From Candidatus Woesearchaeota archaeon (GTDB taxonomy: Archaea > Nanobdellota > Nanobdellia > Pacearchaeales > JAHJTO01): 64,000 nucleotides of DNA. Under the pieces are notes generated by a model. The model was not told the DNA's origin. It made no database searches and saw only the letters and a list, made by a program, of their open reading frames with translations. The stretch covers positions 16,306 through 80,305 of the forward strand of contig CAZIKY010000004.1 of the NCBI GenBank assembly GCA_964540065.1, written 5' to 3'. How positions within the stretch are numbered: the first letter of the stretch is position 1; every line of letters begins with the position of its first letter. Both the position numbers and the translations under genes were made by a program. Shown here one piece after another: positions 1 to 64,000 of this stretch.

Positions 1-1120
1 CATTTAATCCTGCTTCCAAAGCCGCTTTGTACCTTTCATTAGTTGCATCCCCCATCAGATCCAAAGGGTTTCTGATATTTACAGTGTTTGGGAGAGATTT
101 TTTTAGGAGTTTTTCTGATTGCGAGGACAACTTTGCCATTTCAAGGTTCTTAGATTTAGAGATATTATCTGCAGCGACGATCCCATAGCCCCCACCATTT
201 GTTATAATCTGGACCCTTCCGCCTTTAGGCTTCACATTTTTTTCAAATAGAGTAGCAATATGGAACATTTCTTCCAAAGATCCGGCATTTATCACTCCAG
301 TCTGATTGAAGATTCCAAAGAAAACTTCTTTTTTTCCAGCCAGTGCTCCTGTGTGCGATAACGCGGCCTTGCTTCCTTCCTCTGTCAGCCCGCCTTTCAA
401 TGCGATGATCGGTTTCCTCTTGGAAACCTCTTTTACTGTTTTGTAAAATTTCTCGCCATCTTTTATCCCTTCTACATAAAGGCATATGGCTTTAGTGTTT
501 TCATCTTTTCCCAGATATTCCAAAAGATCGGATTCATCGATGTCTGTTGCATTTCCATAACTTATGAATTTAGAAAATTTATGGCCTTGATCCGTTGCAA
601 TGTCAAGAATTGCAGAGCCTATAGCTCCGCTTTGGCATACGAAGCTTATTGCACCCGCAGCAGGTCTTTTTAGTCTGTATCTTGGCAGGAAAAGTGTGTC
701 TAAATTGTTATAGGCATCAAATATCCCGAGGCAATTAACCCCAATAGCCCGCATTTTATTTTTGTTTAAGAATTCCTTGAGTTGGCCTTCGAGTTTATTA
801 TTTCCGACCTCAGAGAATCCCGAGCTTATTATCAGCAAGTCGGATATTTTCTTTTCCTTGCATTCTTTCACTACTCCTAAAACTTTCCCTGCAGGGATAG
901 CAACTACAGCCAAGTCTATCTTTGCTTCAACTTTCTTTACGGATGGATAAGCTCTTTTCCCCAAGATAAGATCTGCATTCGGATTTATCGGGAAAACTTC
1001 GCCCTTGAATCCACCCTTTATGATATTCTTTAGGATTACACTTCCTACTTTGTTTTGATCTCTGGATGCGCCGATAACAGCAATGTTTTTTGGTTTGAAG
1101 AAATTTTCCAAGTTTACCAT
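1..1120 (-). CDS. acetyl-CoA synthetase (ADP-forming) alpha subunit / CoA-binding acyl-CoA synthetase domain protein; N-terminal ~373 codons only, gene runs off window start
   Basis: Reverse-strand frame is open from the ATG at 1120-1118 to position 1. It is absent from the ORF track because it has no stop inside the window. My manual translation starts MVNLENFFKPKNIAVIGASRDQNKVGSVILKNIIKGGFKGEVFPINP... with the CoA-binding Rossmann signature and a succinyl-CoA-synthetase-like flavodoxin region. The start lies 5 nt downstream of the E2 stop. Confidence 0.75.
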   Translation of the reverse strand, partial: MVNLENFFKPKNIAVIGASRDQNKVGSVILKNIIKGGFKGEVFPINPNADLILGKRAYPSVKKVEAKIDLAVVAIPAGKVLGVVKECKEKKISDLLIISSGFSEVGNNKLEGQLKEFLNKNKMRAIGVNCLGIFDAYNNLDTLFLPRYRLKRPAAGAISFVCQSGAIGSAILDIATDQGHKFSKFISYGNATDIDESDLLEYLGKDENTKAICLYVEGIKDGEKFYKTVKEVSKRKPIIALKGGLTEEGSKAALSHTGALAGKKEVFFGIFNQTGVINAGSLEEMFHIATLFEKNVKPKGGRVQIITNGGGYGIVAADNISKSKNLEMAKLSSQSEKLLKKSLPNTVNIRNPLDLMGDATNERYKAALEAGLN

Positions 1121-1125
1121 TCTTT

Positions 1126-2265
1126 TCACTTTTTAGGGATCTTTTCAGGATTTTCCAGCAGGGCTCTAAAGTCTAGTAAGAATCTTGCCAATTCTGCGCC
1201 GTCAAGAATGCGGTGGTCAAATGTTACAGACACTGGGAGGATTTTTCTGCTGGAAACCTTGCCCTTGTCATCTATGGCAAGTCTGTCGAAAATTCTTCCA
1301 GTTCCAAGAATCGCAGACTCTCCGGGATTGATTATGGGGGTTGCGTAATTTCCTATGACCGAGCCATAATTTGTTATCGTGAATGTGCTGCCTTTAAGCT
1401 CCTGAAGATCTATTTTTCTGCTTTTTGCCTTTTCTGAAATCTCTTGGATCTCTTTTGCGATCTGTTCGATGCTTTTATTTTCTGCGATCTTTATTACGGG
1501 GACCATTAATCCTGCATCTGTTTCTACCGCAATCCCCATGTTGTAATATTTCTTGAGGATTATTTCGTCCCCTTCGATTGAAGCATTAAGAAGCGGATGC
1601 TTCTTAAGAGATTCTATGCAAGCTTTTATAATATACGGGAGGAATGTGAGCTTTATCTTTTTCTTCTCGGCAGCTTTCTTTTCCTTTTCCCTCATTCCCC
1701 ATAATCTTGTAACATCGATATCGTCCATTGCAGTTACTTGTGCAGATTCTGTCAAAGATCTCACCATATTTTCTGCGATAGTTTTTCTTATTCCCTTAAG
1801 TGGCACTCTTTCGAGGTAGCCATACTGATCATATTTCTTTTTTACAACTGCTCCTGCTTTAGCTTCTGCCTGGGCTTTAGCCACCATAGGCTTAGCTTGT
1901 CTTATAGAAGGAAGGGTTTCGGTAGGAAATTCTCCTTCTCCGACTTCTATTTCTCCGACCACCGCAGCACCTTTTTCTTTAGGTTTTCCCTCTTTGCCTT
2001 TTTTAGGAGCTTTTTCTTCTTTACTGCCCTTGATTTCAATTAACACGAGGATTTCACCTACTTGAACTGTCTGGCCTTCTTTATATTTTATCTTTGAGAT
2101 CTTCCCAGATTTTGGAGAAGGAAGATCAACAATGGCTTTGTCGGTTTCTACTTGGACGATATTTTGATTTTCCTTAACAACTTCCCCTTCTTTAACTAAC
2201 CACTTGACAACTTCCCCTTCTTTTATTCCCTCTCCAACGTCGGGAAATTTAAATTCATGCATCAT
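1126..2265 (-). CDS. dihydrolipoamide acyltransferase (E2 component of pyruvate/2-oxoacid dehydrogenase complex)
   Basis: N-terminal lipoyl domain with the lipoyl-lysine motif (VQVETDKAIVDLPSPKSG). A Pro/Lys/Ala-rich linker and E3-binding region follow. The C-terminal catalytic domain carries DHRILDGAELARFL. Confidence 0.9.
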   Translation of the reverse strand: MMHEFKFPDVGEGIKEGEVVKWLVKEGEVVKENQNIVQVETDKAIVDLPSPKSGKISKIKYKEGQTVQVGEILVLIEIKGSKEEKAPKKGKEGKPKEKGAAVVGEIEVGEGEFPTETLPSIRQAKPMVAKAQAEAKAGAVVKKKYDQYGYLERVPLKGIRKTIAENMVRSLTESAQVTAMDDIDVTRLWGMREKEKKAAEKKKIKLTFLPYIIKACIESLKKHPLLNASIEGDEIILKKYYNMGIAVETDAGLMVPVIKIAENKSIEQIAKEIQEISEKAKSRKIDLQELKGSTFTITNYGSVIGNYATPIINPGESAILGTGRIFDRLAIDDKGKVSSRKILPVSVTFDHRILDGAELARFLLDFRALLENPEKIPKK

Positions 2266-2266
2266 T

Positions 2267-3247
2267 TTACTCTTTTTTATTTTTCATCACCTTTTTTATT
2301 CCATCCGCAATCTTTTGATGGCTTACAAAATCATAATGTTCATACTTCCTTAAGGGCATGACTATATCATATCCTGTTAATCTCAATGGGGGAGCCTTTA
2401 GAGAGTTAAATGCTTTTTCATTTATCCTTGCGATTATTTCAGATGCAACTCCCAGAGTTCTTGGAGCTTCATGGACAATAAGGGCTCTCCCAGTTTTTTT
2501 CACCGAGTCGATTATTGTTTCGGTATCCATCGGAGATATTGTCCTTAAGTCAATAAGTTCAACATCCACATCAGTAAGCTGAGAAACAACTTCGAGAGAG
2601 GACTTTACGAGAGACCCATAGGTTATTAGTGTTAAATCTGTTCCTTCTTTAACAACTCTCGCTTTTCCTATAGGGATAGTATACTCTTTTTCAGGAACTT
2701 CCTGTTTTATTGCCCGGTAAACTTTCTTAGGCTCAAAGAAGATTACCGGATCCGGATCCCTTATTGCTGAAACCATGAGCCCCTTTGCATCATAAGGATT
2801 GGATGGCATTACAACCTTCAATCCGGGCGTATGGACAAAATAACTTTCTGGAGAATCTGAATGGTGTTCCAAGGCCTTAATCCCCCCACCAATAGGACAC
2901 CTGATAACCATCGGAACCGTGAATCTGCCCCTTGTCCTATTTCTTATTCTTGAAGCGTGATTGGCTATCTGATCAAGCGCGGGAAGAATAAATCCTTCAA
3001 ACTGTATTTCTGCTACGGGCTTGAGACCACCCATGGCCATTCCAATCGAAGATCCAATAATTCCTACTTCGGCTAAGGGAGAATCAATTACACGATTATC
3101 TCCGTATTTTTTTGCGAGGCCGTCCGTAACTCTGAAAACCCCTCCATCCTCTCCAACATCCTCTCCGATTATAACGACACTTTTGTCCTTAGCCATCTCC
3201 TGCTTAAGTGCAAGATTAATTGCTTCAACCATTGTAATCTTAGGCAT
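2267..3247 (-). CDS. 2-oxoacid (pyruvate) dehydrogenase E1 component beta subunit
   Basis: 326 aa with transketolase-like pyrimidine-binding and C-terminal domains (VVIIGEDVGEDGGVFRVTDGL, FFEPKKVY). Sits in the operon between E2 and E1alpha. Confidence 0.9.
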   Translation of the reverse strand: MPKITMVEAINLALKQEMAKDKSVVIIGEDVGEDGGVFRVTDGLAKKYGDNRVIDSPLAEVGIIGSSIGMAMGGLKPVAEIQFEGFILPALDQIANHASRIRNRTRGRFTVPMVIRCPIGGGIKALEHHSDSPESYFVHTPGLKVVMPSNPYDAKGLMVSAIRDPDPVIFFEPKKVYRAIKQEVPEKEYTIPIGKARVVKEGTDLTLITYGSLVKSSLEVVSQLTDVDVELIDLRTISPMDTETIIDSVKKTGRALIVHEAPRTLGVASEIIARINEKAFNSLKAPPLRLTGYDIVMPLRKYEHYDFVSHQKIADGIKKVMKNKKE

Positions 3248-4133
3248 ATTTCACCTCTTCTTTAGGATGATGGAGATCAAAACTCATAACCCCGTTCTTG
3301 TAGATGAATACTTTGGATACAACTTTCAGTGCTTTTTCTTTTGCTTCTGCACGGCTTATCTCGCCATATCTCTTTCCTCTCCTCTCAAGAATTTCTTGGA
3401 TAGATATTACTTCCAAATCTTCCTTGCTGTATCCGCAGGCAGGAATAAATCTGAAGCCTTTGGTGGCTTCCCGATTAATGAATAATGAAAGTCCATTATA
3501 CATAAAGTCGAAGTTCGCGAATGCAGCCACTTTTGATCCCACTTTAAGCCCATATCTGCCTGCAATATCTGGGAAAGCCTCTCTTTCAAGATAGACATCT
3601 CTTTTGTCCTCTGTATCCTGCGGATTTTTGGCTTGTACATCTTCTACTCCGAGATTTTGAGAAAGATGTTTCATTACCAAATCAAGTCGGTGCTGGCCTT
3701 CTAAGGGATTTTTTATTCCTGCTTTTTTACAGTCTGCTACAAAGTGAATGATAAGCTGGCCGGGGCCAAGATATGCTGGTCCGCCAGGCCTTTCAGATAG
3801 TGAGAAATCCAAACCGTATTTTGATAAGTGCTCTTTTACTCTTTCTGGATTTTCATACGGTTTTAACACATTCAATGCTTTATCTAGGAAAAAATTATTC
3901 TTGGGTTTTCTTCCAAAATCTATTGTTGGCAGGTGCTCCATGAAAAGTATAAGATCTTTGTATCGGGGATTCTGTTTCCTTATTTCTACTATCTCTGCTT
4001 CGGCTCTTAATACCTCAGAATAATTTGTTTGCCCCAAGTCAATTGATATTGCATCTACCTCCAAATCTTTGGTAGACTCAAGAACATGAAGAAGTTTCTG
4101 ACTCATTTCTGATACTCTCTTTTCCAAGTTCAT
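3240..4133 (-). CDS. lipoate-protein ligase / octanoyltransferase family protein (BPL_LplA_LipB catalytic domain)
   Basis: 297 aa with RPGGPAYLGPGQL, close to the LipB/LplA RGGxxTYHGPGQ signature. Embedded between E1alpha and E1beta with 4- and 8-nt overlaps. Confidence 0.6.
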   Translation of the reverse strand: MNLEKRVSEMSQKLLHVLESTKDLEVDAISIDLGQTNYSEVLRAEAEIVEIRKQNPRYKDLILFMEHLPTIDFGRKPKNNFFLDKALNVLKPYENPERVKEHLSKYGLDFSLSERPGGPAYLGPGQLIIHFVADCKKAGIKNPLEGQHRLDLVMKHLSQNLGVEDVQAKNPQDTEDKRDVYLEREAFPDIAGRYGLKVGSKVAAFANFDFMYNGLSLFINREATKGFRFIPACGYSKEDLEVISIQEILERRGKRYGEISRAEAKEKALKVVSKVFIYKNGVMSFDLHHPKEEVKYA

Positions 4134-5197
4134 CTTGCCTCCTCTTTTGCTTCTTTTTTCTGCTCTTCAAGATAAGGCGGAAGAGCTTCGAAAGTGTAAT
4201 CGAAAATCTCGTCAACTTCCATCGGTTTAACAGATTCAGCTTTTTTCACTGCTTCACTGACAGTTTTTTCAGCCCACTTTTTTATTTTTGATTCATAAGC
4301 AGGAGTTAAAAGCTTTTTGCGGGCCATGTACTTTTTCAGACGATCAATCGGATCTTTCTTTTCCCATTCTCTCACTTCTTTCTCGCTTCGGTATTTTTTC
4401 CAGTCATCTGAAGTGGTGTGATGATCCCTTCTGTAGGTTAAACACTCGATAAATGTTGGACCTTTTCCAGACCTTGCCTTGTCCATCGCTTCCTTTGTTG
4501 CTTTGTAGACTGCAAAAACATCATTCCCATCCACTTTTATTCCTTCGAATCCATAGGCAAGCGCCTTTTGTGCGAGTGTTTCAGAGGCAGTCTGTTCACT
4601 TACCGGAACAGATATCGCCCATTGATTGTTCTGACAAATGAAAACTACTGGGGCTTTGAATGTTCCTGCGAAATTGAAAGATTCATGAAAATCTCCCTTT
4701 GATGTTGCACCATCTCCGAAGTAAGTTGCAACTGCCGCCTTCTTTTTTTGATGTTTAAATGCCATTGCCATTCCGATTGCATGCGGGATATGTGTGCCAA
4801 CCGGAATTGAAATGCTGAACATGTTTACATTTTTTGGAATCTGCATTCCCCTTTCATCTCCAATCCAGAAGAGCATCAGAGTTTCTGTGGGCATTCCCCT
4901 TGAAAGGTATACTCCCTGCTCTCTAAAGGAAGGGAAAACAAAATCCTCTTTTTTCATCGCCAGCGCGGAGCCTATTTGGGCAGCTTCCTGGCCAAGAGAA
5001 GAGGCGTAAGTCCCGCATCTTCCTTGCCTTTGAAGCTTAACCGCAAAATCATCAAATGTCCTGAGAAGAACCATCTGTTCATACATCTTTTTTATCTGTG
5101 AAGAAGAAAGCTTCGGCATAAGCTTAGAATCTATATTTCCCTCTTCATCAAGGATCTGCAAATACTTCACCTCAAATTTTTCTACTACTTTCTCCAT
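4130..5197 (-). CDS. 2-oxoacid (pyruvate) dehydrogenase E1 component alpha subunit (TPP-dependent)
   Basis: 355 aa with the TPP-binding region YFGDGATSKGDFHESFNFA and the YRRDHHTTSDD loop typical of E1alpha. First gene of the operon. Confidence 0.9.
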   Translation of the reverse strand: MEKVVEKFEVKYLQILDEEGNIDSKLMPKLSSSQIKKMYEQMVLLRTFDDFAVKLQRQGRCGTYASSLGQEAAQIGSALAMKKEDFVFPSFREQGVYLSRGMPTETLMLFWIGDERGMQIPKNVNMFSISIPVGTHIPHAIGMAMAFKHQKKKAAVATYFGDGATSKGDFHESFNFAGTFKAPVVFICQNNQWAISVPVSEQTASETLAQKALAYGFEGIKVDGNDVFAVYKATKEAMDKARSGKGPTFIECLTYRRDHHTTSDDWKKYRSEKEVREWEKKDPIDRLKKYMARKKLLTPAYESKIKKWAEKTVSEAVKKAESVKPMEVDEIFDYTFEALPPYLEEQKKEAKEEAR

Positions 5198-5207
5198 CTT
5201 TTATGAT

Positions 5208-5507
5208 CTATTTTCCAAGAGCCCACTCTTTCAATCGAGAATATGGAACTGCTCCGCAGATAGAATCTTTTGTTTTTTCATTGTAGAAGAATGGAACTCC
5301 CCCGCATAATCCGTCGTCGTATTTCTGCCTTAATGCATCATTCTTTGCATTATGCCAGCATTCTATCAGCTTGACCTTTACTTTTTCCTCTTTTTCCAGT
5401 TTTTTGACAAGCGGCATCATTGTGTGGCAATGGACACATTCCGTGCCGTAGAACATCAACAAACCTGACTCTTTAGATCCAGATTTTTTAGCTGCAGCCA
5501 TTTTCAC
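5208..5507 (-). CDS. thioredoxin/glutaredoxin-like small redox protein
   Basis: 99 aa with a CVHC dithiol motif near the N-terminus and a second Cys pair (thioredoxin-fold pattern). Confidence 0.55.
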   Translation of the reverse strand: MKMAAAKKSGSKESGLLMFYGTECVHCHTMMPLVKKLEKEEKVKVKLIECWHNAKNDALRQKYDDGLCGGVPFFYNEKTKDSICGAVPYSRLKEWALGK

Positions 5508-5591
5508 CCCATTTATGTTTATATTAAATCAAATTCATATATAAACTATTCGCTCAGATAGCAATTTAAACTCCAAATTCTTGTTTTTTGC

Positions 5592-5810
5592 ATGCCTTCC
5601 ATAGAATTTTGGGCCGCGACATTTGAACTTATTGGAACCTTGCTGATTGCTTTAAGTGCCTTGCTGGTCCATTTAAAGGTAAGCAAAGAGAAGGCTATTG
5701 ATAGAGGCGTTATACAAGAAATAAATCTTGAGAGGTATGCTGCTATCTTTGGGATAGTCTTTCTTTTAGTTGGTTATCTTTTTCATCTAAAGCTTTTTAA
5801 CACAGTATAA
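5592..5810 (+). CDS. small predicted 2-TM membrane protein (unknown)
   Basis: 72 aa with two hydrophobic helices. Resembles the 67-aa ORF at 6487-6690 (LVGYLFHLKLF vs LAGYLFYEAFQL). Confidence 0.3.
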   Translation: MPSIEFWAATFELIGTLLIALSALLVHLKVSKEKAIDRGVIQEINLERYAAIFGIVFLLVGYLFHLKLFNTV

Positions 5811-5849
5811 TTAAACAAAATATTTAAGCAATAAACTTATAGGATAAAT

Positions 5850-6470
5850 ATGGGAGAGGTGTATGATGCTCATAAGTCTGAGCAGTTTTTGGGAAAGTTT
5901 GTTCAAGTTGCGAAAGGGCAGCTTGTCAAGGAAGCAAGCGAGATCAAGATAAATGTTCCGCTTGTCTTAAAAATAGTCTCCCCAGATGCTATCCATAAGA
6001 GCGATGTTGGAGGGGTTGAGATTGTAAGATCTAAAGATGAGCTTGAAAGCTCATTTAATCGCTTGGTTTCAATTTCAAAGAAGAGAAAGCTTAAGCTTAG
6101 AGGAATCCTTGCCCAAAAATTCTATGAGGGGCAGGAAGTTATAATTGGGATCAAGAAAGATGAAACCTTCGGTCATGTTATACTTCTTGGCTTGGGAGGA
6201 ATTTTTACCGAGGTTCTTGAGGATACGAGCATCAGGAAATGCCCTATTTCAAAAGAAGATGCCGAAGAAATGATCTCTGAGCTTAAGGCTCACAAGGTTT
6301 TCGAGGGATTCAGGGGGAAGAAGCTCGATGCCGATTTACTTAAGAAAACACTTGTAAAAGTTTCTGAGATTCCTATTAAGTACAAGAAAATAAAGGAGCT
6401 GGACATCAATCCCTTTATTTTAGATGAAAAATCTGGGACTGCAGTTGATGCAAGAATAGTTTTTGATTGA
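5850..6470 (+). CDS. acetyl-CoA synthetase (ADP-forming) beta subunit (ATP-grasp domain)
   Basis: 206 aa with an ATP-grasp fold pattern (KIVSPDAIHKSDVGGVEI ... IILLGLGGIFTEVLED) typical of archaeal ACD beta. Partner alpha subunit is at 1-1120. Confidence 0.75.
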   Translation: MGEVYDAHKSEQFLGKFVQVAKGQLVKEASEIKINVPLVLKIVSPDAIHKSDVGGVEIVRSKDELESSFNRLVSISKKRKLKLRGILAQKFYEGQEVIIGIKKDETFGHVILLGLGGIFTEVLEDTSIRKCPISKEDAEEMISELKAHKVFEGFRGKKLDADLLKKTLVKVSEIPIKYKKIKELDINPFILDEKSGTAVDARIVFD

Positions 6471-6486
6471 TTTATTGATTCTCTCT

Positions 6487-6690
6487 TTATTTGTTTTTAA
6501 GCCCGCATGAAAGCTGGAAGGCCTCATAGAAAAGATATCCTGCAAGAATTAGGACAAACATTGAGAACCCTAAAGGGATATCCCATGTTCCAATTCTTGC
6601 TGGCCAGGCCATTATTAGCCTGGCAAGGTGAACAATAGAGATTAGCAAAAATAATATTCCGGTGGATACTACGTAAGTTTTCAACCTCAT
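6487..6690 (-). CDS. small predicted 2-TM membrane protein (unknown; paralog of 5592-5810)
   Basis: 67 aa, two hydrophobic helices. Confidence 0.3.
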   Translation of the reverse strand: MRLKTYVVSTGILFLLISIVHLARLIMAWPARIGTWDIPLGFSMFVLILAGYLFYEAFQLSCGLKNK

Positions 6691-6743
6691 TTTAATTTTT
6701 AATGTTTGATTAAGTATTTAAATCTTTAAGGAAATTCTGTAGT

Positions 6744-7220
6744 ATGGTTGAATTAAATGTAGGGCAGAAGGCTCCAGATTTTTCTTTAGTAAATCAAGAT
6801 GGCAAGAAAGCCGGTCTTTCTAATTTCAAAGGTAAATGGCTTGTCCTTTATTTCTATCCTAAAGACAGCACCCCGGGGTGTACAATTGAAGGGATAGAAT
6901 TCTCTTCTGTTCTAAAGGATCTTGAGAAAATGAATGCGGCTGTTGCAGGAGTCAGCAGAGATTCGGTTGAGAGCCATTGCAAATTCATTAAGGCTCAAAA
7001 TCTTAAAGTGATGCTTTTGAGCGATCCTGAAAAAGAAGCTATAGAAAAATATGGTGTTTGGCAGAAGAAAAAATTCATGGGCAGGGAGTTTATGGGAATT
7101 GTAAGGAGCACTTTCTTGATAGATCCCAAGGGAGAAATTGCGTATATTTGGCCGAAAGTTCAAGCTAAAGGACATGCTCTAGAGGTCAAGGAGAAGCTTG
7201 CTGAGCTTCAGGAGAAATAA
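6744..7220 (+). CDS. bcp: peroxiredoxin (Bcp-type thiol peroxidase)
   Basis: 158 aa with APDFSL...GKWLVLYFYPKDSTPGCT, the peroxidatic Cys in the PxxxTxxC motif. Confidence 0.85.
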   Translation: MVELNVGQKAPDFSLVNQDGKKAGLSNFKGKWLVLYFYPKDSTPGCTIEGIEFSSVLKDLEKMNAAVAGVSRDSVESHCKFIKAQNLKVMLLSDPEKEAIEKYGVWQKKKFMGREFMGIVRSTFLIDPKGEIAYIWPKVQAKGHALEVKEKLAELQEK

Positions 7221-7723
7221 TGGCGAAGATAGATATGAGGGGAAGAATAAGCGGCGGACTTTTGATGTACCGCGGAAAGGGGGATTCTATTGAAGTCTTT
7301 TTAGGGCATCCTGGAGGGCCTTTCTGGAGCAAGAAAGATGACGGGGCTTGGGACATTCCAAAAGGAGAAATTAGCGGCGAGGAAAATAAGCTTAACGCTG
7401 CGATAAGGGAATTTGAGGAAGAGACAGGAATTGATGTTAAAGATCATCAAGACAAATTTGTGGATCTTGGGGAGTTCAAAAGGAAAGACGGAAAACTGAT
7501 CCATGTCTGGGCTTTTGAAAATGGAAATATCGAGAAGTTTAACCCGCAGAGCTTTGTTGAGCTCGAATGGCCTCCTAAGAGCGGAAAAATGGTCAAATTC
7601 CCCGAGATAGATAAGGCCGAGTTTTTTACCTTAGAAGTCGCAGAGAAAAAAGGAAACACTGCAGCAAAAGAATTCGTCAAGAGGCTGAAAGAAAAGCTTG
7701 AAAGCTCTAAGAATAAAAATTAA
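7220..7723 (+). CDS. NUDIX hydrolase
   Basis: Nudix box GEISGEENKLNAAIREFEEETGI (GX5EX7REUXEEXGU). The start ATG overlaps the bcp stop. Confidence 0.8.
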   Translation: MAKIDMRGRISGGLLMYRGKGDSIEVFLGHPGGPFWSKKDDGAWDIPKGEISGEENKLNAAIREFEEETGIDVKDHQDKFVDLGEFKRKDGKLIHVWAFENGNIEKFNPQSFVELEWPPKSGKMVKFPEIDKAEFFTLEVAEKKGNTAAKEFVKRLKEKLESSKNKN

Positions 7724-7732
7724 AATTCTGTT

Positions 7733-8521
7733 TTATTTCAAACCCAAGGATCTTGCGCCGAAAGCGACGCATCTCATGCCTACTGAGCTGTAAACAACAT
7801 CTTCATTGAAGAACTGCGGGTTTTCGCCTTCTGCTGCACCAATTACATAAAGCAGCGGGAGATAATGATCATTTGTTGGATGGGCAAGTGTAGATTGGGG
7901 ATATTCTGTATAATTGATGAGTTTTTCATAATCTTTTTTGTCAAGATTATTCTTTACAATTTTGTCAAAATTTACTGCCCAGCTGAAGGGCTTGCCAGAA
8001 TAGTTCATCATCATTAAGTTATGCACTAGATTTCCACTCCCCACTATTAAAACCCCTTTCTTCCTGAGCTCACTGAGCTCTTTGCCTACTTTGAAAATTT
8101 TTTTGAGAGGAAGCTGATAATCTAAGCTTAATTGCAGAACTGGAATATCTGCTTTAGGATACATATGTACGAGGAAAGACCAAGTTCCATGATCCAACCC
8201 CCATTCATGATCTGAAGCAACTTCAACTGTTTTCACAGATTCTTTTATTTCTTTTGCGAGCTTTGTGGAGCCTTTCGCAGAATATTTCATCTTGTAAAGC
8301 GGCTCTGGAAAGCCATAGAAATCGTGGATCGTTTTTGGCTTAGGCATCGCAGTAACTGCCGTGCCCTCTTTTATCCAATGAGCTGAGATGCAGAGGATGG
8401 ATTTTGGTTTTGGAATTCTTTTTGCAGCTCTTTCCCAGTTAAGACTGAACTTGTTTTTTTCAAGGGCATTCATAGGAGATCCGTGCCCTATGAATAACGC
8501 CGGCATCTTTTGGTTGCTCAT
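7733..8521 (-). CDS. extradiol ring-cleavage dioxygenase, class III subunit B family (LigB/YgiD-like)
   Basis: 262 aa. N-terminus MPALFIGHGSPMNA and the His pattern are typical of the YgiD/4,5-DOPA dioxygenase family. Confidence 0.75.
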   Translation of the reverse strand: MSNQKMPALFIGHGSPMNALEKNKFSLNWERAAKRIPKPKSILCISAHWIKEGTAVTAMPKPKTIHDFYGFPEPLYKMKYSAKGSTKLAKEIKESVKTVEVASDHEWGLDHGTWSFLVHMYPKADIPVLQLSLDYQLPLKKIFKVGKELSELRKKGVLIVGSGNLVHNLMMMNYSGKPFSWAVNFDKIVKNNLDKKDYEKLINYTEYPQSTLAHPTNDHYLPLLYVIGAAEGENPQFFNEDVVYSSVGMRCVAFGARSLGLK

Positions 8522-8631
8522 CTTACCTCTTTTTTCTATAGCTTATTTTACTTCTCTTAGTAAACGCAGGTATTTATGCTTTCTTATTTTCAGATCTTAA
8601 AGTTTTTATACCTCATTTTCTTTTTCAGATT

Positions 8632-9201
8632 ATGGTTTTAACGCCATCGGCTAAAAAATTGAAAAATGGTGATCGTGCCCCAGAATTTTCATTAATGAAT
8701 GTAGATGGGAAAACTGTGAGCCTTAGCAACTTTAAGGATCATCCAGTTGTTGTAATTTTTATGTGCAATCACTGCCCATACGTCAAGGCAAAGATTGAGG
8801 AGATTGCAGATATACAGGATAATTATAGAAAACAGGGCGTTGTTGTTATTGGTATAAATTCTAATGATCCTACAGATTATCCTGAAGATGGTTTTGATAA
8901 CATGAAACTTTTTGCAGAGGAATGGGGGCTCAAGTATTACCTTGTGGATCCTACGCAGGAAGTTGCAAGGGCTTATGGCGCTTCATGCACCCCAGACCCC
9001 TTTGTTTTTAACTCTGCCCATAGGCTTGTTTATCATGGAAGGATAAATGACGCCATGGAGCCAGGCCAGAAACCAAAACATCACGATATTAAGCATGTTC
9101 TGGGCCACATTTTAGAGCATTCAGAAGATAAGATTGAAAAGTGGTTTGTTCCAAGTATCGGCTGCAGCATAAAATGGAAAGGCTCTTCTGAACAGACTTG
9201 A
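8632..9201 (+). CDS. thioredoxin-fold thiol-disulfide oxidoreductase (TlpA/redoxin-like)
   Basis: 189 aa with a CNHCP active-site motif in an AhpC/TSA-redoxin context (VVVIFMCNHCPYV). Confidence 0.7.
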   Translation: MVLTPSAKKLKNGDRAPEFSLMNVDGKTVSLSNFKDHPVVVIFMCNHCPYVKAKIEEIADIQDNYRKQGVVVIGINSNDPTDYPEDGFDNMKLFAEEWGLKYYLVDPTQEVARAYGASCTPDPFVFNSAHRLVYHGRINDAMEPGQKPKHHDIKHVLGHILEHSEDKIEKWFVPSIGCSIKWKGSSEQT

Positions 9202-9292
9202 TTTAAGTTTTGCGATCGCATATATGATTACCACTTCTGAACTGGAACTTTTTTTGATAAGGTTTAAATATGATATTTATGACTTTTAATAC

Positions 9293-10012
9293 ATGTTAAA
9301 AAAGATTGTGAGGAAGGTTTTTTCGAATAAGACTTTGTATTATCCCGGATGCCTTAACAAGAATGTCACTACAGACATAAATCAGAACTATCAGGAGATT
9401 TTGAAGAAGCTGGGATATGAGTTTATCATGATTGATGAGATGCTTTGTGCCGGGAATCCTGTTCTTAACGCTGGCTACAAGGATGATTTTGAAGCCTTGA
9501 AGAGCCATAATCTTGAGCTTTTGGATAAATATGGGATTTCAAGAATTATCACCGGTTGTGCTGGAAGCTTGAAGGCTTTCAAGCAGGATTATGGCTTGGA
9601 AAGCCATGGGATTGAAGTTCTTCATGTCTATGAAGCCATTGCAAAGAGGGTGGATAAAGTGATGGACAAGTTTAAGAAAGGAGGGGCTCCAAGAGTCACT
9701 TTTCATGATAACTGCTCTCTTGGAAGGTACTGCGGGGTTTATGATGAGCCAAGGAAACTTATCATCGCCGCGGGATATGGGCTCGAGGAGTTTGCAAGGA
9801 AAAGAGATAAAGCCGACTGCTGCGGAATTTGCGGAGGGGTTAAAGCTAATTTCCCGCAGGTCGCAAACGACATGGCAAAACAGCTTGTAAAGAAATGCAA
9901 GACAGGAACGATTGTGGCTGCTTCACCTTCATGCTATCTTCATCTTAAAGAAAATGCTCCAGATATTCAAGTGGTCGAAGTAAGCCAGCTGATAAGGGAT
10001 GCTATAATTTAG
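9293..10012 (+). CDS. cysteine-rich (CCG) domain Fe-S protein, GlcF/LutA/HdrD-like
   Basis: 239 aa with two CCG-type Cys clusters (YYPGC..., FHDNCS..., ADCCGICGG, ASPSC). Confidence 0.7.
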   Translation: MLKKIVRKVFSNKTLYYPGCLNKNVTTDINQNYQEILKKLGYEFIMIDEMLCAGNPVLNAGYKDDFEALKSHNLELLDKYGISRIITGCAGSLKAFKQDYGLESHGIEVLHVYEAIAKRVDKVMDKFKKGGAPRVTFHDNCSLGRYCGVYDEPRKLIIAAGYGLEEFARKRDKADCCGICGGVKANFPQVANDMAKQLVKKCKTGTIVAASPSCYLHLKENAPDIQVVEVSQLIRDAII

Positions 10013-10037
10013 GGGGTTAGGATAAAAGATAAAGAAC

Positions 10038-11198
10038 ATGACATTTGATCCGGAAATTTTCAGGAAAGTATGCCAAACAAGCATTTCTCTAGGGGAGAAA
10101 GCAGTTTATTCTACAGACTCGAGCGGGATTAAGGGAGAAGCTCTTGCAATTTTATGGCCTACAGATTATGAACAGCTTAAGCAAGTAATAAGGCTTGCTT
10201 CAAGAGATGGAATCCCGGTAGTTCCAAGAGGCGGAGGAACTTCGCTTGTCGGAGGGGCAGTTCCCAACAAAGGGGTAGTTCTTGATCTTTCCAGGCTTAA
10301 TAAAATAAAGAAACTTTATATGGGGGATAAGCTGGCTGTTGTTCAGAGTGGAGTAGTTTTGGATAAGCTCAATGAAGCCTTAGCTGAATTTAATCTTGAA
10401 TTTCCAGTGGTTCCTGATTCTCATACTTCATGCACTATCGGCGGAATGATTGCCACAAATGCCGCAGGATTGCTGCCTTCCAGAATGGCTTTCATAAAGG
10501 AATGGGTTAAGGACGTCACTTTCATGGATGGAACTGGAAAAGTCTATACCCTCGAAGGAAATGAGGCAAGGAGATTTATCGGGACTGAAGGATGCAGCGG
10601 AGTGATTATGGAAGCAACTCTTAAGCTTACCGACAGAAAGAACTATTCCACAGATCTTTTCAAATTTTCAGACCTTCATGCTTTGATGGCAAAAGTTCAG
10701 GAGCTTTCCAATGACAAGAATGTCGCAGCGGTAGAATATATCAATAAAGCCGCTTCAAGCCTCGTAGGGCTTGGGGGGAATGAGCACCTTCTTGTAAAAT
10801 ATTCGGATAACCGCGGAGCAATAGATCCGGCGGAGGCCGAAGATCTTTGGCAGATGCATGATAATTTTTACTCTATGCTTTCTGAAGCAGGATATCCCCG
10901 CGCAGAAGATGTTCTTTTTGAGAAAGATTCAGACAAGTTCATCGATTGGGTGAATAAGCAGGAAATTCCCTGCTACGGAAAGATCGCGATTGGATCTCTG
11001 CATCCGCATTTGAAAAATGCAGATGAGGTTGACAAGATTGCTTCCGTTGTTAATGAGCTTAAGGGCAAGATGGTTGGGATACATGGTGTTGGAATGCTGC
11101 GAAAGAAGTATACCCCTCTGGGAGCTTCCCAGAATCTTAAAGAGTTTAAAGCTAAGTATGATCCCAAAAATATATTAAATAGGGGGAAAGTGATATAA
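10038..11198 (+). CDS. FAD-linked oxidase (GlcD / D-lactate dehydrogenase-like)
   Basis: 386 aa with the PCMH-type FAD-binding signature [16 protein letters not shown]. Adjacent to the CCG protein and a ferredoxin. Confidence 0.8.
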
Positions 11199-11202
11199 TA
11201 AA

Positions 11203-11586
11203 ATGGAAGAAATGAACATAAAAGCATCAGATATTCCTGTGGCGAAGTTTGAAACTAAATGCACGACATGCGGGCTTTGCAAGCCGACTTGTCCTGCTTA
11301 CAATGTTCTTCTTGATGAAGCGGTAAGCCCAAGAGGCAAAGTTGTGTTAATGAAGGAGAATGTTCTTTCAAATCATCTTTATCTTTGCACGCTCTGCAAG
11401 GCATGTGAGGTTTTCTGCTCGGTTCCAGGAATAGATGTTGTAAACAACGTCAGGAAAGCAAGAGAAGAAATGGTAAGGGCAGGAAAAGAGACTGAGGCCG
11501 GAAAGAGAATGATTGATAATATAAGGAAATATGGTGTTGCAGTTTTGAGCCCTCAAAACGGAAGAACAGAAATTTTCTGCTGCTGA
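11203..11586 (+). CDS. 2x[4Fe-4S] ferredoxin-domain protein
   Basis: 127 aa with two Cys clusters: [12 protein letters not shown] and [11 protein letters not shown]. Confidence 0.65.
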
Positions 11587-11597
11587 TGCTTAGAATC

Positions 11598-12011
11598 TTA
11601 GTGATAATCTTTAACTAGGTCCATTACTTTTATAGAATATCCATTTGCTTTAAGCCCTTTATCCCAAACATCAAATTCTTTTAGAGTGTCTATAACGACT
11701 AAGGTGTCCAATGGGAGAAGTTGCTTGAATCTTTCCATATGGCCTTTATCGTGCCTTGTTCCAGAAACTCTTGGGAAGACCCCTGCCCAAAATACATCAT
11801 TCCTTCTTATTTCCAGATATTGCTTGTAACCTTCAGCAGAAAATATCAATCTTTCATAGCAGGGATCGTAGCCTCTTTCCTGCAGATTTTGCTGCAAGCT
11901 ATCTATTAATGATAAAATGCTCTTGTAACCTGTATGTATTGGATTGCCTTGTGCAGCCCTTGCAATATCGTGCTCAAAAGTTATTGTGGCTCTTCTAATC
12001 TTCGGCGCCAT
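11598..12011 (-). CDS. hypothetical protein
   Basis: 137-aa ORF in a compact minus-strand block; no recognised motif. Confidence 0.4.
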   Translation of the reverse strand: MAPKIRRATITFEHDIARAAQGNPIHTGYKSILSLIDSLQQNLQERGYDPCYERLIFSAEGYKQYLEIRRNDVFWAGVFPRVSGTRHDKGHMERFKQLLPLDTLVVIDTLKEFDVWDKGLKANGYSIKVMDLVKDYH

Positions 12012-12359
12012 CTATTCCTCTCCCAAGTTTAATGCCTGTTCAGGATCAAACTCGTCAAAAATAATTCTTTTCTTGAATCTGCCCCTCTGCTTTGCCTTAT
12101 CCTTTCTCATTTTTTCAAGCTCTCTTGCGCTTAATCCCTTGAATTCAGACATCGCGTGGCAAAGCTCTATTATATCTATGAGGTCTTCAGCCTTTATTCC
12201 CTTTTTTAGCTTGCCCACTTCAAGCTCTAGCTTTTTGACTAGCTCTTCAGAATATTCCTGGTCATCTGCGATATGCATCGGCCTGTGCTCATATATTTCG
12301 TGAATCTTATCACGAACAAGCTTTTTCTTTATCATTTGATCAGAATTATCTTGATTCAA
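12012..12359 (-). CDS. MazG-like nucleotide pyrophosphohydrolase (all-alpha NTP-PPase) candidate
   Basis: 115 aa. EELVKKLELEVGKLKK ... EDLIDIIELCHAMSE resembles the MazG/HisE EExxE...D motif. Confidence 0.45.
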   Translation of the reverse strand: MNQDNSDQMIKKKLVRDKIHEIYEHRPMHIADDQEYSEELVKKLELEVGKLKKGIKAEDLIDIIELCHAMSEFKGLSARELEKMRKDKAKQRGRFKKRIIFDEFDPEQALNLGEE

Positions 12360-12690
12360 GCGCTTTTTCCAAAGCGCTTAACATTGCCTTCCTATCTTTT
12401 TCTTTGAAATCATCACATGGCTGTGCATTAAGGATATCAGAATAATGATTCCTTAAAATGGGCAATACTATGCCGCTCATGCCCTGCTTTTTTCCCTCAT
12501 CTGTAAGGAACATAACTCCATAAGGCAAAGGCTCTTTGGATAGATCTACCCTCTTGCCGTTTTTGCTTTCATAAAACATGAATGTGTGTACAGGGCCTTT
12601 GTGGTAAGTCAAAGTGCCCGAACTTATCTCTAAATCGTAGTTGTCTCCATTGCTGGACTTCCAACCTGCTGCAATTTCAAGTAAAACCAT
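12346..12690 (-). CDS. hypothetical protein (paralog of 12738-13082)
   Basis: 114 aa. SGTLTYHKGPVHTFMFYESK aligns with GGTLTAFYHPVDSTYHLSFFHNQK of the neighbouring ORF. Confidence 0.4.
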   Translation of the reverse strand: MVLLEIAAGWKSSNGDNYDLEISSGTLTYHKGPVHTFMFYESKNGKRVDLSKEPLPYGVMFLTDEGKKQGMSGIVLPILRNHYSDILNAQPCDDFKEKDRKAMLSALEKALESR

Positions 12691-12737
12691 TTTAATATTA
12701 AGGGCTGTAAAAAGTCTTTTATAAATCTTTTGCCGAT

Positions 12738-13082
12738 TTATTCTGCAGCATTATTCAGCTGCTCGATTATTTTCTCCAAGCCGTCAGAAAGCTGGCTTGG
12801 GAAGTTTGGGAAGCTTTTTGCTTCCTTCAATAGTTCTGGAAGAACTTTTTTAGCCTCGCCATAAAAAGAGAATACACCATACTTGGAATATGTGGCCCCG
12901 CCGTATCCTCCATTGCTGTTTTCCCCAAGTTTTTGGTTATGGAAAAAGCTTAAGTGATAAGTGGAATCTACTGGATGATAGAAAGCAGTCAGTGTTCCAC
13001 CATCCATCCTTGCAGTATATGTGTCAAAGGTCCTTTTATTATTCTTAAGCCATATCCTTTCAGGTTTTTCGTGGTGGCCCAT
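12738..13082 (-). CDS. hypothetical protein (paralog of 12346-12690)
   Basis: 114-aa ORF, see previous entry. Confidence 0.4.
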   Translation of the reverse strand: MGHHEKPERIWLKNNKRTFDTYTARMDGGTLTAFYHPVDSTYHLSFFHNQKLGENSNGGYGGATYSKYGVFSFYGEAKKVLPELLKEAKSFPNFPSQLSDGLEKIIEQLNNAAE

Positions 13083-13154
13083 GCTTTTTTCCTCAATGAA
13101 AGGTTATTGGCAGGGTTTTTATCCTTTTGTAGAGTGGAATATATTATAATAAAA

Positions 13155-13565
13155 TTATAGAAGAACAAGCACAAAGATAGCTATTGTCACCGCTGCACTT
13201 GCGAGGCAATATTCGCATATTTTCTTTAAAACTCCAAGCTGGACGTAAACCAGGTAAACTGAGAAGATTGATGCTCCTCCGCTGGAAAGGACCTTAGCCC
13301 AGTAGACAAAAGCTTCCGGCCCAAAGTAGAAGCTTGGGTTTACCATAACAATTATTGAATAAATCGCTACGAAGCCGTAATAGATCAATCCCAGGATGGT
13401 ATTGTCAAATCCAAAGAGCTCTCCAAATTTGCTTGTGACAACTTCATTGCATTTGTTATCTCCAATCATGCAAACGAGGGGTTTCTTCTGCTTTTTCTTG
13501 AAAAGAATGTAGGCAGAGATAAGAATTCCTGCGATCGCAAGAATTAGAAGCCAAGGTTCATACAT
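13155..13565 (-). CDS. vitamin K epoxide reductase (VKOR) family membrane protein
   Basis: 136-aa polytopic membrane protein with a loop Cys pair (CMIGDNKC) and a C-terminal CEYC (CxxC) in a TM helix. Confidence 0.6.
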   Translation of the reverse strand: MYEPWLLILAIAGILISAYILFKKKQKKPLVCMIGDNKCNEVVTSKFGELFGFDNTILGLIYYGFVAIYSIIVMVNPSFYFGPEAFVYWAKVLSSGGASIFSVYLVYVQLGVLKKICEYCLASAAVTIAIFVLVLL

Positions 13566-13576
13566 TTTGTTTAAAT

Positions 13577-13951
13577 TTACCAGCCGAACAAAGCATCAAC
13601 TGAGAATGCTCCGCCGCCCAATGCTAAGAGGGCTAGAGCAGTTAAAAGCAAAGTAAGATCTAATTCCCATCCGGTGCCCTTATCTGTTGTGAAAGGAGCT
13701 TTCCACTGGAATTTCTTTTTGTAAGTTGCTCCAAGCATGATTACTGCAAGGCCTATTGCAGACAGCTGAGTCAAGAAACCGGAAAGCATAGATAATGCTC
13801 CCAGGGTTTCACATACTCCAAGGAATTTGAAGAATCCAGGCATTTTTTTCCAGTTCTTCAGTTTTGAAGAACCGTGAACAAAGAAAACTGAAGCTAATGC
13901 TAGCCTTAAAGCCAAAAGTCCCCAATTTTCCAATCCTAAATTAAGTAACAT
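13577..13951 (-). CDS. DoxX family membrane protein
   Basis: 124 aa, 4 TM. N-terminal LLALRLALASVFFVHGSSKL is typical of DoxX. Confidence 0.65.
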   Translation of the reverse strand: MLLNLGLENWGLLALRLALASVFFVHGSSKLKNWKKMPGFFKFLGVCETLGALSMLSGFLTQLSAIGLAVIMLGATYKKKFQWKAPFTTDKGTGWELDLTLLLTALALLALGGGAFSVDALFGW

Positions 13952-14016
13952 CTCTTCCCCTTTTACCTTTTTTATAGAGCAAAGAGATATTTAAACCTTG
14001 CTTCCCAAGTAGCTTT

Positions 14017-14379
14017 ATGAAAGCACTTTCATTGAAACAGCCTTTCGCAGAGCTTATCCTCCAAGGGAGGAAGAAGATTGAGCTGAGGAAGTGGAACACT
14101 AAATTCAGGGGAGAGTTTCTGATTCATTCTTCCAAAGTTCCCGATAAAAAAGCAATGAAAGAGTTTGGATTTTCTGATCTGCCTTGCGGATATATCCTGG
14201 GCAAGGCGAAACTTGTTGATGTTAAAAAGTATGGAAGTGAGGAAGAACATCAGAAAGACAGAAATCTTCATCTTGCTTCAAAGGCTTGGGGGAAATATGG
14301 TTTCGTTCTAGAAGAGGTCAAAAGATTAAAACCAGTCCTTGCAAAAGGAAAGCTCAACTTTTGGGAATTTGAGCTTTAG
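14017..14379 (+). CDS. ASCH domain protein (PUA-like fold)
   Basis: 120 aa with LSLKQPFAELILQGRKKIELRKW. Confidence 0.6.
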   Translation: MKALSLKQPFAELILQGRKKIELRKWNTKFRGEFLIHSSKVPDKKAMKEFGFSDLPCGYILGKAKLVDVKKYGSEEEHQKDRNLHLASKAWGKYGFVLEEVKRLKPVLAKGKLNFWEFEL

Positions 14380-14384
14380 ACTTC

Positions 14385-15032
14385 TTAGAGTTTCTTAGTA
14401 ACGCCCTGTTTGGGGCAGAATTTATTTACCGGACATTGGCTGCATGATGGAACTGGAGCTTTGCATATTGCTCTTCCATGCGCCTTAAGAAGCCAAGGAA
14501 GTTTTTTCCACTCAGACTTTGGAAGGATCTGCATGAGCTGCTTCTCAGATTTTTCGGCATTTTTGTCTGTGTCAGTCCATCCCAGTCTATAAGAAACCCT
14601 CAAGACATGAGTGTCAACAACTATTCCCTCTATGATGTCATAAGCATTCTGCATGATGACATTAGCCGTCTTCTTTCCTATTCCTGGGAGCTCGGTAAGC
14701 TCTTCTACGGTTCTCGGAATCTTTCCTTTGTGCTTTTCTGCCAGAATTTTACAAGCTTCCTTGATATGCTTGGCTTTGTTTCCCGCGAAAGTTATGTTCT
14801 TGATATACTCCAACAGATCATCAATTTCCGCTTTGGCATAATCTTCTGCAGTCTTGTATTTCTTGAACAAAGCAGGAGTTGAAGCATTAACGGCCTCGTC
14901 CCTTACTTGCGCAGAAAGAATTGCAGCCACAAGCAGCTCTAAGGGTGTGGAGTAATCTAGGTAATATTTGAGCTTGGGATATTTTGAATGGAGAATTTTT
15001 AGAACTTCTTTAATATTCTCCCCTTCTTTCAT
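14385..15032 (-). CDS. nth: endonuclease III (Nth), HhH-GPD DNA glycosylase with [4Fe-4S]
   Basis: 215 aa with the HhH-GPD motif (LTELPGIGKKTANVIM...D) and a C-terminal CxxxxxxCxxCxxxxxC cluster. Confidence 0.9.
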   Translation of the reverse strand: MKEGENIKEVLKILHSKYPKLKYYLDYSTPLELLVAAILSAQVRDEAVNASTPALFKKYKTAEDYAKAEIDDLLEYIKNITFAGNKAKHIKEACKILAEKHKGKIPRTVEELTELPGIGKKTANVIMQNAYDIIEGIVVDTHVLRVSYRLGWTDTDKNAEKSEKQLMQILPKSEWKKLPWLLKAHGRAICKAPVPSCSQCPVNKFCPKQGVTKKL

Positions 15033-15087
15033 ATCTTTTACAAGAAAAAGGCCTTAAAATTCCTTTCGGATACTACAGATTCAAGAA

Positions 15088-15354
15088 TCAGTAATTGAGG
15101 ATCTCAACAAATCCTGATTTAATCTTGCATTGGCATGCAAGTCTCTTTTTTGGATCATTTCCTGTGAGATCATGCTCATTGTTATTTTTCGGCATCAGAT
15201 TTTCTGAACCTTCTCCAATCTGAAGGCGGCATGTTCCGCAGTAGCCATCTTCGCACCCGAAAAGAACTCCTGTTTCTTCGCATACACCCTTTATGGGACT
15301 TCCATCTTCGACTTCCAATTCTTTGTCAGACTCTTTAAAGATCAATTTTGCCAT
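15088..15354 (-). CDS. [2Fe-2S] ferredoxin-like protein
   Basis: 88 aa with CxxGxCGTC plus a C-terminal CQC. Confidence 0.55.
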   Translation of the reverse strand: MAKLIFKESDKELEVEDGSPIKGVCEETGVLFGCEDGYCGTCRLQIGEGSENLMPKNNNEHDLTGNDPKKRLACQCKIKSGFVEILNY

Positions 15355-15386
15355 TTTTAATCAACTTTTAATCAACTAGAAGAAAC

Positions 15387-15983
15387 TTAAAAGCCAACCG
15401 AGTTTCCGCATCTGCAGCTTTTAACAACATTAGGGTTTTCTATCTTAAAACCTGCTCCCTGAAGGCCGTCTATATAATCCACTTCTGCGCCGTTAAGATT
15501 TTCCTGATCGTCTTTTGAATAGAATAGGTTTACCCCATTTGATTCTACCTTTACTTCTTCTTTTCCAGCTTCTTTCTGGAATCCAAGAGTGTATTGATAG
15601 CCGCTGCATCCTCCAGGAACCATTCCCACCTTAAGGCCCCATCCTTCTTTCTTTTCTTTTTTAAGAAGCTCCTTGATTTTTTCTGATGCAACCTTGGTAA
15701 CTGAAACTTCCTTTATCTTAACCTTTTCATTTACGATATGATTAAGATCTTTAAGGAGGCTTTCAAGTTCATCTTCAGTCATTCCATGCCCCAGCGTGCC
15801 TTGCTCAAGGGTTTCAAAGGTTGAAGCGTGGCATCCTATGCAGCTCAAACCCGCATTTGACATGATTTGGGCAAGTTTCTGGGCTTTATTTGGAAACTTA
15901 TCGAAGATGTCTTGAATAGTGTCATTTCTAGTTATGGCATCCTTTGCCTGCCCCTTAACTTTATCCATATAAGCTGCTTTCAT
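15387..15983 (-). CDS. DUF1858 (hybrid-cluster-protein-associated redox disulfide domain) fused to IscA/HesB-type Fe-S insertion domain
   Basis: N-terminus TIQDIFDKFPNKAQKLAQIMSNAGLSCIGCHASTFETLEQG matches DUF1858. C-terminus GGCSGYQY...SCRCGNSVGF matches the HesB/IscA signature. Confidence 0.7.
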   Translation of the reverse strand: MKAAYMDKVKGQAKDAITRNDTIQDIFDKFPNKAQKLAQIMSNAGLSCIGCHASTFETLEQGTLGHGMTEDELESLLKDLNHIVNEKVKIKEVSVTKVASEKIKELLKKEKKEGWGLKVGMVPGGCSGYQYTLGFQKEAGKEEVKVESNGVNLFYSKDDQENLNGAEVDYIDGLQGAGFKIENPNVVKSCRCGNSVGF

Positions 15984-16019
15984 GATCTTCCTCCGAAATC
16001 ACAGTTTTTAATGTTTTCG

Positions 16020-16352
16020 CTATCTCTTTTTTGAGGTTACTTTGGAGACTTTTCTTTCCAGCTCAGACATAAATTTAGAGAATATCTTGTCCGCGAAAAC
16101 TATTGTCTTGTAGCTTCCAGCACCATAAGCTTCTCTCAGATCCCATCCTCTTGATATAAGATTGTGCAAGCTGGCTATCTTCATAGCTCTGCGATAATCT
16201 TTAGAATCTCCATTTAAGTATGGGGTCAAGTCATTATAGGCTTTTATTGCCAACTCTGTGAAATTTTCAACCGGCTGCCTGGTCCGAACTAAACGCATAA
16301 GTGAAATATACCTGTCAAAAACCTCTTTTTCTTTCGGCGAATATGTAGACAT
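16020..16352 (-). CDS. hypothetical protein
   Basis: 110-aa ORF. Confidence 0.4.
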   Translation of the reverse strand: MSTYSPKEKEVFDRYISLMRLVRTRQPVENFTELAIKAYNDLTPYLNGDSKDYRRAMKIASLHNLISRGWDLREAYGAGSYKTIVFADKIFSKFMSELERKVSKVTSKKR

Positions 16353-16413
16353 TCCAATAGTTCCGATTTTATTTTATAGATTTTTTATTTATTTTCTATT
16401 TATAAAACTATCC

Positions 16414-17397
16414 CTAAATTTTTATTATTTCTGATGCAGCTTTTCTGAGGCGATTCATCACTGCAAGGCCGATTTCTTTTTCATTGACACCTTCGGCAAT
16501 GATGATTTCCACGCCATCATAATCTTTTTCCCTGAGCATCCTGAAAAGGTTTTTCGCAGAATTTTTTAGATCTTCCCGATTCAGATGAAGTGTTGAAACT
16601 TTTTTCCGCTCTTTTTTGTATCTTAAAACCAATTCTTCAATCTTTTTTCTTGCGCTTGCCATTTCTCCTTCAACTAAGATTAATTTCCCTCTTGGAGAAT
16701 AATGTCTGTATTTCATTCCCGGAGATTTCACTTTTTCTCCAGCTGAATGCGATGAAATTTTTACTTCTCCAAGAACTTCTTTGAGCTGCTCAAGAGTTAC
16801 GCTTCCTGGCCGAAGCAAGGTCGGAATTTCTTCAGTCAAATCTACGACTGTTGATTCTAAGCCAACATCACAGTCTCCTCCGTCTACAACCAAAGGTATT
16901 TTTCCTTCAAAATCTTCAAGCACGTGCTTCGCATCTGTTGAGCTTGGTCTTCCTGAAATATTTGCGCTTGGAGCTGCAATTGGGGTGCCTGATTCTCTGA
17001 TGAGGGCAAGAGCGATTTTGTTTGAGGGCATTCTTGCTGCGACAGTGTCAAGGCCAGCCGTTATTTCATCAGGGATGACTGGTTTCTTCTTGAAAACTAT
17101 CGTTAAAGGCCCTGGCCAGAACTTATCAATTAATCTTTTGGCGTTAAGCGGAATCTCGCTTACAAGACCTTTCAAATCGCCAGCTTCTGCGATATGCATT
17201 ATAAGGGGATTATCTGAAGGCCTTCCTTTTACTTCAAATATTTTCCTGATCGCCTTTGGATTCAAGGCGTCTGCTCCGAGGCCGTAGACAGTTTCTGTCG
17301 GGAAAGCAACCACCTCCCCTCTTTTGATTAGTTCCGCAGCTTGCTTTATTTTATCTGGCTCTGGATTTTTAGGACTTATACTAATTATTTTTGTCAT
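16414..17397 (-). CDS. sua5: L-threonylcarbamoyladenylate synthase (Sua5/YrdC family, with Sua5 C-terminal domain)
   Basis: 327 aa with the YrdC signature (GEVVAFPTETVYGLGADALNP) plus a C-terminal Sua5 domain. Confidence 0.9.
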   Translation of the reverse strand: MTKIISISPKNPEPDKIKQAAELIKRGEVVAFPTETVYGLGADALNPKAIRKIFEVKGRPSDNPLIMHIAEAGDLKGLVSEIPLNAKRLIDKFWPGPLTIVFKKKPVIPDEITAGLDTVAARMPSNKIALALIRESGTPIAAPSANISGRPSSTDAKHVLEDFEGKIPLVVDGGDCDVGLESTVVDLTEEIPTLLRPGSVTLEQLKEVLGEVKISSHSAGEKVKSPGMKYRHYSPRGKLILVEGEMASARKKIEELVLRYKKERKKVSTLHLNREDLKNSAKNLFRMLREKDYDGVEIIIAEGVNEKEIGLAVMNRLRKAASEIIKI

Positions 17398-17398
17398 A

Positions 17399-18028
17399 TC
17401 AAATTTTTCTTATATATCTTGCAGGTATAGGATAAGTTACTCTCCCTTTTGTTGTGACTCTAAGCTCCACATCAATATTAGCATCTTTGTCCTCACCAAT
17501 TTCAGACTTTAGATCCACCCTTAAGAATCCATATTTTCGGTCTGTCCTGAATAAGTCATCAACATAAACCTTCTCCGTGTACATGCCCTTCCTGCCAAAA
17601 TAAACTGTCGGAAGCTTCTTTTCTCTTTCATCATCGTGCATTACTTCCAGATAATCTCCTTGAGGCATTTGAAGAACCATTTCCCTGAGACTTTTTCTTC
17701 TTCCAGGATGGTATCCGTTGTTTCTTGCGGCATTTCTTCTATCTTCAAGAGTCTTTCTCCTGTCTATTATAACTACCTGCTCCCGAGGCACATCCAACTC
17801 TTTCAAACCTCCGACTGTCTGGAGCTGAACTGTTGAGAATCTTCTTCCTTCAACGTGCGCCTTTAGAACTATTGGAACCAATTCTTGATCATTATACGGA
17901 TAAACTTTGGATTTTTCAATAATCTCTGTAAGCCTATTTCCTTTTCCGAAGGATATTGCACTCTCCCTGCGGTTAAAACCTCTCTCTGAGCTTACCTTCA
18001 AGAAAATTCCGTATTGGGGCTTCTCCAT
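17399..18028 (-). CDS. hypothetical protein (basic, possibly RNA-associated)
   Basis: 209 aa. Its stop is 2 nt from the sua5 start. No motif recognised. Confidence 0.45.
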   Translation of the reverse strand: MEKPQYGIFLKVSSERGFNRRESAISFGKGNRLTEIIEKSKVYPYNDQELVPIVLKAHVEGRRFSTVQLQTVGGLKELDVPREQVVIIDRRKTLEDRRNAARNNGYHPGRRKSLREMVLQMPQGDYLEVMHDDEREKKLPTVYFGRKGMYTEKVYVDDLFRTDRKYGFLRVDLKSEIGEDKDANIDVELRVTTKGRVTYPIPARYIRKI

Positions 18029-18125
18029 TTTATTTTAATCTTAATTTTTACCCTATTTTAAAGTTTAGGTGCGCGCTTTTTAGGATAATGGGAAGATATT
18101 TAACCCCCGGTTTGGGGAATTATTT

Positions 18126-18446
18126 ATGACTGCAGATGATAAATGGGGGCATGTTTACCTTACATTAGATGGAAAGCTTCATGATTTTCATGGGATGTCG
18201 GATCCGGCCCCTCCCAAAAACTGGATGGTTCATTATTACTATCGTGAAAATGATGGCCCGACTTATATGAGAAAAGGCCCTCAAAGGAGGTTGTGCTTAG
18301 AGTTTAATGGAAGATTTAGTTTAGATGAGGCTTCAAGTGTGATGAATAAGTACGGGCATAGGATAAAAGATAGCACTATCAGAGATAATTTGTATGATCT
18401 TGTTGAAGATAGAGAATTTTCAAGAGAGCTTGCAGAATCTAAATAG
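18126..18446 (+). CDS. hypothetical protein
   Basis: 106-aa ORF. Confidence 0.35.
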   Translation: MTADDKWGHVYLTLDGKLHDFHGMSDPAPPKNWMVHYYYRENDGPTYMRKGPQRRLCLEFNGRFSLDEASSVMNKYGHRIKDSTIRDNLYDLVEDREFSRELAESK

Positions 18447-18583
18447 ATTTTCTTAAGGTTTTGCAGATGTTAATCCTTTAATCGCATCAGAGTTTTTAAT
18501 ATAGTCAAGAATAGGGTTAATTGATCGAGTAAACTTGACTAAATTATTCTTAGCCTAAATCTGCTTCCCTTAGAAATGGCAAA

Positions 18584-19015
18584 CTAAGAGCCTACATTTA
18601 CCCTTACTGGGACCTCAACGTATTCTCCAGGAGGGTCTGTTCTGAATCGGATGAAGCCATCATTTGGCTCTGGGATTTGATACCTATAAGTAATCGTAAC
18701 AGTTGTAGATCCGGCGGGTCCGGAAGCAGGAGATACTTCAAAACCTTCACGAAGGCTTCCAAATCCTGGGGGCGTAGAGGTCCAAGCTGTTGAAGAAGTT
18801 ATGACTATGTTCTGAAAAACTGTGCAGTACTCTGGATAGCAGTCACCGCTCGTCGTCATTATGACTGATTCTGGATTTGCTGTAATTTTTGGGGCAGCAG
18901 TTATTGTAACTTCCTCCGACCTTTCACCCACTACAACCTCTTGAGAACCGCATCCATTTATACCTGTTAAAAATATCAAAGATAAAACGACAAGGGCGAT
19001 CATCCACTTTTTCAT
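18584..19015 (-). CDS. secreted / lipobox-like small protein
   Basis: 143 aa with a signal peptide and lipobox-like LTGINGCGS. Confidence 0.45.
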   Translation of the reverse strand: MKKWMIALVVLSLIFLTGINGCGSQEVVVGERSEEVTITAAPKITANPESVIMTTSGDCYPEYCTVFQNIVITSSTAWTSTPPGFGSLREGFEVSPASGPAGSTTVTITYRYQIPEPNDGFIRFRTDPPGEYVEVPVRVNVGS

Positions 19016-19087
19016 AAATGATCAAACAAATCCTATAATTTAAACCTTTTTATTAAATAAAAAGGCTCAAATCGCATAAGGGCTACA

Positions 19088-19160
19088 TGCACCTGCCGGG
19101 ATTCGAACCCGGATACCGGCCTTGGCAAGGCCGAGTCATAAACCATTAGACCACAGGTGC
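19088..19160 (-). tRNA. tRNA-Gly (anticodon GCC)
   Basis: Reverse complement is GCACCTGTGGTCTAATGGTTTATGACTCGGCCTTGCCAAGGCCGGTATCCGGGTTCGAATCCCGGCAGGTGCA. It has a 7-bp acceptor stem, a GGTTCGAATCC T-arm and anticodon loop TTGCCAA. No encoded CCA. Confidence 0.85.
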
Positions 19161-19208
19161 TTGACAGAAATGATTAAAGAATCATATTTAAAAAGTTATG
19201 CAGAAGAA

Positions 19209-19865
19209 TTAATCCCTTCTTTGGCCGTATATTCTTCGGCCTGCTGCAGAAGCAGAATTAATCTGATAAAGATTAAAATCCTTTACAAAAGCATTGAATC
19301 TTCCTTCAACAAAATTCAGCAAATCCTTTGGAGCCCTTCTGTATATCCTTGAGCCAACCTTTACATGATCTTGTCTTGAAATATCAGTAGTGCTTGCGTG
19401 GAAAGTAAGTGCTTTCTCCGGTCTTGCTATCTCGCCTTCAGCAAAATAGAATATATCCACTCTGTTTATGGTCCTTCTTTCAGCAAAACCTGGAAGGAAC
19501 TCCCTAAATGCAGCATATTCTCCTCTTCTGACTTCTACATCAAATACTGGAGGAACATTTCTTTCCATACCGAAATATTTGATTGCAGTGCTAAAATCTA
19601 CTGTAGGTGTTGCACCTTCATCAAAGCGTATGGAGCTCTTTTTTCCGCGGGCAGCTCTTTTATATTCAAAGTCAAGCTCTGGGTGGACTGCTCTGAAATA
19701 AGCGCTCATTTCCCTCTGCGGGAGAATATTAGAATCCATTCTTTCTACTGCGCCAATAACAGACAATCCTGGAACAAAAGCAACAAGATCTTCTATCTTG
19801 GCTACACCGTGCTTTTCTTTGTAAGCCCCGGTAGATTCTCTTTCTTCAAATGCTAATGGTAACAT
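19209..19865 (-). CDS. hypothetical protein
   Basis: 218-aa ORF immediately downstream of tRNA-Gly; no recognised motif. Confidence 0.45.
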   Translation of the reverse strand: MLPLAFEERESTGAYKEKHGVAKIEDLVAFVPGLSVIGAVERMDSNILPQREMSAYFRAVHPELDFEYKRAARGKKSSIRFDEGATPTVDFSTAIKYFGMERNVPPVFDVEVRRGEYAAFREFLPGFAERRTINRVDIFYFAEGEIARPEKALTFHASTTDISRQDHVKVGSRIYRRAPKDLLNFVEGRFNAFVKDFNLYQINSASAAGRRIYGQRRD

Positions 19866-19954
19866 CTTTCCTCTTTCTACTTACACTCTTTTAATTTTGT
19901 GCGTAACTTGATAATTTTAGGGGTATTTAAAGGTTTGCACAAATTAATTTCAGT

Positions 19955-20215
19955 TCAGCGATGGGAGCAACCCGGCCAACAGCAAGGCCTTCGCTTTCCT
20001 TCAAGAAGTTCAGCGCATGCTCGCCTAATATGTTCTTTTCTTGTTTCGGGCTTTTTGAAAGAAGTAATCCAACAGATCCACTCGTTGCGCGCCAGAGGAG
20101 TAATGTTTTCCCAGGCTTTTAGTGCGGCAGGTTTAGAAGTAAGGGCTTTCTGTAAATCTGCAGGCATCTCATGTACAACTCCTGCAGAAATTTCTTTTTT
20201 TATTTTAGAAGTCAT
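19955..20215 (-). CDS. YdeI/OmpD-associated family protein
   Basis: 86 aa. WICWITSFKKPETRKEHIRRACAELLEGKRRPC matches the family's conserved core. Confidence 0.55.
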   Translation of the reverse strand: MTSKIKKEISAGVVHEMPADLQKALTSKPAALKAWENITPLARNEWICWITSFKKPETRKEHIRRACAELLEGKRRPCCWPGCSHR

Positions 20216-20245
20216 AACACTCCAATTAACCAGAAGTTTATAAAA

Positions 20246-20971
20246 TCAATCTTCCCCATACAAACTCATTCCATGAAATTTGAGCGCATCATGGATGGTA
20301 ATTCTTCCAGGAGTATATCCGCCGCCATTAGTATTCGTATGTGCGAGGCCGCTTCCCAAAATGCAGTCATCAATCTCGATGGAACCCTCTTTGAACTTTT
20401 CTAAAAGTTTCTGGACTTTTGCGTCTTTTGGGTGGATTTTTGCATTTACTAAAAATCCGTCCTCCAGATGGCTAAGATCTACATAAGAAGTAACATCTAA
20501 GGCTTTTGGATGATAAATCATTTCAGCTTTGATAACTGTATAACCTAATCCGAGTAAATCTTCTCTTTTTCCTCTTCTTAATGCTCTGAATTCTTCTTTG
20601 TTGAAAACTCCCTTAATTATGTTTTCCCTTCTATCTTTGAGTTCATTTAGTGAACCGATTAATCCTTCTTCTAATGGGTCTTCTGCAAGAGAACTTGCCA
20701 CCCATAGGACCCCGCTTGAATTGTATATGTGGGCTTTCATCTTGCCGAAATAAATTATGCTACTGTTTGGGCAAGGAGTGATATCTTTGAAGACATTGAC
20801 TAGCCTGTCATGCCTTCGCCTAAAACTGTAGGTTTTAAATTCGGCCTCTTCTTTTTCTTTTTTAAGCGGAGTTTCCAATTTAGGGTTAGCGTGAACTCCA
20901 TCGAGTTTCCCTTCTAAATTTGCTTTCTGTTGTGGTTCTTCAGCTACCATTATATTCGATTGATTTAACAT
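20246..20971 (-). CDS. hypothetical protein
   Basis: 241-aa ORF with conserved-looking C-terminus (LAHTNTNGGGYTPGRITIHDALKF); family not recognised. Confidence 0.45.
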   Translation of the reverse strand: MLNQSNIMVAEEPQQKANLEGKLDGVHANPKLETPLKKEKEEAEFKTYSFRRRHDRLVNVFKDITPCPNSSIIYFGKMKAHIYNSSGVLWVASSLAEDPLEEGLIGSLNELKDRRENIIKGVFNKEEFRALRRGKREDLLGLGYTVIKAEMIYHPKALDVTSYVDLSHLEDGFLVNAKIHPKDAKVQKLLEKFKEGSIEIDDCILGSGLAHTNTNGGGYTPGRITIHDALKFHGMSLYGED

Positions 20972-21059
20972 TTATCACCTTTTCAGTAAAAGTTCCTAAA
21001 AAACAGGCTATTTAAAACTTATTAAAATTAGAATTTAAAATTTAAATTAAAACTTAAAT

Positions 21060-22694
21060 TTAGTATTCAGGCATCCCGCCCATTCCGGGCATTCCCATTC
21101 CGCCTGCCGGTGCTGACGGGCTTTTTCCTGCCGCAACTACGTCATCTATCCTAAGAAGCATCATTGCAACTTCGCTTGCGCTTTTGATCGCCTGGGTTTT
21201 GATCTTTAAAGGTTCAACAACTCCGATTCTGAAGGTGTTTTCTATCTTTCCGTTGAAAAGGTTAAGGCCTGTTTCTCTTTCGCCATGGTCATGCCTTGCC
21301 TTGAGGGCCGTAAGCGTGTCTATCGGATCCATTCCGGCATTTTCTGCCAAGATCCTTGGGATGCTTTCAACTGCATCCGCGAACTGTTCTACTGCAAGCT
21401 GCTCTCTTCCCTGCGTGACAACTTCTTTTCTTAGTCTTCTTGCAAGCTCGATTTCAATTGCTCCGCCGCCCGCAACGACTTTTCCGTCTTGAAGTGTTGC
21501 TACAACATCTCCAAGGCTGTCTTTTATCGCGCGCTCGAATTCATCGATAACATGCTCTGTTCCGCCTCGGATTAGGATTGTCAATGCTTTTGGGTTCTTG
21601 CATTCTCTCACATAAGTCATTCCGGAATCTCCTTTTCTCACTTCTTCAACAGTCTTTGCATATCCCAAATCTTTGCTCTGGAGTTCCTGGATATTGCTTA
21701 CTATTCTTGCGCCGACTGCCTTTGCGAGCTTTTCCACATCGCTCTTGCTCACTCTTCTGAGCGCGTAGATTCTTTCTTTAGCTAAGTAATATTGCGCAAG
21801 ATCATCTATTCCTTTTTGGCAGATGAGGACATTTGCCCCGCTCTGCTTTATCTTGTTAACCATGTTCTTGAGAGTCCTTTCTTCCTGGTTTAAGAAAGCC
21901 TGGAACTGCTCTGGAGAGCTTATGCTTATCTTTGTGTCTGTCTCGGGAGACTTAATCTCCAAGGCAGCATCAACTATTGCGATTTTAGCATCTTTTACAA
22001 CCCAAGGCATGTCTGCGTGAACTCTTTCTTTGTCAAGAACGATTCCTGCAATGAGTTCCGTGTCTTCAACTCCTCCGCCTTTCTGTTTCTCTATCTTTAT
22101 ATCCCCCATATCTATTGAGACTTTTCCGTTATTGTCCTGCCTCATTATCTGCTTTACGGCCTTTAAGACAATGTTTGCAAATGAATCCTTTGCGGTTTCT
22201 GCAGACTTTCCAGTCATAGCAGTCATTGCAACATTTTTCAGGACCTGCTCATCTTTTATTGACACCGGCCTTGCGAGGCTATTTAGAATGCCTAAAGATC
22301 TTTCTGCAGCCAGCCTATAACCTCTTACAATTGCTGTAGGGTGTATTTTCTGATCCAGAAGCTTTTCTGCATTTTCTAAGAGCTTCCCTGCAAAGATGAC
22401 TGAAGTTGTTGTGCCATCTCCGACTTCGTCTTCCTGCGTCTTTGCGACTTCAACGAGCATCTTTGCTGCAGGGTGCTCTATTTCCATTTCCGATAGAATT
22501 GTTACGCCATCGTTTGTTATAGTTATGTCACCTATGCTATTCACCAGCATCTTGTCCATCCCTTTAGGCCCGAGAGTAGTTTTTACTGTGTCTGCCACCA
22601 TTCTAGCGGCTAGAATGTTATTTCTCTGTGCATCTCTTCCAATCATTCTTTGAATATTTTCAGGTAAAATGTAAATCGGTTGTTTTTCAGCCAT
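21060..22694 (-). CDS. thermosome subunit (group II chaperonin, Cpn60/TCP-1 family)
   Basis: 544 aa. N-terminus ([47 protein letters not shown]), the GDGTTT ATP-binding motif and the [12 protein letters not shown]-terminal tail are all present. Confidence 0.95.
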
Positions 22695-22712
22695 AGTCTT
22701 ATTCGTTTAGGG

Positions 22713-22724
22713 CTCTTTAAAAGT
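22713..22724 (-). promoter_or_regulatory. putative TATA-box-like element upstream of the thermosome gene
   Basis: Reverse complement CTTTTAAAGAG lies about 20 nt upstream of the thermosome ATG (leaderless-type spacing), preceded by an A-rich BRE-like stretch. Sequence resemblance only. Confidence 0.2.
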
Positions 22725-22832
22725 TTTATTGTAGTCATAAAATACTTATTCTTAGAATACTTTTTCTTTAATCTCCCATAAATTTCCCGGTAGTAACACA
22801 ATAAATAAAAAGGATTCTTGCTTACAAAAATC

Positions 22833-23417
22833 ATGAAAGTCGGAATCAAAGCCGGTGATGTGATGACAAGGACTTTTGTTTCGGTTTCTCCTGAGACTAG
22901 CGCGGCGCAATGCGCCAAAGAAATGATCCAGAAAAAAGTCGGATCCCTCATTGTCAAAGAAAACCAAAATCTTGTGGGGATTTTGACTGAAGGAGACATT
23001 ATCAGATCAATTGCTAAAAAGAAAGACCTTTCTAAAATAAAGGCTAAAGAGGTAATGACAAGAAAAGTTGTTACGATCAGCCCTAATGAGGACATATATC
23101 AGGCTCTTACAAAGATGAAGGGCAAGAAGATAAGGTGGCTGCCTGTTACTGTGCAGGGGAGAGTCATCGGAATGATTACGGTTAAGGATATCGTTGTCAT
23201 AGAGCCGGAGCTTTATGACATCGTTGCTGAGTTTACACCCATCAAAGAGGAGGAAAAGAAACTTAGGATGATAGAGATGAGAAAGAAGAAGAAAGCTCTT
23301 GAGATGGGAGAGGTCTGGGCCAAAGAAGGAGAGTGCCAGGAATGCGGGGCTTATGGGGTTTTATATAAGTTTGACGGGAGGCTTATCTGTGAAGACTGTA
23401 AAGATCTGCTTGAATAA
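22833..23417 (+). CDS. CBS-domain pair protein with C-terminal CxxC...CxxC zinc ribbon
   Basis: Two CBS motifs (VMTRTFVSVSPETS..., VMTRKVVTISPNED...) and a C-terminal EGECQECG...CEDC. Start taken at the ATG (MKVGIKAGDVMT) matching the paralog at 28773. The ORF track begins at an upstream TTG (22818). Confidence 0.8.
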   Translation: MKVGIKAGDVMTRTFVSVSPETSAAQCAKEMIQKKVGSLIVKENQNLVGILTEGDIIRSIAKKKDLSKIKAKEVMTRKVVTISPNEDIYQALTKMKGKKIRWLPVTVQGRVIGMITVKDIVVIEPELYDIVAEFTPIKEEEKKLRMIEMRKKKKALEMGEVWAKEGECQECGAYGVLYKFDGRLICEDCKDLLE

Positions 23418-23432
23418 TTTTCTGCTTAATAA

Positions 23433-24527
23433 TCAATAAAACCTTTTTCTTAGAATCTCTTCCTGCTCCTTTGCTGTTGCTAAAATATTTTTTATTTTTT
23501 TAACCTTCTTAGGGTTTCTTTTAGCTATGCCTGCTGCAACCCTGATATTTCCATATACTGCGCCCACATAAAATCCGCTTTCAATATCTAATTCTCGGGG
23601 TTTGTTCTCTATGGGGCTTTTCTTGCCGTACCAAAAATCGCCCAATCTTTCTCTAATGAAATATTCTCTTTTCTCTCTTAGTTCCTTGCCTAAAGAATCA
23701 AAAACTGTTTGAAATCCGGCTGTGCAACCCAATACTAAATTTAAAGAGGTATAATCTGTCGTTCCGAAGTCAAGCATAGAGGTTAAAGTAATATTACTCG
23801 GATAAACATCTGAGGGCATTATAACTGAATGATCTTTATTTGCAAGGAAAAAGTGGGCTAAAAGTGGAAAATTTTTTCTAAAACCCTCGAATTTTTCAAC
23901 GGGATAACCTCTTTTTCCAAGTATTTCAAAATAATTTTCTAAGCTTTCATGGTAATCCTTGCAGAGTTTTCGATTAAGCGTTACTTTTCCTCCAGAAGCC
24001 TCCAATAATCCTCTTTGGATATCTTCTTTCTTTTTGTTTGTTTCTAAAATTATTTCGGATAGCAGTTCAAGCGGGTGATTCAAGAGAATATAATGAGGGT
24101 ATTCCCCCAGAATACTTCTCATATTGACGCAATCTTCCAGTGTCGGAACATTTATTACCTTCATCAAAATTGCCTTTTCTTTGTCGAAGTTTTTTTCTTT
24201 AAAGGTAAGAATTTCCGGAACTGCTGGCTTTCCATCATGCATACAATTTTTTAAATTTTCCAGAAGAACCTTTTCTTTCACAAATTCTTCTAGAGAATTT
24301 GGCTTGCTGCTCAGGTCAATAGAATCATTGTAAACCTTTAGGATATAGAGGCGATCCTTAAGCATTTTTTCTTCATGAATGACCTCAACTCTTTGCCTGC
24401 AGAATACTTCTTTTACAGTAGACTTAACTCCTTCGTTTATGTATCGGGGCTTAAAAAGTTCTACCTCCTCTGGATTTAGCCTAAGGAAACCAGATACTAA
24501 TTTTTTGTAGAAAGATTCGCTTTTCAT
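23433..24527 (-). CDS. uncharacterized protein, member 1 of a three-paralog family (possible kinase-like fold)
   Basis: 364 aa. Shares the C-terminal motif FYVGAVYGNIRV and an internal LGCTAGF region with the ORFs at 25067 and 26356. No known family recognised. Confidence 0.5.
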   Translation of the reverse strand: MKSESFYKKLVSGFLRLNPEEVELFKPRYINEGVKSTVKEVFCRQRVEVIHEEKMLKDRLYILKVYNDSIDLSSKPNSLEEFVKEKVLLENLKNCMHDGKPAVPEILTFKEKNFDKEKAILMKVINVPTLEDCVNMRSILGEYPHYILLNHPLELLSEIILETNKKKEDIQRGLLEASGGKVTLNRKLCKDYHESLENYFEILGKRGYPVEKFEGFRKNFPLLAHFFLANKDHSVIMPSDVYPSNITLTSMLDFGTTDYTSLNLVLGCTAGFQTVFDSLGKELREKREYFIRERLGDFWYGKKSPIENKPRELDIESGFYVGAVYGNIRVAAGIAKRNPKKVKKIKNILATAKEQEEILRKRFY

Positions 24528-24536
24528 TTTGTCAAA

Positions 24537-25061
24537 TCAAGGCGCAAATTGGCTTGCCATTTTAAGAAGCTGATGTGCCTTTTTTATCGCCCTTTTTCTT
24601 TGCCGCCTTGAAGGCTCTTTTTGGTGCCCAAAGTAATCTTCAAGCATCTTTTTTTCATGACCATAGTTTCTTCCCCTAACTGCTCTCGAGGTAAGTTTGA
24701 TGGTGCATCCATTTGCTATCTGGTCTTTATCCAATCCAAGAGACTTCCCTATGCCATAAATGGGTTCGAGGAGTCGGTCGTCGTATCTTAAAGCATTTGT
24801 GATTAAATCTGCCAGCTCTCCCAGATAGCTTGCCAGGCCATTTCTGTGCCTTAGTTCAAATATGATTTCGCTTATTTCACCTTGCGGCTTGTCATTATAT
24901 CCATTAAATAAGCGCTTGTAAACATCTTCTCTTGTTCTTCCAAGATTTGGATCTCCCCTCTGCCTTTCATTAATCGCCCTGGCTAAATCGTGTCTTATAT
25001 ACTCCAGTTTGTCCCTAAGAGACATTTTAAGCACTTCATCTAGGGGTTTAAGCTCCGACAT
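24537..25061 (-). CDS. hypothetical protein (174 aa, basic C-terminus)
   Basis: ORF with 5- and 9-nt gaps to the flanking paralog genes, consistent with co-transcription; no recognised motif. Confidence 0.45.
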   Translation of the reverse strand: MSELKPLDEVLKMSLRDKLEYIRHDLARAINERQRGDPNLGRTREDVYKRLFNGYNDKPQGEISEIIFELRHRNGLASYLGELADLITNALRYDDRLLEPIYGIGKSLGLDKDQIANGCTIKLTSRAVRGRNYGHEKKMLEDYFGHQKEPSRRQRKRAIKKAHQLLKMASQFAP

Positions 25062-25066
25062 TTTTA

Positions 25067-26317
25067 TTAGGCTCCGAATAATTTTTCGATCCAGCTTTTC
25101 TGATGATAAATATCCCAGGTCTTTTTGCCCGAAATTATCTTGAGGGGCTCTTCTGCCTCATAATCTTTTTTGGAGAGGATTTCAAGCTGCTTGCTCACAG
25201 CCTTGATTACCCTCTCTGGCTCATCCTTGCCTAATTTATCTCCATATCTTGCGAGCAGATTGAAATTTGCACAGACTGCTCCGATGTAAAAGCTTTTTTC
25301 AAGGGCCTCGTAATCTATTTCTTTGAGGCCCATGTTAAACTGTGCTTCAAGGGTGTTTCTTCTAGTAGGATAAACTCTTGTTAAAGCCATCTCGATTTCC
25401 TTTTCAGGCTCGGCAAACTTGAGGAAAATGTCATAGAATCCGAAAAGATGCCCGAATGTAATCCCTCTTGATCCGATTGCGATGCCTTTATTGTCTAAGA
25501 TGTAAGATGCATTGTTATGCCAAGGCCATGCCTCCGCATGAATTACTGTTTGGGATTCTTTTTCTGCAAGATATTTTTTAGCCAAAGAATTCATTGCACC
25601 GATAAATGACTGCATTTCATTATCCGATAATCTTGAATTTTTGATGATATCCATCAGAGACTTAGTATAATCGCTTTTATACTGGCCTTTTCCCAGATCA
25701 TCATGCCTAAGTTCTTTAAGGCCGCCAAATTCTTTCCCCCATTGTGCAGCAATTTTCTCGAATCCATTGGTAAACTGCGGCACCCTGTCAAACAAAAGGG
25801 TGTAAAGATCTATTGTGGAATTTAATGTCTCGAAGCTTGGCTTTGGGATTTCGCTTATTCTTTCATCGAGAGGAGGCTTTGTGCTAAAGTAAGTAAGTGA
25901 AATTCCTTTCTCGGTTAGATTCTTATGATCGTGAGTTATGGGATATGAGAACAAGGGAATAGTCCTTCTTTGTTCTGGCATCTCGCTTGCGGTGTGCCAA
26001 TGATCTTTTATGTTCTTGCAGTCTGCCTCATGGCTTTTGTAGAGCACCAGATCCAAGGCAAGATCTTCAGAAATCTTTCTTGGGGAATTTGCTCTATATC
26101 CTCTCATGAATATCGGTTTTTCATCCCCTTCTCCTGCACGGTACCTGAATTTTATCTGGGTTCTTTCTCCTTCAGTATCCAGACGATATTTTCTTGTCAG
26201 GGGGTTTCCCCAAAGCAGTTCGGCGCTGAGAACATGTTTTCCCTGAGCGTCTGCTACTTCTCTCTCGAATTCTTCCTGGCTCATTCCGCGATCTTCAAAA
26301 ATATGTTTTGCAGGCAT
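25067..26317 (-). CDS. uncharacterized protein, member 2 of the three-paralog family
   Basis: 416 aa with HAEAWPWHNNASYILDNKGIAIGSRGITFGHLFGF and FYIGAVCANFNL motifs shared with 26356 and 23433. Confidence 0.5.
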   Translation of the reverse strand: MPAKHIFEDRGMSQEEFEREVADAQGKHVLSAELLWGNPLTRKYRLDTEGERTQIKFRYRAGEGDEKPIFMRGYRANSPRKISEDLALDLVLYKSHEADCKNIKDHWHTASEMPEQRRTIPLFSYPITHDHKNLTEKGISLTYFSTKPPLDERISEIPKPSFETLNSTIDLYTLLFDRVPQFTNGFEKIAAQWGKEFGGLKELRHDDLGKGQYKSDYTKSLMDIIKNSRLSDNEMQSFIGAMNSLAKKYLAEKESQTVIHAEAWPWHNNASYILDNKGIAIGSRGITFGHLFGFYDIFLKFAEPEKEIEMALTRVYPTRRNTLEAQFNMGLKEIDYEALEKSFYIGAVCANFNLLARYGDKLGKDEPERVIKAVSKQLEILSKKDYEAEEPLKIISGKKTWDIYHQKSWIEKLFGA

Positions 26318-26355
26318 TTTGTTTTGTTTTGAATTAATTTAAAATTGATTTAAAT

Positions 26356-27555
26356 TTAAATCGGCCAACCGAGCTCCCTGAATCCGCTTAGGAATTCTTT
26401 TGCAGAATTCTCTTTTTCAGAGAGTATTTCTAGGAGCTCTACAGAAGCTCTTCTGAGCCTTCGGACTTCTTCCCATTCCCCTTTGTTTTCAAATGGAGTT
26501 CCGTAGGTGAGTCTGAGATTTCCGTATATTGCTCCCACATAAACTGCATTCTCCATCCTTTCTTTGTCTATGTCCATTCTTAGAGCATAATGATGAGATA
26601 TCTTCTTGATGCTCTCAATTGTATTATATCTCTTATCGAATAGCTCTTCGAGGGACATTCCTTGGGTTTGAGGCATGTTTGCGGCATGAAGGAAAAGCTT
26701 GTTGAAAATGCTTTCATGGAACAGGCAACCAACTTGCATTCCTGGAGAACCAATCTTTAGATCGCCTGCATCAATAAGATAATCTCCTAAATGGTTCCAG
26801 GGATAGCCATCGTGCTGGATCAGGCGCATCAGATCTTCTGCGACAAGGTATTTCTCCGCAAGGTCCGCAAAGCTAGATTCTAGTTTTTCAGAAAGACGAT
26901 GGCTCATTCTTCTTTTGTGCCCTGCATAAATGAGCATGTTTGAAACATACCTCTGCAAATCCAACTGGTCTAATTTACCGTCTCCTTCATCAAATTTATC
27001 CCTTAGTTCTGCCAGCTTCCCATTTATAGATCTAACTTCTTTTGAATCTGGTTTGAATTTATTGAGGAAATAATCCTGATCTACTGCACGGATGAGGTCA
27101 TTGGGAGTAACAACTCTTCTCCCATCATATGTTTGATGAAGTGTTTCCTTTTGCGGCCTTTCGTTTACTAATATATAATGGCCTCCCTTTTTTACAAAGC
27201 CGACACATTGCGGAAATATTTTGCCGAGAACTTTTGGGGCGACAATTTCGTTCTGGGCATCGCTCGCATCATCCTCATGAATTATCTTTACGGCATACCC
27301 TATTATCCCTCCAGGGCCCTCGTAAGGGGTTTCAAAGCTGTAGGGTTTGACAAGCGAACGGGTTCCGCCCCTCCATCTGAACATGCTGTCATATATCTTT
27401 TCTACACCTTTGCTTTCTGAAGGATCTCTCTTTGAATCAAAGCCCTTTTCCCTTACGTCTTCTAGAATAATTCCTTTTATGTCTTTGCCATACTTCTCGA
27501 ACAAAGACCAGTCTAATTTTTTTACAGGTTTTAATTTAGGTTGTTTCTTTGCCAT
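26356..27555 (-). CDS. uncharacterized protein, member 3 of the three-paralog family
   Basis: 399 aa with HDGYPWNHLGDYLIDAGDLKIGSPGMQVGCLFHE and VYVGAIYGNLRL. The Dx4N...DxG pattern is loosely reminiscent of a protein-kinase-like catalytic core; this is speculative. Confidence 0.5.
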   Translation of the reverse strand: MAKKQPKLKPVKKLDWSLFEKYGKDIKGIILEDVREKGFDSKRDPSESKGVEKIYDSMFRWRGGTRSLVKPYSFETPYEGPGGIIGYAVKIIHEDDASDAQNEIVAPKVLGKIFPQCVGFVKKGGHYILVNERPQKETLHQTYDGRRVVTPNDLIRAVDQDYFLNKFKPDSKEVRSINGKLAELRDKFDEGDGKLDQLDLQRYVSNMLIYAGHKRRMSHRLSEKLESSFADLAEKYLVAEDLMRLIQHDGYPWNHLGDYLIDAGDLKIGSPGMQVGCLFHESIFNKLFLHAANMPQTQGMSLEELFDKRYNTIESIKKISHHYALRMDIDKERMENAVYVGAIYGNLRLTYGTPFENKGEWEEVRRLRRASVELLEILSEKENSAKEFLSGFRELGWPI

Positions 27556-27590
27556 GCTCTTTCTCCCAATTTGGGCTCTGGCTCAGCTAA

Positions 27591-28607
27591 CTAATATCCT
27601 ATGACCCTAGAGATATTATGTACATAGCCTGTGATGGATTTCAGCTTCTCTACCATGCTTTCAGTACCTCTTACAACCTCTTTTGATTTAGAAAAAAACA
27701 GTTTTTCGTAGAGATCCATCATGTTTTTCTTCTTGATTGCGATTCCTCTGGCAGTTTTAATGTCCCTGTTATAAAATGCGCTCATCATTGAGATGTATTC
27801 TTCATTTATTGCATTCAATGCCGTCATGAGCTCTTTTTGGTTTATTACTCCCCTGGAATGCAGGAGCTTAGACATTCTTTTAAGTTCGTCTCCGATATAT
27901 TCGAAGTGGAGAACTACCCATTGGGCGTCTGCGATGCTTCTTGGATCGAGCTTAAGTTTTTGGAGTGTTCTGGGATCCTCATTGCATTTCCTTACTATCT
28001 TCAGGCTGAGGAAGTAAAATTTGTTGATTGCCTTGTCGGCGTTGTAAATTTCATTCATAGTCCACTCTTTCAACTTCCCTGCAGTGATTCCTTCCCTAAG
28101 ATCGTCGAACATTGACCTGACAATGTTATCAAGCCTTCTGATGATTTTGTCCATGGAGATAGCTTCGAGGTCGAGGATGTCTCTTATCATCGCTTGATTA
28201 GCATCCTGCTCTGAAACTTCAAGCCCGATCTTGTCCTGCACCAGTTTTGAAATAAAATTCTGTTTCTTATTCAGGTCTTTTCCAGTGATTATTATTTCAT
28301 TGTAGTTGTTTATATATGCAGAATTGAACTCTCTTAGGAAAGAAGTGTCATCTTTTTCGTCGATCGTCAAGGAAATCGATTTGGTTTCCTTTGCCTTGTC
28401 TGATTTCGTCGAGAGAACAAGCTCATTATTCGCTGTTTCTTCAAGAAAAATAAGATCGCCTTTCTTAAGCTTGTTCTTATCTATCCAATTTTTCGGCAAT
28501 GCGATTATATAGGAAGAGTTTCCAAACCTTATGAGTTTCCTTTGTTCGGAATCAGACATTTTAAGATATGTTTTTTTACTATTTTCAAGGTATATACCTT
28601 TTGTCAC
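27591..28607 (-). CDS. AbrB/SpoVT-domain plus PhoU-domain regulator (archaeal phosphate-uptake-regulator type)
   Basis: The N-terminal swapped-hairpin domain (RKLIRFGNSSYIIALPKNWIDKNKLKKGDLIFLE) is followed by about 250 aa of helical PhoU-like repeats. First gene of the minus-strand operon. Confidence 0.7.
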   Translation of the reverse strand: MTKGIYLENSKKTYLKMSDSEQRKLIRFGNSSYIIALPKNWIDKNKLKKGDLIFLEETANNELVLSTKSDKAKETKSISLTIDEKDDTSFLREFNSAYINNYNEIIITGKDLNKKQNFISKLVQDKIGLEVSEQDANQAMIRDILDLEAISMDKIIRRLDNIVRSMFDDLREGITAGKLKEWTMNEIYNADKAINKFYFLSLKIVRKCNEDPRTLQKLKLDPRSIADAQWVVLHFEYIGDELKRMSKLLHSRGVINQKELMTALNAINEEYISMMSAFYNRDIKTARGIAIKKKNMMDLYEKLFFSKSKEVVRGTESMVEKLKSITGYVHNISRVIGY

Positions 28608-28772
28608 TAAAACTTTTAGGTATATATCTTATATATTCTATATTGACAACCCATTTATATACCTTTTCCTTTGCCATTCCAGGATAGAGAAAGAAATTGG
28701 GATTACTTGAAAAGGTGATCCAAAAATCCAAAAAAATCCAAGACAAAAAAAGATAAGGAGGCTAAAGGGAAA

Positions 28773-29342
28773 ATGAAAATCGGAATCAAAGTAGGAGATG
28801 TAATGACAAGACAGCTTATCTCGGTCAAGCCGAGCGAGGATGTCATAAACTGCGCTCGTGAGATGGCCGCGAAAGATGTTGGGCTTGTCATAGTTATGAG
28901 GGCTGGAAAGCTCTTGGGAGTTCTTACTGAGAGAGATGTTATATGGGCTTTGACAAAAAAAGGTGACTTGAGAAAAGTAAAAGCGAGTGATATAATGCTA
29001 AGAAAGATTACGACAATAAAGCCTTCAAGGGACATTTATGAGGCCCTTGTAAGGATGAAGAAACAAAACACAAGATGGCTGCCTATAACCGTAAACAAGA
29101 GGGTAATCGGGGTATTGACAATAAACGATATCCTGAGAATAGAGCCTGGCTTGTTTGAAATCGCTGCCGGAAACATGACTATTCGGGAAGCCGAAGAGAA
29201 AATGAGAAGGAAAAGCGATGCTCTCGAGGGGAAAACAAGATGGCTTGACGAAGGTGAATGCGAAAAATGCGAAACCTTTGGATTGCTTCATAACCTTGAC
29301 GGCAGCTTGATTTGCGAAGCCTGCAAAGACGAAGGCGAGTAA
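28773..29342 (+). CDS. CBS-domain pair protein with C-terminal zinc ribbon (paralog of 22833-23417)
   Basis: MKIGIKVGDVMTRQLISVKPSED... with two CBS motifs and EGECEKCE...CEAC. Clearly collinear with the first copy. Confidence 0.8.
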   Translation: MKIGIKVGDVMTRQLISVKPSEDVINCAREMAAKDVGLVIVMRAGKLLGVLTERDVIWALTKKGDLRKVKASDIMLRKITTIKPSRDIYEALVRMKKQNTRWLPITVNKRVIGVLTINDILRIEPGLFEIAAGNMTIREAEEKMRRKSDALEGKTRWLDEGECEKCETFGLLHNLDGSLICEACKDEGE

Positions 29343-29411
29343 ATCGGCGGTTAGAGATTATTGTTTTTATTTTAAAACAAAAAACAAAACAACGGAGGTA
29401 AAAAACAAAAA

Positions 29412-29549
29412 ATGAAAATGAGAAGAACACAGCAAATGCTGGAGATAAAGGAAGGAGAATGCCAGGAATGCGGCATGATCGGCCTTTTGATCACTCATGG
29501 GGGCACAGAAGTGTGCGAGCCGTGTGAGCAAGAGCTTTCTCTAGGGTAA
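29412..29549 (+). CDS. orphan mini zinc-ribbon ORF (45 aa) resembling the C-terminal tail of the CBS paralogs
   Basis: Translates to MKMRRTQQMLEIKEGECQECGMIGLLITHGGTEVCEPCEQELSLG. Compare the CBS-protein tails MIEMRKKKKALEMGEVWAKEGECQECGAYG...CEDC and MRRKSDALEGKTRWLDEGECEKCETFG...CEAC. Below the ORF-track size cutoff. Confidence 0.35.
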   Translation: MKMRRTQQMLEIKEGECQECGMIGLLITHGGTEVCEPCEQELSLG

Positions 29550-29573
29550 GAGAAAACTATCACGATCTTTTTA

Positions 29574-29633
29574 GACAGTGGTAGCTATGTCCGCGGTTCC
29601 TCTTTCTACTAGGCCATAGCTACCCATCCTGTC
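29574..29633 (+). terminator. GC-rich interrupted hairpin followed by oligo-T tract (terminator-like or small structured RNA)
   Basis: GACAG-TGGTAGCTATG-[25-nt loop]-CATAGCTACC-CATC-CTGTC followed by ATTTTTTATATTTTT. Sits between the mini zinc-ribbon ORF and the next gene. Confidence 0.35.
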
Positions 29634-29684
29634 ATTTTTTATATTTTTGAAAAAGTTTTAATATGGGTTCTGCTGCATCAAATT

Positions 29685-30086
29685 ATGGCTGGTGCTTCAA
29701 ATGGCTTGAAAGAGAAAGTCGATCTTCTTCTTGAGGGGTGCATGCCAGACACCGTCATGGGTCTCCAGTATATAGAATTAGATTTAGAAATCCCAAAAAA
29801 TGCCAAAATCCTCAAAATAGGAAGCCAACAATTCCCCCTCTATGCTAAAACTAGGGATTTTGATTCGATAGAATTAGAGAGATCATTAGGGTCTAAGGGT
29901 GGCTTTCCCTTGGAAGTCTTTGAACCGATGATCAATTGGGGATTTGATAATCCTCGATCTCTAATAACTCGCGATGGAAGGATATACCTTTCATCCGCTT
30001 ATTTTAAGGAAGGCTTTACTTGGTATCAGAAATTTATTCCGACAATATTAAAAGACTGCAAAGAAAGGTATTCGAGGGGTAGTTGA
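29685..30086 (+). CDS. hypothetical protein
   Basis: 133-aa ORF. Confidence 0.4.
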   Translation: MAGASNGLKEKVDLLLEGCMPDTVMGLQYIELDLEIPKNAKILKIGSQQFPLYAKTRDFDSIELERSLGSKGGFPLEVFEPMINWGFDNPRSLITRDGRIYLSSAYFKEGFTWYQKFIPTILKDCKERYSRGS

Positions 30087-30159
30087 TTTATATCTCATGG
30101 CCTTGATAAGATATTTAAATATGGTGTTCTTGGAAACAGTGTAAAAGAGTGATGATAAA

Positions 30160-30660
30160 ATGTCTGAAAAAAGCAAAGTAGCTGAAGAAAAGATCAAGTA
30201 TGACGGGATTTTTGATTTTAAGGAGACTTACAGCTTCATCTATACCATCCTTTCCGACTGGGAATACAGCATTGCTGAAAAAGAGTATTCTGAAAAAGCC
30301 AAGGGAGATTCCAAGGAAATAGAGATCAAATGGGAAGCGAGCAGGAAAGTTACCGATTATTTCAAGTATCAGATGAAGGTCGAATGGAGAATCCTGGGGA
30401 TGAAGGATGTTGAAGTCGTGAAAGACGGGAAGAAGTCCAAGAAAAACAGCGGAACTCTTGAGATAAAATTTGTTTCAGTATTGATTAAGGATTATCAGGA
30501 TAAATGGAGCGACACTCCTTTCCTTAAATTTTTAAGAGGAGTATATGACAAGTTTGTTATCTCTGATGCTATTGGTGAGCAGGAAGGAAAATTAGAGGGC
30601 GAGATGAGTGAAGCAGTCAATCAGACCAAGGCTTTCTTGGTATTAGAGTCAAGAAAGTGA
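30160..30660 (+). CDS. hypothetical protein
   Basis: 166-aa ORF, Lys/Glu-rich. Confidence 0.4.
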   Translation: MSEKSKVAEEKIKYDGIFDFKETYSFIYTILSDWEYSIAEKEYSEKAKGDSKEIEIKWEASRKVTDYFKYQMKVEWRILGMKDVEVVKDGKKSKKNSGTLEIKFVSVLIKDYQDKWSDTPFLKFLRGVYDKFVISDAIGEQEGKLEGEMSEAVNQTKAFLVLESRK

Positions 30661-30769
30661 TTGCCGACGGTGCAAAAGAATAAAACGTTAGGTTTAAATA
30701 TATCGTTAGGCGGATATTAAATAAATCAGGATAAATCGATTAAAATTGATAAAAGGGGTTAAATTGAGG

Positions 30770-32182
30770 ATGAAAAGTTTGAAGTTTTTTGCTTTGGCAA
30801 TCTTGCCTGTGCTATTATTATCTATTCCATCTGTTCTTGCTGAAACCGGATTAAGCGTTACTCCTATCAAAAGTTTTGTTTTCAAAGAATTGGAAGCTCC
30901 TGCAACTTATGAGCTTACAGTCAAAAACGGCGAAAATTTTGAAGATAATTTTTACATAGATACCCTATTGGATATAGAAATTTCCCCTAAAAGTTTAGGA
31001 TCAGTTGCTGCCGGCGGAACAAAAAGATTTACTATTTCTGTCAATCCAAGCCAAGACTTGAAGAGCAAGCAGGCTGGAAAGAATTTTGCATTTGAATACT
31101 TTGTAAGGGGTGATAGATCTAAGCTGGCCAAAGACAGCATTACTGTCGGAATATTCTCTTTCCCAGATGCCTTGGAAATAACTTTCCCCCCTTCAATAGA
31201 TCCTGAGCAGAAAGAAGTAACTGTAGGATTGAGATTCAGGCATGACATAACATTAAGCGCAAATGTTAAGGCAACTTCTGAGCTTCTTTCAGATACTTTC
31301 TCTGTTAAAGATCTCAGCATAGAGAAGCAGGAAGCGGTTTTGACACTCAATGATCTGAAGGGCAAGAATGCCGGAGTCTATAAAATAACTTTTGAGTTTG
31401 AGATAGATGGCGAGAAAGTAATTGCAGAGAAAGACATGGTTCTAAGCCCAGTAGTTACAGTAAAAACGGATGAAGAGACTACTGGAGGAATACTTTCAAG
31501 CGAGACAAAAGTCACTAAGACAAATAATGGGAATAGCGCTACGGATGTATCTATCCTGCTTAATCGATCGGTAGTTTCAAGCCTTTTCACCACATTCAGT
31601 GATGCTCCTAAAACAAGGAAAGATGGAAGATTTTATCTTTATGAATGGGAAAAGGAGCTTAATCCTGGAGAAAGCTACACTGTAAGCCTTAAGACCAATT
31701 ATTACGTTCCGTTCTTGGTATTTTTATTGTTGCTTCTTGCTCTTGTAGTTTTCAAGATAGTTACAAAGTCTCCTGTAGAGATAACTAAGAAAGTAGCAAG
31801 AGTAAGGACAAAATCCGGGGCTTTTGCAGCCAAGATAATAATTTCCGCCAAGAACACAGGTAAGCCAGTGAGCAATGTCAAGATAATTGACAGACTTCCA
31901 GCTTTCACAGAAATACTTTCAAATAAGTTCAGCGTGCTTACACCTTCTGAAATAAAGAAGAGGTCTGTTGTCTGGAGCATCCCTCAGATGTCCACAGGCG
32001 AGGAAATAATGTTCTCATATATCGTCTACAGCAAAGTAAACATCTTCGGAAGGCTTGAAGTGCCTCCTGCAGTTGTGACTTTCATAGACAGCAAGGACAA
32101 TTTCCTTGAATCCCAGAGCGATAAGATTTACATAATCTCTGAGGAAGAAAAGAAAGAAGAGGATCTTAATCCTCCTTTGTAA
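30770..32182 (+). CDS. secreted, C-terminally membrane-anchored cell-surface protein (unknown)
   Basis: N-terminal signal peptide (MKSLKFFALAILPVLLLSIPSVLA) and a TM helix near residue 320 (VPFLVFLLLLLALVVF). The ATG is at 30770; the ORF track uses an upstream TTG at 30746. Confidence 0.5.
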   Translation: MKSLKFFALAILPVLLLSIPSVLAETGLSVTPIKSFVFKELEAPATYELTVKNGENFEDNFYIDTLLDIEISPKSLGSVAAGGTKRFTISVNPSQDLKSKQAGKNFAFEYFVRGDRSKLAKDSITVGIFSFPDALEITFPPSIDPEQKEVTVGLRFRHDITLSANVKATSELLSDTFSVKDLSIEKQEAVLTLNDLKGKNAGVYKITFEFEIDGEKVIAEKDMVLSPVVTVKTDEETTGGILSSETKVTKTNNGNSATDVSILLNRSVVSSLFTTFSDAPKTRKDGRFYLYEWEKELNPGESYTVSLKTNYYVPFLVFLLLLLALVVFKIVTKSPVEITKKVARVRTKSGAFAAKIIISAKNTGKPVSNVKIIDRLPAFTEILSNKFSVLTPSEIKKRSVVWSIPQMSTGEEIMFSYIVYSKVNIFGRLEVPPAVVTFIDSKDNFLESQSDKIYIISEEEKKEEDLNPPL

Positions 32183-32280
32183 TTCGGTAAGCAAGTCAGC
32201 AAATTTCTTATCTCTCGTCGATAAAGACTGAAATCTCTCCAGGAAAGGTATTTAAACGATTTTTCTGTTACTTTCTAATC

Positions 32281-32413
32281 CCCTGTGTAGCTCAATGGTG
32301 GAGCTCTCGGCTGTAGCTCAAGCGTTAAGTTGACGTTCCTTTCAGGACGAGAATGATACTTAATCAGCCGAATGGAACCCGAGTGGTTGGCGGTTCGAGT
32401 CCGCCCGCAGGGA
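32281..32413 (+). tRNA. intron-containing tRNA, likely tRNA-Tyr (anticodon GTA) with ~61-nt intron at canonical 37/38
   Basis: Acceptor stem CCCTGTG/CGCAGGG with discriminator A. D-arm GCTC-AATGGTG-GAGC. Anticodon stem 5' half CTCGG plus loop CTGTAG are interrupted by about 61 nt (32317-32377) before the 3' half CCGAG. T-arm GGCGG-TTCGAGT-CCGCC. Confidence 0.7.
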
Positions 32414-32431
32414 TATTTTATTTAATTTAAA

Positions 32432-32731
32432 ATGGGTAAGATCTACTCTCTAGCTGAAACAAATGTGACAGCGGCTAGAAATCAAAATGATCAAAGAGAA
32501 TATCTCCCCGGTGATCCAGCGGTCTATATGGGGAGCAAGTTGGGAAAGGTTCTTGATGTTGGCCCTTTCTATGATTATGACGCACTTGTCGGATTAAAAA
32601 AGCCTTATGCTCTTGTGAGGTTTATTAATCATATTGATCGATGCATTAAAATTACCGATCAAAAACTGAGGCCTGCCAGGCCCAATGAAAGAGCAAATAT
32701 TGAAAAACGCCTGCTGGAGAGGGGAATATAA
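32432..32731 (+). CDS. hypothetical protein
   Basis: 99-aa ORF immediately after the tRNA. Confidence 0.4.
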   Translation: MGKIYSLAETNVTAARNQNDQREYLPGDPAVYMGSKLGKVLDVGPFYDYDALVGLKKPYALVRFINHIDRCIKITDQKLRPARPNERANIEKRLLERGI

Positions 32732-32883
32732 TGGGTGCAATTAGAAAGCTTTTATGCAAATTCGGATTTCATAAATGGAGCAGGGAGAAGAAGCTTATCC
32801 AGATGAGCTCCAATGTTATTGATCATTCCCAATACTGCACTGTCTGCATGAAGCAGAAAAGATGGACTACTCCTAGAGACTAA
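32731..32883 (+). CDS. small Cys/His-containing ORF (50 aa), possibly zinc-binding
   Basis: Translates to MGAIRKLLCKFGFHKWSREKKLIQMSSNVIDHSQYCTVCMKQKRWTTPRD. The TAATG overlap with the preceding stop suggests translational coupling. Below the ORF-track cutoff. Confidence 0.25.
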   Translation: MGAIRKLLCKFGFHKWSREKKLIQMSSNVIDHSQYCTVCMKQKRWTTPRD

Positions 32884-32904
32884 TGATTCCGATTTAACTA
32901 AGAA

Positions 32905-33942
32905 TTATCTGTAATGGATCATCGTTTTTACTTCTACAAGCCATTTCATTAATGCAGGGATTAATCCTGTGAAGGCGAAATTGCCGTAAGTCATTATTCC
33001 GTTATATTTTCCAAGGCTTATTACCATCAATCTTTTTCCAGGCCAGTATTTTTTAAGCGGTTTTCCTTTCTCTAAATTCTTTATGTTCTTGATGATAATC
33101 ATTGCGTGATGCTCCGAGCTATGGGCAGTTTTTTCCTCATCCACGCTTGTTACGTCCCCTGCTGCAAAAATATTTGGATAATCTTTAAGCTGAAGGAATT
33201 CATTTACAATTGCCTGGCCCCTTTCGTTGACTGCCTCCGGGATTCCTTCTTTAAGGGCTTCTCCATTGCTTATAATTCCGGTACAGCTGAATGCAAGATC
33301 TGCGTGGATCTCATTCCCTTTGTTTGTCGTGAATGTTTTTCCGTTCTTCTTTTCGACACGCTCGTTGAAAATTATTTTAACGCCTTTTTTTGTCAGAAAT
33401 TTCTCGGCGTACTTTGAAGCCTTTAATGAGCTTCTTTCCATGAGCCTTTCTTTTGAGTGGATTAATGTGACTTCTTTTTGAGGGTATTTTGTTATTATTT
33501 CCGCGGCAAGCTCAACTCCAACTATTCCGCCGCCGATAAGGAGCACTTTCGAAGCTTCTTCCAGGTCCTTGTGCTTTTGGACGAGCTCTCTGACTCTTAA
33601 TGGGAGGACCATTCCTTCCTCTTTGAATATTTCTTTGTACCTAGATCCCGTTGCGATTACAAGATACTTGTAAGGGACGTTAACCCCTTCTACTACGATC
33701 CACTTAGGAGTTATTTTTGTGACTTCTGAAGAAAGGAATTTGGCTTTCTTAAGGTACTTTTTGTGCAGAACCTGTATCTTTTCTGCATGCTTCGGGTCGA
33801 TTATTGTTCTAAGCACCGAAGGGGTAAATTCGAAATATTCTTTGTTGTCAATTAAGACAACATTGAAATCTTTTTCAAGGTGCCTTGCGATATACGCTCC
33901 GGAGAAGCCTCCGCCTACTATGATCACCCTCTTTTTATCCAT
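32905..33942 (-). CDS. FAD-dependent pyridine nucleotide-disulfide oxidoreductase (type II NADH dehydrogenase / AIF-like)
   Basis: 345 aa. An N-terminal FAD-binding GxGxxG (RVIIVGGGFSGAYIA) and a second NAD(P)-binding Rossmann motif (VLLIGGGIVGVELAAE) are present. There is no CxxxxC redox disulfide, so it is not lipoamide dehydrogenase. Confidence 0.75.
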   Translation of the reverse strand: MDKKRVIIVGGGFSGAYIARHLEKDFNVVLIDNKEYFEFTPSVLRTIIDPKHAEKIQVLHKKYLKKAKFLSSEVTKITPKWIVVEGVNVPYKYLVIATGSRYKEIFKEEGMVLPLRVRELVQKHKDLEEASKVLLIGGGIVGVELAAEIITKYPQKEVTLIHSKERLMERSSLKASKYAEKFLTKKGVKIIFNERVEKKNGKTFTTNKGNEIHADLAFSCTGIISNGEALKEGIPEAVNERGQAIVNEFLQLKDYPNIFAAGDVTSVDEEKTAHSSEHHAMIIIKNIKNLEKGKPLKKYWPGKRLMVISLGKYNGIMTYGNFAFTGLIPALMKWLVEVKTMIHYR

Positions 33943-34048
33943 GCAGATTTAAAGATTAAGGCCATTAAAAACATTTCTTATATCTTTAGACTATCGGGAA
34001 TAGCCCTCAATAAGTTTATATATCGAAAAACTGAAGCTTTATTGTAAA

Positions 34049-34936
34049 ATGACCCTTATTGATAGTTTAAAGAAGGTGACCTTCAAGCAGCTTTTGTGGG
34101 CATCCTTGGCATCTGTTTTAGTTCTTCTTTTTTTGTTCCTAAATCTTAATTCTATTGAAGCCTTTCTGGGAGTATCTGATGGGTCTTCAAGCATAGCATG
34201 GATCGCTTCAATGATCAGCGTCTTCCTTGTGAGCTTTGTTTCGCTTGTAGGGATTATTACTCTTGGACTCAATCTAGACTTTCTTAAGAAGATCATTATC
34301 TTTTTGGTAAGCCTGGCTGCCGGAACTTTGTTGGGAGATGTTATGATACATCTTCTTCCGGAGATTGTTGAAGAATCAGGGTTTGGATTGACCATCTCTT
34401 TGTATATCCTTCTTGGAATAATCGTCTTCTTTATTTTGGAGAAATTCATACATTGGCAGCATTGCCATCTACCCCAAGATAAGAAACATGTGCATAGCTT
34501 TGCTTGGGTTAATTTGTTCGGAGACAGTTTGCATAACTTTATAGACGGCCTGATAATCGGAGGAAGCTATTTAGTAAGCCTTCCTGTGGGTATTGCGACA
34601 ACAATCGCCGTAATAGTCCACGAAATACCTCAAGAGATAGGGGATTTCGGAGTTCTGATACATGGAGGATTTACCAAAGGAAAGGCCTTGGTTTTCAATT
34701 TCTTAACTGCGCTTACTGCAGTTCTTGGAACAATACTTGCCTTGGTTCTTGGATCTATTATCGAAGGGTTCTCAACTTTCATAATCCCGTTCACTGTCGG
34801 AGGTTTCATCTATATTGCGGTAGCAGACCTTATCCCAGAGCTGCATAAAGAAACTGATCCGAGGAAATCTTTGCTTCAGACTTTAGGAATTTTGATAGGA
34901 ATAGGAATAATGATCCTTCTTACGCTTCTTGAGTAG
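34049..34936 (+). CDS. ZIP family metal (zinc/iron) transporter
   Basis: 295-aa polytopic membrane protein with the ZIP signature HEIPQEIGDFGVLI and a His-rich loop. Confidence 0.8.
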   Translation: MTLIDSLKKVTFKQLLWASLASVLVLLFLFLNLNSIEAFLGVSDGSSSIAWIASMISVFLVSFVSLVGIITLGLNLDFLKKIIIFLVSLAAGTLLGDVMIHLLPEIVEESGFGLTISLYILLGIIVFFILEKFIHWQHCHLPQDKKHVHSFAWVNLFGDSLHNFIDGLIIGGSYLVSLPVGIATTIAVIVHEIPQEIGDFGVLIHGGFTKGKALVFNFLTALTAVLGTILALVLGSIIEGFSTFIIPFTVGGFIYIAVADLIPELHKETDPRKSLLQTLGILIGIGIMILLTLLE

Positions 34937-35348
34937 AAAGGCCGGAAGATTTTTTCTTATATTTTCCTGGAAAAGCCTCTTCCCTTATTGCTCTTCTTAA
35001 TTTTTGAATATTCTTTTCAGTCAATTCGTTGCTTTTCTCTTCCTCTGGAGAAAGCCTTTGTCCGGAGATGAAGTCCGGATTCTTATAGCCCTTAATGCCT
35101 TCGACCACCTTTGTAACTAGGTCTGAAGGGACTCGAACATGGTGATAGCTTCTCCAGTCGGAGCTTACAGAGTGGATTACCTGTTTTGTCGTGGGATAAA
35201 CTGCTTTTCCCGGCCTTAGGCTTATCCTTTCTGGAACCGGGCCGGAGACATAAATCTCTTCAGCAGGCTCTTTAGTTCCAACTCCTGGAATCATTTTTTT
35301 GACTTTGAATTCCCTGTAATAAACCTCTACTTTATCTTTTTCTCCCAT
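34920..35348 (-). CDS. hypothetical protein
   Basis: 142-aa ORF ending 0 nt from the GDPD gene start (possibly co-transcribed). Confidence 0.4.
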   Translation of the reverse strand: MGEKDKVEVYYREFKVKKMIPGVGTKEPAEEIYVSGPVPERISLRPGKAVYPTTKQVIHSVSSDWRSYHHVRVPSDLVTKVVEGIKGYKNPDFISGQRLSPEEEKSNELTEKNIQKLRRAIREEAFPGKYKKKSSGLSTQEA

Positions 35349-36022
35349 TATTTTCCCTCATTCTTTTTGAGAAGGCTGTTTGATGCTATCGCATCAACTC
35401 CTAGGTTATCCATCTTCTTGGCTATAAAAGGATTTTCGATAGTCCATGCCAATATTTTAATTCCGCGTTTATGGGCGGTTTCAACCATCTCTTTGTCTAT
35501 CAAAGTGTTAAGGGGAATTATCCAATCTGCCTTAACCCCCAAGGCTATTGGAAAGGGCCTTGGAGTCATCTTTGAAAAAATAAAACCTGTTTTGACGGTT
35601 TCAGGCTTGAAAAGCTGCTTTACTTTGTTTATTGCCGAAGAGTTAAATGAGACTATCATAACTTGCTTTGCAATTCCATTCTTCTTTACAAGATCAACTA
35701 TCTCTTTTTCGGTTCCGGGCTCTTTTATTTCTATGAGCATGAGCTGCTTTGGATGTTTTTTCTTGAGATCAATGACTTCCTGGAGCGTAGGTATTTTGTA
35801 TTTTGCTAATTGCTTTGCAGTAAGTTCATTTACTTGTTTAAGATCAGTCTTTCCACTCACTCTTTTGACATCAGCATCATGTATGACGACAAGTTTTTTG
35901 TCTTTGCTCATGCGGACATCGCATTCGAAGCCGTCTGCTCCGAGATCTAATGCTTTTTGAAAGGATTCTATAGTGTTTTCGGGGGCAAAAGCTGATGCTC
36001 CTCTGTGTCCTATGATAAGCAT
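35348..36022 (-). CDS. glycerophosphodiester phosphodiesterase (GDPD family)
   Basis: N-terminus MLIIGHRGASAFAPENTIESF...ECDVRMSKDKKLVVIHD matches the GDPD HR(G)...E.D...H motif. Confidence 0.85.
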   Translation of the reverse strand: MLIIGHRGASAFAPENTIESFQKALDLGADGFECDVRMSKDKKLVVIHDADVKRVSGKTDLKQVNELTAKQLAKYKIPTLQEVIDLKKKHPKQLMLIEIKEPGTEKEIVDLVKKNGIAKQVMIVSFNSSAINKVKQLFKPETVKTGFIFSKMTPRPFPIALGVKADWIIPLNTLIDKEMVETAHKRGIKILAWTIENPFIAKKMDNLGVDAIASNSLLKKNEGK

Positions 36023-36062
36023 ATGGAAATAAGAAAGTTTTTGCTTAAATATCTATTGAAGT

Positions 36063-36314
36063 TTATTGAAGGCCGATCTGCCTGAATGCGCCGGTTTTGC
36101 CCTCAATTTCAACTTCTTTTATGTTAGAGGTCTTGCCTTTCCTGATGTTTATTTGGCTCTTATTTACATGGAAATATTCTGACAATGCTTCGATCAAAGC
36201 TTCATTTGCCTTCCCCTTGATGGGCTTGGCCTTAAGCTTTACCTTTAGGAATTCTGCTTCCTGAGAAATTTCCTCTTTTTTCGCCCCGGCAATTACTTTG
36301 ACTTTTATTTTCAT
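36063..36314 (-). CDS. DUF167 (YggU/UPF0235) family protein
   Basis: 83 aa with KPIKGKANEALIEALSEYFHVNKSQINIRKGKTSNIKEVEI. Confidence 0.65.
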   Translation of the reverse strand: MKIKVKVIAGAKKEEISQEAEFLKVKLKAKPIKGKANEALIEALSEYFHVNKSQINIRKGKTSNIKEVEIEGKTGAFRQIGLQ

Positions 36315-36315
36315 T

Positions 36316-36639
36316 TTATCTCCATGTTAATTTATTTCCGACTTTTATCCTTCCAAGAATCTCGCTATTGGAAGGTATCTCAAGGACGTATCTTGCCCTG
36401 CCCGAGGCAAATGATGCGAAGGGATACATTGTCTTGACTTGTCTGACTTTCTTTTTGGAGTCAAGCCATACAACAACTAAAGGGAAAAATACGAAAAGCA
36501 TGTGGATGCCAACATGCCTTTCTTTATCAAAGATGAAAAGCTTTCCCTTGTCTCCTTTGGGCTGGAACATAAAGCCCAAAGCCTGTTTGAGCTTGGAATT
36601 TATCGCTTCTGTCTTGATGTTCAATGGTTTAATTATCAC
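36316..36639 (-). CDS. DUF192 family protein candidate
   Basis: 107 aa; GFMF...GIHMLFV motif pattern. Confidence 0.5.
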   Translation of the reverse strand: MIIKPLNIKTEAINSKLKQALGFMFQPKGDKGKLFIFDKERHVGIHMLFVFFPLVVVWLDSKKKVRQVKTMYPFASFASGRARYVLEIPSNSEILGRIKVGNKLTWR

Positions 36640-36720
36640 CTTATGCCTCTTTAATATATTCCTTGATATTCAACAATCTTTATAAAACATTTTGTTTAGG
36701 ATCAAGTAAAAAGGGGCAAG

Positions 36721-37977
36721 ATGTATTCCTTAAGTTCTGAAGACAAGCAGTTGGCTGAAAAAGTTCTTTATATGAGGAAAGAGGAGTCCAGCTCTGAACG
36801 CGAGATAAGAAGGGAGCTTGGAATAAGCGAAGTAAGGCATGCCAAGATAATGAAATATTTACTTAACTCTGGGCAGTTAAGCCGGAAGGAGAATGCCGAG
36901 ATAATTGCCCACAATGTTATTCTTGGGGATGCTTATACTCTTGAGAGGATTTATGCTGCGAGGAAAATCCATCGCTGTTCGGTTGATGCTGTCTGTATGG
37001 GATTGGGGATTTCCTACAGGACGTATCAGGACAGGATAGTCCATCTAGTTAGATATGGACTTATGACCCGAAAGGAAAATGATGAAATAAACTTAGAGAA
37101 TAAAGTCATAGATCGGATGGATTTCCTTGAGAAGGTCTATGCCGCTAAAGTCTCTGAAAGAATGACCAACAAAGATGCCATGAAAACCTTGGGCATCTCT
37201 ACAGCCAAGTATGATCGGGCTGTAAAAGATTTGATAAGATGGGGGTTTGTGAGCAAGGAAGAAATTGCTTCAATAAACCGGGAAAGCCATGCTTCCAGAT
37301 ACAGCAAGATGAAGGAGAGGCTTGGTGAAGAAAAAGCTGCCGAAATTTACCGGAATGGATGGAGAAAGGGGTATGGCAAAAATACTGCAGAGAATGCCGT
37401 CAAAGGAGGGCTTGCAGTCCAGAAAAAGGCAGCCCATGTAATTTCAAATCTTGACAAGGGCACAAGGTACGGCGCAGGGGCATATCGTTTTAGAAAGGCA
37501 TGGTTTGATTCCATTGGGGAAAGAAGGTTGGCCGCTTTACTTTATCATTTGGGGGTTCTTGGAGAACCGGTAGAAGGAAGGAATGTTCAAGTTGCTGCCT
37601 TGCCTTTGAACAAAAAGGCAAGACTTGATATGCTTGTTGAATTTGGGGGGAGAAAGATAGATGTTGAATGGCATCCGATTCCCCGGGAGAGACTTCTTTT
37701 CAAACACAGTGCACAGTCTTATTATGCTGGGAGAAAAGCTATGCTTGAGGAAAATGGCTTTGAAGGAGACCTCTTGGTCTTAACCAGGTGGGGAGAGGTG
37801 TATCCTAAATTGAGGCAGCTTGGAATAGTTTCAAGCTTTGGGCAGTATCACGAAGCCCTGATCAAGACCGATAAGGAGATCGGATCCAGGAGAAATAAAT
37901 GGGCTAAGAAATCTTTTTCCCCGCAAACTGCCGAAAACAACGGATTGGAAAAAGTCCTTGATGAAATTCCTTTCTGA
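36721..37977 (+). CDS. uncharacterized protein with three tandem ~45-aa HTH-like repeats and a C-terminal domain of unknown (possibly nuclease-like) function
   Basis: Three repeats: ELGISEVRHAKIMKYLLNSGQLSRKENAEI, GLGISYRTYQDRIVHLVRYGLMTRKENDEI and TLGISTAKYDRAVKDLIRWGFVSKEEIASI. The C-terminal half contains LDMLVEFGGRKIDVEWHP. Confidence 0.5.
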   Translation: MYSLSSEDKQLAEKVLYMRKEESSSEREIRRELGISEVRHAKIMKYLLNSGQLSRKENAEIIAHNVILGDAYTLERIYAARKIHRCSVDAVCMGLGISYRTYQDRIVHLVRYGLMTRKENDEINLENKVIDRMDFLEKVYAAKVSERMTNKDAMKTLGISTAKYDRAVKDLIRWGFVSKEEIASINRESHASRYSKMKERLGEEKAAEIYRNGWRKGYGKNTAENAVKGGLAVQKKAAHVISNLDKGTRYGAGAYRFRKAWFDSIGERRLAALLYHLGVLGEPVEGRNVQVAALPLNKKARLDMLVEFGGRKIDVEWHPIPRERLLFKHSAQSYYAGRKAMLEENGFEGDLLVLTRWGEVYPKLRQLGIVSSFGQYHEALIKTDKEIGSRRNKWAKKSFSPQTAENNGLEKVLDEIPF

Positions 37978-37986
37978 TCATTTCCT

Positions 37987-39117
37987 TTAAGAATAAACTT
38001 TCTGTATCAATTTCTTGAATTCTAAGAACTTACCTTTCTTGATTGCTTCTTTGGATTGTCTTATCAGGTTCTGCAAGTAGAATAGGTTGTGGTAAGTGGC
38101 TAATCTTAAACCCACGCTTTCCTGATTTCTCAATTGGTACCTCAGATAAGCCCGGCTGTAGTTTTTGCACACGAAGCAGCCGCAGTTTTCATCTATCGGC
38201 TTTTTGTCCATTTTGTATTGGGAATTTTTAATGCGCACTTTTCCTTTTGAAGTGAAAAGTGTTCCGTGCCTTGCATTTTGTGTGGGGAATCTTGAGTCGA
38301 ACATGTCTACTCCCAAAGAGATTGCTTCAACCACCTCTTCCGGGCTTCCTACCCCCATTAAATAGACCGGTTTGTTTTCAGGAATAAATGGCTGGGTGAA
38401 CTTGACGATTTTGTATTCGCTTTCCTTTGGTTCTCCGAGGGCTAGGCCGCCTATTGAATAGCCGTCAAAATCCATCTTAACCATTTCTTTGGCGCATTTC
38501 TTTCTTAAGTCTGTGTGAAGGCCTCCCTGAATTATTCCCCACAAAAGCTGCCTTTTGGCCTTTGGAAGGCTTTTCTGCATGGCATCGTGATGTTTCTTGC
38601 ATCTTTCCGCCCAAGAAACAGTTTTTTCTACAGCTTCGGCAACCTGCGCCTTTGTCTGATTCATCAAAGGCATACTGTCAAGGCACATTGCTATGTCTGA
38701 ATTAAGGTCGAGCTGTATCTCCATGTCCTTCTCGGGAGTCAGGAAGACTTCCTGGTTGCTGCTTGGATTTTTGAAGAAAACCCCTTTTGAGTTTGATCTT
38801 TTGTAGAGTCTGTCAGAATACATCTGGAATCCTCCGGAGTCTGTGACGCTTATCCCTTTGTAATTCATGAACTTGGAAATTCCGCCCATGTTCTTTACGA
38901 GCTTTTCTCCGGGAGAAAGGTGAAGGACCAATGTATTGGAAATGATGGCCTTGGCCCCAAGGCTTTCCAAATCCTCTGTTGAAAGATACTTGACAGACAT
39001 CTTTGTAGCTACGGGCATGAAGAACGGGGTTTCTATCGTTCCGCTTTTAGTCTTTAGCAAACCTATTCTTGCCTTGGTTTTCTTATCCCTCTTCTTTACT
39101 GTAAAAGTGTATGACAT
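37987..39117 (-). CDS. tgt: tRNA-guanine transglycosylase (archaeosine TGT catalytic core)
   Basis: 376 aa with a TIM-barrel TGT pattern (TPFFMPVAT, DSGGFQ) and the zinc subdomain CGCFVCKNYSRAYLRY...H. Confidence 0.85.
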   Translation of the reverse strand: MSYTFTVKKRDKKTKARIGLLKTKSGTIETPFFMPVATKMSVKYLSTEDLESLGAKAIISNTLVLHLSPGEKLVKNMGGISKFMNYKGISVTDSGGFQMYSDRLYKRSNSKGVFFKNPSSNQEVFLTPEKDMEIQLDLNSDIAMCLDSMPLMNQTKAQVAEAVEKTVSWAERCKKHHDAMQKSLPKAKRQLLWGIIQGGLHTDLRKKCAKEMVKMDFDGYSIGGLALGEPKESEYKIVKFTQPFIPENKPVYLMGVGSPEEVVEAISLGVDMFDSRFPTQNARHGTLFTSKGKVRIKNSQYKMDKKPIDENCGCFVCKNYSRAYLRYQLRNQESVGLRLATYHNLFYLQNLIRQSKEAIKKGKFLEFKKLIQKVYS

Positions 39118-39169
39118 GCACTTTTAGTAGGGGAGATAGCTTTAAAAATTTCTTCAATGTGGCTAATTA

Positions 39170-39784
39170 ATGCATGATAAAATAAAATATGTTGAAGATG
39201 TGAAGAATAACCCTAATGTTTCACAGCTTGTCAGTAAGAGGCTGGCAGAGTTTGCTTCATTTAAGGATAAGCCAAATGAAGAATGGTTTTCGGAATTGTG
39301 TTTTTGCCTTATGACTGCAAATGCTTCTGCAAGGGGAGGGATTGCCGCCCAGAAACATGTGGGTTCTAAAGGATTCCTCGAACTCTCGCAGGAAGACCTT
39401 GCCAAAAAATTGATTGAAGCAAGGTATCGCTTTCCAAATGTCCGCTCTAAATATATTGTCGATGCGAGAAAACATGCCGATGGATTTAAGGAGAGGATTC
39501 AGTCTCTCCAGTCGCTTCAGGCCAGGGAATGGCTTGTTGAGAATATAAAAGGGCTGGGAATGAAAGAGGCCAGCCATTTCCTTAGGAACGTCGGGAGAAC
39601 CGACCTTGCCATTCTTGATAAGCACATAATCCGTGCGCTAGGGCATGAATTGAAACCATTAAAGAAAGAGAGATATGTCGAGATTGAAAAGCAACTGGTA
39701 GAAATGGGGAAAAAGACTAACACAAATATGGCTGAGCTTGATCTTTATCTTTGGTACGGGCAGACTGGAGAAATTCTGAAGTAA
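39170..39784 (+). CDS. ogg: N-glycosylase/DNA lyase, Ogg2-type 8-oxoguanine DNA glycosylase (HhH-GPD)
   Basis: 204 aa, the size of archaeal Ogg2. HhH motif IKGLGMKEASHFLRNVG followed by the catalytic DLAILDKH. Confidence 0.6.
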   Translation: MHDKIKYVEDVKNNPNVSQLVSKRLAEFASFKDKPNEEWFSELCFCLMTANASARGGIAAQKHVGSKGFLELSQEDLAKKLIEARYRFPNVRSKYIVDARKHADGFKERIQSLQSLQAREWLVENIKGLGMKEASHFLRNVGRTDLAILDKHIIRALGHELKPLKKERYVEIEKQLVEMGKKTNTNMAELDLYLWYGQTGEILK

Positions 39785-39857
39785 TCTGATCTAAGGGTAC
39801 TATCCGATACTTAGTGGTATCAGAAAAGTTTAAATAGTACTCTTTGATACCACTATT

Positions 39858-40454
39858 ATGGCTGATAAACCTAGAACATTAAAGATCTTAGTCGGCAAGA
39901 CCGTTTCAGACCTAGAAAGGGCCTATGATAAACTGCATGCCTGGTTTTATGCCTATCCATCAAAAGAGTTTTCCTTGAATGAGCTTATTGATAATTTAGG
40001 GATGTCAAAAACTACTGCCGGAGTAGTTGTTTCCCGGCTCGCCAAAGAAGGCTTTATTTCAATATCCCAGATTGGAAAAACCTGGAGGATCAAAGCAAAT
40101 CTGAATCATCCGCATTTTACTACAAAAAAGATCCCTTTTAATCTGCAGGGAGTCTATGAAAGCGGGATAATTGGATGGGTAAGGGATAACATCCCCAATG
40201 CAAGAGCAATTATTCTCTTTGGAAGCTACAGGAAAGGAGATGATATTGAAGACAGCGACTTAGACATTGCAGTGGAAGTGATAAGCAACGAGCCTATAAA
40301 GATAATATCTGGACTGACCCTTAAGAATTTGGGGTACAGGAAAAATGTTAAGGTAAATCTACATGTATTTTCAAGGAACAATATAGACCTAAATGTTTTT
40401 GCCAATATTGCAAATGGATTTGTTCTTGATGGGTTCTTGGAGGCAAGGCCATGA
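39858..40454 (+). CDS. minimal nucleotidyltransferase (MNT) domain protein with N-terminal wHTH; antitoxin-like partner of HEPN
   Basis: The NTase motif (IILFGSYRKGDDIEDSDLDIAV) matches the GS...DxD signature. The stop overlaps the downstream HEPN ORF by 4 nt (ATGA). Confidence 0.65.
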   Translation: MADKPRTLKILVGKTVSDLERAYDKLHAWFYAYPSKEFSLNELIDNLGMSKTTAGVVVSRLAKEGFISISQIGKTWRIKANLNHPHFTTKKIPFNLQGVYESGIIGWVRDNIPNARAIILFGSYRKGDDIEDSDLDIAVEVISNEPIKIISGLTLKNLGYRKNVKVNLHVFSRNNIDLNVFANIANGFVLDGFLEARP

Positions 40455-40858
40455 TGAGGCAAAGGGTTCCCGATAAAATGAAGGCCAAAAGCATGATTGA
40501 AGCGGCTGCTTTGGAATTAAATTTTATAAAAACGCTAAAAGTCTCAAAGGGATCAGGAGCAACAATAATCAGGGGAGTTTATGAAAACTTCAGGATGCTT
40601 GGAGATGCCCTCCTCCTTATTCGTGGTAAAGAGGCTTTGGGTCTTGACCATCATAGCGAGATGATAAATGAGCTTCTTACTCTATCTGTAAAGACCAAAA
40701 GGCCGATTAATGTCTTAAACAACCTTAAGTCTTTAAGGAATAGCATTAACTATCGAGGCTACATCCCAACTGCCGGAGAGGTGCAAGACTCTTTATCAAT
40801 GGCGGAAGACTGTTTTGAGCCGATATTTAAAGAGATTAAGAAAGAACTCGGAAATTAA
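40451..40858 (+). CDS. HEPN domain protein (toxin-like partner of MNT)
   Basis: 135 aa, all-alpha. It has LRNSINYRGY where the HEPN Rx4-6H motif is expected. The expected His is absent, so the HEPN call rests mainly on its position and size. Confidence 0.5.
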   Translation: MMRQRVPDKMKAKSMIEAAALELNFIKTLKVSKGSGATIIRGVYENFRMLGDALLLIRGKEALGLDHHSEMINELLTLSVKTKRPINVLNNLKSLRNSINYRGYIPTAGEVQDSLSMAEDCFEPIFKEIKKELGN

Positions 40859-40887
40859 TTCTCTTGAGTTTTGATTTTTGTTTCCTA

Positions 40888-40910
40888 GTGTGTTGAAAAT
40901 CACAACACAC
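40888..40910 (+). terminator. perfect 8-bp hairpin (GTGTGTTG-7 nt-CAACACAC) downstream of the HEPN gene
   Basis: Inverted repeat 30 nt past the stop codon, followed by a T/A-rich stretch. Terminator-like, or an operator. Confidence 0.3.
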
Positions 40911-41048
40911 AATCTGTAGCGTTTTCAAAAAATAAAAATTTCTTCACTAGCAAGTTGCTCAACAATGTTTAAATATAAATCTGCGCAGATTAATTCACGA
41001 AAAAATCCAAGAAGGCAATGGGAAGACAGAAACAAAGAGGTGATTTAA

Positions 41049-41336
41049 ATGACAGAGTACGGAAACAAGCACAGAGAAGAGTCTTGGAGAGAGGTTATTG
41101 TTACCGGAGCATTGGCTTTGGTAGCAGTTTACGGCATCGCAAGCGGAGCATTTAACCCCGGAGTTTACGGTGAAAACAGAGACAGAAGCAAACCTTCTGC
41201 AGTTGATTTCGGCGCAAGCTACGGAGTGAAGGCTTTTTCTAGCGGCTCCAGCGAAGCAAGAAATTCTGGATTTGAGCTCGGAGATTTGGTGAGCGGACTT
41301 TCAGAAGATCTGGCTAAGCTCAAAGCTTCTAGATAA
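41049..41336 (+). CDS. hypothetical small protein with one TM segment
   Basis: 95-aa ORF with a Gly/Ser-rich tail. Confidence 0.35.
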   Translation: MTEYGNKHREESWREVIVTGALALVAVYGIASGAFNPGVYGENRDRSKPSAVDFGASYGVKAFSSGSSEARNSGFELGDLVSGLSEDLAKLKASR

Positions 41337-41355
41337 TTCTAAAAGTGTGGTTGCG

Positions 41356-41373
41356 GGGAGACGAAAGTCTCCC
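41356..41373. terminator. GGGAGAC-GAAA-GTCTCCC hairpin between convergent genes
   Basis: Perfect 7-bp stem with a GNRA (GAAA) tetraloop in the 58-nt gap between the + ORF ending at 41336 and the - ORF ending at 41395. Confidence 0.3.
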
Positions 41374-41394
41374 TACTTCCCGGCTTAGATATGG

Positions 41395-41973
41395 TTACTT
41401 TAATCTTTCTTTAATTCCGCACATTTCTAAGAAATTATTGATTATCTTATCTCCGTCAGATCCTGAAACTTCTGGATGCGACTGAAAGCCATAAATCTTT
41501 TTTGACTTATGCCTTATTGCTTCATATTTGCATACGTCTGAATGAGCAATTTTCTTGAAGCCTTTAGGAAGCCTTGAAACTTCATTGACATGCTTTTCTC
41601 TAAGATAGACCTTATTGCTTAACCCTCTGAAGATCGGATCATTTTTTGAGTCGATTATCACTTTTTGCATCTTGTATTGCTTTTTGGGAAGTTTTTCTAC
41701 AAATCCTCCAAAAGCAACGGCTATTACTTCATAACCCATGCAAAAACCCAGAATTGGAGCCTTAAAATTCATCAAGATAATGAAATCATTTGAGATGCTT
41801 TTATTGTAAATTCCCAATGAACCTCCCGAAAGTATTACTCCCTTGACTCCCCTAAAAGACCCTAAGTCGAGTCTCTGCCCGGCCCTTATTACTTTGTAAG
41901 AAATTCCGTTTCTGATGAACTTTTTTTCAAGCTCTTTTATATACCTGCTTTTATTGTCTATTATTAATATCAC
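41395..41973 (-). CDS. class I glutamine amidotransferase, GMP synthase subunit A-like
   Basis: 192 aa. The catalytic Cys (LGFCMGYEV) and GFQSHPEV His motif are typical of GuaA GATase subunits. Confidence 0.75.
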   Translation of the reverse strand: MILIIDNKSRYIKELEKKFIRNGISYKVIRAGQRLDLGSFRGVKGVILSGGSLGIYNKSISNDFIILMNFKAPILGFCMGYEVIAVAFGGFVEKLPKKQYKMQKVIIDSKNDPIFRGLSNKVYLREKHVNEVSRLPKGFKKIAHSDVCKYEAIRHKSKKIYGFQSHPEVSGSDGDKIINNFLEMCGIKERLK

Positions 41974-42065
41974 TGATTAAAGAATATGCCTTTTAATTTA
42001 AACATTCCCTTTTTCCCTACAGCATTAACAAGATTTAAAAATCTACTTTTTCTTTAAAAGTTTGT

Positions 42066-42137
42066 GCCTCAATGGTGTAACGGCTAGCACGCAACCCTGT
42101 CACGGTTGTAGTCCGGGTTCGAAACCCGGTTGGGGCG
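42066..42137 (+). tRNA. tRNA-Asp (anticodon GTC)
   Basis: GCCTCAATGGTGTAACGGCTAGCACGCAACCCTGTCACGGTTGTAGTCCGGGTTCGAAACCCGGTTGGGGCG. Acceptor GCCTCAA/TTGGGGC, anticodon stem CAACC/GGTTG with loop CTGTCAC, T-arm CCGGG-TTCGAAA-CCCGG. Confidence 0.85.
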
Positions 42138-42138
42138 T
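42127..42138 (+). repeat. 12-nt tRNA-Asp 3'-end sequence (CGGTTGGGGCGT), first copy of a direct repeat
   Basis: The identical 12-mer recurs at 42899-42910, about 770 bp downstream. A possible att-site duplication. Confidence 0.4.
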
Positions 42139-42246
42139 AGTACATTTTTGCATTTTTTATGGGCGTCGAAAGTATGTCATAAACAGTCCAAGATGTTTAT
42201 ATTAAACATAGGTTATATTGAGAAATATAAATTTAAAAAAGAATAT

Positions 42247-42657
42247 TTATTCTGCTATGGATATTCCCCTAACCTTACTTTTTAGATGAGGAAATTCTCT
42301 TAATAGTCTTCTTATACTATTATGAGTCTTAGACAATCCCGGATTAATCTTTAAGGCATCAGTGTAAGATTTTAATGCGTCTTCTGGATAACCAAATCCT
42401 CCTAATATCTCCCCCATATTATTATGAGCATAAGACAATCTCGGATTAATCTTTAAGGCATCAGTGTAAGATTTTAATGCACCTTCAAAATCGCCTTCCT
42501 TATGCAAATCATATCCCTGCGAAAAAATATCTATAGCGTAGTTTAGTGATATCTGTTCTAAAGGAGAGAGTTCAATATTTTTTGGATAACCAAATGACTC
42601 AGCTGTTTCTCTGCTAATAGAATTTCTTTTATTCCCCGCATTATATATTAGTTTCAT
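42247..42657 (-). CDS. TPR repeat protein
   Basis: 136 aa with two nearly identical 34-aa TPR units (ALKSYTDALKINPRLS / ALKSYTDALKINPGLS). Confidence 0.6.
   Translation of the reverse strand: MKLIYNAGNKRNSISRETAESFGYPKNIELSPLEQISLNYAIDIFSQGYDLHKEGDFEGALKSYTDALKINPRLSYAHNNMGEILGGFGYPEDALKSYTDALKINPGLSKTHNSIRRLLREFPHLKSKVRGISIAE
42319..42480. repeat. nucleotide-level tandem duplication (two ~60-nt copies, period 102 nt) inside the TPR gene
   Basis: Copy 1 is at 42319-42378 and copy 2 at 42421-42480. They are about 93% identical and correspond to one duplicated 34-aa TPR unit. Confidence 0.6.
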
Positions 42658-42898
42658 ATAGTATAGATAATCTCCACCTATTTAAATCTTTCTATTTGTT
42701 ACTACTCTCAAGAGATTATAAAACTAGCATGAAAGACTAATTAATTTTATTATCGACAAAAATAAAAAACAATTCTATTTCACCAGAAAATTTTATCTTC
42801 TCATTCTCGACAATTCTTAAAAACTCTGAGAGTATGTAATAATTATGACGTAATAAGAGCGTTTGACGCCCTTTGATTATGCAAAAAGCTCTTCCCTT

Positions 42899-42910
42899 CG
42901 GTTGGGGCGT
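42899..42910 (+). repeat. second copy of 12-nt tRNA-Asp 3'-end direct repeat, within a hairpin-capable element
   Basis: CGGTTGGGGCGT is embedded in GACGCCC...GGGGCGT. That element can form a 6-bp stem, ACGCCC pairing with GGGCGT. Confidence 0.4.
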
Positions 42911-43101
42911 TTCTGGAACTCGAAATTAAATCCGATGCCCATTTATTAAAATGAATCTTTCGGATTTACAAAAAATAAATTTTGATGATTTCCATAAATT
43001 TACTCTTTCTTCTTCCAAAGCAATTTTTATTACTTCTTCATTCTTGGGAAGTTATAGTTTGGTGACCTTCAAAGAACCAGCTATAAAAACTTTTTTAAGT
43101 T

Positions 43102-45117
43102 ATGAATTCTTATAAACGCATGTTAAAAAAGAGGTTTATAGGTCTGATATCTGCTTTTGTTTTTCTGCTTGCAATTTCGGGATTTGCAAATGCTGCAACA
43201 TTAAACGTTAAGCATGATATTACAGTAAATATTCATGAAGATTCATCTTATGATTATGATCATGCATTTACATACAATCCCCGTGAGTATTACAAAAGCT
43301 TTTACTATTTCTTTATACCTGGTAGTTTCAATGATGTTTCTATTACTGCTGACGGAAAGCCTGTGACTATATCTGAAATTACTCCTCCACGATTTAAGGG
43401 AGGATTATTTAGCTACAAAATAATTTCTCCAAACCCCGAAAAGAGCAGTATTTCGGTAAGATTAAAAGCTACTGGAAAATTGATAGAGCTTAACGAAGAA
43501 GGCATTTACAAATTGGAAAATGTTGCTTACCCTGCAACATTTAATCCCTCAACAACAGAAGTTATAGAAATTTTTAATTATCCGAGATCCTGGGATGCGG
43601 TTGCGTACAATAGAGACATACCTTCAATAAATGCAGATAAAGGCCACAATTCGTTGGTACTTAGGTCTAGCGGCTTAAACTCTTTTGTAGGAGTCACTTT
43701 AGTTAATGAGAATGTTTCTGCTGGAATTGAAACTATTCGGAAAGGAGGAGTCACTTTAAAAGTTCAGAACCATTCAAAGCTTAAAGAAGCGGTAAGAATC
43801 GCTTCAGAGAATCTTAATTATGTAAGAAAATTAACTAACGGTGAAATCTTTATCTATGTAGATACTAGGACAGAAGAAGAGTATGGGGGGGCACTGCCTT
43901 CAGCATTTTATTCTTTAGATTCAGCAAGTGGATATATTGAAAACTCATTAAATTATGTCTCTCCGGAAGAAGCTTCTGCAACAATAATCCACGAACTAAA
44001 CCATTTCTCAAATGATGTTAATGATGCCGGGCCATTCCCCGTGTGGCTGGAAGAAGGATTGGCAGAAAATCAAGAATTAAAATATAGTTCAGACAAGTAT
44101 CCCTCTTATGCCTTCAAATCGATACCCCAGAAATGGCAATTGGAAGCATGGTATGGTGATGGAAGTTATTTTGGAGAAAGCAGACTTATAGAACTCCAAC
44201 CTATAGAAGATTACTTCCTATATGCTTTTGTTATAAGGCATTTTGAAGAGAAATATGGAAATGCCGCTTTAGAATCTGCATTATTAGAAATAAATCGTAG
44301 AATGAAAACTGAGAAGCCCGACTTTGAAGGTTTCGTTACTGAAGACTATCAAGAATTTTATGATAGGATAGCAACCGAAGTCTTTGCATCGAGAGTTGGG
44401 GGCAATAAAGAAGATTTCTTCTTCCCAGAAAAAGACCTATTCATTTCAGACCCCCATGCTTTTGAAGAGAAATTATCAAAATTTTACCGGAAGGATTGGA
44501 CTGCCAGAGAGGTTATGTTTGAATGTTTGAGTAATGGACAAGATCCCTTCGAATGTGAAGACCGAGTTTATGGGTCAAAAGCATTGATCGAATCACTCAG
44601 GCCACAGGCGTATATCGCATTCATTGAAGATTATGGCTCTACAAGCGAGGCCATAGAAGCAGGGTTTTTAGAATGGGAAAATAGCCCTGAAAAAGCAGAA
44701 TTAGATGCCGCATTAGAAGCAGAATTGGAAGAGTTTTATCAAAGCGAAATAGAGTCTACTTTCGGAATCGGGATCTTGACAGCAATACTTGCAATATTAA
44801 CATTATTTTTCCCGCATAAAGGCTATCGTAAAGAAATCAAAGAGCTAAAACAAAAAGGCATAAAACTTAAAATAAGGGCTATGATGGGAATTTTATCTTC
44901 ATTCATAGCGTGGATAATACCCTTTATGATATTATTGATGGGAACTACGGCAACATTCAGAGATGGAAGAATATTCTCTGGGATACTGATCATGCTTATA
45001 GCAGTATTTTTGACCCCAACCTTTCAAAAATATTTGAAGAAACAAGATCTTCCTGTCTCCGGTTGGGTTAGGGTAGGATTAGTTGTTCTATCCTTTGTTA
45101 TATTTATATACCTCTAA
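43102..45117 (+). CDS. secreted zinc-metallopeptidase-like protein (HExxH...E, gluzincin-type) with C-terminal TM helices
   Basis: 671 aa with a signal peptide and an HExxH...E pattern (IIHELNHFSNDVNDAGPFPVWLEEGLAE). The last ~100 aa contain 3-4 hydrophobic helices. Confidence 0.5.
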   Translation: MNSYKRMLKKRFIGLISAFVFLLAISGFANAATLNVKHDITVNIHEDSSYDYDHAFTYNPREYYKSFYYFFIPGSFNDVSITADGKPVTISEITPPRFKGGLFSYKIISPNPEKSSISVRLKATGKLIELNEEGIYKLENVAYPATFNPSTTEVIEIFNYPRSWDAVAYNRDIPSINADKGHNSLVLRSSGLNSFVGVTLVNENVSAGIETIRKGGVTLKVQNHSKLKEAVRIASENLNYVRKLTNGEIFIYVDTRTEEEYGGALPSAFYSLDSASGYIENSLNYVSPEEASATIIHELNHFSNDVNDAGPFPVWLEEGLAENQELKYSSDKYPSYAFKSIPQKWQLEAWYGDGSYFGESRLIELQPIEDYFLYAFVIRHFEEKYGNAALESALLEINRRMKTEKPDFEGFVTEDYQEFYDRIATEVFASRVGGNKEDFFFPEKDLFISDPHAFEEKLSKFYRKDWTAREVMFECLSNGQDPFECEDRVYGSKALIESLRPQAYIAFIEDYGSTSEAIEAGFLEWENSPEKAELDAALEAELEEFYQSEIESTFGIGILTAILAILTLFFPHKGYRKEIKELKQKGIKLKIRAMMGILSSFIAWIIPFMILLMGTTATFRDGRIFSGILIMLIAVFLTPTFQKYLKKQDLPVSGWVRVGLVVLSFVIFIYL

Positions 45118-45796
45118 GAAAATTCAATAAGTTATTATAATCATCAACGAGGCGATTATAGTCTTTTCTCAAGTCATTATAATCCATGACTAAATTATTA
45201 TGCTTTGTACGCAATGATTCATATTGTGATAGGAGGAGAGTATACTCTTTTTCTGCAGCTTCAAGATCCGTCTTGGCTTCGGCTTCAGTTTCTTTGACTG
45301 CTTGGAATCCTTTCTTTTCTAGTTCTAAATACTTTTCATTAAGTGAAGTATAACTCGCTTCGGCGCTTCTTAGATCTTCATTCAAGTCAGAGATAATAAA
45401 CTCTAGATCTGAAATCTCTGTTAAAAGTTCGTTTTCTGCTTGATTTGCTAATACTGCGTTTGTAATTAATGCTATGGTGAGGAGGATTATTGTAAAAGTT
45501 GGCAGAACTCTTTTCCATTTTGACCATAAAGCTTTTGATTTTGACACCAATTTAGAATTTTTTTTGAATAAAGCTCTTCTAACAAGTCTTGATCTGCATT
45601 TGGGACATTTTTTTGCAAATAAAAGTTCTTTCCAAGATTTGGCTTTAAAATCCCACTGGTGACTGCACTTCATGCATTTTAGGTGCATTCCCTTTCTCTT
45701 ATCTCTCCACCTTAATAAAAGCGCGGCGATAAATAAGTAAATTATTATCCATCCGACTGTACTTATCTCAAAAATAAATCTAGGACTTTTTTTCAT
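45104..45796 (-). CDS. membrane protein with zinc ribbon (CxxC...CxxC) and C-terminal coiled coil
   Basis: 230 aa with TM - CMKCSHQ...CPKCRS - TM, then a heptad-rich acidic region. Confidence 0.4.
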   Translation of the reverse strand: MKKSPRFIFEISTVGWIIIYLFIAALLLRWRDKRKGMHLKCMKCSHQWDFKAKSWKELLFAKKCPKCRSRLVRRALFKKNSKLVSKSKALWSKWKRVLPTFTIILLTIALITNAVLANQAENELLTEISDLEFIISDLNEDLRSAEASYTSLNEKYLELEKKGFQAVKETEAEAKTDLEAAEKEYTLLLSQYESLRTKHNNLVMDYNDLRKDYNRLVDDYNNLLNFLRGI

Positions 45797-45901
45797 TAAA
45801 ATACCCCCAAGTTTTATGCTCTTTGGAAATTAGTGAAGTATATAATATTTTCGTAAAATGAATAAGAAAAATTTAAATAAATACTCTCCCTTAAAAATTT
45901 C

Positions 45902-46345
45902 ATGAAAAAGAGGAAGAGAAATAAAAAGGTCTTGATATTGTCATCAGCGATTGTTCTAATATTAATTATTTTAGGGATCTTCCTTGCGTTAAATAGCTTC
46001 CAAGAAAAATCTTGGCAAGACTTGATTTCATTCAAGGGAACTGGAAGCATTCAAACAGATCCCTTCAAGATTGAAGGAGATAGGATAAATATGACCTTCA
46101 CAATATATTGCGGGATAGAAAAGTGCCAGAATATCGGTTTTTCGTCATCCGAATTGTGGCAGTATGAAAAAAATCTAAGTATCGCCCCTTCAGACATCGA
46201 TATCAACTATTTCCAAGACCAAGGAGAAATTTCTAAGTCAAGAATTGTAGAATTCCTTGGAGACAGAGAAGCTTGGGGGGAAAATTTTTACTTGAAAATT
46301 AGGTCCGACGTTCCTTGGGAAGTTAAAATTTCTGAGTATGCCTAG
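45902..46345 (+). CDS. small secreted protein (signal peptide), unknown
   Basis: 147 aa with an N-terminal basic plus hydrophobic signal anchor. Confidence 0.4.
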   Translation: MKKRKRNKKVLILSSAIVLILIILGIFLALNSFQEKSWQDLISFKGTGSIQTDPFKIEGDRINMTFTIYCGIEKCQNIGFSSSELWQYEKNLSIAPSDIDINYFQDQGEISKSRIVEFLGDREAWGENFYLKIRSDVPWEVKISEYA

Positions 46346-46386
46346 AATAAATCAATAACTCGATTAATATTGGCCCCAGCATAAGC

Positions 46387-47808
46387 TTATGCGGGATCCA
46401 AATCCTCATATTTTGGGATTCCCATTGCCTTGTGAATACTATCGAGCTGTTTCTGCGTGATCTTTATTTGGGGGGAAGGTTTAGACTTCATCGCTCCGAC
46501 ATAAACTGAAGATCCTGTTTTCTTATCATGGTAGACCTGGGTTCTTCCGGTTTCCAAATGCCTTTCAAATATTGCATCTAAGTCTATACCCTCCGATTCT
46601 TTCTTCTTAACCCTGTAAGGCTCAAGTAATTGCTTGAGAGTCGGCTGTGAAAAGTCTCCTTCAGCCCTAAAAGTATCGAAAAGTACATTCAAAACGCTCA
46701 AGTCTATTTCATTGCTGTAAGGGCCTTTTGGCTCGGCAGAATATCCATTTTTGAATCCTTCAACAAATAATTGGGTCATCCAAGGAGACCTTATATGATC
46801 CTCCAAGAAAGGCTTCCCAGTCATCTCTCTTGGGCTGATTATTCTTGTGCTGCTTGAGATAAGGTCTTTGTACTCTCTCTTTTGCAAAGCTTCTATTTGA
46901 GATTTGGAAAGCTTGTCCACGCTTTCAGAAGAATCAAAGTCTACAAGACCTACTTTTAATTTGTCAGTTCCATTATACAAAACAATGTTTCCTATATGGG
47001 CATTTGTCTGCTCATCTTCTGAACTCCAAGTCTGGCCGCTTTTATCCATTAATCTCTTTAATCTTCCGGTAGTATATCCTACATTCTTCATCAAATCCTT
47101 CACTGCATGATAGAATACCTCGCCCAAATGAGTCCATTGCCCGATATGGACTAAATTCTTCTTCTTTGGATCCCTTATCTTGTGAACTCTTGAAATATAT
47201 AATCCGTCTATGACTCTTACCAACTCATCAAGCCTTGTATCCCCTTTAACTTCAAATAGAGTGGTTACCGGCCTTAAACCTTTGATGGTTAAAGGATATT
47301 TCCATATTCCTACAGTCTTCATTAAAGGCTCTATACCTACACTCTCCAAAACTTTGTTGAATCTATGAGTCATTTCCGCTTCATAGACTGCATTTGTAAA
47401 TTTCTGCCCGCCCCTTATCTCTTTGTAGCCCTCTCCGCTGAAGAGCTGCGGCTCTTTCAGGTCTAAAGAAACCCCTTTAAGCCTGTATAATCCGCGTCCA
47501 GAAAAAATTCTTCTCGGATCATTTACCAAAACAGACCTATGGCCGCTCCATAAGGCAGGAATTACGTCCAGCTTTTTCATATATCTGTATACTTTGAATT
47601 CGGGGTAGAAAAGGTTTCTAATCTCATCCCCATCCAAATAATGCCTAAGAAGCAAATCATCATTTTTGTCCCTTTCGTGTATCTTTGTAACCAAATAGCT
47701 CGGGACAACCCTTGGAGTCTTAAGAAATTCCGGAAGATCACTGTTTACAAAAGATTCCCCTTCAACCCTTTTCAAGAAGGTTTTGTCCCTCTTTATCAAA
47801 AGCTCCAT
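46387..47808 (-). CDS. uncharacterized protein with weak protein-kinase-like catalytic motifs
   Basis: 473 aa with NAHIGNIVLYNGTDKLKVGLVDFDSSE, resembling an Hx(D)xxxxN...DF(D/G) core. The assignment is tentative. Confidence 0.4.
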   Translation of the reverse strand: MELLIKRDKTFLKRVEGESFVNSDLPEFLKTPRVVPSYLVTKIHERDKNDDLLLRHYLDGDEIRNLFYPEFKVYRYMKKLDVIPALWSGHRSVLVNDPRRIFSGRGLYRLKGVSLDLKEPQLFSGEGYKEIRGGQKFTNAVYEAEMTHRFNKVLESVGIEPLMKTVGIWKYPLTIKGLRPVTTLFEVKGDTRLDELVRVIDGLYISRVHKIRDPKKKNLVHIGQWTHLGEVFYHAVKDLMKNVGYTTGRLKRLMDKSGQTWSSEDEQTNAHIGNIVLYNGTDKLKVGLVDFDSSESVDKLSKSQIEALQKREYKDLISSSTRIISPREMTGKPFLEDHIRSPWMTQLFVEGFKNGYSAEPKGPYSNEIDLSVLNVLFDTFRAEGDFSQPTLKQLLEPYRVKKKESEGIDLDAIFERHLETGRTQVYHDKKTGSSVYVGAMKSKPSPQIKITQKQLDSIHKAMGIPKYEDLDPA

Positions 47809-47887
47809 CGAAAGTTTTAGAATGAACCGCTTTTAAAGATTTATATTGTGGGTTTGCAATTTCAGCAATATACTTTAAATACTCTTT

Positions 47888-48838
47888 TTGCTTGCCTTTA
47901 AAATGAGGGATTTCAAAAGAGGGATCGTAGGGGTTTTGCTTTTCGCCGCAGGAATCCTGCTTATTAGCCTTTATCATACCGGAAGCATAAGCGGCTTTGC
48001 AGTTTTGGACAATGAATCTGCCGCTGAAATTCTGAAAAGCCCGATTGCCGCCTTCATTGTTTATGTTTCTGGGATCATTCTTATGCTTGCGGGCTCGGGA
48101 GTTGTAAGCGGCAAGCTAAAAGTTGCTGGCCTTGAATCAAAGCTTTTCTACAAAGATAATGAGGGAAATGTTCTGATAAATGATTTCAAGAATGAGCTCC
48201 AACAGGAAGGAATTCCAAGCGGAACTCCAGCAGAAGACGCCTTGAGAAGGATGCATAAATATGTAGAAAATGACCCGAAGCTTAAGGAAATGTTCCGGGA
48301 GATAATATTAAAGCCGTATATAGATGCGGCGAGAAGGCAGAGATATTCTCTTGCCGGAGACCATATTAAAGGCCATCCTGAGGAAGCCTTTGCGGACAGA
48401 TTCCTTAAAGAATGGGATCCAAGCTATAAGCCTCTTGTACATAAGGACGTTGTCCCGATAGAGCTAGACAAAGTAGATTCAGACCATATGATAGTCAGGC
48501 ACTACACAAACCCATCAAGGGCTCAAAAAATACTGCATACTTCCAAGTTCGGGGGAGCAACTGCCCCAAGAGATATGGATCAAGGGAAGGTTTTCATAGA
48601 ATTGGGGAGCAGCAGAATACTCTCTCCCCAAGAGTTTCTTAAAAGATATGCTATACCTCCGACCAAGAAGGATCTGGGCAAAGCATATATTGAATTTGCT
48701 GTTCCGAAAAAAGATGTGGGCTCTCAGATTAATCCGAGAAATGGGGAGAAAGAATATTTCTTAAATGCCACACATACTGAACATGGGAAGAAAGTTTATG
48801 AGATAAACAGTGAGATAAAGGTTGTTAAGAGAAAATAA
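47888..48838 (+). CDS. membrane-anchored hypothetical protein
   Basis: 316 aa with two N-terminal TM helices and a soluble C-terminal domain. Confidence 0.4.
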   Translation: MLAFKMRDFKRGIVGVLLFAAGILLISLYHTGSISGFAVLDNESAAEILKSPIAAFIVYVSGIILMLAGSGVVSGKLKVAGLESKLFYKDNEGNVLINDFKNELQQEGIPSGTPAEDALRRMHKYVENDPKLKEMFREIILKPYIDAARRQRYSLAGDHIKGHPEEAFADRFLKEWDPSYKPLVHKDVVPIELDKVDSDHMIVRHYTNPSRAQKILHTSKFGGATAPRDMDQGKVFIELGSSRILSPQEFLKRYAIPPTKKDLGKAYIEFAVPKKDVGSQINPRNGEKEYFLNATHTEHGKKVYEINSEIKVVKRK

Positions 48839-48839
48839 A

Positions 48840-49289
48840 TTACTTGGCTTCGTATTCCTCATAAACTTTGAACATTACAGGGGATTCTGAAAGCCTGTCT
48901 TTCATTATCTTTTTGACTTCATCCCACTGAAGTTTGCCATAACCGCATCCTATCTTCGGGATGGCGCATGTTTTAACGCCTTTCTTCTCTAAAAGGTTCC
49001 TGAGCTTTCTTAATGAACCGTTAACATAGCTAAGCTCGGCGTTGTATAGGTTTTCCTGAGTTCCCAAGTAAGCGATTTTTGGGGTATTTTCGGCATCTAG
49101 GATAACTCCTCCCAAATCAAAGCCGTTTCTCCTTAGCTTCTTGAATCTTGAGAATGTTTCGGGCCATTTTATTTTGATCTGTTTGGCTATACCTGTCCCC
49201 ATGTCTTCTACGTTTCCTGCGGCAACCCCATGGGCCAGGACTTCCGCATCGCTTTCAAGTGCGTCCCCCAAACAATATTCTATTGCCAT
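48840..49289 (-). CDS. macro domain protein (ADP-ribose / O-acetyl-ADP-ribose binding or hydrolysing)
   Basis: 149 aa with a Gly-rich phosphate-binding region (LAHGVAAGNVEDMGTGIAKQI) and CAIPKIGCGYGKL, typical of MacroD-like domains. Confidence 0.7.
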   Translation of the reverse strand: MAIEYCLGDALESDAEVLAHGVAAGNVEDMGTGIAKQIKIKWPETFSRFKKLRRNGFDLGGVILDAENTPKIAYLGTQENLYNAELSYVNGSLRKLRNLLEKKGVKTCAIPKIGCGYGKLQWDEVKKIMKDRLSESPVMFKVYEEYEAK

Positions 49290-49293
49290 AAAA

Positions 49294-49692
49294 TTAATCC
49301 TCCATTGCGATGTAAGGAGCGTAGAATTCTTTGTTGCTTCTCTTTATTACAAAGGCCGGATAAGAGGCCCTTGCGCATTTCATCTTTTCCCTTGCTTCAG
49401 AAAGATCCCTGGAAACACTTTCTTTTTCAAGGAAAGAAATCGGAAGCGGCTTGGCGAGAGAGTATCTTAAGACTATAATTCCATGGCCTGCATGTTCAGG
49501 AGACATGGAAGCAAATTCCCCCGCATGAGTTCTTATGTAATCTGAAAAATTAGACTCTAAATCGAAGATTACCATGTCTAATCTGTCTCTTGACCTAAGA
49601 TCTTCAAGGCTTTTTACTGCCCCAAGCATGTTGGGCATACTATAGCTTTCAAAGAAAACGCTTTTCGCTTTGGATAATTTAGCACTTTTCAT
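49294..49692 (-). CDS. hypothetical protein, co-operonic with macro domain gene
   Basis: 132-aa ORF ending 4 nt upstream of the macro gene start; no recognised motif. Confidence 0.4.
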   Translation of the reverse strand: MKSAKLSKAKSVFFESYSMPNMLGAVKSLEDLRSRDRLDMVIFDLESNFSDYIRTHAGEFASMSPEHAGHGIIVLRYSLAKPLPISFLEKESVSRDLSEAREKMKCARASYPAFVIKRSNKEFYAPYIAMED

Positions 49693-49998
49693 AAACTGTT
49701 AGCCATCCAGGATATTAGTATGTCTTAAGCTCGCTTGTTTATAAACTTTATTATTTTATCACTTTGAAATGACACTTTAAATTGGGAAAAAACTTTTACC
49801 AAAATCCATTTCAACAATCCTTTTATAGCCCCTTTATTCATTTGAATCATGATAATTAGGATTGTTTCCTACAATGTGCTTCTGATCATTTCCCGGTTTG
49901 GGCAGACCTCGAGATACCCAAAAGATGCTAATATTGGTCTAATTTTTCTTACCAAAACATTTAAATAATTGTTGTCACCTAAAAATGAATACGGCACG

Positions 49999-52095
49999 AT
50001 GGGAAAGAGCCTTTTATCTTTAATTTTGGGAGCAGCTATTCCTTTGGGATTTGCTGCAAATATCAGTGCTTCTGATAGTTCCGCTAGTAATTCTAAAGAA
50101 GACAGCTGCAAAACTGCAAGCTATCAAGAGTTTGAAGGGGAAAATGACAGAGTTTCCAAGTTTTTCCAGACTTTCTCTGAAAAACCCGATGAAAAAGTTG
50201 ACAAACTCCTTGAAAAAGGAGAGTATGCTCATGCTTTGAGCTACATTGATAAAGTCGAAGGTGAATTAAACGGCCTTTCTTCACAGCTCAGGCTTCTGAA
50301 AGAAAAATATCCGGCTTTAGAATCGCTTTTTAAGAAGACCCTTCCGAATAATTTTGCGTTCCAGAGATGCAAAATAAAGACAGACAATGAGACTTTTAAT
50401 AAAGGGCAGCTGCTTTTGGACAAATCTGCCCACATTCTTACAACTTCCGACTGGAGTTTATCCGGAGATTTGACTGCTTATGAAAATGCATTAAGCACTG
50501 TTTCTGAAGTTGCGAGCCAATATGCCGGAATTTCCAGCTTAACTTTGAACCAGCTTGATGACGGCGAATTCAAATCCTTGGAAAAAAGGATTTCTGAAAA
50601 AGAGTTAAGTTTGGCTTCTGAGAAAGACGGAAGGCTGAAGTTTATTGAATTCTTAGCAGACAGCGGAGATGCTGTCGTTGAGATGTACAGCGTAGATTTC
50701 TCAGATTTGGATAAAGCAAGAGAAGCTGTTGAAATTTCCTCGGGGGTAATCAATCGTGCTAAAGGCATAATCTCTGAGTATAACCTTCAGCATAAGGAGA
50801 CAATGACTTCTGTCTCTCTATGGGAAAGCCAAAGGGAGAATCTTGTTAAAGGAATAGCCCTGAAAGAAGAAGAACTTCGATTAGAAAGGGAAGCAGTCAA
50901 GAAAGCTGAAGAGGCCGTCTTTGGAAAGGATGAAGTAGAAAATGGCTTGAAGGAAGAGCCAAAGGAAATTCTTGGCGTAGAAGAAAGAATCAAGAGAAAA
51001 GAAGAAAACATGCCAAGCTATAATCAGGCTCTAGGGTATGTTAAAACAGCAGATATGCTCAATAAAGAAGGAAATTATATCGGGGCAAGAGTATTCTATT
51101 CTAAGGCAAGGGAATTGCTTAAGAATTCGCAATCTAGGGAAGATTGGGAAAATACCTTGAACGATCTTGAAGGCAAGATTCATTCTAATGAAACTCAAAA
51201 AAGATTAAGCGATAAGCTTGAAATTGCAAGAAGGCAGAAGTTAGGCAAAAACGGATGGTATAACTTCGAATCAGCATATCATTTTGAAAGCTCCAAAGGA
51301 GATACTCGAGCTGAATTGTCCGGATTTACCAATGTTTTGGATCTTAGGCCAGTTTTCGCCTTGCCCAAATCAAAAAGATTCAACTTGGCTCCGATATTCC
51401 GCGCTGAGCAGGAAGTATTGAGCGGCGAAGCAGAGAATACTGCAAAGATTAATGAACGTTCTGAAAGATCTCTTGAATTAGGTTTAGGGCTTGGATTTAA
51501 AGGGACATATCTTTCTGCAGGAGCAGTTTGGCAAAACGCAAGCAGAGAAGTTGCTCCATATAATATCCCATTCAATATAACTTCAAACGCCTCTGAAAGC
51601 TCATTGGGATTGGGATTAAGGGCATGGACAAATTTCCTGCTCAATTCAAGGCTTGAAGTAGCCTACAGGCAGGCATCTGGAAATCTTGATGAAGAGACAT
51701 ACAGAAATGGTACTTTAACTAAACAAACTTCATCCCCATTAGAGACCCAAAGATTCTCATTAAGCGGGCAGGTCAGCCCGGTTGAGAGCCTTACCTTGGG
51801 ATTAAATTATGATCATCTCTCCAAGGAAGTGAGAAGGGCAACTTCAAAATCAGATAGTAAGAGCGATATATTGAAATTTTCTGTTTACGCCACCCCATTC
51901 AACCTTATTCCTAAAGGTTATATCCCAAAATCAAGAGCAGGGAGAGGCTTCTTAAACGAGCTTAGGCAATTAGGCTTTGGAGGATCATATTCCAAGAACA
52001 GATTTACCGGGGGAGATTCTGAAAGATACTCTTTGGAGTTCAGATATCCTCTTAAGCAGCCGTTAAGAAGAGATAGTTCAAAAAATGAAAATTAA
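49999..52095 (+). CDS. secreted coiled-coil protein with beta-strand-rich C-terminal domain
   Basis: Signal peptide (MGKSLLSLILGAAIPLGFAANISA), a long Lys/Glu coiled-coil middle and a C-terminal ~300 aa with alternating hydrophobic and Gly patterns (LELGLGLGF, SLGLGLRAW, LTLGLNY). Overlaps the next gene by 11 nt. The ORF track begins at 49969; the ATG at 49999 is preferred because the signal peptide starts there. Confidence 0.5.
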   Translation: MGKSLLSLILGAAIPLGFAANISASDSSASNSKEDSCKTASYQEFEGENDRVSKFFQTFSEKPDEKVDKLLEKGEYAHALSYIDKVEGELNGLSSQLRLLKEKYPALESLFKKTLPNNFAFQRCKIKTDNETFNKGQLLLDKSAHILTTSDWSLSGDLTAYENALSTVSEVASQYAGISSLTLNQLDDGEFKSLEKRISEKELSLASEKDGRLKFIEFLADSGDAVVEMYSVDFSDLDKAREAVEISSGVINRAKGIISEYNLQHKETMTSVSLWESQRENLVKGIALKEEELRLEREAVKKAEEAVFGKDEVENGLKEEPKEILGVEERIKRKEENMPSYNQALGYVKTADMLNKEGNYIGARVFYSKARELLKNSQSREDWENTLNDLEGKIHSNETQKRLSDKLEIARRQKLGKNGWYNFESAYHFESSKGDTRAELSGFTNVLDLRPVFALPKSKRFNLAPIFRAEQEVLSGEAENTAKINERSERSLELGLGLGFKGTYLSAGAVWQNASREVAPYNIPFNITSNASESSLGLGLRAWTNFLLNSRLEVAYRQASGNLDEETYRNGTLTKQTSSPLETQRFSLSGQVSPVESLTLGLNYDHLSKEVRRATSKSDSKSDILKFSVYATPFNLIPKGYIPKSRAGRGFLNELRQLGFGGSYSKNRFTGGDSERYSLEFRYPLKQPLRRDSSKNEN

Positions 52096-55000
52096 GACCA
52101 ATAAAGGCGAATGGAAAACCTTGAAGGCTTTCGCATCAGTGTTAATCCTTTTAGCTGTAGTTCCTGGAGTTCTTGCAGCTTTGATAACTCCTTCAAATCC
52201 AGACACTACCGCCAATCTTGCATTTGATATTTCAAACCCTTCGCAATATGTCTATAAATGGTTTAGAGATGGGGTGGAACTTTCGGGAGAAACTGGCTCA
52301 ACTTTGAGCTCTTCATACACTTCTAGGGGGAATACCATCCTTGCAGAAGCTTACTTGAATATTTTAGGAGATTTGGTCTTCATCGATAATGCCCAAACAA
52401 CCATAGTCAATGCTGTTCCTTCAACCCCTACAGTTTATTTCTCTCAAAACAGTTATTTTGCGGATTCAAACATTACTGTTACTGCATCAAGCACCGATGC
52501 AGATAATGATGCCTTGACTTACACTTACACTTTCTATGTTAATGGGTCTTCTACTCCTTCCCAGAACTCCACTTCCAATGTCTTTAACTGTCTAGGGAGC
52601 TGCAATAAAGGCGGAACTGTAAGCGTTACAGTAGTTGCTAATGATGGTTTTACTAATTCCAATTCAGCAAGCAATCAGACTTCAATAGTTAATTCTCCCC
52701 CGGTTATTGGTTTAATTACGGTTTTGCCAAGCACGGTTTTGATCAATAGCACACTTAATGTTACGGCAAGCGTGCTTGATGTTGATGGAGATAACCTCAC
52801 AACAACTTTCCAGTTTTACAACTTGAATGATTCTTCAGTTTTGCAGAACTTCTCTAGCAATAATCTGCTTAATCTTTCGATAAATGATGCCCATAATACC
52901 ATAAGGGTTACAGTTAACTCCACTGATGGAGCCAATGTTACTTCAAGCTTCACAGATGTTGTAGTCTCTAACTCTTTGCCTCTTTGGAGCTTGGGAAATT
53001 TGAGCTTTAACCAAGATACAAATCTTTCAGTTAACTTTTCCGGAAATGTTTCTGATCTTGAGAATGATAGCCTTAATTTCAGCGCGGTTGGTTCCCAGAA
53101 TATTACTGCAAGTCTTAATGGAACTACTTTGACACTTGTTCCAGACAGCGGGTTTATCGGAACTCAGACAGTAAACTTGACTGCTGATGATGGGTTCGGG
53201 AACAGCACACAAGTTTTATCTATAACAGTTTTTGATACAACCCCTCCGGTGCTAAACATTACTGCCCCAACTAATGGACAGCTTTTCAACACTACAAATA
53301 ACGTGACTTTAACATTTACTGTTTCAGACAATGGGGTTCTAGATACTTGCAGATACACCTCTTCATTTGATTCCGGAGGTAATTTGAACTGCACCCTTGG
53401 AAGTTACAACTTTACGAATATGGTTAATGGGAATCATTCTGTGACTGTTTTTGCAAATGATTCAAGGGGAAACTCAGCCAATCAAACAGTTAACTTTACA
53501 GTTAACTTCAACTCCGCCCCTTCAATTGCTTCCTTGAATTTAACTCCAAGCTCTCCAACCACTGCCAACAACTTAAATGCCACATTCAACTTAACAGATG
53601 TTCAGCAGACTTCGCTTACTGCTTTCTATAATTGGTATAATAATGGAGTATTGAACCAAAGCGGAAGCACAAGTGCAACAAGCGGAGCCTTGGCTTCAGT
53701 AATTCTAAGCTCTGGAAATACATCTAAAGGCCAAAATTGGACCTTTGAACTGATCCCTTCAGATGGATTGCTAAATGGAACTGCTCAGAATGTTAGCCTT
53801 GTTGTTGTAAATACTGCCCCTACTTCTTCAAACATTTCCGCACAGACTTGGCAGGAAAATCAGAATTTGACTTTGAACTTGAGCTTATATTTCAGCGATG
53901 CTGATTCAGATGACCTAAGTTTCACAAGCACAAGCCCTGCAAACATCACTGTTTTGATAAACAACTCGACTAATACTTTAACTTTAGTCCCTGATGCTAA
54001 TTTTGTCGGAAAGAGAAACTTAACTATTACGGGATTTGACACTGAAAATGCAAATGTTACTAGCAATACATTCGATCTTTATGTCGGTTTCAGCGTGGTT
54101 ATCAATTCTTATGTAAATGGAACTTTTTATCCTACGGGAAACTATACAAATATCGCGGGATTGGAAACTTCCACTTTGAATGTTTCCAATATAACTGGCC
54201 CTACAATCAGTGTTTTGGATTCTACAATAACCAACTCCACAATAGTTGACTCATCTATGAATAACTGCACCGTTACAGACAGCACAGTTATTGGATCTCC
54301 TTGCTTGAATGCAGTTATTGATCCTTCTGATGTAAGATACAGCAATGCCACAGGAAGCACAGTTTTGGATTCCACAATACATTACAGCAATGCAACAAAT
54401 TCGTTTGTCAATCAGACTTCGATCTACAATTCAAGCATTGATGGCTCAAACATGACTCTTGCAACTTTGACAAATGTTACTATGACTGGATCAACCGTGT
54501 TGAACAGCACATTGAGCAATACAGTTATTGGAAGCGCAAACATAACAAATGGAGTGGTTTACAGCGGAACAATCTTGATGGCTAATGGTTCTACTTACAA
54601 TGCAACTTCTCAGGGCGCCTTGAATTTGACCTCTGCAGTCAATTATGCTCCGAATGCTGTGATAAGCTCCCCGATCTCCGGAAGCTTTAACACTGGAAGC
54701 GCGATTTCATTTGTTTCCGGAAGCACAGATTCAAATGTCGGAGGGTCATTGAATGATACATTGACTTTCTTCTGGAATTTCGGGGACGGAACAAATGCAA
54801 CCACTGAAAATGCCACACATACTTACTCGAGCGATGGAGTTTACACTGTCGTCTTGACAGTTACAGACAGATTTAATTCCACAGATAATGCTACGGTCAC
54901 CTTAACCTTATCCACGCCTTCTTCCGGAAGCGGAGGCAGCGGAGGCGGAGGCGGTGGAGGAGGCGGAAGCAGCACTCCCGCAGTATTTACAGTAACCCTT

Positions 55001-55507
55001 ACAGAACCGGTTTCAAAAGATCTGTCTGTTGGACAATCAATATCCTTCGACTTCTTGGGAGAGAAGCATTCAGTTACCTTAGAACAAGTAACTCAGACTA
55101 ATGTAAGAATTAAGGTACAATCTACTCCAGTATTTGCCACTTTGGCTGTGGGGGAGACGGGCAAGTTTGACCTGAATGGGGATGGAATTTATGATCTTGC
55201 AGTTACCTTAGAACAGAGGCTTTCCAGCCTTAAGGCTAAGCTTAAGTTTGCATTGATCTCTGAACCGATAGAAAAAGCCGAAGTAAAGGAAGAGCCTAAG
55301 GAAGAAGAGAAAGTGGAAGAGACTGAAGAAACAGAAGCCGAGGAAACCCAAACTGAAGAAGAAACTAAGTTCGATTTCAAGTCTTTGACTGGAAAGGTTA
55401 CAGAAACTTTATCAAAGGTCTCTAAGAATACTTGGATTTCAGTCGGGGCAGTTGTAGCCTTGTTAATACTTACATTTTTACTTTATAGAGTACTTTACTC
55501 TAATTAG
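52085..55507 (+). CDS. giant cell-surface protein (1140 aa): Asn/Ser/Thr-rich, Ig-like/beta-helix-like repeats, PKD domain, Gly linker, acidic stalk, C-terminal TM anchor
   Basis: Features, in order: a signal peptide; dense N-x-S/T sequons; a repeated LTLVPD(S/A)xF(I/V)G module (two copies); parallel beta-helix-like NxT/NxS repeats; a PKD signature (FWNFGDGTNATTENATHTYSSDGVYTVVLTVTD); a GSGGSGGGGGGGGG linker; an EEKVEETEETEAEE acidic stretch; and a C-terminal TM (ISVGAVVALLILTFLLY). Confidence 0.6.
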   Translation: MKIKTNKGEWKTLKAFASVLILLAVVPGVLAALITPSNPDTTANLAFDISNPSQYVYKWFRDGVELSGETGSTLSSSYTSRGNTILAEAYLNILGDLVFIDNAQTTIVNAVPSTPTVYFSQNSYFADSNITVTASSTDADNDALTYTYTFYVNGSSTPSQNSTSNVFNCLGSCNKGGTVSVTVVANDGFTNSNSASNQTSIVNSPPVIGLITVLPSTVLINSTLNVTASVLDVDGDNLTTTFQFYNLNDSSVLQNFSSNNLLNLSINDAHNTIRVTVNSTDGANVTSSFTDVVVSNSLPLWSLGNLSFNQDTNLSVNFSGNVSDLENDSLNFSAVGSQNITASLNGTTLTLVPDSGFIGTQTVNLTADDGFGNSTQVLSITVFDTTPPVLNITAPTNGQLFNTTNNVTLTFTVSDNGVLDTCRYTSSFDSGGNLNCTLGSYNFTNMVNGNHSVTVFANDSRGNSANQTVNFTVNFNSAPSIASLNLTPSSPTTANNLNATFNLTDVQQTSLTAFYNWYNNGVLNQSGSTSATSGALASVILSSGNTSKGQNWTFELIPSDGLLNGTAQNVSLVVVNTAPTSSNISAQTWQENQNLTLNLSLYFSDADSDDLSFTSTSPANITVLINNSTNTLTLVPDANFVGKRNLTITGFDTENANVTSNTFDLYVGFSVVINSYVNGTFYPTGNYTNIAGLETSTLNVSNITGPTISVLDSTITNSTIVDSSMNNCTVTDSTVIGSPCLNAVIDPSDVRYSNATGSTVLDSTIHYSNATNSFVNQTSIYNSSIDGSNMTLATLTNVTMTGSTVLNSTLSNTVIGSANITNGVVYSGTILMANGSTYNATSQGALNLTSAVNYAPNAVISSPISGSFNTGSAISFVSGSTDSNVGGSLNDTLTFFWNFGDGTNATTENATHTYSSDGVYTVVLTVTDRFNSTDNATVTLTLSTPSSGSGGSGGGGGGGGGSSTPAVFTVTLTEPVSKDLSVGQSISFDFLGEKHSVTLEQVTQTNVRIKVQSTPVFATLAVGETGKFDLNGDGIYDLAVTLEQRLSSLKAKLKFALISEPIEKAEVKEEPKEEEKVEETEETEAEETQTEEETKFDFKSLTGKVTETLSKVSKNTWISVGAVVALLILTFLLYRVLYSN

Positions 55508-55515
55508 GAGATAAA

Positions 55516-55809
55516 ATGGCGATAGATTTAGATCATTTGGCTTATGACGTTGCAAATTTTGCACATAGTTCTTGGGAGCCTACCAGCATAGATGCAATAA
55601 TTCGCGGCCCAAGACCGTATTATTACTGCTGGACTGAAAAGGAAGGAATGGATATCCTTACTTTTACTGATCCAAGCAAACCTGAAACAGCAAAACTTTT
55701 CAGATACAGCCATAGACAGATCAGAAAAGGAGCAGATTTGGCTAATGATAAGCCAAAGCTTACCGGAAAGGAGGTTGTAAGGTTCTTAAGAGAATACTTG
55801 AAGAAATAA
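55516..55809 (+). CDS. hypothetical protein (operon member 1 of 5)
   Basis: 97-aa ORF starting 9 nt after the giant surface-protein gene and abutting the next ORF. Confidence 0.4.
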   Translation: MAIDLDHLAYDVANFAHSSWEPTSIDAIIRGPRPYYYCWTEKEGMDILTFTDPSKPETAKLFRYSHRQIRKGADLANDKPKLTGKEVVRFLREYLKK

Positions 55810-56328
55810 ATGGGATTGGAAGGAAAAATGCGCGCAGATGAAATTGTGGAAAAAGCAAATATGTCATGTCGTCCGGAATATTACAGCGGCCGAGGTGCAA
55901 CATCAAGCGACCTTAACGATAGAATATTAGAAAATATCTATAAAGAGGTCGAAAAAGAGCATGGAGAAAAGGCTGCAGGACAATTTGCCCAGATGGTAGC
56001 AGATATTCCAAAATTATCTGCGACAGATTTCTTGCTTACACTATACAGATTAGAGGCCCATGATTGGAAATGGGATAAAATGTTATTGGGCAGAGAAAAA
56101 GGAGTTTATCTTGATGGAAAAGATATGGGTGCAAAGGTTGGTAGTGGTATTGGAACAATTGTAAGTGTTTTTGGCGGCCTTAATGACCGAGATGAAACCA
56201 GGTATATTCGCGGAAGATTTTTAGAAAGGCATGGAATCCGGCAGCCAGAGGATATAAACGGCCCTTATGGAAGTCAACCTTACCGAGACGTTCAAAGACA
56301 TAGATCAAAGAAAACTAGGAGAAGATAA
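55810..56328 (+). CDS. hypothetical protein (operon member 2 of 5)
   Basis: 172-aa ORF with a basic C-terminal tail. Confidence 0.4.
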   Translation: MGLEGKMRADEIVEKANMSCRPEYYSGRGATSSDLNDRILENIYKEVEKEHGEKAAGQFAQMVADIPKLSATDFLLTLYRLEAHDWKWDKMLLGREKGVYLDGKDMGAKVGSGIGTIVSVFGGLNDRDETRYIRGRFLERHGIRQPEDINGPYGSQPYRDVQRHRSKKTRRR

Positions 56329-56329
56329 A

Positions 56330-56758
56330 ATGGGAATAATGGATATGGGAGATGGAAGAATATATCAGACCGGCCCTGATGGAGAAATGAAACCTATTCA
56401 TCCCGAGAACTTTTCGCTTTCAATACAGGACAGAAAGATTGCAGAATATGACAAGAATAAAGGCCTTCTATCTTTAGATATGAGTGAGGGAGATTTAGAG
56501 AAACTTATTGCAATGTTAGGAATTACGCCTAAAGGAAAGGATATTTCTCTACCTCTGCCTCCATTCGGACATCAGCAGTATTTTGAGGGAGTCAGAGAGA
56601 TGAAATCCCTTTACAAAGAAGGCCCATATACAATAAAATTAGTTGATGGAGATGGACAAAATCCTTCTGATAATAAATCGAATTCAACTCCACAAACAGC
56701 TAGATATCAAGATAAGCCTAAAGGCTTATTTGATCGATTAAGAGACTATTTTAAGTAA
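56330..56758 (+). CDS. hypothetical protein (operon member 3 of 5)
   Basis: ATG at 56330, 2 nt after the previous stop (MGIMDMGDGRIYQ...). The ORF track begins at an upstream in-frame alternative start at 56267. Confidence 0.4.
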   Translation: MGIMDMGDGRIYQTGPDGEMKPIHPENFSLSIQDRKIAEYDKNKGLLSLDMSEGDLEKLIAMLGITPKGKDISLPLPPFGHQQYFEGVREMKSLYKEGPYTIKLVDGDGQNPSDNKSNSTPQTARYQDKPKGLFDRLRDYFK

Positions 56759-56759
56759 A

Positions 56760-57164
56760 ATGGTGCAAAGTTTAACATTAATGATTGAAGGGGAAATAAC
56801 CCAAAAAATATTAAATGAAATCAATTTGAAAGTAACTCCAGATTACATAAAGAAAAAACTAAAACCTCTAAAGAAGTTAGAAAAGGAATGTGATGGATGC
56901 AGGTTTACAATAAGAGATTGCGCAGATTCTTATGCTAGGGGGATCCCAACAGAAGATGATACCTTAAAAAGAACCCCTGAAGGATTTTACGGCCTGGCTT
57001 CTGGATGCCAAGTTTACAGTAAGATTGTAGTCAAAGCAATTGCGTTGAAGGGAATTCAGGAAGTTCTCAAGAGTAATGGGATAAAATCCAGAATGGGCTA
57101 TTGGGATATTGATGATTTCAGCCGAAAGTATCTTGTCCATCAGGGAGTCATAAGGGAAAGATAA
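56760..57164 (+). CDS. hypothetical protein with Cys cluster (operon member 4 of 5)
   Basis: 134 aa with CDGCRFTIRDC...C. Confidence 0.4.
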   Translation: MVQSLTLMIEGEITQKILNEINLKVTPDYIKKKLKPLKKLEKECDGCRFTIRDCADSYARGIPTEDDTLKRTPEGFYGLASGCQVYSKIVVKAIALKGIQEVLKSNGIKSRMGYWDIDDFSRKYLVHQGVIRER

Positions 57165-57165
57165 A

Positions 57166-57579
57166 ATGAGCAGATTGAAGGAATTGCTTGACTCAGAATT
57201 GAAGGACAAAAGCTCTTCGCATGTTCCTGTAGAGAGATTGGTCCAGACTGTTGGGGAGAAAGAGAGCTTCATCAGACTCGGAAGAGGGCTTTTTTATCCG
57301 GATGTCGGAGTTTATGGGGACTGGTCTGAAAAAGAGAAAGAAGTCGTCAGAAAAATTATGTTCGCCAGAGAGCAAGGGCATTCCCTGGGCCATGAATTTG
57401 GAAGGGCAATGACCGGATACGATGATCCTAATGTTGCCAAATATAAAGAAGCTTACTCTGCTATTGATTCTCTAAGTCCGGGAGATCTGGCTAAAGTCAA
57501 AGTTGAAGAAAAGGAATATTTTATTGCGGCTTTTCCTGCTGGAGGGCCCGCAACCGCTTTGGCGTTATTTGTAAAGTAA
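57166..57579 (+). CDS. hypothetical protein (operon member 5 of 5)
   Basis: 137-aa ORF, 1-nt spacing from the previous gene. Confidence 0.4.
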   Translation: MSRLKELLDSELKDKSSSHVPVERLVQTVGEKESFIRLGRGLFYPDVGVYGDWSEKEKEVVRKIMFAREQGHSLGHEFGRAMTGYDDPNVAKYKEAYSAIDSLSPGDLAKVKVEEKEYFIAAFPAGGPATALALFVK

Positions 57580-57600
57580 TCGCAGAAAAATCCAGTTTAG

Positions 57601-58566
57601 TCAGAACATCTCGATCTCGTTTCTTATGTGCACGATGTCATAGCTCCTTATGATATCTGAGAAATTTTCTTTCAAAGCGTGCATCAATTCCAAGATGTCA
57701 TTGTAATTATCAACGACTATGTCAAATTCAAGCATGTATCGGCTCATGACTTCGCTTATCTTTATGACTTTGACATGATCCAAGAGATGCTTCTTTAGCT
57801 CCTCAAACCTTTTTTTGTCGTAGATGAAAGGATCTAAAAGGATCTTATAATGGACCTTGCCTATCTTCCTCCAGTCAACTCTTACTCCGTATCCTTTTAT
57901 CAGCTGGGCCTGCTCCATCTTTTTCATCCTTCTTATGATTGTCTTTGGATCTGTGTTCAGCTTTGAGGCCAAAGTGACATAATTTACCTTGAAAGTCCCT
58001 TCTAATTCTCTAATTATCTTCCAATCTTTCTCATCCAAGGTTATCTTTTCCTGTTTGTTCTTCCATGAAATCTCTGTACTGCCTTTTTTGCCCCCAAAAA
58101 GGCTGTATGAAAGGTAATTCCTTTTGACTATTATGTCAAAATGATCTTCCAGTATGTACTTTCCGTATTTTTCCTCTAAAGATAGTACTAAATCATGCAG
58201 ATTGTTTATGTTATTGGTAGCAATTTCAATAACTAAGTCGAAATAGTTGTCCACTTGGTAAATTCTTTTGACATCTTCTTTCTTTTTTATGAAGTCGATT
58301 ATTTCTTGCTCCTTTTTTGGGCTTGCGTTGCTTAGTTTTATTAAAACTCTTATCCAATTGGAATATAGCTGGGTGTAATCGATTATTGGAACGAAGTTCT
58401 TGATTATCCCCTCTTTGATCAGCTTGTTTATGTTGTAGTGGATAACTTGCTTGCTCTTGTTAAGCATCTTTGACATCCGAGGATAGCTCATTCTGCTGTT
58501 TATGCTTAATAGGTGCAGGATATCCTGTTCAGTCTTGGTTAATGCCATATTGTAATAAAATGGCAT
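57601..58566 (-). CDS. tandem-duplicated Lrp/AsnC-type transcriptional regulator (two HTH + two effector-like domains)
   Basis: Two HTH_AsnC-like segments: DILHLLSINSRMSYPRMSKMLNKSKQVIHYNINKLIKEGII and DWKIIRELEGTFKVNYVTLASKLNTDPKTIIRRMKKMEQAQLI. Each is followed by a ~90-aa domain. Confidence 0.55.
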   Translation of the reverse strand: MPFYYNMALTKTEQDILHLLSINSRMSYPRMSKMLNKSKQVIHYNINKLIKEGIIKNFVPIIDYTQLYSNWIRVLIKLSNASPKKEQEIIDFIKKKEDVKRIYQVDNYFDLVIEIATNNINNLHDLVLSLEEKYGKYILEDHFDIIVKRNYLSYSLFGGKKGSTEISWKNKQEKITLDEKDWKIIRELEGTFKVNYVTLASKLNTDPKTIIRRMKKMEQAQLIKGYGVRVDWRKIGKVHYKILLDPFIYDKKRFEELKKHLLDHVKVIKISEVMSRYMLEFDIVVDNYNDILELMHALKENFSDIIRSYDIVHIRNEIEMF

Positions 58567-58662
58567 TATTTTATAAATCTTGCCTTTTTGTCAAAAATTG
58601 ACTTGGTAAATTTTTATATTCTTCCTATACTAGTGTAAATCAGGGAGTTAACAAATAACAAA

Positions 58663-58974
58663 ATGAAAATGATGAAAAAAATTGGACTAATCGGACTGCT
58701 TGGAGTAGCGGCAGTTTCTGGTTCCGGATGCACTAAGAATGATATATCTAAGATTGGGGAAGATGTTAAAATTACTCGACCAGAAAACTGTGCAACTGTG
58801 CAGGATCTCAGATATGAATTCGGTTACGCGAATAGAGATTATCAAATTCTATGCAAAGATAAAAGCGGCAATCTAGCACTCTATAGGAGAGATAGAAGTG
58901 AAGACTCCTGGACTAAGATTTATGTAGCTGATGCAGAATACGGAGCTGCAAAATGCCAGGAGGATGGGAGATAA
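58663..58974 (+). CDS. small lipobox-containing secreted protein
   Basis: 103 aa with a signal peptide ending AAVSGSGC (lipobox-like) and four further Cys. Confidence 0.45.
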   Translation: MKMMKKIGLIGLLGVAAVSGSGCTKNDISKIGEDVKITRPENCATVQDLRYEFGYANRDYQILCKDKSGNLALYRRDRSEDSWTKIYVADAEYGAAKCQEDGR

Positions 58975-58975
58975 A

Positions 58976-60085
58976 ATGGCAAGCAAAAAACAAAGTCACG
59001 AATTTGAAGGAAATGAAAGTGGAGATGCTCCCTTAAAGAAGAGCCTCTTGGAGAAAGTTCTTACTTATACTGGCGGAGCGATCTTAGGAGGAACAATTTT
59101 CCTTGGAACTTGTGTCAGCTACGTCAAGCCGGATCACTTTGGAATAAAACAGGTGGAGATGTCTCCATTTGGATTGCTCGGAGGCAAGGGAATCCATAGT
59201 GAAGTTTATGACACTGGATATCATGTAGTCCTGCCTTTGTTTGAAAAAATGCATATGCTTCCAAAAGATAAGCAAGTGCTTTACTTGAACCGAGAAAAAG
59301 GATTGACTGCTGAGGAGCAGAAGTATTCCACTGAAGTGGCTCCTGCAAACATTCAGACTTCTGATGGGTTCTACATTACATTAGATGCTTCCATCATTTA
59401 CAAGATAAAAGATCCTTACAAGGTTATCACGACTCTTGGAGCTGGAAGGCTATTTGAGCAGAATGGAATAATTCCAAAAGCAGAGCCTGCTTTAAAGGAA
59501 GCTTTGGGAATAATGAATCCCGAAGATTTTTACAACAGCCCGCTTAGGGTCGAGAAGCAGGAGACTGCTAAAGACTTGCTTAATCGGCTGCTTGAACCAA
59601 AAGGTGTGCATGTGGAACATGTCTTGATAAGATACCCCGAATACCATAAAGAAGTTCAGGCTAGAATTGAAGGAAGGAAACTTCAAGACCAGCTAGTCTA
59701 CACTAACCAGTCAAAGGCAAAGGAAAGATCTGCGCAGGCGCAGTTCCAGAAAATGACTGAAGAAGGTCTTGCTGATAAAAAAGTCAAGGAAGAAGAAGGA
59801 AAAGCTTACATTACAATGAAAAACGCAAGCCGAGACCTTTACACCAGAAAGAAAAAGGCGGAAGCCGACAAGCTCGTTAAGTTAGCTGAAGCTAAGAGAA
59901 CCGAGCTCGTGAATGAAGCTTACAGAGGAGAAGGTTCAGAGAAGCTTCTTGGTATGGAAATGGCTGAAGTGCTTAAGGGAGTAGATAATGTCATCATAAC
60001 TACTGGAAAAGAGCAGGGATTCAACCCTCTCGATCTTGAGAGTTTGATGAAGATGTGGAATATCAAAGATGGAGGAAAAAAGTAA
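58976..60085 (+). CDS. SPFH/band-7 domain protein (HflK/stomatin-prohibitin-like)
   Basis: Start taken at the ATG (MASKKQ...) preceded by GGAGG. The ORF track begins upstream at 58931. It has a TM helix, then an SPFH core (FGIKQVEMSPFGLLGGKGIHSEVYDTGYHVVLP...ITLDASIIYKI) and a coiled-coil tail. Confidence 0.7.
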   Translation: MASKKQSHEFEGNESGDAPLKKSLLEKVLTYTGGAILGGTIFLGTCVSYVKPDHFGIKQVEMSPFGLLGGKGIHSEVYDTGYHVVLPLFEKMHMLPKDKQVLYLNREKGLTAEEQKYSTEVAPANIQTSDGFYITLDASIIYKIKDPYKVITTLGAGRLFEQNGIIPKAEPALKEALGIMNPEDFYNSPLRVEKQETAKDLLNRLLEPKGVHVEHVLIRYPEYHKEVQARIEGRKLQDQLVYTNQSKAKERSAQAQFQKMTEEGLADKKVKEEEGKAYITMKNASRDLYTRKKKAEADKLVKLAEAKRTELVNEAYRGEGSEKLLGMEMAEVLKGVDNVIITTGKEQGFNPLDLESLMKMWNIKDGGKK

Positions 60086-61214
60086 AATGAATAAAGAATC
60101 AATTAAGGAATATGTAATAAATGCTTTTGAGAGGGTTATGAAAAATCCTAAAGCAGTCATTGGGGGAGCAATAACTGCTCTTTCTCTGGCATACTTTGTT
60201 GCGGGTTCGATACACAAAACAGGAACCACAGAAATAGGTGTCAGGACTAGGAAAGTAAGCTTGTTCAACAAGAAAGGAGTAGAACAGAGAATCTACCAGC
60301 CCGGATCGACATACTTCTTCCCGCCATTGATAAATGACTGGACTACTTATGACACCAAATTAGTCAATGTAGAGATGAATGCAGACACTAATGAGGGAAA
60401 TGTTGGAGTTTCAGATGACCTGGCTTTTAAGACAAGAGATGGAAATGATATCAATCTGGATGTTGTCTTCTCTTACAGGATAGATCCTGAGAAAGCTCCG
60501 CAGATACTTCAATATGTTGCTTCCTCTTCGGACGAACTTGAAAATAAGATCTTCTGGGCAGTTGCAAGGAGCAAGCCTAGAGATATCTTTGGGGAACTTT
60601 CTTCTGAGGAATTCTATCAGGCAGAGAAAAGAAATGAGTCTGCCGAGAAGGCGAAGAAAGAGCTTGAGAAAATCCTTCAGCCTTATGGGGTTATAATTGA
60701 GAAGGTTGCACCTAAAGATTACAGGTTCAATCCAAGGTATGCTGAAGCTATCAAAGACAAGAAACTTGCTGATGCAAAGACTCTGGAGTATCTTTCTCAG
60801 ACAAATGCGCAGAAAGAAGAGAATGTAAGGCTTTTGAGAGAAGCGGAAGGTTCGGTGAATGAGATGATTGCGAAGGTAGATGGAGCTTACAAGCAGGCAG
60901 TGCTTGAAGCAGATGCTTACTATAATCAGCAGCAGAAAATTGCGGAAGCGATAATTGCTGAAGGGCAGGCTGAAGCGAAAGCAATAAAGGCCGCGAGAGA
61001 AGCGATGACCAGCACTGGGGGAAGCACTTTAGTCAAAATGAAGATTGCTGAAAATCTTAAGGGAAAGAAAATCATAATGGTTCCAACAGGATCCCAATCT
61101 GGTGGAGGAATAAACTTCCAGACTTTGAATGTGAATGATTTCCTTAAGACTTACGGGGCGAAAACCCTTGCAGATGAAGCTGAGCAGTCAACTGCTACGC
61201 ACAAGAACAAGTAA
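60069..61214 (+). CDS. SPFH/band-7 domain protein (HflC-like partner)
   Basis: 381 aa with TM - SPFH core (TEIGVRTRKVSLFNKKG...LDVVFSYRI) - coiled coil. Overlaps the previous gene; an alternative start is the ATG at 60087. Confidence 0.7.
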   Translation: MEEKSKMNKESIKEYVINAFERVMKNPKAVIGGAITALSLAYFVAGSIHKTGTTEIGVRTRKVSLFNKKGVEQRIYQPGSTYFFPPLINDWTTYDTKLVNVEMNADTNEGNVGVSDDLAFKTRDGNDINLDVVFSYRIDPEKAPQILQYVASSSDELENKIFWAVARSKPRDIFGELSSEEFYQAEKRNESAEKAKKELEKILQPYGVIIEKVAPKDYRFNPRYAEAIKDKKLADAKTLEYLSQTNAQKEENVRLLREAEGSVNEMIAKVDGAYKQAVLEADAYYNQQQKIAEAIIAEGQAEAKAIKAAREAMTSTGGSTLVKMKIAENLKGKKIIMVPTGSQSGGGINFQTLNVNDFLKTYGAKTLADEAEQSTATHKNK

Positions 61215-61234
61215 GGAGATAGGAGAAGAAGAAA

Positions 61235-61516
61235 ATGGAAATGAAAAGAACTATTAGAAATATGGGGCTGACAGGTTTGGCAGCAATTGCTTTTTCAGGA
61301 TGCGGACTTGTTGAGAAATATTATGAAGAAGTTAATTACGAAACTTTGACAAATGCTAAAGGCCGAATTGAGCTTTATTCCGGCGGGAAGCTTGTCAAGG
61401 AATTCAAAGACAGCAAGATTATTTACTCTAATTCTGACAGCGAAGCGCTGTATTTTAAAGACTCAGCTGGGAAGACGCATTATTGGCAAGGCGAGGCTTA
61501 CATAGAGTTAGAATAA
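61235..61516 (+). CDS. small lipobox-containing secreted protein
   Basis: 93 aa with signal peptide ...AAIAFSGCGL. Confidence 0.4.
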   Translation: MEMKRTIRNMGLTGLAAIAFSGCGLVEKYYEEVNYETLTNAKGRIELYSGGKLVKEFKDSKIIYSNSDSEALYFKDSAGKTHYWQGEAYIELE

Positions 61517-61586
61517 ATGATAAAGATATTATTCTTAAGTAGTAACAAATAGCAAGGTTTAAATAGGTTATAAATTTTGAGATAAA

Positions 61587-63101
61587 ATGGCAAGATATGA
61601 AAAAGAAGAGAAGGGGCAACTTTGGGAAAGCGGCACTTTCAGAGTAGATGAAGTTCAAAGAAAGAAAACTCTTGAAGCCCAGATGGAAGCTATCCAAAAA
61701 TATGGAATGAAAGTGCATGAAGGCTTTCAAAAGATTTTAACTAATTCTCAAACAAGACTTCGAAGAACATCTGTTGAGGTCTTCTTGGGGGCTTTAATGC
61801 TTGGCTCTCTCGGAGGATATTTGGGACACAGGGCTGAATCTGCAAGGGATAAACTCCTGCCTGTAGCTTTTTCCGAGATAAGCCAAATAAAAGATATCTC
61901 TGCCCAGAAAGGCGAAACTGTCGATCCATTCACTAACTATTATGCTGGCTTGAATGATATGACTATGAAAGTATTCGAATCATGGAATGACTCTTGGAGA
62001 TCAAGCAAGAGCGATAAAGACGCTTATAATAAATTTGCAGAGAGGCTTAATGAAAGTTTGATGGAGCACAAGTACAAAAACAACTTGACAGACTTTCTTG
62101 ATTCTGTACCTAAAGATGCGGATCTTGCATTAAGAAGCCTGTCGGGATTTATCCGTTCTGGCGATAGAATGCGCACAGTTAATGGACATTTTTCAAGTGC
62201 TTGGAAAGAGCACCATAAAGATAACTACCATACAGAGTTAAGAACAAGATTAGTTACAACTACTGATGCGGATGGAAACATCTCTATGGATACAGAGACT
62301 TATCTGGAATCGGTTTATGATGATACAACCCACACTTATACTTACAACAAAAACGAAGGTGAAGCTGCTTCGGTTACTTTGGATAAAGTTCTTTTAGATT
62401 TTCAGGGCTTGTCCAGTAAGATGGGTAAAATGGAGGCATTAAAAGTTCAGGAGCCAAATAGGAATGCGATCAGATCCAGCAGGAAATTAAAGAAAGGGAA
62501 AGATTTAACCAAGGGAGAATATTTTTCTATAGCAAGCACTTGGAGAACAGGGTCTAATTTTTACTCAAATAGGTCTACTTTTTCTGACCCTTGGAGCCAT
62601 CTTAGCTCAGATGCCTCAAACTGGAGAAGAGCTAAAAAAACTTCCAGAAACCACCAATATAAGACCACTAGCTCTCGGGATGCCGGACCGGAAGAATTCA
62701 GAATTGCAAGATCAGCATTGTCTCATGGGCAGAATTTTGTGAACAAAGTTGATGAAGTAGTCAATGGCATGGGGCATGCTATGCAGCAAACTCCCGTGCT
62801 TAGGCAGAAAATACATGATTTTGTCGGGAAAACATTTTCCCCCAGCGATTATAAAAATGGAAAATTCGATCCTAAGAAAGAAGCTTATGCGATAAAAGAT
62901 TTGGCAAGCGACCTTTATCAGAAAAACTTCAAGGGAGGCTTTGATGTTAAAGGCTATCGTGTGGGTGCTGCTATGCTTTACGGATTATTTGGACTGCTTG
63001 CAGGAATTGGATTGGGGGCTGCAGTTGATTCTCTTGCAGATAAATATCAATTATGGGGAAAAAGAACTGCAGGAGATTACTTCGGCTCGGGCAATTATTA
63101 A
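61587..63101 (+). CDS. hypothetical protein with C-terminal TM anchor
   Basis: 504-aa ORF ending with a Gly-rich hydrophobic helix (AAMLYGLFGLLAGIGLGAAV). Confidence 0.45.
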   Translation: MARYEKEEKGQLWESGTFRVDEVQRKKTLEAQMEAIQKYGMKVHEGFQKILTNSQTRLRRTSVEVFLGALMLGSLGGYLGHRAESARDKLLPVAFSEISQIKDISAQKGETVDPFTNYYAGLNDMTMKVFESWNDSWRSSKSDKDAYNKFAERLNESLMEHKYKNNLTDFLDSVPKDADLALRSLSGFIRSGDRMRTVNGHFSSAWKEHHKDNYHTELRTRLVTTTDADGNISMDTETYLESVYDDTTHTYTYNKNEGEAASVTLDKVLLDFQGLSSKMGKMEALKVQEPNRNAIRSSRKLKKGKDLTKGEYFSIASTWRTGSNFYSNRSTFSDPWSHLSSDASNWRRAKKTSRNHQYKTTSSRDAGPEEFRIARSALSHGQNFVNKVDEVVNGMGHAMQQTPVLRQKIHDFVGKTFSPSDYKNGKFDPKKEAYAIKDLASDLYQKNFKGGFDVKGYRVGAAMLYGLFGLLAGIGLGAAVDSLADKYQLWGKRTAGDYFGSGNY

Positions 63102-63148
63102 TCTTGATCCGACCTTAAGCTTTTAAACCCTAAACCGCATATAATATT

Positions 63149-63376
63149 ATGGCTGTAAAGAAAAAAGATGGAAAGAAAAAGAGCAGCAAAAAGAAACCTA
63201 AGATTGTCAAGAATCATAGATCTGAAGTCAGCTACAAAGAGCTTTCTGACAAAAAATCTGATGAACCCAGCTGGAGGGAAGGAAAACTTTCTTCTGAATT
63301 GGGCAATGAAAGCGATATAGAAGAGGAAGAAGACGCTGAAGAAAAGGATTTCTACGGAAAGCCTTTAGAAGAATAA
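63149..63376 (+). CDS. small highly charged protein (Lys-rich N-terminus, acidic C-terminus)
   Basis: 75 aa: MAVKKKDGKKKSSKKKPKIVK...DIEEEEDAEEKDF. Its 3' end overlaps the convergent ORF 63352-63993 by 25 nt. Confidence 0.3.
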   Translation: MAVKKKDGKKKSSKKKPKIVKNHRSEVSYKELSDKKSDEPSWREGKLSSELGNESDIEEEEDAEEKDFYGKPLEE

Positions 63377-63993
63377 GAAGCTTCTGTAGGCGAGGAGTCT
63401 TCTCTTTTAGGATAAGGGCTCATGAAAGGCATGAAGCCTAAAAGAGTCATTGCCGAACCGGCTGCGAATGAAAGAAGTGCTTTTGTCTTGAGCGAATAAA
63501 CTTTTTTTGTAGCTTCTTCTGGAACCAAAGATTCTAAGGAAGAAGCCTTCTTTTCAACTTTTTCCCTTATATTCTTAACCTTATTCTGATAAGCGTGGTA
63601 AGCTGGCTTCCTGTCCTTCTCCTGATCTTCTGCTATTCCATGTTCTATCTGCATTATTCCCTTATCTATCTCTTTTATTCCGTATTTCTCCTCAAAACGG
63701 CCTTCGACGAACTTTGTTCTTGCCTTGTTAAGGGCCTGCCTAGATTTCATGATCGGAGAATTATAATATGGCTGTGAGCCTTCGCTTCTGAGATTGCTTC
63801 CCATAAGCTGGTCTTTCTGCTCCAAAAACTGAAGGTAGGATTCAGATTCTTTAAGATCTGCAGCCATTCCCCTTAGAAGTTCGGCTTGTTTTGTTGGGTA
63901 CTTGCTGTTTATTTCCGCCAAATAACTGCGGTAGTCTTCGGAGAATTTTGATGATCCGAATAGGAGGAACCCCCCTAAAGCCATGCTTGTCAA
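63352..63993 (-). CDS. hypothetical protein with predicted TM segment
   Basis: 213-aa ORF with its ATG at 63993 near the window end. Confidence 0.4.
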   Translation of the reverse strand: MTSMALGGFLLFGSSKFSEDYRSYLAEINSKYPTKQAELLRGMAADLKESESYLQFLEQKDQLMGSNLRSEGSQPYYNSPIMKSRQALNKARTKFVEGRFEEKYGIKEIDKGIMQIEHGIAEDQEKDRKPAYHAYQNKVKNIREKVEKKASSLESLVPEEATKKVYSLKTKALLSFAAGSAMTLLGFMPFMSPYPKREDSSPTEASYSSKGFP

Positions 63994-64000
63994 AGAATAT

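Follow-up and report, generated by a model that had tools for sequence, protein, structure and literature searches.

The locus described here lies in a 64,000 nt stretch of archaeal DNA (the window), and we consider it a reasonable, if not assured, reading that it represents an autoregulated, lineage-specific chromosomal operon of DPANN archaea (Nanobdellota/‘Nanoarchaeota’) encoding a kinase/pseudokinase pair that probably acts on a small-molecule substrate.

Organisation of the locus

Five genes on the minus strand follow one another with gaps of 35, 38, 5 and 9 nt. The first gene of the operon encodes an AbrB/SpoVT-PhoU transcription regulator (27591–28559) and is followed by P3 (26356–27555; 399 aa), a subfamily-A kinase-fold protein predicted to be catalytically intact, P2 (25067–26317; 416 aa), a subfamily-B paralogue predicted to be a degenerate, pseudokinase-like partner, the gene for a 174-aa protein (24537–25061), an optional operon member, and P1 (23433–24527; 364 aa), a subfamily-C kinase-fold paralogue predicted to be intact. 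On the plus strand this unit is flanked by two genes encoding CBS-pair proteins with a C-terminal Zn-ribbon, CBS1 (22833–23417), convergent with the end of the operon, and CBS2 (28773–29342; ribbon of the form CxxC...CxxC), divergent from it, with CBS2 followed on the same strand by a gene for a free-standing Zn-ribbon mini-protein of 45 aa homologous to the CBS tails (29412–29549). The original prediction of eight genes, three of them large paralogues, with a CBS pair, a free Zn-ribbon and a minus-strand unit tightly packed at gaps of 5–38 nt behind an AbrB-PhoU regulator, thus described real features throughout. A thermosome gene on the minus strand (21060–22694) is a conserved neighbour, with no membership of the unit implied.

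A kinase fold for P1, P2 and P3

The three large proteins are related to one another at 29% (P2/P3, E 1e-18), 24% (P1/P3, E 3e-7) and 25% identity (P1/P2, E 3e-6) by BLASTP. They had been predicted to form an unrecognised family, and for sequence libraries this holds: none of the three matched Pfam or NCBIfam at E up to 1, 52 family members gave zero Pfam matches at E up to 0.01, profile searches of the PDB returned nothing, and no alignment of the family profile with APH(3′)-IIIa was returned by hhalign. It does not hold for the fold. Structure prediction worked only once an exhaustive profile search had enlarged the alignment from 4 sequences to 52 (pLDDT rising from 55 to 90), and the resulting AF2 model (pLDDT 90.4, pTM 0.91) has the bilobal fold of a kinase, including a helical C-terminal subdomain for substrate binding, its top Foldseek matches being APH(3′) enzymes. 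Judged from this model, P1, P2 and P3 are very divergent members of the APH/choline-kinase fold and, as part of the overall explanation favoured here, the family is likely to be a branch of the APH/choline-kinase-like phosphotransferase superfamily that had escaped classification.

Across the 52 sequences the family motifs comprise G-T-[RK]-S, K90 (43/52), E103 (36/52), D249 (40/52), N/H254 (46/52) and D262 (46/52), in the order and with the predicted strands and helices expected for a kinase. Since there is no sequence-level link to a characterised kinase, the equivalence of these motifs rests on their order and spacing and on the secondary structure of the model, with no residue-level superposition. 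P3 contains the Gly-loop, K90, E103, QHDGYPWN and IDAGD, and P1 contains G-V-K-S, the Lys, the Glu, D-x4-N (PSDVYPSN) and D-F-G (LDFG), so that both have the kinase motif set. P2 does not: its Gly-loop column reads Y-R-L-D, the β3 Lys is R, the αC Glu is D and the catalytic Asp is E (AEAWPWH), with H254, D262, N346 and Q374 retained. In the related loci described below, the Gly-loop serine motif is present, together with the catalytic Asp, N/H254 and D262, in all first-position and single kinase genes, and all of them except that of locus L005 (Q at the Lys column) keep K90 and E103. The Gly-loop is gone from every second-position kinase gene, and the catalytic Asp is replaced in four of the eight (E in the window, G in L004, E in L011 and K in L019).

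From these motif states and the model, P3 and P1 look catalytically intact and P2 looks like a dead partner. P3 would be an ATP-dependent kinase and P1 a second intact kinase, added in this genome only, and P2, which always follows the P3 orthologues, and whose nucleotide-binding lobe is degenerate and here also without the catalytic Asp, is most likely the non-catalytic partner in a kinase/pseudokinase heterodimer. Some B-type proteins still carry D249/H254/D262 and could be active using a different donor. The chemistry may be atypical, since the metal-ligand Asn is replaced by His in most family members and the Lys by Gln in two A-type members.

The C-lobe residues N346 and Q374 are kept by all family members, which probably reflects a common substrate or interface. 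Small-molecule and peptide kinases provide the closest folds, and the most likely substrate is therefore a small metabolite, to be modified or salvaged by an organism with a reduced genome; the fold matches extend from kinases of aminoglycosides through those of choline, sugars and amino alcohols to those of peptides and so do not single out one compound. A protein-kinase signalling pair, in which P3 and P1 would phosphorylate AbrB-PhoU, the CBS-Zn-ribbon proteins or the thermosome and P2 would act as a scaffold, is in our estimation unlikely. We regard as very unlikely a detoxification or resistance module whose kinases would inactivate an antibiotic or toxin of a host-associated niche, in the style of APH, Mph, corramycin or amicoumacin kinases. 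Such a role would account for the fast sequence evolution of the kinases, but the chromosomal position of the locus is fixed in all sampled relatives with no signs of mobility, an obligatory degenerate partner and a dedicated regulator are atypical of resistance kinases, and the invariance of the C-lobe residues across subfamilies points to one conserved ligand rather than to shifting targets.

Subfamilies and conserved gene order

P3, P2 and P1 belong to distinct old subfamilies (A, B and C respectively), each with orthologues elsewhere, rather than being the rapidly diverged tandem duplicates first proposed. Orthologues of P2 occupy the second position in six loci (L001, L004, L005, L010, L011 and L013). 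P1 clusters with P0031, P0035, P0045, P0046, P0052, P0056 and P0061, and in L019 and L017 the kinase pair begins with a C-type gene. P1 is an extra copy with no counterpart at its position in relatives; kinase copy number is one or two per locus, and three in this genome only. The family has 74 representatives among 1.84 billion proteins and was found in one genome among 185,579 species, and the description ‘lineage-specific’ is therefore apt.

The comparison covered some 10 related loci from metagenomes or SAGs, all from one narrow lineage. The order shared by these ∼10 loci is a CBS-Zn-ribbon gene, then, divergent from it, AbrB-PhoU, an intact kinase, a degenerate kinase and, optionally, the 174-aa protein, and finally a convergent CBS-Zn-ribbon gene. 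This layout is kept even with the kinases at just 23–38% identity, and the second-position paralogue is degenerate in all loci compared. Start and stop codons frequently overlap within the unit, with gene overlaps of 4–11 nt in L005, L011 and L019, where that between AbrB-PhoU and the first kinase gene is 11 nt in L005 and 4 nt in L011. The linkage of the kinases to CBS and PhoU genes, whose absence from relatives had been named beforehand as a refuting observation, is conserved: AbrB-PhoU, kinase(s) and CBS recur together in seven loci (L001, L004, L005, L011, L012, L019 and L020) and span subfamilies A/B, C and D. The thermosome gene (64–78% identical) immediately follows the unit in L001, L004, L005, L011, L013, L014 and L020, and L019 has retained the unit and lost this neighbour.

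Genes at 30160–30660 and 30746–32182 are, like the thermosome gene, also syntenic in several loci, so that the conserved linkage may partly be plain inheritance. That the kinases, regulator and CBS genes are nothing more than unrelated neighbours in a slowly rearranging block would be consistent with this wider synteny and with the origin of every locus from one narrow lineage, but carries little probability, given that overlaps of 4–11 nt join regulator and kinases and that AbrB-PhoU, kinase and CBS persist in the different surroundings of L019 and across the subfamilies. The unit has the same chromosomal position in every relative sampled, which makes its designation as an accessory system doubtful.

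The AbrB-PhoU regulator and its putative operator

The regulator has an N-terminal AbrB/MazE-type domain (Pfam MazE_antitoxin, residues 27–71, E 4.4e-7), which also weakly matches ‘doc_partner’, followed by PhoU in two stretches (Pfam PhoU, E 1.5e-7), both Pfam matches being above the gathering score; a PDB search by sequence matched no solved structure. The open reading frame as listed extends to GTG 28607, and the start is most likely ATG 28559 (322 aa) because the orthologues begin MT.S.PEQRKLIRFG. Orthologues immediately precede the kinase genes in L001, L004, L005, L011, L012, L019 and L020 and are much better conserved than the kinases (29–71% vs 23–38% identity). AbrB-PhoU regulators are numerous in archaea, with seven PhoU-family factors counted in P. 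furiosus (PMC6316755), and TK2245, a SpoVT/AbrB-PhoU protein of T. kodakarensis, was among the proteins recovered in association with the chromosome (PMC7325993). The idea of a phosphate-responsive module derives solely from the name of the PhoU domain.

A candidate divergent promoter/operator block (28587–28672, not assigned to a strand) contains three copies of the 13-nt palindrome AGGTATATACCTT (repeat family D1) at 28588–28600, 28618–28630 and 28653–28665, spaced by 30 and 35 nt and accompanied by an AGTGACA box. Allowing up to two mismatches, the palindrome is matched six times in the window vs 1.13 expected, with five of the six matches at this block. The sequence RGTATATAYC occurs upstream of AbrB-PhoU in L001, L004, L005, L012, L019 and L020, and an intergenic alignment of six loci has 41 invariant columns. 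In all, seven loci have conserved palindromic boxes ahead of the regulator gene, an indirect indication of sequence-specific DNA binding. The palindrome array marks a conserved putative promoter/operator region. AbrB-PhoU probably binds the three palindromes, in which case it would control its own operon and perhaps CBS2 too.

A conflict system (toxin-antitoxin or defence/counter-defence), with an AbrB/MazE-like antitoxin, kinases as toxins or effectors and escalating duplication, would fit the MazE_antitoxin and ‘doc_partner’ matches and the fast evolution of the kinases but is highly improbable, as PADLOC gave 0 matches for six proteins and PHROGs nothing significant, the AbrB domain forms a single protein with two PhoU stretches, an architecture known from ordinary archaeal regulators (PMC7325993, PMC6316755), the kinases are far less well conserved than the regulator, the three kinase copies stem from old subfamilies with no recent duplicates, and all relatives have one copy of the locus, in a syntenic position. 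With these negative searches, old subfamilies and only one or two copies per locus elsewhere, the escalating duplication of a counter-defence locus that had been suggested finds no support. Membership of a known anti-phage defence or counter-defence system was rejected on the same PADLOC and PHROGs results and the syntenic, single-copy locus, and a HipBA-like kinase toxin-antitoxin pair on the placement of AbrB in a 322-aa PhoU fusion, the better conservation of this fusion than of the kinases and the fixed chromosomal context of the locus.

The CBS-Zn-ribbon proteins and the 174-aa protein

CBS1 and CBS2 share 50% identity (BLASTP, E 6e-69) and have a TA0289-like architecture, with two Pfam CBS stretches each (E 3.5e-31 and 1.6e-25 respectively) and a C-x2-C...C-x2-C motif that is invariant across five aligned tails. 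In a PDB search CBS1 matched entry 3ghd, ‘CBS domain protein fused to a Zn-ribbon-like domain’, at E 7.7e-7 over the CBS part only. Orthologues are found at the same positions in L001, L004, L005, L010, L011, L013, L016 and L019 for CBS1 (58–74% identical) and in L001, L004, L005 and L012 for CBS2 (59–74%). The 45-aa mini-protein aligns with both CBS tails (BLASTP, 42–43% identity, E 1e-6 to 9e-8) and retains all four Cys; a separate Zn-ribbon ORF also follows CBS2 in L001 (8082–8216) and L004 (6075–6206). The flanking proteins are candidates for sensors of adenine nucleotides or metal that serve the unit, and any phosphate or energy signal acting on it is an inference.

The 174-aa protein had no Pfam or NCBIfam match, and just five homologues were found in 5.8 billion proteins. 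In L004, L005 and L013 the second kinase gene is followed by a homologue (39–43% identity), and in L010 a similar ORF (29%) precedes the first kinase gene; L001 and L011 have none. Within the family E62, E65, D85, K122 and R126 are invariant and position 82 is always acidic (E or D). The Pfam PRA-PH profile scored 20.6 bits in one of the five members (cut-off 21.3), over a match spanning the conserved acidic and basic motifs, and NCBIfam HisE matched weakly (13.5 bits). PDB searches with the family gave no match, and hhalign against HisE and MazG sequences was not significant. From the motifs, the protein is possibly an all-alpha NTP-pyrophosphohydrolase-like (MazG/HisE-like) protein and may serve the unit as an optional helper.

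Implications

DPANN genomes are tiny and rich in proteins without assignable function. At least 74 sequence clusters, and three proteins here, can now be assigned to the APH/choline-kinase fold, with active and degenerate copies predicted. The hypothesis also specifies the catalytic residues, a probable heterodimer and candidates for the operator boxes and their regulator. More tentatively, and with considerable doubt, the A/B pair (and C with its partner) might form an obligate kinase-pseudokinase heterodimer of a DPANN-restricted APH/choline-kinase branch that carries out a symbiosis-specific phosphorylation (e.g. host-metabolite capture) under an AbrB-PhoU repressor and two CBS-Zn-ribbon energy or metal sensors, a sensor-regulator-enzyme circuit without described counterpart. 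Should the substrate turn out to be a metabolite obtained from the host, the operon would illustrate how these symbionts capture or modify what they cannot make.

Comparison with known systems

In common with MazG and HisE (PRA-PH), the 174-aa family has E-x-x-E, then [ED]-x-A-D, in which the Asp is invariant, and later K-x3-R, but its match falls below the curated cut-off and involves one member of five. The T. acidophilum TA0289 family combines a CBS pair with a Zn-ribbon-like domain (Proudfoot et al., 2008, J Mol Biol 375:301, as cited in PMC7521041), and CBS1 and CBS2 likewise have two CBS domains and then a C-terminal CxxC...CxxC ribbon. They differ in that two paralogues flank a kinase operon, with a ribbon-only gene after them, an arrangement kept in relatives. 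The regulator shares its AbrB-type N-terminus and PhoU with TK2245 and the P. furiosus PhoU-family factors, but here it is gene 1 of an operon, ahead of kinase-fold genes, and is associated with a conserved array of 13-nt palindromes. The P1–P3 family has the same protein-kinase-like fold as the APH/choline-kinase/MTR-kinase/type-II homoserine-kinase group (Pfam APH PF01636 and relatives), the closest solved structure being 3csv, a putative aminoglycoside phosphotransferase of Silicibacter. In contrast to that group, it escapes every HMM and profile tried, has the catalytic loop Q-H-D-G-Y-P-W-[HN], with His in the majority at the Asn position, possesses its own invariant C-lobe motifs Y-x-G-A-x-Y-x-N and Q-x-x-I-L, and is organised as an intact and a degenerate copy paired under an AbrB-PhoU regulator.

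Gene organisation and flanking CBS proteins

All eight genes named in the original prediction were recovered in the ORF listing. Five lie on the minus strand, separated by intergenic gaps of 35, 38, 5 and 9 nt: the AbrB-PhoU regulator (27591-28607 as listed, with a GTG start), the large paralogs P3 (399 aa; 26356-27555) and P2 (416 aa; 25067-26317), a 174-aa gene (24537-25061) and the third large paralog, P1 (364 aa; 23433-24527). On the plus strand are the CBS-pair genes with C-terminal Zn-ribbon (ZR) tails, CBS1-ZR (22833-23417) and CBS2-ZR (28773-29342), and a 45-aa Zn-ribbon ORF (29412-29549), with a thermosome gene (21060-22694, minus strand) adjoining the unit, the presence of which marks the organism as an archaeon. 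Read from the GTG at 28607, the regulator would have 16 N-terminal residues that are missing in every orthologue, so that the ATG at 28559 (MSDSEQRKLIRFG...) is the more likely start. Pfam confirmed the CBS pairs as well as the combination of a MazE-type AbrB domain with PhoU in the regulator.

CBS1 and CBS2 are 50% identical, and the 45-aa ORF aligns to both of their tails with all four Cys retained. This homology ruled out a RiPP/lanthipeptide cluster with the ORF as precursor, and no RiPP-enzyme domains (lyase, cyclase or other known) were detected in the scanned neighbouring genes. CBS pairs usually bind adenosine-containing ligands. A CBS pair joined to a Zn-ribbon is a described class, represented by TA0289 of T. 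acidophilum (Proudfoot et al. 2008, as cited in PMC7521041) and by PDB 3ghd, which was matched in our PDB search, and CBS1 and CBS2 belong to it by their architecture. That two paralogues consistently bracket the operon suggests that the CBS proteins may be functionally tied to it.

A kinase-fold family recognised by predicted structure

The proposed paralogy of the three large genes proved to be real but distant (P2/P3, 29% identity, E 1e-18; P1/P3, 24%, E 3e-7; P1/P2, 25%, E 3e-6), and, as had been anticipated, P1, P2, P3 and the 174-aa protein had no Pfam or NCBIfam match. For the kinases, nothing above noise came from searching the PDB with sequences or profiles. A word-indexed search of 5.8 billion proteins returned a single relative, a 381-aa protein from the 'Nanoarchaeota archaeon' SAG AM-311-I10 (taxon now Nanobdellota at NCBI), and when 1.84 billion cluster representatives were searched exhaustively with a HMMER profile, 74 proteins were found at E <=1e-3, 51 of them at <=1e-10, all of 340-485 aa. 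None of the 52 aligned family members had a meaningful Pfam match, and among 185,579 species-representative genomes the family was found in that of the SAG alone.

The view of these paralogs as a family without a known fold did not survive structure prediction. The quality of the P3 AlphaFold model hinged on alignment depth, with a pLDDT of 54.6 from four sequences and of 90.4 (pTM 0.91) from the 52-sequence alignment. Foldseek searches with the latter ranked APH(3') enzymes first (E 3e-7), with modest TM-scores of 0.35-0.56, and a viral fold search (BFVD) gave generic kinase matches only. Family conservation (P3 numbering) is consistent with a kinase, comprising a G-T-[RK]-S loop, K90 in a predicted strand (84-93), E103 in the next helix (94-110), D249 after a predicted strand (244-247), N or H at 254, and D262-x-G. 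The spacing of these motifs parallels that of APH(3')-IIIa, whose landmarks are GMSPAKVY...K44...E60...D190-x4-N195...D208. This kinship is invisible at the sequence level: aligned by hhalign to APH(3')-IIIa, whose sequence was verified against 1J7I, the 52-sequence profile gave no match. Peculiar to the family are the invariant C-lobe motifs Y-x-G-A-x-Y-x-N346 and Q374-x-x-I-L.

Intact and degenerate kinase motifs

In alignment clustering P3, P2 and P1 fell into separate subfamilies, A, B and C respectively, each with members elsewhere, alongside a D group and outliers. Since these subfamilies are old, the tandem copies are not recent local duplicates, and the idea of rapidly diverged paralogs produced by a recent, escalating duplication was discarded.

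P3 and P1 have the complete catalytic motif set, and in P2 the corresponding columns read Y-R-L-D (Gly-loop), R (Lys), D (Glu) and E (catalytic Asp). Across the loci, D249, N/H254, D262 and the serine motif of the loop are kept in every kinase gene that is single or in first position, and so are K90 and E103 except in L005, where Q occupies the Lys column. The Gly-loop was absent from every second-position gene, and the catalytic Asp was lost in four of eight of these, variously to E (window and L011), G (L004) and K (L019). In L008 the partner of the A-type gene, of which 125 residues are sequenced, shares 60% identity over that length with the family member P0032, whose two Asp positions carry E and S. 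No copy, intact or degenerate, departs from N346 or Q374. We infer that this split is the pattern expected of an active kinase and a non-catalytic paralogous partner. As a separate observation, the A-type proteins P0007 and P0012 (L005 1746-2810) are first-position and otherwise intact with Gln at the beta3 Lys column, reflecting either a shifted alignment there or atypical nucleotide binding in the family.

Conservation of the neighbourhood

Related metagenomic and SAG loci were obtained by exact-protein look-ups and one metagenome scan, and annotated by BLAST and HMM. The predicted linkage of these genes to AbrB-PhoU and CBS genes recurred across them, in the order CBS2-type (minus), AbrB-PhoU, kinase 1, kinase 2 and optionally the 174-aa homologue (all plus), CBS1-type (minus) and thermosome (plus). 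This order was found in L001/L003, L004, L005 and L011, and partially in L012, L013 and L016. L010 carries the A-B-CBS1 part with a U174-like ORF ahead of it; L019 combines AbrB-PhoU with a C-type kinase, its degenerate partner and CBS1, with other genes and no thermosome beyond; L020 has CBS, AbrB-PhoU, one D-type kinase, a 141-aa gene and thermosome; and L014 has CBS, one D-type kinase and thermosome without the regulator. Gene overlaps of 4-11 nt in L005, L011 and L019 support co-transcription. P1 at the operon end is unique to the window genome, and the free Zn-ribbon ORF after CBS2 is also found in L001 and L004. Identity to the window products was 64-78% for thermosome, 46-74% for CBS, 29-71% for AbrB-PhoU and 29-43% for the 174-aa protein, but 23-38% for the kinases, which therefore evolve much faster than their neighbours.

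Two further plus-strand genes without a Pfam match are syntenic in relatives: a 166-aa gene (30160-30660) accompanying the unit in L001, L004, L011 and L014 (46-55% identity), and a 478-aa gene (30746-32182) in L001, L004 and L011 (30-50% identity), the latter probably encoding a surface protein because of its hydrophobic N-terminal and near-C-terminal segments. In the SAG relative L001 a gene for a secreted protein of 580 aa with many N-x-S/T sequons (13063-14805, minus strand) is inserted between CBS1 and thermosome; it is missing from the window. Elsewhere in the window, an Rfam tRNA call (32281-32413, plus strand; 133 nt, 50.8 bits), of a length that allows a ~60-nt intron, had no ARAGORN call, and a low-GC stretch (42001-46000; 0.33-0.35 versus ~0.40 elsewhere) adjoining a tRNA-Asp (42065-42138) could be an island or insertion.

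The 174-aa protein

The 174-aa gene is missing in L001 and L011. Only five homologues were found, none with a Pfam domain above cut-off, and these share an invariant E62-x-x-E65, an equally invariant D85 within an [ED]-x-A-D motif, and K122-x3-R126. All-alpha NTP pyrophosphohydrolases of the MazG/HisE type have the signature E-x-x-E...E-x-x-D, which these motifs resemble. In one homologue a Pfam PRA-PH match of 20.6 bits (cut-off 21.3) spans exactly those motifs, and NCBIfam HisE was also matched weakly. Neither searches of the PDB nor hhalign comparisons with HisE and MazG sequences gave anything significant. A MazG/HisE-like NTP pyrophosphohydrolase is a lead that we would put at about even odds.

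Candidate operator

A block conserved in a six-locus alignment (28589-28672 in the window; 41 invariant columns) lies between AbrB-PhoU and CBS2, and contains three copies of the palindrome AGGTATATACCTT (28588-28600, 28618-28630 and 28653-28665; spacing 30 and 35 nt) and an AGTGACA box. Allowing <=2 mismatches, this 13-mer had six matches in the 64-kb window versus 1.13 expected, five of the six in the intergenic block, and its core RGTATATAYC occurs upstream of AbrB-PhoU in L001, L004, L005, L012, L019 and L020. The proximal palindrome, 29-41 nt upstream of the likely regulator ATG, may coincide at least in part with a TATA box, or itself serve as one, for a transcript that is nearly leaderless. 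A scan for bacterial sigma-70 promoters and terminators was uninformative, the organism being an archaeon. The phosphate-responsive module suggested in the original prediction is a possibility on which the present results bear neither way; archaea have numerous regulators with PhoU domains (PMC6316755). Because AbrB-type proteins act on DNA as multimers occupying several sites (10.1101/2024.08.12.607668) and one SpoVT/AbrB-PhoU protein of T. kodakarensis appears in a list of chromosome-associated proteins (PMC7325993), the simplest reading would be autoregulation by the encoded AbrB-PhoU protein. Compared with other loci, the window has a ~57-nt extra insertion between the block and CBS2 (within 28673-28772) that includes a tandem AAAAATCCAA x2 (28722-28741).

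L005 (5346-5355) and L013 (2764-2773) also have an operator-like pair (GTATTTATAyCTTT...AGAGTATATACC) ahead of their thermosome gene, and a lone kinase gene immediately precedes thermosome on the same strand in L014 and L020. No such box was found in the window's thermosome upstream region (22695-22832). In some lineages, these observations hint, regulation of the unit and of the chaperonin could be connected.

Interpretation and comparison with known systems

On balance, we think that this is probably an autoregulated, lineage-specific operon in which a P3-type APH/ChoK-fold kinase would work with a degenerate paralogous partner, the window genome adding a second kinase with intact motifs (P1), the substrate probably being a small molecule and the encoded AbrB-PhoU protein controlling its own operon. 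The kinases could also form a protein-kinase signalling pair, possibly thermosome-linked, which we consider unlikely. A detoxification kinase is a more doubtful proposal for genes in a recurrent unit with a dedicated regulator. Synteny without function would account for the shared gene order and is slightly less credible again. A conflict or toxin-antitoxin system is very improbable and was rejected together with a defence module; PHROGs and PADLOC gave nothing usable for the paralogs or the 174-aa protein.

In full-text literature on DPANN and aminoglycoside phosphotransferases we found only an unrelated review. Neither the fold nor any of the domain families taken singly is new. What appears to be undescribed is the kinase family itself, which is recognised by no HMM library, the consistent pairing of its intact and degenerate members, and the operonic union, within a narrow DPANN lineage, of these kinases with AbrB-PhoU, an array of palindromes and CBS-Zn-ribbon genes on either side; together they make a sound and testable step forward in annotating microbial dark matter.

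Follow-up and report, generated by a model that had tools for sequence, protein, structure and literature searches.

Three genes in a 64,000-nucleotide stretch of DNA from Candidatus Woesearchaeota archaeon (the whole stretch analysed here, hereafter the window) encode proteins with a common C-terminal motif and, in part, a block reminiscent of a kinase catalytic loop. A preliminary description had read them as one active enzyme accompanied by degenerate pseudo-enzyme paralogs. To what family do these proteins belong, which of them are likely to be catalytic, and which genes form a unit with them?

Gene content of the locus

The three genes, designated P1, P2 and P3, lie on the minus strand behind a regulator gene. 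A fourth open reading frame within their span was missing from the earlier three-protein description. The genes, in window coordinates, are:

22818-23417, plus strand: second CBS-pair and Zn-ribbon paralog, convergent neighbour (Pfam CBS, 3.8e-31)
23433-24527, minus strand: P3, 364 aa, third, divergent paralog
24537-25061, minus strand: small operon protein, 174 aa, possibly MazG-like
25067-26317, minus strand: P2, 416 aa, degenerate paralog, pseudokinase-like partner
26356-27555, minus strand: P1, 399 aa, predicted active APH/choline-kinase-fold kinase with a complete catalytic set
27591-28607, minus strand: AbrB(SpoVT/MazE-type)-PhoU regulator, first gene of the operon (Pfam PhoU, 1.5e-7 in two stretches; MazE_antitoxin/AbrB, 4.4e-7)
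28773-29342, plus strand: CBS-pair and Zn-ribbon protein, divergent neighbour (Pfam CBS, 1.6e-25)

The three proteins belong to a new sequence family

P1, P2 and P3 are true paralogs, as the shared C-terminal motif had suggested. The open reading frames lie at the coordinates given earlier, the quoted peptides were located exactly in the DNA, and BLASTP similarity is far above chance (P1-P2, 1e-18, 29% over 258 aa; P1-P3, 3e-7; P2-P3, 3e-6). The motif lies at:

26509-26544, minus strand: P1 VYVGAIYGNLRL, family-specific C-lobe helix motif (Y339, G341, A342, N346, R348), within helix 331-348 of the predicted model
25256-25291, minus strand: P2 FYIGAVCANFNL
23538-23573, minus strand: P3 FYVGAVYGNIRV

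Word-indexed homolog searches were so sparse, returning 2, 3 and 5 proteins only, that an exhaustive HMMER search was required to reveal the family. The yield was 74 representatives with a cut-off of E ≤ 1e-3 and 51 with the stricter E ≤ 1e-10, and 73 were used as the set of relatives. So far the family is known only from DPANN-type archaeal genomes and metagenomes (‘Nanoarchaeota’). Motif conservation persisted when these homologs were aligned. The C-lobe motif generalises to Y-x-G-A-x-Y-x-N-x-R plus a conserved Gln, with N346 kept in 65 of 71 and Y339 in 53 of 71 sequences; conservation is likewise high at D249 (53/69), P252 (66/73), D262 (65/73) and G276 (64/73). The position of the β3 Lys90 is K in 54 of 63 and R in 7, the αC Glu103 is E in 46 of 64, and G64, T65 and S67 of the glycine-rich-loop equivalent are conserved.

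P1-P3 matched nothing in Pfam, NCBIfam, PADLOC, PHROG or PDB sequences, the last searched both with single sequences and with profiles of 4, 6 and 73 sequences. A literature search combining DPANN or Woesearchaeota with APH, pseudokinase or AbrB-PhoU found no description of the family. Between related loci the kinase-like proteins are far less conserved (37%) than the thermosome (78%), the CBS proteins (70-73%) and the PhoU-type protein (63%). This is a new and fast-evolving sequence family with a known fold.

The predicted fold is that of APH/choline kinases

An AlphaFold2 run with a 4-sequence input gave a pLDDT of 54.6 and a wrongly helical catalytic block, and the 73-sequence run was used instead. 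The resulting model has a bilobal protein-kinase-like fold with an APH-type helical C-terminal lobe, in keeping with the weak kinase-like signature noticed earlier rather than with a non-kinase fold. The closest structures are PDB 3csv (an uncharacterised kinase), 8agy (the corramycin kinase ComG) and 6ef6 (an aminopropanol kinase), together with methylthioribose kinase (2pyw/2olc) and choline kinases. As the best match, 3csv, is itself uncharacterised, it offers no clue to the substrate.

The model thus places the family among the phosphotransferases of the APH/choline-kinase (ChoK) fold, within the protein-kinase-like clan. This assignment rests on predicted structure, since no sequence profile places the family in PF01636: P1-P3 drew no hit from PF01636 or NCBIfam at E ≤ 1, none of the 73 relatives did so at E ≤ 0.01, and no APH chain was retrieved when PDB sequences were searched with a profile at E ≤ 10. 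Compared with APH and choline-ethanolamine kinases (PF01636), the hairpin between the catalytic-loop Asn and the Mg-binding Asp has five residues fewer than that of APH(3')-IIa, the C-lobe motifs are the family's own, and the consensus carries Gln where the Brenner motif has His (IQxDGYPWHN). An extra His/Asn is frequent (DGYPWHN): most relatives have His at D+5, with Asn after it. The tandem of intact and degenerate copies inside an AbrB-PhoU operon is a further difference. Archaeal Rio1/Rio2 and the Bud32/Kae1-associated kinase align over 165-186 residues only, whereas the family has an APH-like C-lobe, no GxGxxG and a different genomic context. The eukaryotic-type protein kinases of PF00069, Rio and Bud32 among them, were rejected as a home for the family on the criteria of a whole-domain fold match that takes in the ePK C-lobe, a GxGxxG loop and an APE/activation segment; matches to the CaMK1D N-lobe (E ~1, profile search of PDB sequences) and to OspC (E 0.05) were taken as noise.

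P1 retains a complete catalytic set

The kinase-like block of P1 consists of D249-x4-N254, reading DGYPWN, plus D262. In an hhalign alignment with NPTII, D249 falls on D190 and D262 on D208. The ATP-binding Lys/Glu pair to be sought upstream of the loop was located at K90 and E103, and in the predicted model all catalytic residues lie on the expected secondary-structure elements:

27355-27369, minus strand: GGTRS, glycine-rich-loop equivalent (β1-β2 turn), between model strands 54-56 and 67-74
27280-27297, minus strand: YAVKII, β3 strand with the ATP-binding Lys90, within model strand 85-93
27238-27252, minus strand: NEIVA, αC helix with Glu103, within model helix 94-110
26764-26817, minus strand: QHDGYPWNHLGDYLIDAG, catalytic loop (D249, N254) and Mg-binding D262 (DFG equivalent)

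P1 is therefore predicted from its residues to be active. In this scheme, the GTxS loop, K90 paired with E103, and E132 in the hinge would together bind Mg-ATP. The acceptor hydroxyl would be attacked with D249 as the catalytic base, and the Mg ions would be coordinated by N254 and D262. The roles are assigned because D249, N254 and D262 are equivalent to D190, N195 and D208 of APH(3')-IIa.

P2 is a degenerate copy

Homology of P2 to the family profile is full-length (profile positions 3-387), yet in the window protein K90 is R, E103 is D and D249 is E, and G64 and S67 of the G-loop are lost; D262 is present. The altered block is:

25487-25537, minus strand: P2 AEAWPWHNNASYILDNK, catalytic-loop block with Glu replacing the catalytic Asp

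With the fold kept and at least one of the β3 Lys, catalytic Asp and Mg-binding Asp lost, P2 is predicted to be a pseudokinase. Subfamily signatures agree with this division, being intact in the P1 and P3 clades and degenerate in the P2 clade. Members of the latter have KYRKN[ST]xA in place of GTxS, lack the αC Glu, carry N at R348 and mostly R at K90; their ATP-site residues are gone and they evolve under their own constraints. We consider P2 most likely to be a non-catalytic, pseudokinase-type partner of P1, which might, for example, shape or regulate the acceptor site within a heterodimer.

It is also conceivable, though on balance rather unlikely, that P2-type proteins are active kinases or nucleotide-dependent enzymes with a non-canonical ATP site built on the β3 Arg and KYRKN[ST]xA, so that the operon would encode two or three activities. 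The β3 residue stays basic (R or K), an Arg there is insufficient proof of inactivity, most members of the clade keep both D249 and D262, and the G-loop replacement is itself a conserved motif. However, in the window P2 the catalytic Asp has become Glu and both the αC Glu and the Gly/Ser loop are missing, and in other clades the second gene has lost D249 (K, N, R or a gap) or D262 (S, N). Loss of catalysis thus seems to be tolerated at the second position.

P3 is a divergent paralog with its catalytic residues in place

P3 had been described as having partly lost the kinase-like block. Its ‘IGS.G...G.LF’ part has indeed gone, and substitutions mark a degraded segment after the DFG (G269 to T, L278 to T, P281 to Q), but the catalytic loop and DFG remain (SDVYPSN...LDFG), and all other catalytic residues are present: GVKS, the Lys of YILKVY and the Glu of KEKVLL. 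The picture of one active enzyme plus pseudo-enzymes accordingly holds for intact P1 and degenerate P2 and needs correcting for P3. P3 groups at ~25% identity with the clade of P0031, P0035 and P0045, which with P0003 and others make up the P3 clade, and is absent from four related loci (L001, L004, L006, L007). We take it for an additional paralog, both old and divergent, that is specific to this genome, and it could be a second, possibly weaker, kinase.

The 174-aa protein is possibly MazG-like

Orthologs of the small protein occupy the same position in L004, L006 and L007 (6e-35 to 3e-39). Only five homologs were found, none with a Pfam domain, and Pfam, PDB-sequence and PHROG searches with the protein gave no match. 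Within its motif, GEISE-x16-GELADL ... IKLTSR, the arrangement E62-x-x-E65, 16 residues, E82-x-x-D85 matches the metal-binding pattern ExxE-x(12-28)-ExxD; E62, E65 and D85 are invariant across six homologs and position 82 is E or D. In a global hhalign alignment, ExxE-x16-ExxD lined up in register with the N-domain of E. coli MazG, as did a K-L-x-x-R further downstream. The local score against a MazG-domain alignment was 21.4 (E 0.007). Column shuffles scored 11.4 ± 2.0 with a maximum of 17.8 (0 of 120 reached 21.4); the margin was small over the reversed query (16.9) and over unrelated helical profiles (16.2 or less). These sequence features are suggestive of a MazG-like all-alpha NTP pyrophosphohydrolase (PF03819), from which the protein differs in having an extra N-terminal helix region of ~50 residues.

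Gene order is conserved around the family

The order AbrB-PhoU, P1-type, P2-type, ~175-aa protein, with short or overlapping gaps, is common to the window, L006 and L007. A P2-type gene always follows a P1-clade gene, with tiny gaps or overlaps. Besides L006 and L007, an intact-then-degenerate pair of kinase-like genes also occurs in L009, L012 and L020, and 7 of 9 related loci examined have such a pair. In the window, L001, L006, L007, L008, L011, L012 and L021, the AbrB-PhoU gene immediately precedes a family member, at distances of -11 to 35 nt.

The divergent CBS neighbour keeps its position in L001, L006, L007, L012 and L021. The convergent one, between the operon and a thermosome gene, is kept in L001, L004, L006, L007 and L020. 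The CBS proteins are thus conserved neighbours on both flanks, possibly with a functional link to the operon. Some of this synteny may be simple general colinearity of closely related genomes.

Discussion

We interpret the locus as a four-gene extension of an operon led by an AbrB-PhoU regulator, encoding lineage-specific DPANN kinases of the small-molecule-type APH/ChoK fold: a predicted active P1, a pseudokinase-type P2, an accessory protein and P3. We put the probability of this reading at roughly 0.7. Catalysis, the formation of heteromers and control by the PhoU-type protein are inferred. The ~175-aa protein would be a third, co-inherited subunit or an accessory enzyme, and may be a MazG-like nucleotide pyrophosphohydrolase.

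The acceptor might instead be a Ser/Thr residue of a protein or peptide, such as a neighbouring gene product, rather than a small molecule. The APH fold has precedents for this in LxmK, TvaE, YihE/SrkA and the CotS-type coat kinases; we nevertheless regard it as unlikely. An origin as xenobiotic- or antibiotic-inactivating kinases, duplicated and diversified against several toxic compounds, appears improbable. The fold does match APH(3'), APH(2''), corramycin, amicoumacin and macrolide kinases, and rapid divergence and lineage-specific duplication would fit. Against it, in all genomes examined the family genes hold a fixed chromosomal place beside housekeeping genes, in a conserved PhoU-type-led operon; degeneration has systematically struck one member of each pair, which would be unexpected for stand-alone resistance enzymes; and there are no signs of mobile elements and no PADLOC match.

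That none of P1-P3 is catalytic, the kinase fold serving as a scaffold or ligand sensor with leftover ancestral motifs, is very improbable. The change of the Brenner His to Gln points that way, as does the missing β3 Lys in some P1-clade members (Gln in P0007 and P0012). However, among 63 callable representatives, 39 have K90, D249, N/H254 and D262 all in place, and 33 of these 39 also keep E103. It is difficult to account for this shared survival of residues at ~20-40% identity unless the proteins are catalytic. Readings of the locus as a defence system or a mobile element were rejected, given the lack of a PADLOC match and a conserved chromosomal gene order that includes thermosome, Sua5, TGT and further housekeeping genes.

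Kinase-pseudokinase pairs are a general principle of eukaryotic signalling, exemplified by LKB1-STRAD and HER2-HER3. By analogy, the predicted P1-P2 pair would comprise a complete paralog encoded together with one deficient in ATP-site or catalytic residues that is still under selection. Unlike those pairs, both proteins have the APH fold and sit in an archaeal operon, and the losses of the degenerate partner vary by clade.

More speculatively, and in our view doubtfully, the AbrB-PhoU/kinase/pseudokinase/MazG-like module could be an unrecognised, DPANN-specific signalling or salvage system linked to phosphate or nucleotides. The output of a heteromeric kinase-pseudokinase complex would be a phosphorylated metabolite, a second messenger or a modified protein; turnover or supply of this product would fall to the MazG-like subunit, and the PhoU-type sensor, possibly with the flanking CBS proteins, would exert control; rapid divergence would then reflect adaptation to host or environment.

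The finding is neither a new fold nor a new principle. It adds to the protein-kinase-like superfamily a family missed by current profile libraries, and would illustrate, in a prokaryote, a tandem of kinase and pseudokinase whose degenerate copy has lost residues that differ among clades. Much of the gene content of the tiny DPANN genomes lacks an assignable function; here, four ‘hypothetical’ genes and ~70 relatives become a testable unit with defined predicted catalytic residues.

A gene block encoding three kinase-like paralogs

The window covers part of an archaeal chromosome with a GC content of ~40% and carries a thermosome gene (21060-22694) and, nearby, housekeeping genes including Sua5, TGT and a 2-oxoacid dehydrogenase complex. 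Five head-to-tail minus-strand ORFs lie between 23433 and 28607, one of which, encoding a 174-aa protein, went unmentioned in the preliminary description. The block is flanked by two CBS-pair/Zn-ribbon genes identified with Pfam:

22818-23417, plus strand: CBS-pair/Zn-ribbon gene 1
23433-24527, minus strand: P3, kinase-like paralog, 364 aa
24537-25061, minus strand: small protein, 174 aa
25067-26317, minus strand: P2, kinase-like paralog, 416 aa
26356-27555, minus strand: P1, kinase-like paralog, 399 aa
27591-28607, minus strand: AbrB-PhoU protein (Pfam PhoU, 1.5e-7; AbrB/MazE, 4.4e-7)
28773-29342, plus strand: CBS-pair/Zn-ribbon gene 2

Reading from the AbrB-PhoU gene through P1, P2 and the small protein gene to P3, the intergenic gaps are 35, 38, 5 and 9 nt. 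That P1, P2 and P3 are true paralogs is confirmed by BLASTP, which aligned P1 with P2 at 1e-18 (29% identity over 258 residues), P1 with P3 at 3e-7 and P2 with P3 at 3e-6.

A family outside existing profile libraries

None of the three paralogs, nor the small protein, had a match in Pfam, NCBIfam, PADLOC, PHROGs or PDB sequences. Word-indexed homolog searches returned almost nothing, the sole named match being a hypothetical protein of ‘Nanoarchaeota archaeon’ at 37% identity. An exhaustive HMMER profile search over 1.84 billion cluster representatives identified 74 relatives at E ≤ 1e-3, 51 of them at E ≤ 1e-10. In a 73-sequence family alignment (P1 numbering), the conserved positions include P252 (66/73), D262 (65/73), G276 (64/73), N346 (65/71), Q374 (63/71), D249 (53/69) and Y339 (53/71). 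The preliminary description had reported three paralogs with shared motifs, an observation confirmed here: the quoted peptides match the DNA coordinates exactly, and the motifs persist across the 73 sequences and are not lost as more homologs are aligned. Within the literature library searched, no paper describing the family was found.

Predicted fold and active site of P1

An AlphaFold2 model of P1 built from four sequences was unusable (pLDDT 54.6); the 73-sequence alignment yielded a confident model (pLDDT 90.9, pTM 0.91). The predicted fold is that of the aminoglycoside phosphotransferases and choline kinases (APH/ChoK); the kinases it matches include ComG corramycin kinase (17.8), aminopropanol kinase (17.6), LxmK (17.1), methylthioribose kinase (16.9) and the choline kinases (~16.5). 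The residues conserved across the family map to the expected elements of the model:

G64-T65-x-S67: β1-β2 turn (G-loop)
K90: β3 (strand 85-93)
E103: αC (helix 94-110)
E132: end of β5 (hinge)
D249-G-Y-P-W-N254: catalytic loop, directly after strand 244-247
D262-A-G: Mg-binding DFG equivalent

The ATP-binding Lys/Glu pair that a kinase-like reading calls for is thus present as K90 and E103. Profile-sequence alignment (hhalign) against APH(3′)-IIa, using a sequence matched to 1nd4 at 6.9e-179, placed D249 on the catalytic D190 and D262 on D208, in register at an E-value (0.025) that is not significant alone. Three features set the family apart from canonical APHs: Gln takes the place of the Brenner His in the consensus (IQxDGYPWHN), the hairpin from Asn to Asp is ~5 residues shorter, and the C-lobe has its own motifs, Y-x-G-A-x-Y-x-N-x-R and a conserved Gln.

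Intact and degenerate paralogs

Paralog status was assessed with a neighbour-joining tree, residue signatures and position-by-position counts. P1 has all the catalytic residues and matches the consensus at 28 of 35 positions. P2 falls in a clade of its own, where the G-loop is replaced by KYRKN[ST]xA, itself conserved; the β3 Lys is mostly Arg, the αC Glu is absent and R348 is Asn. In the window's P2, which keeps 22 of 35 consensus positions, the catalytic Asp is also Glu. P3, whose nearest relatives are only ~25% identical, keeps the Lys, the Glu, D-x4-N and a literal DFG; its losses (G269, L278 and P281) fall just past the DFG, with 24 of 35 consensus positions retained.

The earlier interpretation, one active enzyme alongside degenerate paralogs, is partly supported. 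It is reasonable in that P1 is intact, but the crippled ATP and catalytic site is that of P2, which had been read as intact, and P3, taken for the degraded copy, retains its catalytic core. Across the family, K90, D249, N/H254 and D262 are jointly kept in 39 of 63 callable representatives, with at least one missing in the other 24. Two P1-clade members, P0007 (1746-2810 of locus L007) and P0012, carry Gln at the β3 Lys position and Lys at the αC Glu position. This swap may mean that the catalytic Lys has moved, much as in WNK-type rewiring, or that the lineage has lost activity.

Conservation of the gene block in related loci

Related loci came from the single-cell genome of Nanoarchaeota archaeon SAG AM-311-I10 (L001) and from metagenomes. 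The common order, found in L004, L006, L007 and L008, is CBS (minus strand), then AbrB-PhoU, P1-type, P2-type and a ~170-195-aa protein, then CBS (minus strand) and thermosome; L001 has the same layout without the small gene. Start and stop codons overlap or lie a few bases apart. AbrB-PhoU also sits directly upstream of more distant family members (L011, L012 and L021).

In the loci examined, adjacent family genes pair an intact first member with a degenerate second, the loss being clade-specific. In L009, P0023 precedes a P0032-like gene in which D249 has become E and D262 has become S; in L012, P0031 precedes a P0066-like gene carrying K instead of D249; and in L020, a P0026-like gene precedes P0020, where Lys is replaced by Arg and D249 by N. 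L011 and L021 each hold one family gene, longer and intact. The most distant member, P0057 (565 aa, E 2.5e-8; L022 7001-8698, GCA_038849635.1), sits in unrelated surroundings, flanked by ftsZ and an HD-domain gene and without AbrB-PhoU. The kinase-like and small proteins are the least conserved of the neighbourhood, with 37-41% identity between genomes, compared with 63% for PhoU, 70-73% for CBS and 78% for the thermosome.

The two flanking CBS-pair proteins are themselves paralogs (~45-50% identical) with a C-terminal CxxC...CxxC zinc ribbon, and both positions are kept in L001, L004, L006, L007 and L012. Proteins of 166 aa (30160-30660, plus strand) and 478 aa (30746-32182, plus strand), neither with a Pfam match, adjoin the CBS gene here and in L001, L006 and L012 (53-55% and 39-49% identity, respectively). 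The latter is likely a surface protein, given its hydrophobic N-terminal segment and late TM-like stretch. In L001, a 580-aa Asn/Thr-rich signal-peptide protein (13063-14805, minus strand), absent from the window, is inserted between the CBS and thermosome genes.

A possible MazG-like small protein

Only five homologs of the small protein were detectable, and it matched no known domain (Pfam, PHROG, PDB sequences). Its invariant pattern, GE(I/L)SE, 16 residues, (E/D)LADL and further on IK(L/Y)xSR, reproduces the ExxE...ExxD...KLxxR pattern of MazG and aligns in register to the N-domain of E. coli MazG. Against an 11-domain alignment of E. coli and phage MazG sequences, the hhalign local score was 21.4 (E 0.007), compared with 16.9 for the reversed query, ≤16.2 for unrelated helical profiles and 11.4 ± 2.0 (maximum 17.8) for column-shuffled controls, of which 0/120 reached 21.4. 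This likeness is suggestive, not proof, of a MazG-like protein.

Other features of the window

An Rfam tRNA match at 32281-32413 (plus strand; 133 nt, 50.8 bits), uncalled by ARAGORN, is probably an intron-containing archaeal tRNA. Tandem SPFH/Band-7 paralogs (58931-60085 and 60069-61214, both plus strand; Pfam 7e-24 and 8e-27) overlap by 17 nt. A low-GC stretch at ~42000-46000 (0.33-0.35 against ~0.40), directly after tRNA-Asp (42065-42138), holds a 671-aa ORF without a Pfam match (43102-45117) and may be an integrated element.

A predicted phosphotransferase module

From the fold, residue conservation and synteny shown above, we infer catalysis, complex formation and regulation within a single module. 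P1 would transfer phosphate from ATP in the manner of APH/ChoK enzymes, to an acceptor that may be either a small metabolite or a peptide, and P3 may do likewise. For P2 the likeliest role is that of a partner without catalytic activity, and the strict adjacency, overlapping codons and recurrent intact/degenerate pairing point to a P1-P2 heteromer. The small protein would serve as an accessory subunit and may itself be a nucleotide pyrophosphohydrolase, with the AbrB-PhoU protein a likely transcriptional or sensory regulator. Because this new sequence family and operon variant, covered by no profile library, sits within a very well known fold, it is useful for annotating DPANN ‘dark matter’ and does not amount to a new principle.

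Follow-up and report, generated by a model that had tools for sequence, protein, structure and literature searches.

The stretch from 42127 to 42910 of the 64-kb window (the whole DNA that was analysed), which comes from an uncultured DPANN archaeon, may be the trace of a small piece of mobile DNA that inserted into the 3' end of a tRNA-Asp gene, a reading that we favor tentatively and with slightly less than even confidence. The first-pass annotation had proposed an integrated-element remnant or islet at this tRNA, extending over 42.1-49.7 kb. Insertion-like direct repeats, inverted repeats inside them and a deviant enclosed segment speak for such an event, but the repeats delimit only 760 bp with one TPR gene, and the 6.5-kb patch of genes further downstream is not part of the unit.

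The direct repeat at the 3' end of tRNA-Asp

The tRNA-Asp (GTC) gene at 42066..42137 on the plus strand is intact (Rfam tRNA 59.1 bits; ARAGORN bounds 42065-42138) and does not encode the CCA. A promoter-like ATTTAAA box is located 5' of it, inside 42029-42060, which belongs to the promoter-like repeat family D2. The last 11 nt of the gene plus one T make up the 12-mer CGGTTGGGGCGT, which consists of the last 3 nt of the T-stem, the 7-nt acceptor strand, the discriminator G and the trailing T. This left copy (DR-L, 42127..42138, plus strand) has an exact counterpart on the same strand (DR-R, 42899..42910), 772 bp away from start to start. This right copy is intergenic and precedes the p671 start by about 190 nt, and both copies are candidates for an att core or a target duplication. 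The recurrence had already been pointed out in the first-pass annotation, and indeed these are the only two exact copies in the window, with no third one on either strand even when 1 mismatch is allowed. DR-R is also reproduced in an independent Logan assembly of the same sample (contig L002). The two sites share no similarity past the 12 nt. A tRNA pseudogene at the second site was thus rejected, also because Rfam at a relaxed threshold finds nothing there, and a structured RNA around DR-R was dismissed on a fold z-score of +0.2.

In the first-pass annotation the recurrence was considered unlikely by chance in 64 kb. A first-order Markov model predicts 3e-4 occurrences of this particular 12-mer per strand, and shuffled sequences have a mean of 0.03 copies. 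If all 12-mers at the ends of the window's three tRNAs (last 25 nt plus 5 nt) are considered, 0.07 recurrences are expected in the whole window and 0.001 in the 1 kb downstream. However, repeats of at least 12 nt are common here: 56 direct-repeat pairs of this length lie no more than 5 kb apart in the window, and of random, mostly AT-rich anchors, 0.6% have such a repeat within 1 kb and 17% have one somewhere on the strand. The CGGTTGGGGCGT pair is the only one of the 56 with a GC content of at least 0.6. In view of these pairs and recurrence rates, the direct repeat taken alone is suggestive and not conclusive.

Inverted-repeat arms and the enclosed TPR gene

Just inside each CGGTTGGGGCGT copy lies one arm of an imperfect inverted repeat of about 40 bp. 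The left arm (42145..42182, plus strand; ungapped core 42145-42170) starts 6 nt inside DR-L and the right arm (42843..42887, minus strand; ungapped core 42862-42887) 11 nt inside DR-R, with mutually unrelated spacers (AGTACA on the left, GCTCTTCCCTT on the right). The left arm also contains T5/T6 runs that would end the tRNA-Asp transcript. The core of the left arm begins with TTTTTGCAT-N7-GGGCGTC, and this composite motif is found exactly at the two arm sites only, in opposite orientation, within the window; none of the window's other intergenic regions contains the arm motif. A local alignment of one arm against the other scores 15, where the null lies at 7.3-7.7 (sd 1.6). This score is reached by 0.075% of real sequence pairs and by 0.25% of AT-rich pairs (P=7.5e-4 to 2.5e-3), and it is the highest among 201 direct-repeat pairs of at least 11 nt in the window. 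By length and identity alone, the arm pair (I4) is no outlier among the 94 inverted pairs in 9.5 kb. Taken jointly, the direct repeat at the end of the tRNA (chance 0.001-0.07) and the inverted repeat inside it (chance 0.00075-0.0025) have a probability of approximately 1e-6 to 2e-4, to be read as post hoc repeat statistics. The right arm is reproduced in contig L002 as well. The first-pass annotation did not mention the inner inverted repeats. A reconstructed excision junction forms a long imperfect hairpin whose loop presents the 12-nt core (DNA fold z=-3.4), which restates the inverted-repeat evidence and is not a separate point.

The sole gene in the bracketed 760-bp segment is TPR136 (42247..42657, minus strand), which encodes 136 aa with three TPR units (Pfam TPR_2/TPR_1/TPR_11, E about 1e-10). 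Two of these units derive from a 102-nt tandem duplication with 79% identity (repeat D1). As read from the sequence, the gene has its own TATA-like box ATTTAAAT at 42680-42687 and a T-run after the stop codon, and it thus appears to be a self-contained promoter-gene-terminator unit. Its GC content is 0.331, and its GC3 of 0.234 ranks last among 75 genes (z=-3.0). In the enclosed 760 bp GC falls to 0.301, whereas other segments of 760 bp do not go lower than 0.337 (mean 0.400). The dinucleotide signature of the segment is not deviant. Composition fails to single out the bracketed segment cleanly, because GC is also low outside the repeats, at 42.9-46.4 kb; the GATase gene to the left of tRNA-Asp is low in GC, too (0.349).

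A proposed insertion at tRNA-Asp

Duplication of a tRNA 3' part is the standard scar of archaeal integrative elements (PMC9897764), and a direct repeat with an inner inverted repeat at a tRNA 3' end is how attL/attR of integrated elements are laid out. The insert could have been a miniature, non-autonomous cassette or what is left of a larger element that collapsed, and could have entered by site-specific recombination, possibly of the tyrosine-recombinase type, with the 12-bp identity CGGTTGGGGCGT as crossover core. The left copy would complete tRNA-Asp, and the right copy would be the displaced original tRNA end. The subterminal inverted repeats may serve as the arms of attL and attR to which a recombinase or an accessory protein binds, and the cargo would be a single transcription unit with TATA box, TPR gene and T-run. 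As no recombinase is encoded, movement would need an enzyme supplied in trans. Several observations count against an insertion, including the negative searches for mobility genes and further copies described below, the dinucleotide signature and the low GC outside the repeats. The documented repeats of archaeal tRNA-integrating elements measure roughly 44 bp (PMC9897764), far more than the 12 bp found here. Moreover, in the hypothetical empty site tRNA-Asp would lack a nearby T4-5 run, which the other two tRNAs of the window have within 3-26 nt, so that the present left junction could be native.

Searches for mobility genes, relatives and further copies

The earlier remark that no integrase is visible holds. 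Genes for an integrase, a transposase or another mobility function were found neither in the unit nor in the other window ORFs scanned (about 240 aa or more in the recombinase scan), nor in the 7.6 kb beyond the right end of the window, and Cas1, PolB and transposases were not detected in the window. The search of 42.1-49.7 kb against virus and plasmid databases, which had been suggested as a check, gave no signal of either kind: PHROGs gave generic TPR, coiled-coil and macro matches only, blastn matched just the tRNA among phages and nothing among plasmids, and IMG/VR held no relatives of p473, p671 or TPR136. The 3' 25-mer of tRNA-Asp was not found in IMG/VR or the JGI metagenomes, nor was the reconstructed attP-like junction pattern in IMG/VR. 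A second copy of arms or cassette was not present in the window, the fetched loci, IMG/VR or the JGI metagenomes. Similarly, the window and the fetched loci contain no cognate integrase-bearing element sharing the att site, and IMG/VR had no match to the att-junction and tRNA-end patterns. The metagenome matches of TPR136 are generic TPR proteins with 35-42% identity; one of these adjoins a bacterial tRNA-Glu, with no repeats there.

At 90% identity, no protein of the region clusters with another one among about 15 billion proteins, exact-protein look-ups matched only Logan contigs of sample SRR5011273, and the databases searched contained no close relative of the organism. The nearest relatives (40-68% identity) share no gene order with the window, not even for the flanking housekeeping genes. 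The contexts of the closest GATase relatives (54-68% identity) and the p473 relatives (41-49%) have no neighbors in common with it, and a GATase search of genome contigs returned bacterial homologues only, with about 35% identity. A tRNA-Asp located 7 kb from a p473 homologue on a Pacearchaeota contig (L009) was considered as a conserved linkage, but the contig and the window have no further gene in common and the two tRNA sequences are different, so we regard it as a coincidence.

The genes downstream of the unit

The 6.5-kb patch that had been included in the possible element is situated entirely outside the repeats. The proposed check of composition gave a divided answer: 42139-46360 has a GC content of 0.340, lower than any same-size window elsewhere (mean 0.400), whereas 46361-49700 is normal (GC 0.409), with an unremarkable signature. 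The description of the gene products as exclusively poorly characterized is correct for their annotation, but a fold or family can be assigned to p671, p473 and a macrodomain protein.

The low-GC part beyond the repeats (42911-46360, GC 0.348) contains three genes. The first one, p671 (43102..45117, plus strand; start 43120 and 665 aa in the database call; GC3 0.292), lies outside the repeats and encodes a protein with a signal peptide, an MA-clan (gluzincin) zinc peptidase domain and C-terminal transmembrane helices. Only 17 homologues, all remote (28% identity at most), were found among 1.84e9 representatives, and those with names are Nanoarchaeota/Nanoarchaeia MAGs. The residues H297, E298, H301 and E318 are invariant in the family, its profile matches the M1 aminopeptidase catalytic domain (E=1.7e-5), and 12 of the 17 members match Pfam Peptidase_M1/MA_2. 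From these features, p671 is assigned to the MA-clan zinc peptidases, as a rare membrane-anchored family known only from DPANN archaea. The second gene, p230 (45104..45796, minus strand; GC 0.332, GC3 0.290), encodes a CxxC...CxxC zinc ribbon, a transmembrane segment and a coiled coil, for which family searches gave weak coiled-coil-type matches only. The last gene of the tract, p147 (45902..46345, plus strand), encodes a small protein with an N-terminal membrane anchor, and an 18-nt palindrome follows 3' of it at 46370-46401. There is neither a boundary repeat nor a mobility gene in 42.9-46.4 kb. The stretch is a low-GC tract of fast-evolving DPANN-specific surface genes, and possibly an older accretion at the same tRNA-Asp.

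The part from 46.4 to 49.7 kb shows no sign of foreign origin, having normal composition and the one traceable gene, which is DPANN-wide. This gene, p473 (46387..47808, minus strand; GC 0.402), lies outside the insertion and has 62 homologues (best 49% identity) from Pace-, Woese-, Aenigm- and Nanoarchaeota, with the invariant residues K111, E143, H271, N274 and D290. Its AF2 model (pLDDT 85.6) gave Foldseek matches to SelO/YdiU, Bud32, maltokinase and WaaP, and p473 is hence predicted to adopt a protein-kinase-like fold that is conserved across DPANN. The genes within 47888..49692 have a GC content of 0.40-0.44. They comprise p316 (plus strand), a membrane protein with no assigned family, a DarG-like stand-alone macrodomain protein (48840-49289, minus strand; Pfam Macro 9e-7, PADLOC DarG 1e-22, NCBIfam antitoxin_DarG 3e-20 and there below the cutoff), and p132 (49294-49692, minus strand), which has no family match. 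A role of p132 as DarT-like partner of the macrodomain was considered and rejected for this reason, and its single-sequence AlphaFold model was unusable (pLDDT 35).

Alternative explanations

That the layout is a coincidence appears unlikely to us. The 12-mer and the inverted repeat would then be chance products of AT-rich intergenic DNA, the TPR gene and its neighbors native, fast-evolving and lineage-specific genes, and the low GC a result of weak selection. This would fit with the E-value of 0.41 for the 12-nt match when the tRNA and its flanks are compared with the window by blastn, with the recurrence of five other 12-mers from the flanks, with the abundance of direct and inverted repeat pairs described above, among which I4 is ordinary in length and identity, and with the failure to find a mobility gene or another copy; also the GATase gene on the other side of tRNA-Asp is low in GC. 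The joint probability of the two repeats speaks against such a coincidence, as does, independently of it, the enclosed segment, which is the extreme of the whole window in composition. As another possibility that does without mobile DNA, the arms and perhaps the 12-mer as well could be paired host terminators or operators flanking the TPR gene, with the left arm doubling as the oligo-T terminator of tRNA-Asp. Indeed, a T5 run opens each arm on its own strand, the left arm is placed as a terminator would be, its first nucleotide 7 nt after the tRNA 3' end, and T-runs are located 3-26 nt downstream of the other two tRNAs. We nevertheless consider this quite improbable, as there is no minus-strand gene upstream of the right arm in need of termination, the GGGCGTC and GTCATAA parts of the arms and the direct repeat are left unexplained by it, the motif is confined to the two arms among the intergenic regions of the window, and there is neither an Rfam family match nor a significant RNA fold.

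It is improbable, too, that the unit goes back to transposition, that is, to a non-autonomous transposon derivative of the mobile insertion cassette, MITE or mini-casposon type, with its terminal inverted repeats (TIRs) and a 12-bp target-site duplication from staggered cuts at the tRNA 3' end. The combination of direct and inverted repeats would suit it, and IS4-family elements and their passenger-carrying derivatives make duplications of 9-12 bp. A casposon at the tRNA-Pro 3' end of Aciduliprofundum boonei provides a precedent (PMC5137440). However, the arms are set off from the repeats by 6 and 11 nt with unrelated spacers, Cas1, PolB and transposases are absent from the window, and the 64 kb and the 7.6 kb beyond show a single copy of the unit. 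We think it very unlikely that a single degraded integrated element or islet, anchored at tRNA-Asp, takes up the whole of 42.1-49.7 kb. The low GC of 42139-46360, the rarity of the p671 family and the DarG-like macrodomain with a nearby MNT/HEPN pair, gene types common in variable regions, could point to it, as could a weak 11/14 match to the tRNA-Asp end at 49892-49905. This match is at chance level (10 found, 13.3 expected), and a third degenerate repeat closing a larger island was rejected since matches with up to 3 mismatches, including the one at 49894, are no more frequent than by chance. The exact repeats bracket 760 bp only, 46361-49700 is normal in GC and signature, p473 is conserved across DPANN phyla, and virus, plasmid or integrase matches are lacking.

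Comparison with known systems

If the unit is a small insertion, its closest counterparts are archaeal tRNA-targeting elements and islands such as PYG1 of Pyrococcus yayanosii and the SSV-type and pTN3-type elements. They share with it the site directly behind the 3' end of an intact tRNA gene, a direct repeat equal to the tRNA 3' part at both ends and an enclosed DNA that is atypical in composition, here in its GC content though not in its dinucleotide signature. They differ in their repeat of about 44 bp (PMC9897764) instead of 12 bp. Their size is 5-40 kb, whereas the unit here has 0.76 kb and one gene, no integrase, replication or virion genes, and long subterminal inverted repeats. The cis-mobilizable elements (CIMEs) are att-flanked remnants of integrative elements without their own recombination module, defined by att sites shared with a cognate integrase-bearing element in the same species. 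The unit resembles them in its att-like bounds, the small cargo, the lack of recombination or transfer genes and a movement that would be possible only via an integrase in trans. In contrast to CIMEs, which are listed for bacteria in ICEberg 2.0 (PMC6323972), it has an archaeal host, no known integrase-bearing partner and a far smaller size than those described.

The A. boonei casposon has a 15-bp duplication that overlaps the tRNA-Pro end, and TIR-flanked mini-casposons can be integrated in trans (PMC5137440). A direct repeat of similar length overlapping a tRNA 3' end and inverted repeats at the element ends are common to both, but casposon TIRs abut the duplication, whereas the arms here are 6 and 11 nt away, and the overlap with the tRNA is 5 bp there and 11 bp here; Cas1 and PolB are not encoded in the window. 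Mobile insertion cassettes and MITEs are IS-derived, non-autonomous and normally multi-copy, with terminal inverted repeats. The unit is likewise small, with inverted repeats, a flanking direct repeat and a passenger gene in place of a transposase, but it is a single copy in the 64 kb and 7.6 kb seen and has subterminal arms offset from the duplication.

Integron gene cassettes possess an attC with RYYYAAC...GTTRRRY cores and are served by IntI/attI. The single-gene unit with short direct core repeats is reminiscent of them, its right end can form a hairpin (ACGCCC/GGGCGT), and its GTTGGGG resembles the GTTRRRY core. An integron cassette was rejected, since GTTGGGG fails the last position of GTTRRRY, no RYYYAAC inverse core precedes DR-R, and neither IntI nor attI was found; unlike in attC, the inverted repeat spans the whole cassette and not a single site. 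It would be a bold conjecture, to which we attach very little probability, that DPANN archaea carry an undescribed class of integrase-less single-gene cassettes inserting at tRNA 3' ends. Their excised arms of about 40 nt would pair as a hairpin with the 12-nt core in the loop, a folded and possibly single-stranded recombination substrate like integron attC or CTX-type sites, served in trans by a host or helper recombinase.

Implications

Of the proposed 7.5-kb islet, there remains a 0.8-kb unit with a genuine repeat architecture. The adjoining 3.5 kb are a low-GC tract whose origin is uncertain, and in the last 3.3 kb neither the composition nor the one traceable gene has anything foreign about it. 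Two uncharacterized DPANN families have gained a fold-level assignment, p473 as kinase-like and p671 as MA-clan zinc peptidase. The cataloguing of mobile elements in DPANN archaea has only just begun, and there is little understanding of how the tiny genomes of these archaea gain genes. If the insertion is real, a one-gene cassette without recombinase at a tRNA 3' end would be a concrete and testable case of small-scale gene gain, and a recombinase acting in trans would be expected elsewhere in the genome or in a helper element.

The direct repeat and the inverted arms at the tRNA-Asp gene

The tRNA-Asp(GTC) gene occupies positions 42066-42137, and its final 11 nt plus one T form the 12-mer CGGTTGGGGCGT, whose exact recurrence, first pointed out in the first-pass annotation, could be confirmed as a direct repeat (DR) at 42127-42138 and 42899-42910. 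Further copies do not occur in the window on either strand, even allowing one mismatch; the similarity between both sites ends at 12 nt, and no tRNA-like remnant was found at 42899-42910. Exact 12-mers that repeat within 5 kb form 56 pairs in the AT-rich window, and the tRNA-Asp pair is the sole GC-rich one. Under a Markov model, 0.07 recurrences per window, and 0.001 within 1 kb, are expected for any 12-mer from the 3' 25 nt (+5 nt) of three tRNAs. Taken alone, the direct repeat is suggestive and falls short of proof.

The DR copies closely bracket an imperfect inverted repeat, with one arm next to the inner side of each copy; it had been overlooked in the first reading. The left arm spans 42145-42182 (ungapped core 42145-42170) and the right arm 42843-42887 (ungapped core 42862-42887); both contain TTTTTGCAT-N7-GGGCGTC...GTCATAA, a composite motif whose exact occurrences are confined to these two sites, in opposite orientation. 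Their local alignment score of 15 is reached by 0.075% of 60,000 real pairs with similar spacing and, for AT-rich pairs, by 0.25%, and among 201 direct-repeat pairs of the window (repeats of at least 11 nt, 200-5000 bp apart) the tRNA-Asp pair has the top score for an inner inverted repeat (mean 7.2, sd 1.7). The stretch 42127-42910, here called the unit, is ordered as DR, 6 nt, arm, cargo, arm, 11 nt, DR. The runner-up in this comparison is a 12-nt pair at 17843-17854 and 19299-19310 (+) with a score of 13, between whose copies falls tRNA-Gly (19088-19160); as both copies lie within ORFs, this pair is probably due to chance.

The sole gene of the enclosed 760 bp, TPR136 (42247-42657, minus strand), encodes a 136-aa protein with three TPR units, two of which arise from a 102-nt tandem duplication. 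It has signals of its own, namely a TATA-like box 23-30 nt before the ATG and a T-run past the stop codon, and its metagenomic matches are generic. With a GC3 of 0.234 (z=-3.0), TPR136 ranks lowest among 75 genes, and the enclosed 760 bp have a GC content of 0.301, the lowest 760-bp stretch elsewhere in the window reaching 0.337.

NCBI has the same DNA as an 82-kb contig, and Logan contigs of run SRR5011273 carry it as well; the right arm and the right DR copy were recovered in this independent Logan assembly. The left junction lies outside the retrieved Logan contigs, because one of them (L001) ends within tRNA-Asp at 42104, after position 39 of the tRNA. This break may reflect another sequence in the sample that shares the tRNA from about position 10 on, either the tRNA-Asp of a sister organism or an element-borne att site. 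Upstream of tRNA-Asp, a promoter-like motif of about 32 nt, AAA-ATTTAAATA-..., is found at 42029-42060, and it recurs at 45867-45898 and 49955-49986 (all +), upstream of p147 and p708, the latter being the gene to the right of the 6.5-kb patch described below; the motif probably represents this organism's BRE/TATA consensus.

The adjoining 6.5-kb patch and its flanks

The patch that follows sits outside the DR pair and divides into two parts. Its left part, 42911-46360, has a GC content of 0.348, which is under that of every same-size stretch elsewhere in the window, and a normal dinucleotide signature. The gene p671 (43102-45117, +) encodes a protein with a signal peptide and C-terminal membrane helices, for which a word-indexed search returned no homologues; 17 remote homologues (at most 28% identity) were obtained among 1.84 billion representatives, and the named ones come without exception from Nanoarchaeota MAGs. 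As the HExxH motif and a downstream Glu are invariant in this family, its profile matches the M1 aminopeptidase catalytic domain and 12 of the 17 members have a Peptidase_M1/MA_2 match, p671 is a predicted MA-clan zinc peptidase. Judged by sequence, the family is secreted, membrane-anchored and very rare (18 proteins including p671 in the 1.84 billion representatives), so far from Nanoarchaeota-type MAGs only. The neighboring p230 combines a zinc ribbon, a membrane segment and a coiled coil, and p147 is membrane-anchored; family and profile searches with both gave no informative match. The genes p147 and p473 converge, and between their ends, exactly where the low-GC tract meets normal-GC DNA, lies an 18-nt palindrome (46370-46401) that may be a bidirectional terminator. 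The low-GC 3.5 kb adjoining the unit could be an older accretion at tRNA-Asp; a boundary repeat for it was not found.

The right part, 46361-49700, is of normal composition (GC 0.409). Its gene p473 (46387-47808, -) has 62 homologues spread over DPANN phyla, with invariant K111, E143, H271, N274 and D290 (K, E, H-x-x-N, D); residues 271-274 read H-I-G-N at the catalytic-loop position instead of the usual H-x-D, and the family shows no variation at H, G and N. The confident structural model (pLDDT 85.6) has the protein-kinase-like neighbors SelO/YdiU, Bud32, maltokinase and WaaP, and p473 represents a DPANN-wide family without a Pfam model and with a predicted protein-kinase-like fold. A 149-aa protein (48840-49289, -) is a stand-alone DarG-like macrodomain (PADLOC DarG 1e-22; NCBIfam antitoxin_DarG 3e-20, macrodomain part only). 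The 132-aa protein p132 (49294-49692, -) has no family match, and its AlphaFold model is unusable (pLDDT 35). Since p132 precedes the macrodomain gene within the same operon, both could form a toxin/antitoxin-like pair.

To the left of tRNA-Asp, the GATase gene has a lowish GC content (0.349) yet normal GC3, and its orthologues in Woesearchaeota share 66-68% identity. Roughly 1.2 kb before the tRNA-Asp gene, an overlapping nucleotidyltransferase/HEPN-like pair (39858-40454 and 40451-40858, +; PADLOC PDC-M05A E=4e-9, weak Pfam NTP_transf_2) is a predicted toxin-antitoxin or defence-type module. On the other side, a 1140-aa surface protein (52085-55507, +) has PKD/Big_9 domains, a C-terminal anchor, a poly-Gly/Ser linker and extremely abundant N-x-S/T sequons, and it combines atypical codon usage (chi-square per codon 0.69) with normal GC.

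Relatives and mobile-element searches

The source is an uncultured DPANN archaeon whose protein homologues carry the names Pacearchaeota, Woesearchaeota, Aenigmarchaeota or Nanoarchaeota. The window encodes a thermosome subunit and an intron-containing tRNA (133 nt, 32281-32413, +; Rfam 50.8 bits), which ARAGORN missed. At 90% identity, all tested proteins of 41-50 kb are singletons in a set of about 15 billion proteins, and therefore this organism has no sequenced close relative. Synteny is unusable, because the nearest relatives are so distant that the gene order around housekeeping neighbors is already rearranged in them.

The earlier remark that no integrase is visible holds for the region, for the scanned ORFs of at least ~240 aa elsewhere in the window and for 7.6 kb past its right end, and the same search space contained no transposase, Cas1 or virus/plasmid hallmarks. 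In the suggested search of the region's proteins against viruses, IMG/VR contained no relative of p473, p671 or TPR136, and blastn of the DNA at 42-50 kb gave no plasmid match and a phage tRNA as sole phage match. The tRNA-Asp end was found neither in IMG/VR nor in JGI metagenomes, and the reconstructed circle junction was not found in IMG/VR.

Possible origins of the unit

In the unit, the tRNA 3' end supplies the sequence of the DR, the arms sit a little inward of each copy, the cargo is atypical and a recombinase is lacking. As this layout resembles attL and attR of an integrated element, we favor, tentatively and with slightly less than even confidence, a miniature or collapsed non-autonomous att-flanked cassette, which can be likened to a bacterial CIME. 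The predicted junctions of such a cassette are ...CCCGGTTGGGGCGT+TTCTGGAACTCG for the empty site and ...ATGCAAAAAGCTCTTCCCTT+CGGTTGGGGCGT+AGTACATTTTTGCAT... for the circle. Archaeal integrative elements usually leave a partial tRNA duplication as their scar, but the documented duplications are about 44 bp long (PMC9897764), in contrast to the 12-bp DR of the unit. The closest rival is an origin by transposition, because the 15-bp duplication of the A. boonei casposon overlaps a tRNA 3' end (PMC5137440); however, the arms do not abut the DR copies, which weakens this explanation, and we consider it quite improbable.

By chance, the direct and the inverted repeat would occur together with a probability of about 1e-6 to 2e-4, and 42127-42910 is therefore taken as real architecture. 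A pure coincidence of repeats, which we regard as unlikely, would fit the finding that neither a second copy (window, fetched loci, IMG/VR and JGI metagenomes) nor a partner element (window and fetched loci) turned up. It is also quite improbable that the arms are host regulatory or terminator signals, a reading in line with the oligo-T runs expected of a tRNA terminator, which are present in the left arm and absent from the hypothetical empty site. Least likely of all is the single 7.5-kb element (42127-49692) that the first-pass annotation had proposed: an insertion-like unit at tRNA-Asp is supported by the DR and the inverted arms, but the 7.5-kb extent is not, as the patch lies outside the DR and its right part has normal GC. 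The real feature is the 784-bp unit, not an islet of 7.5 kb. If this unit is the scar of a mobile element, it would add a small further case of an already-known type.
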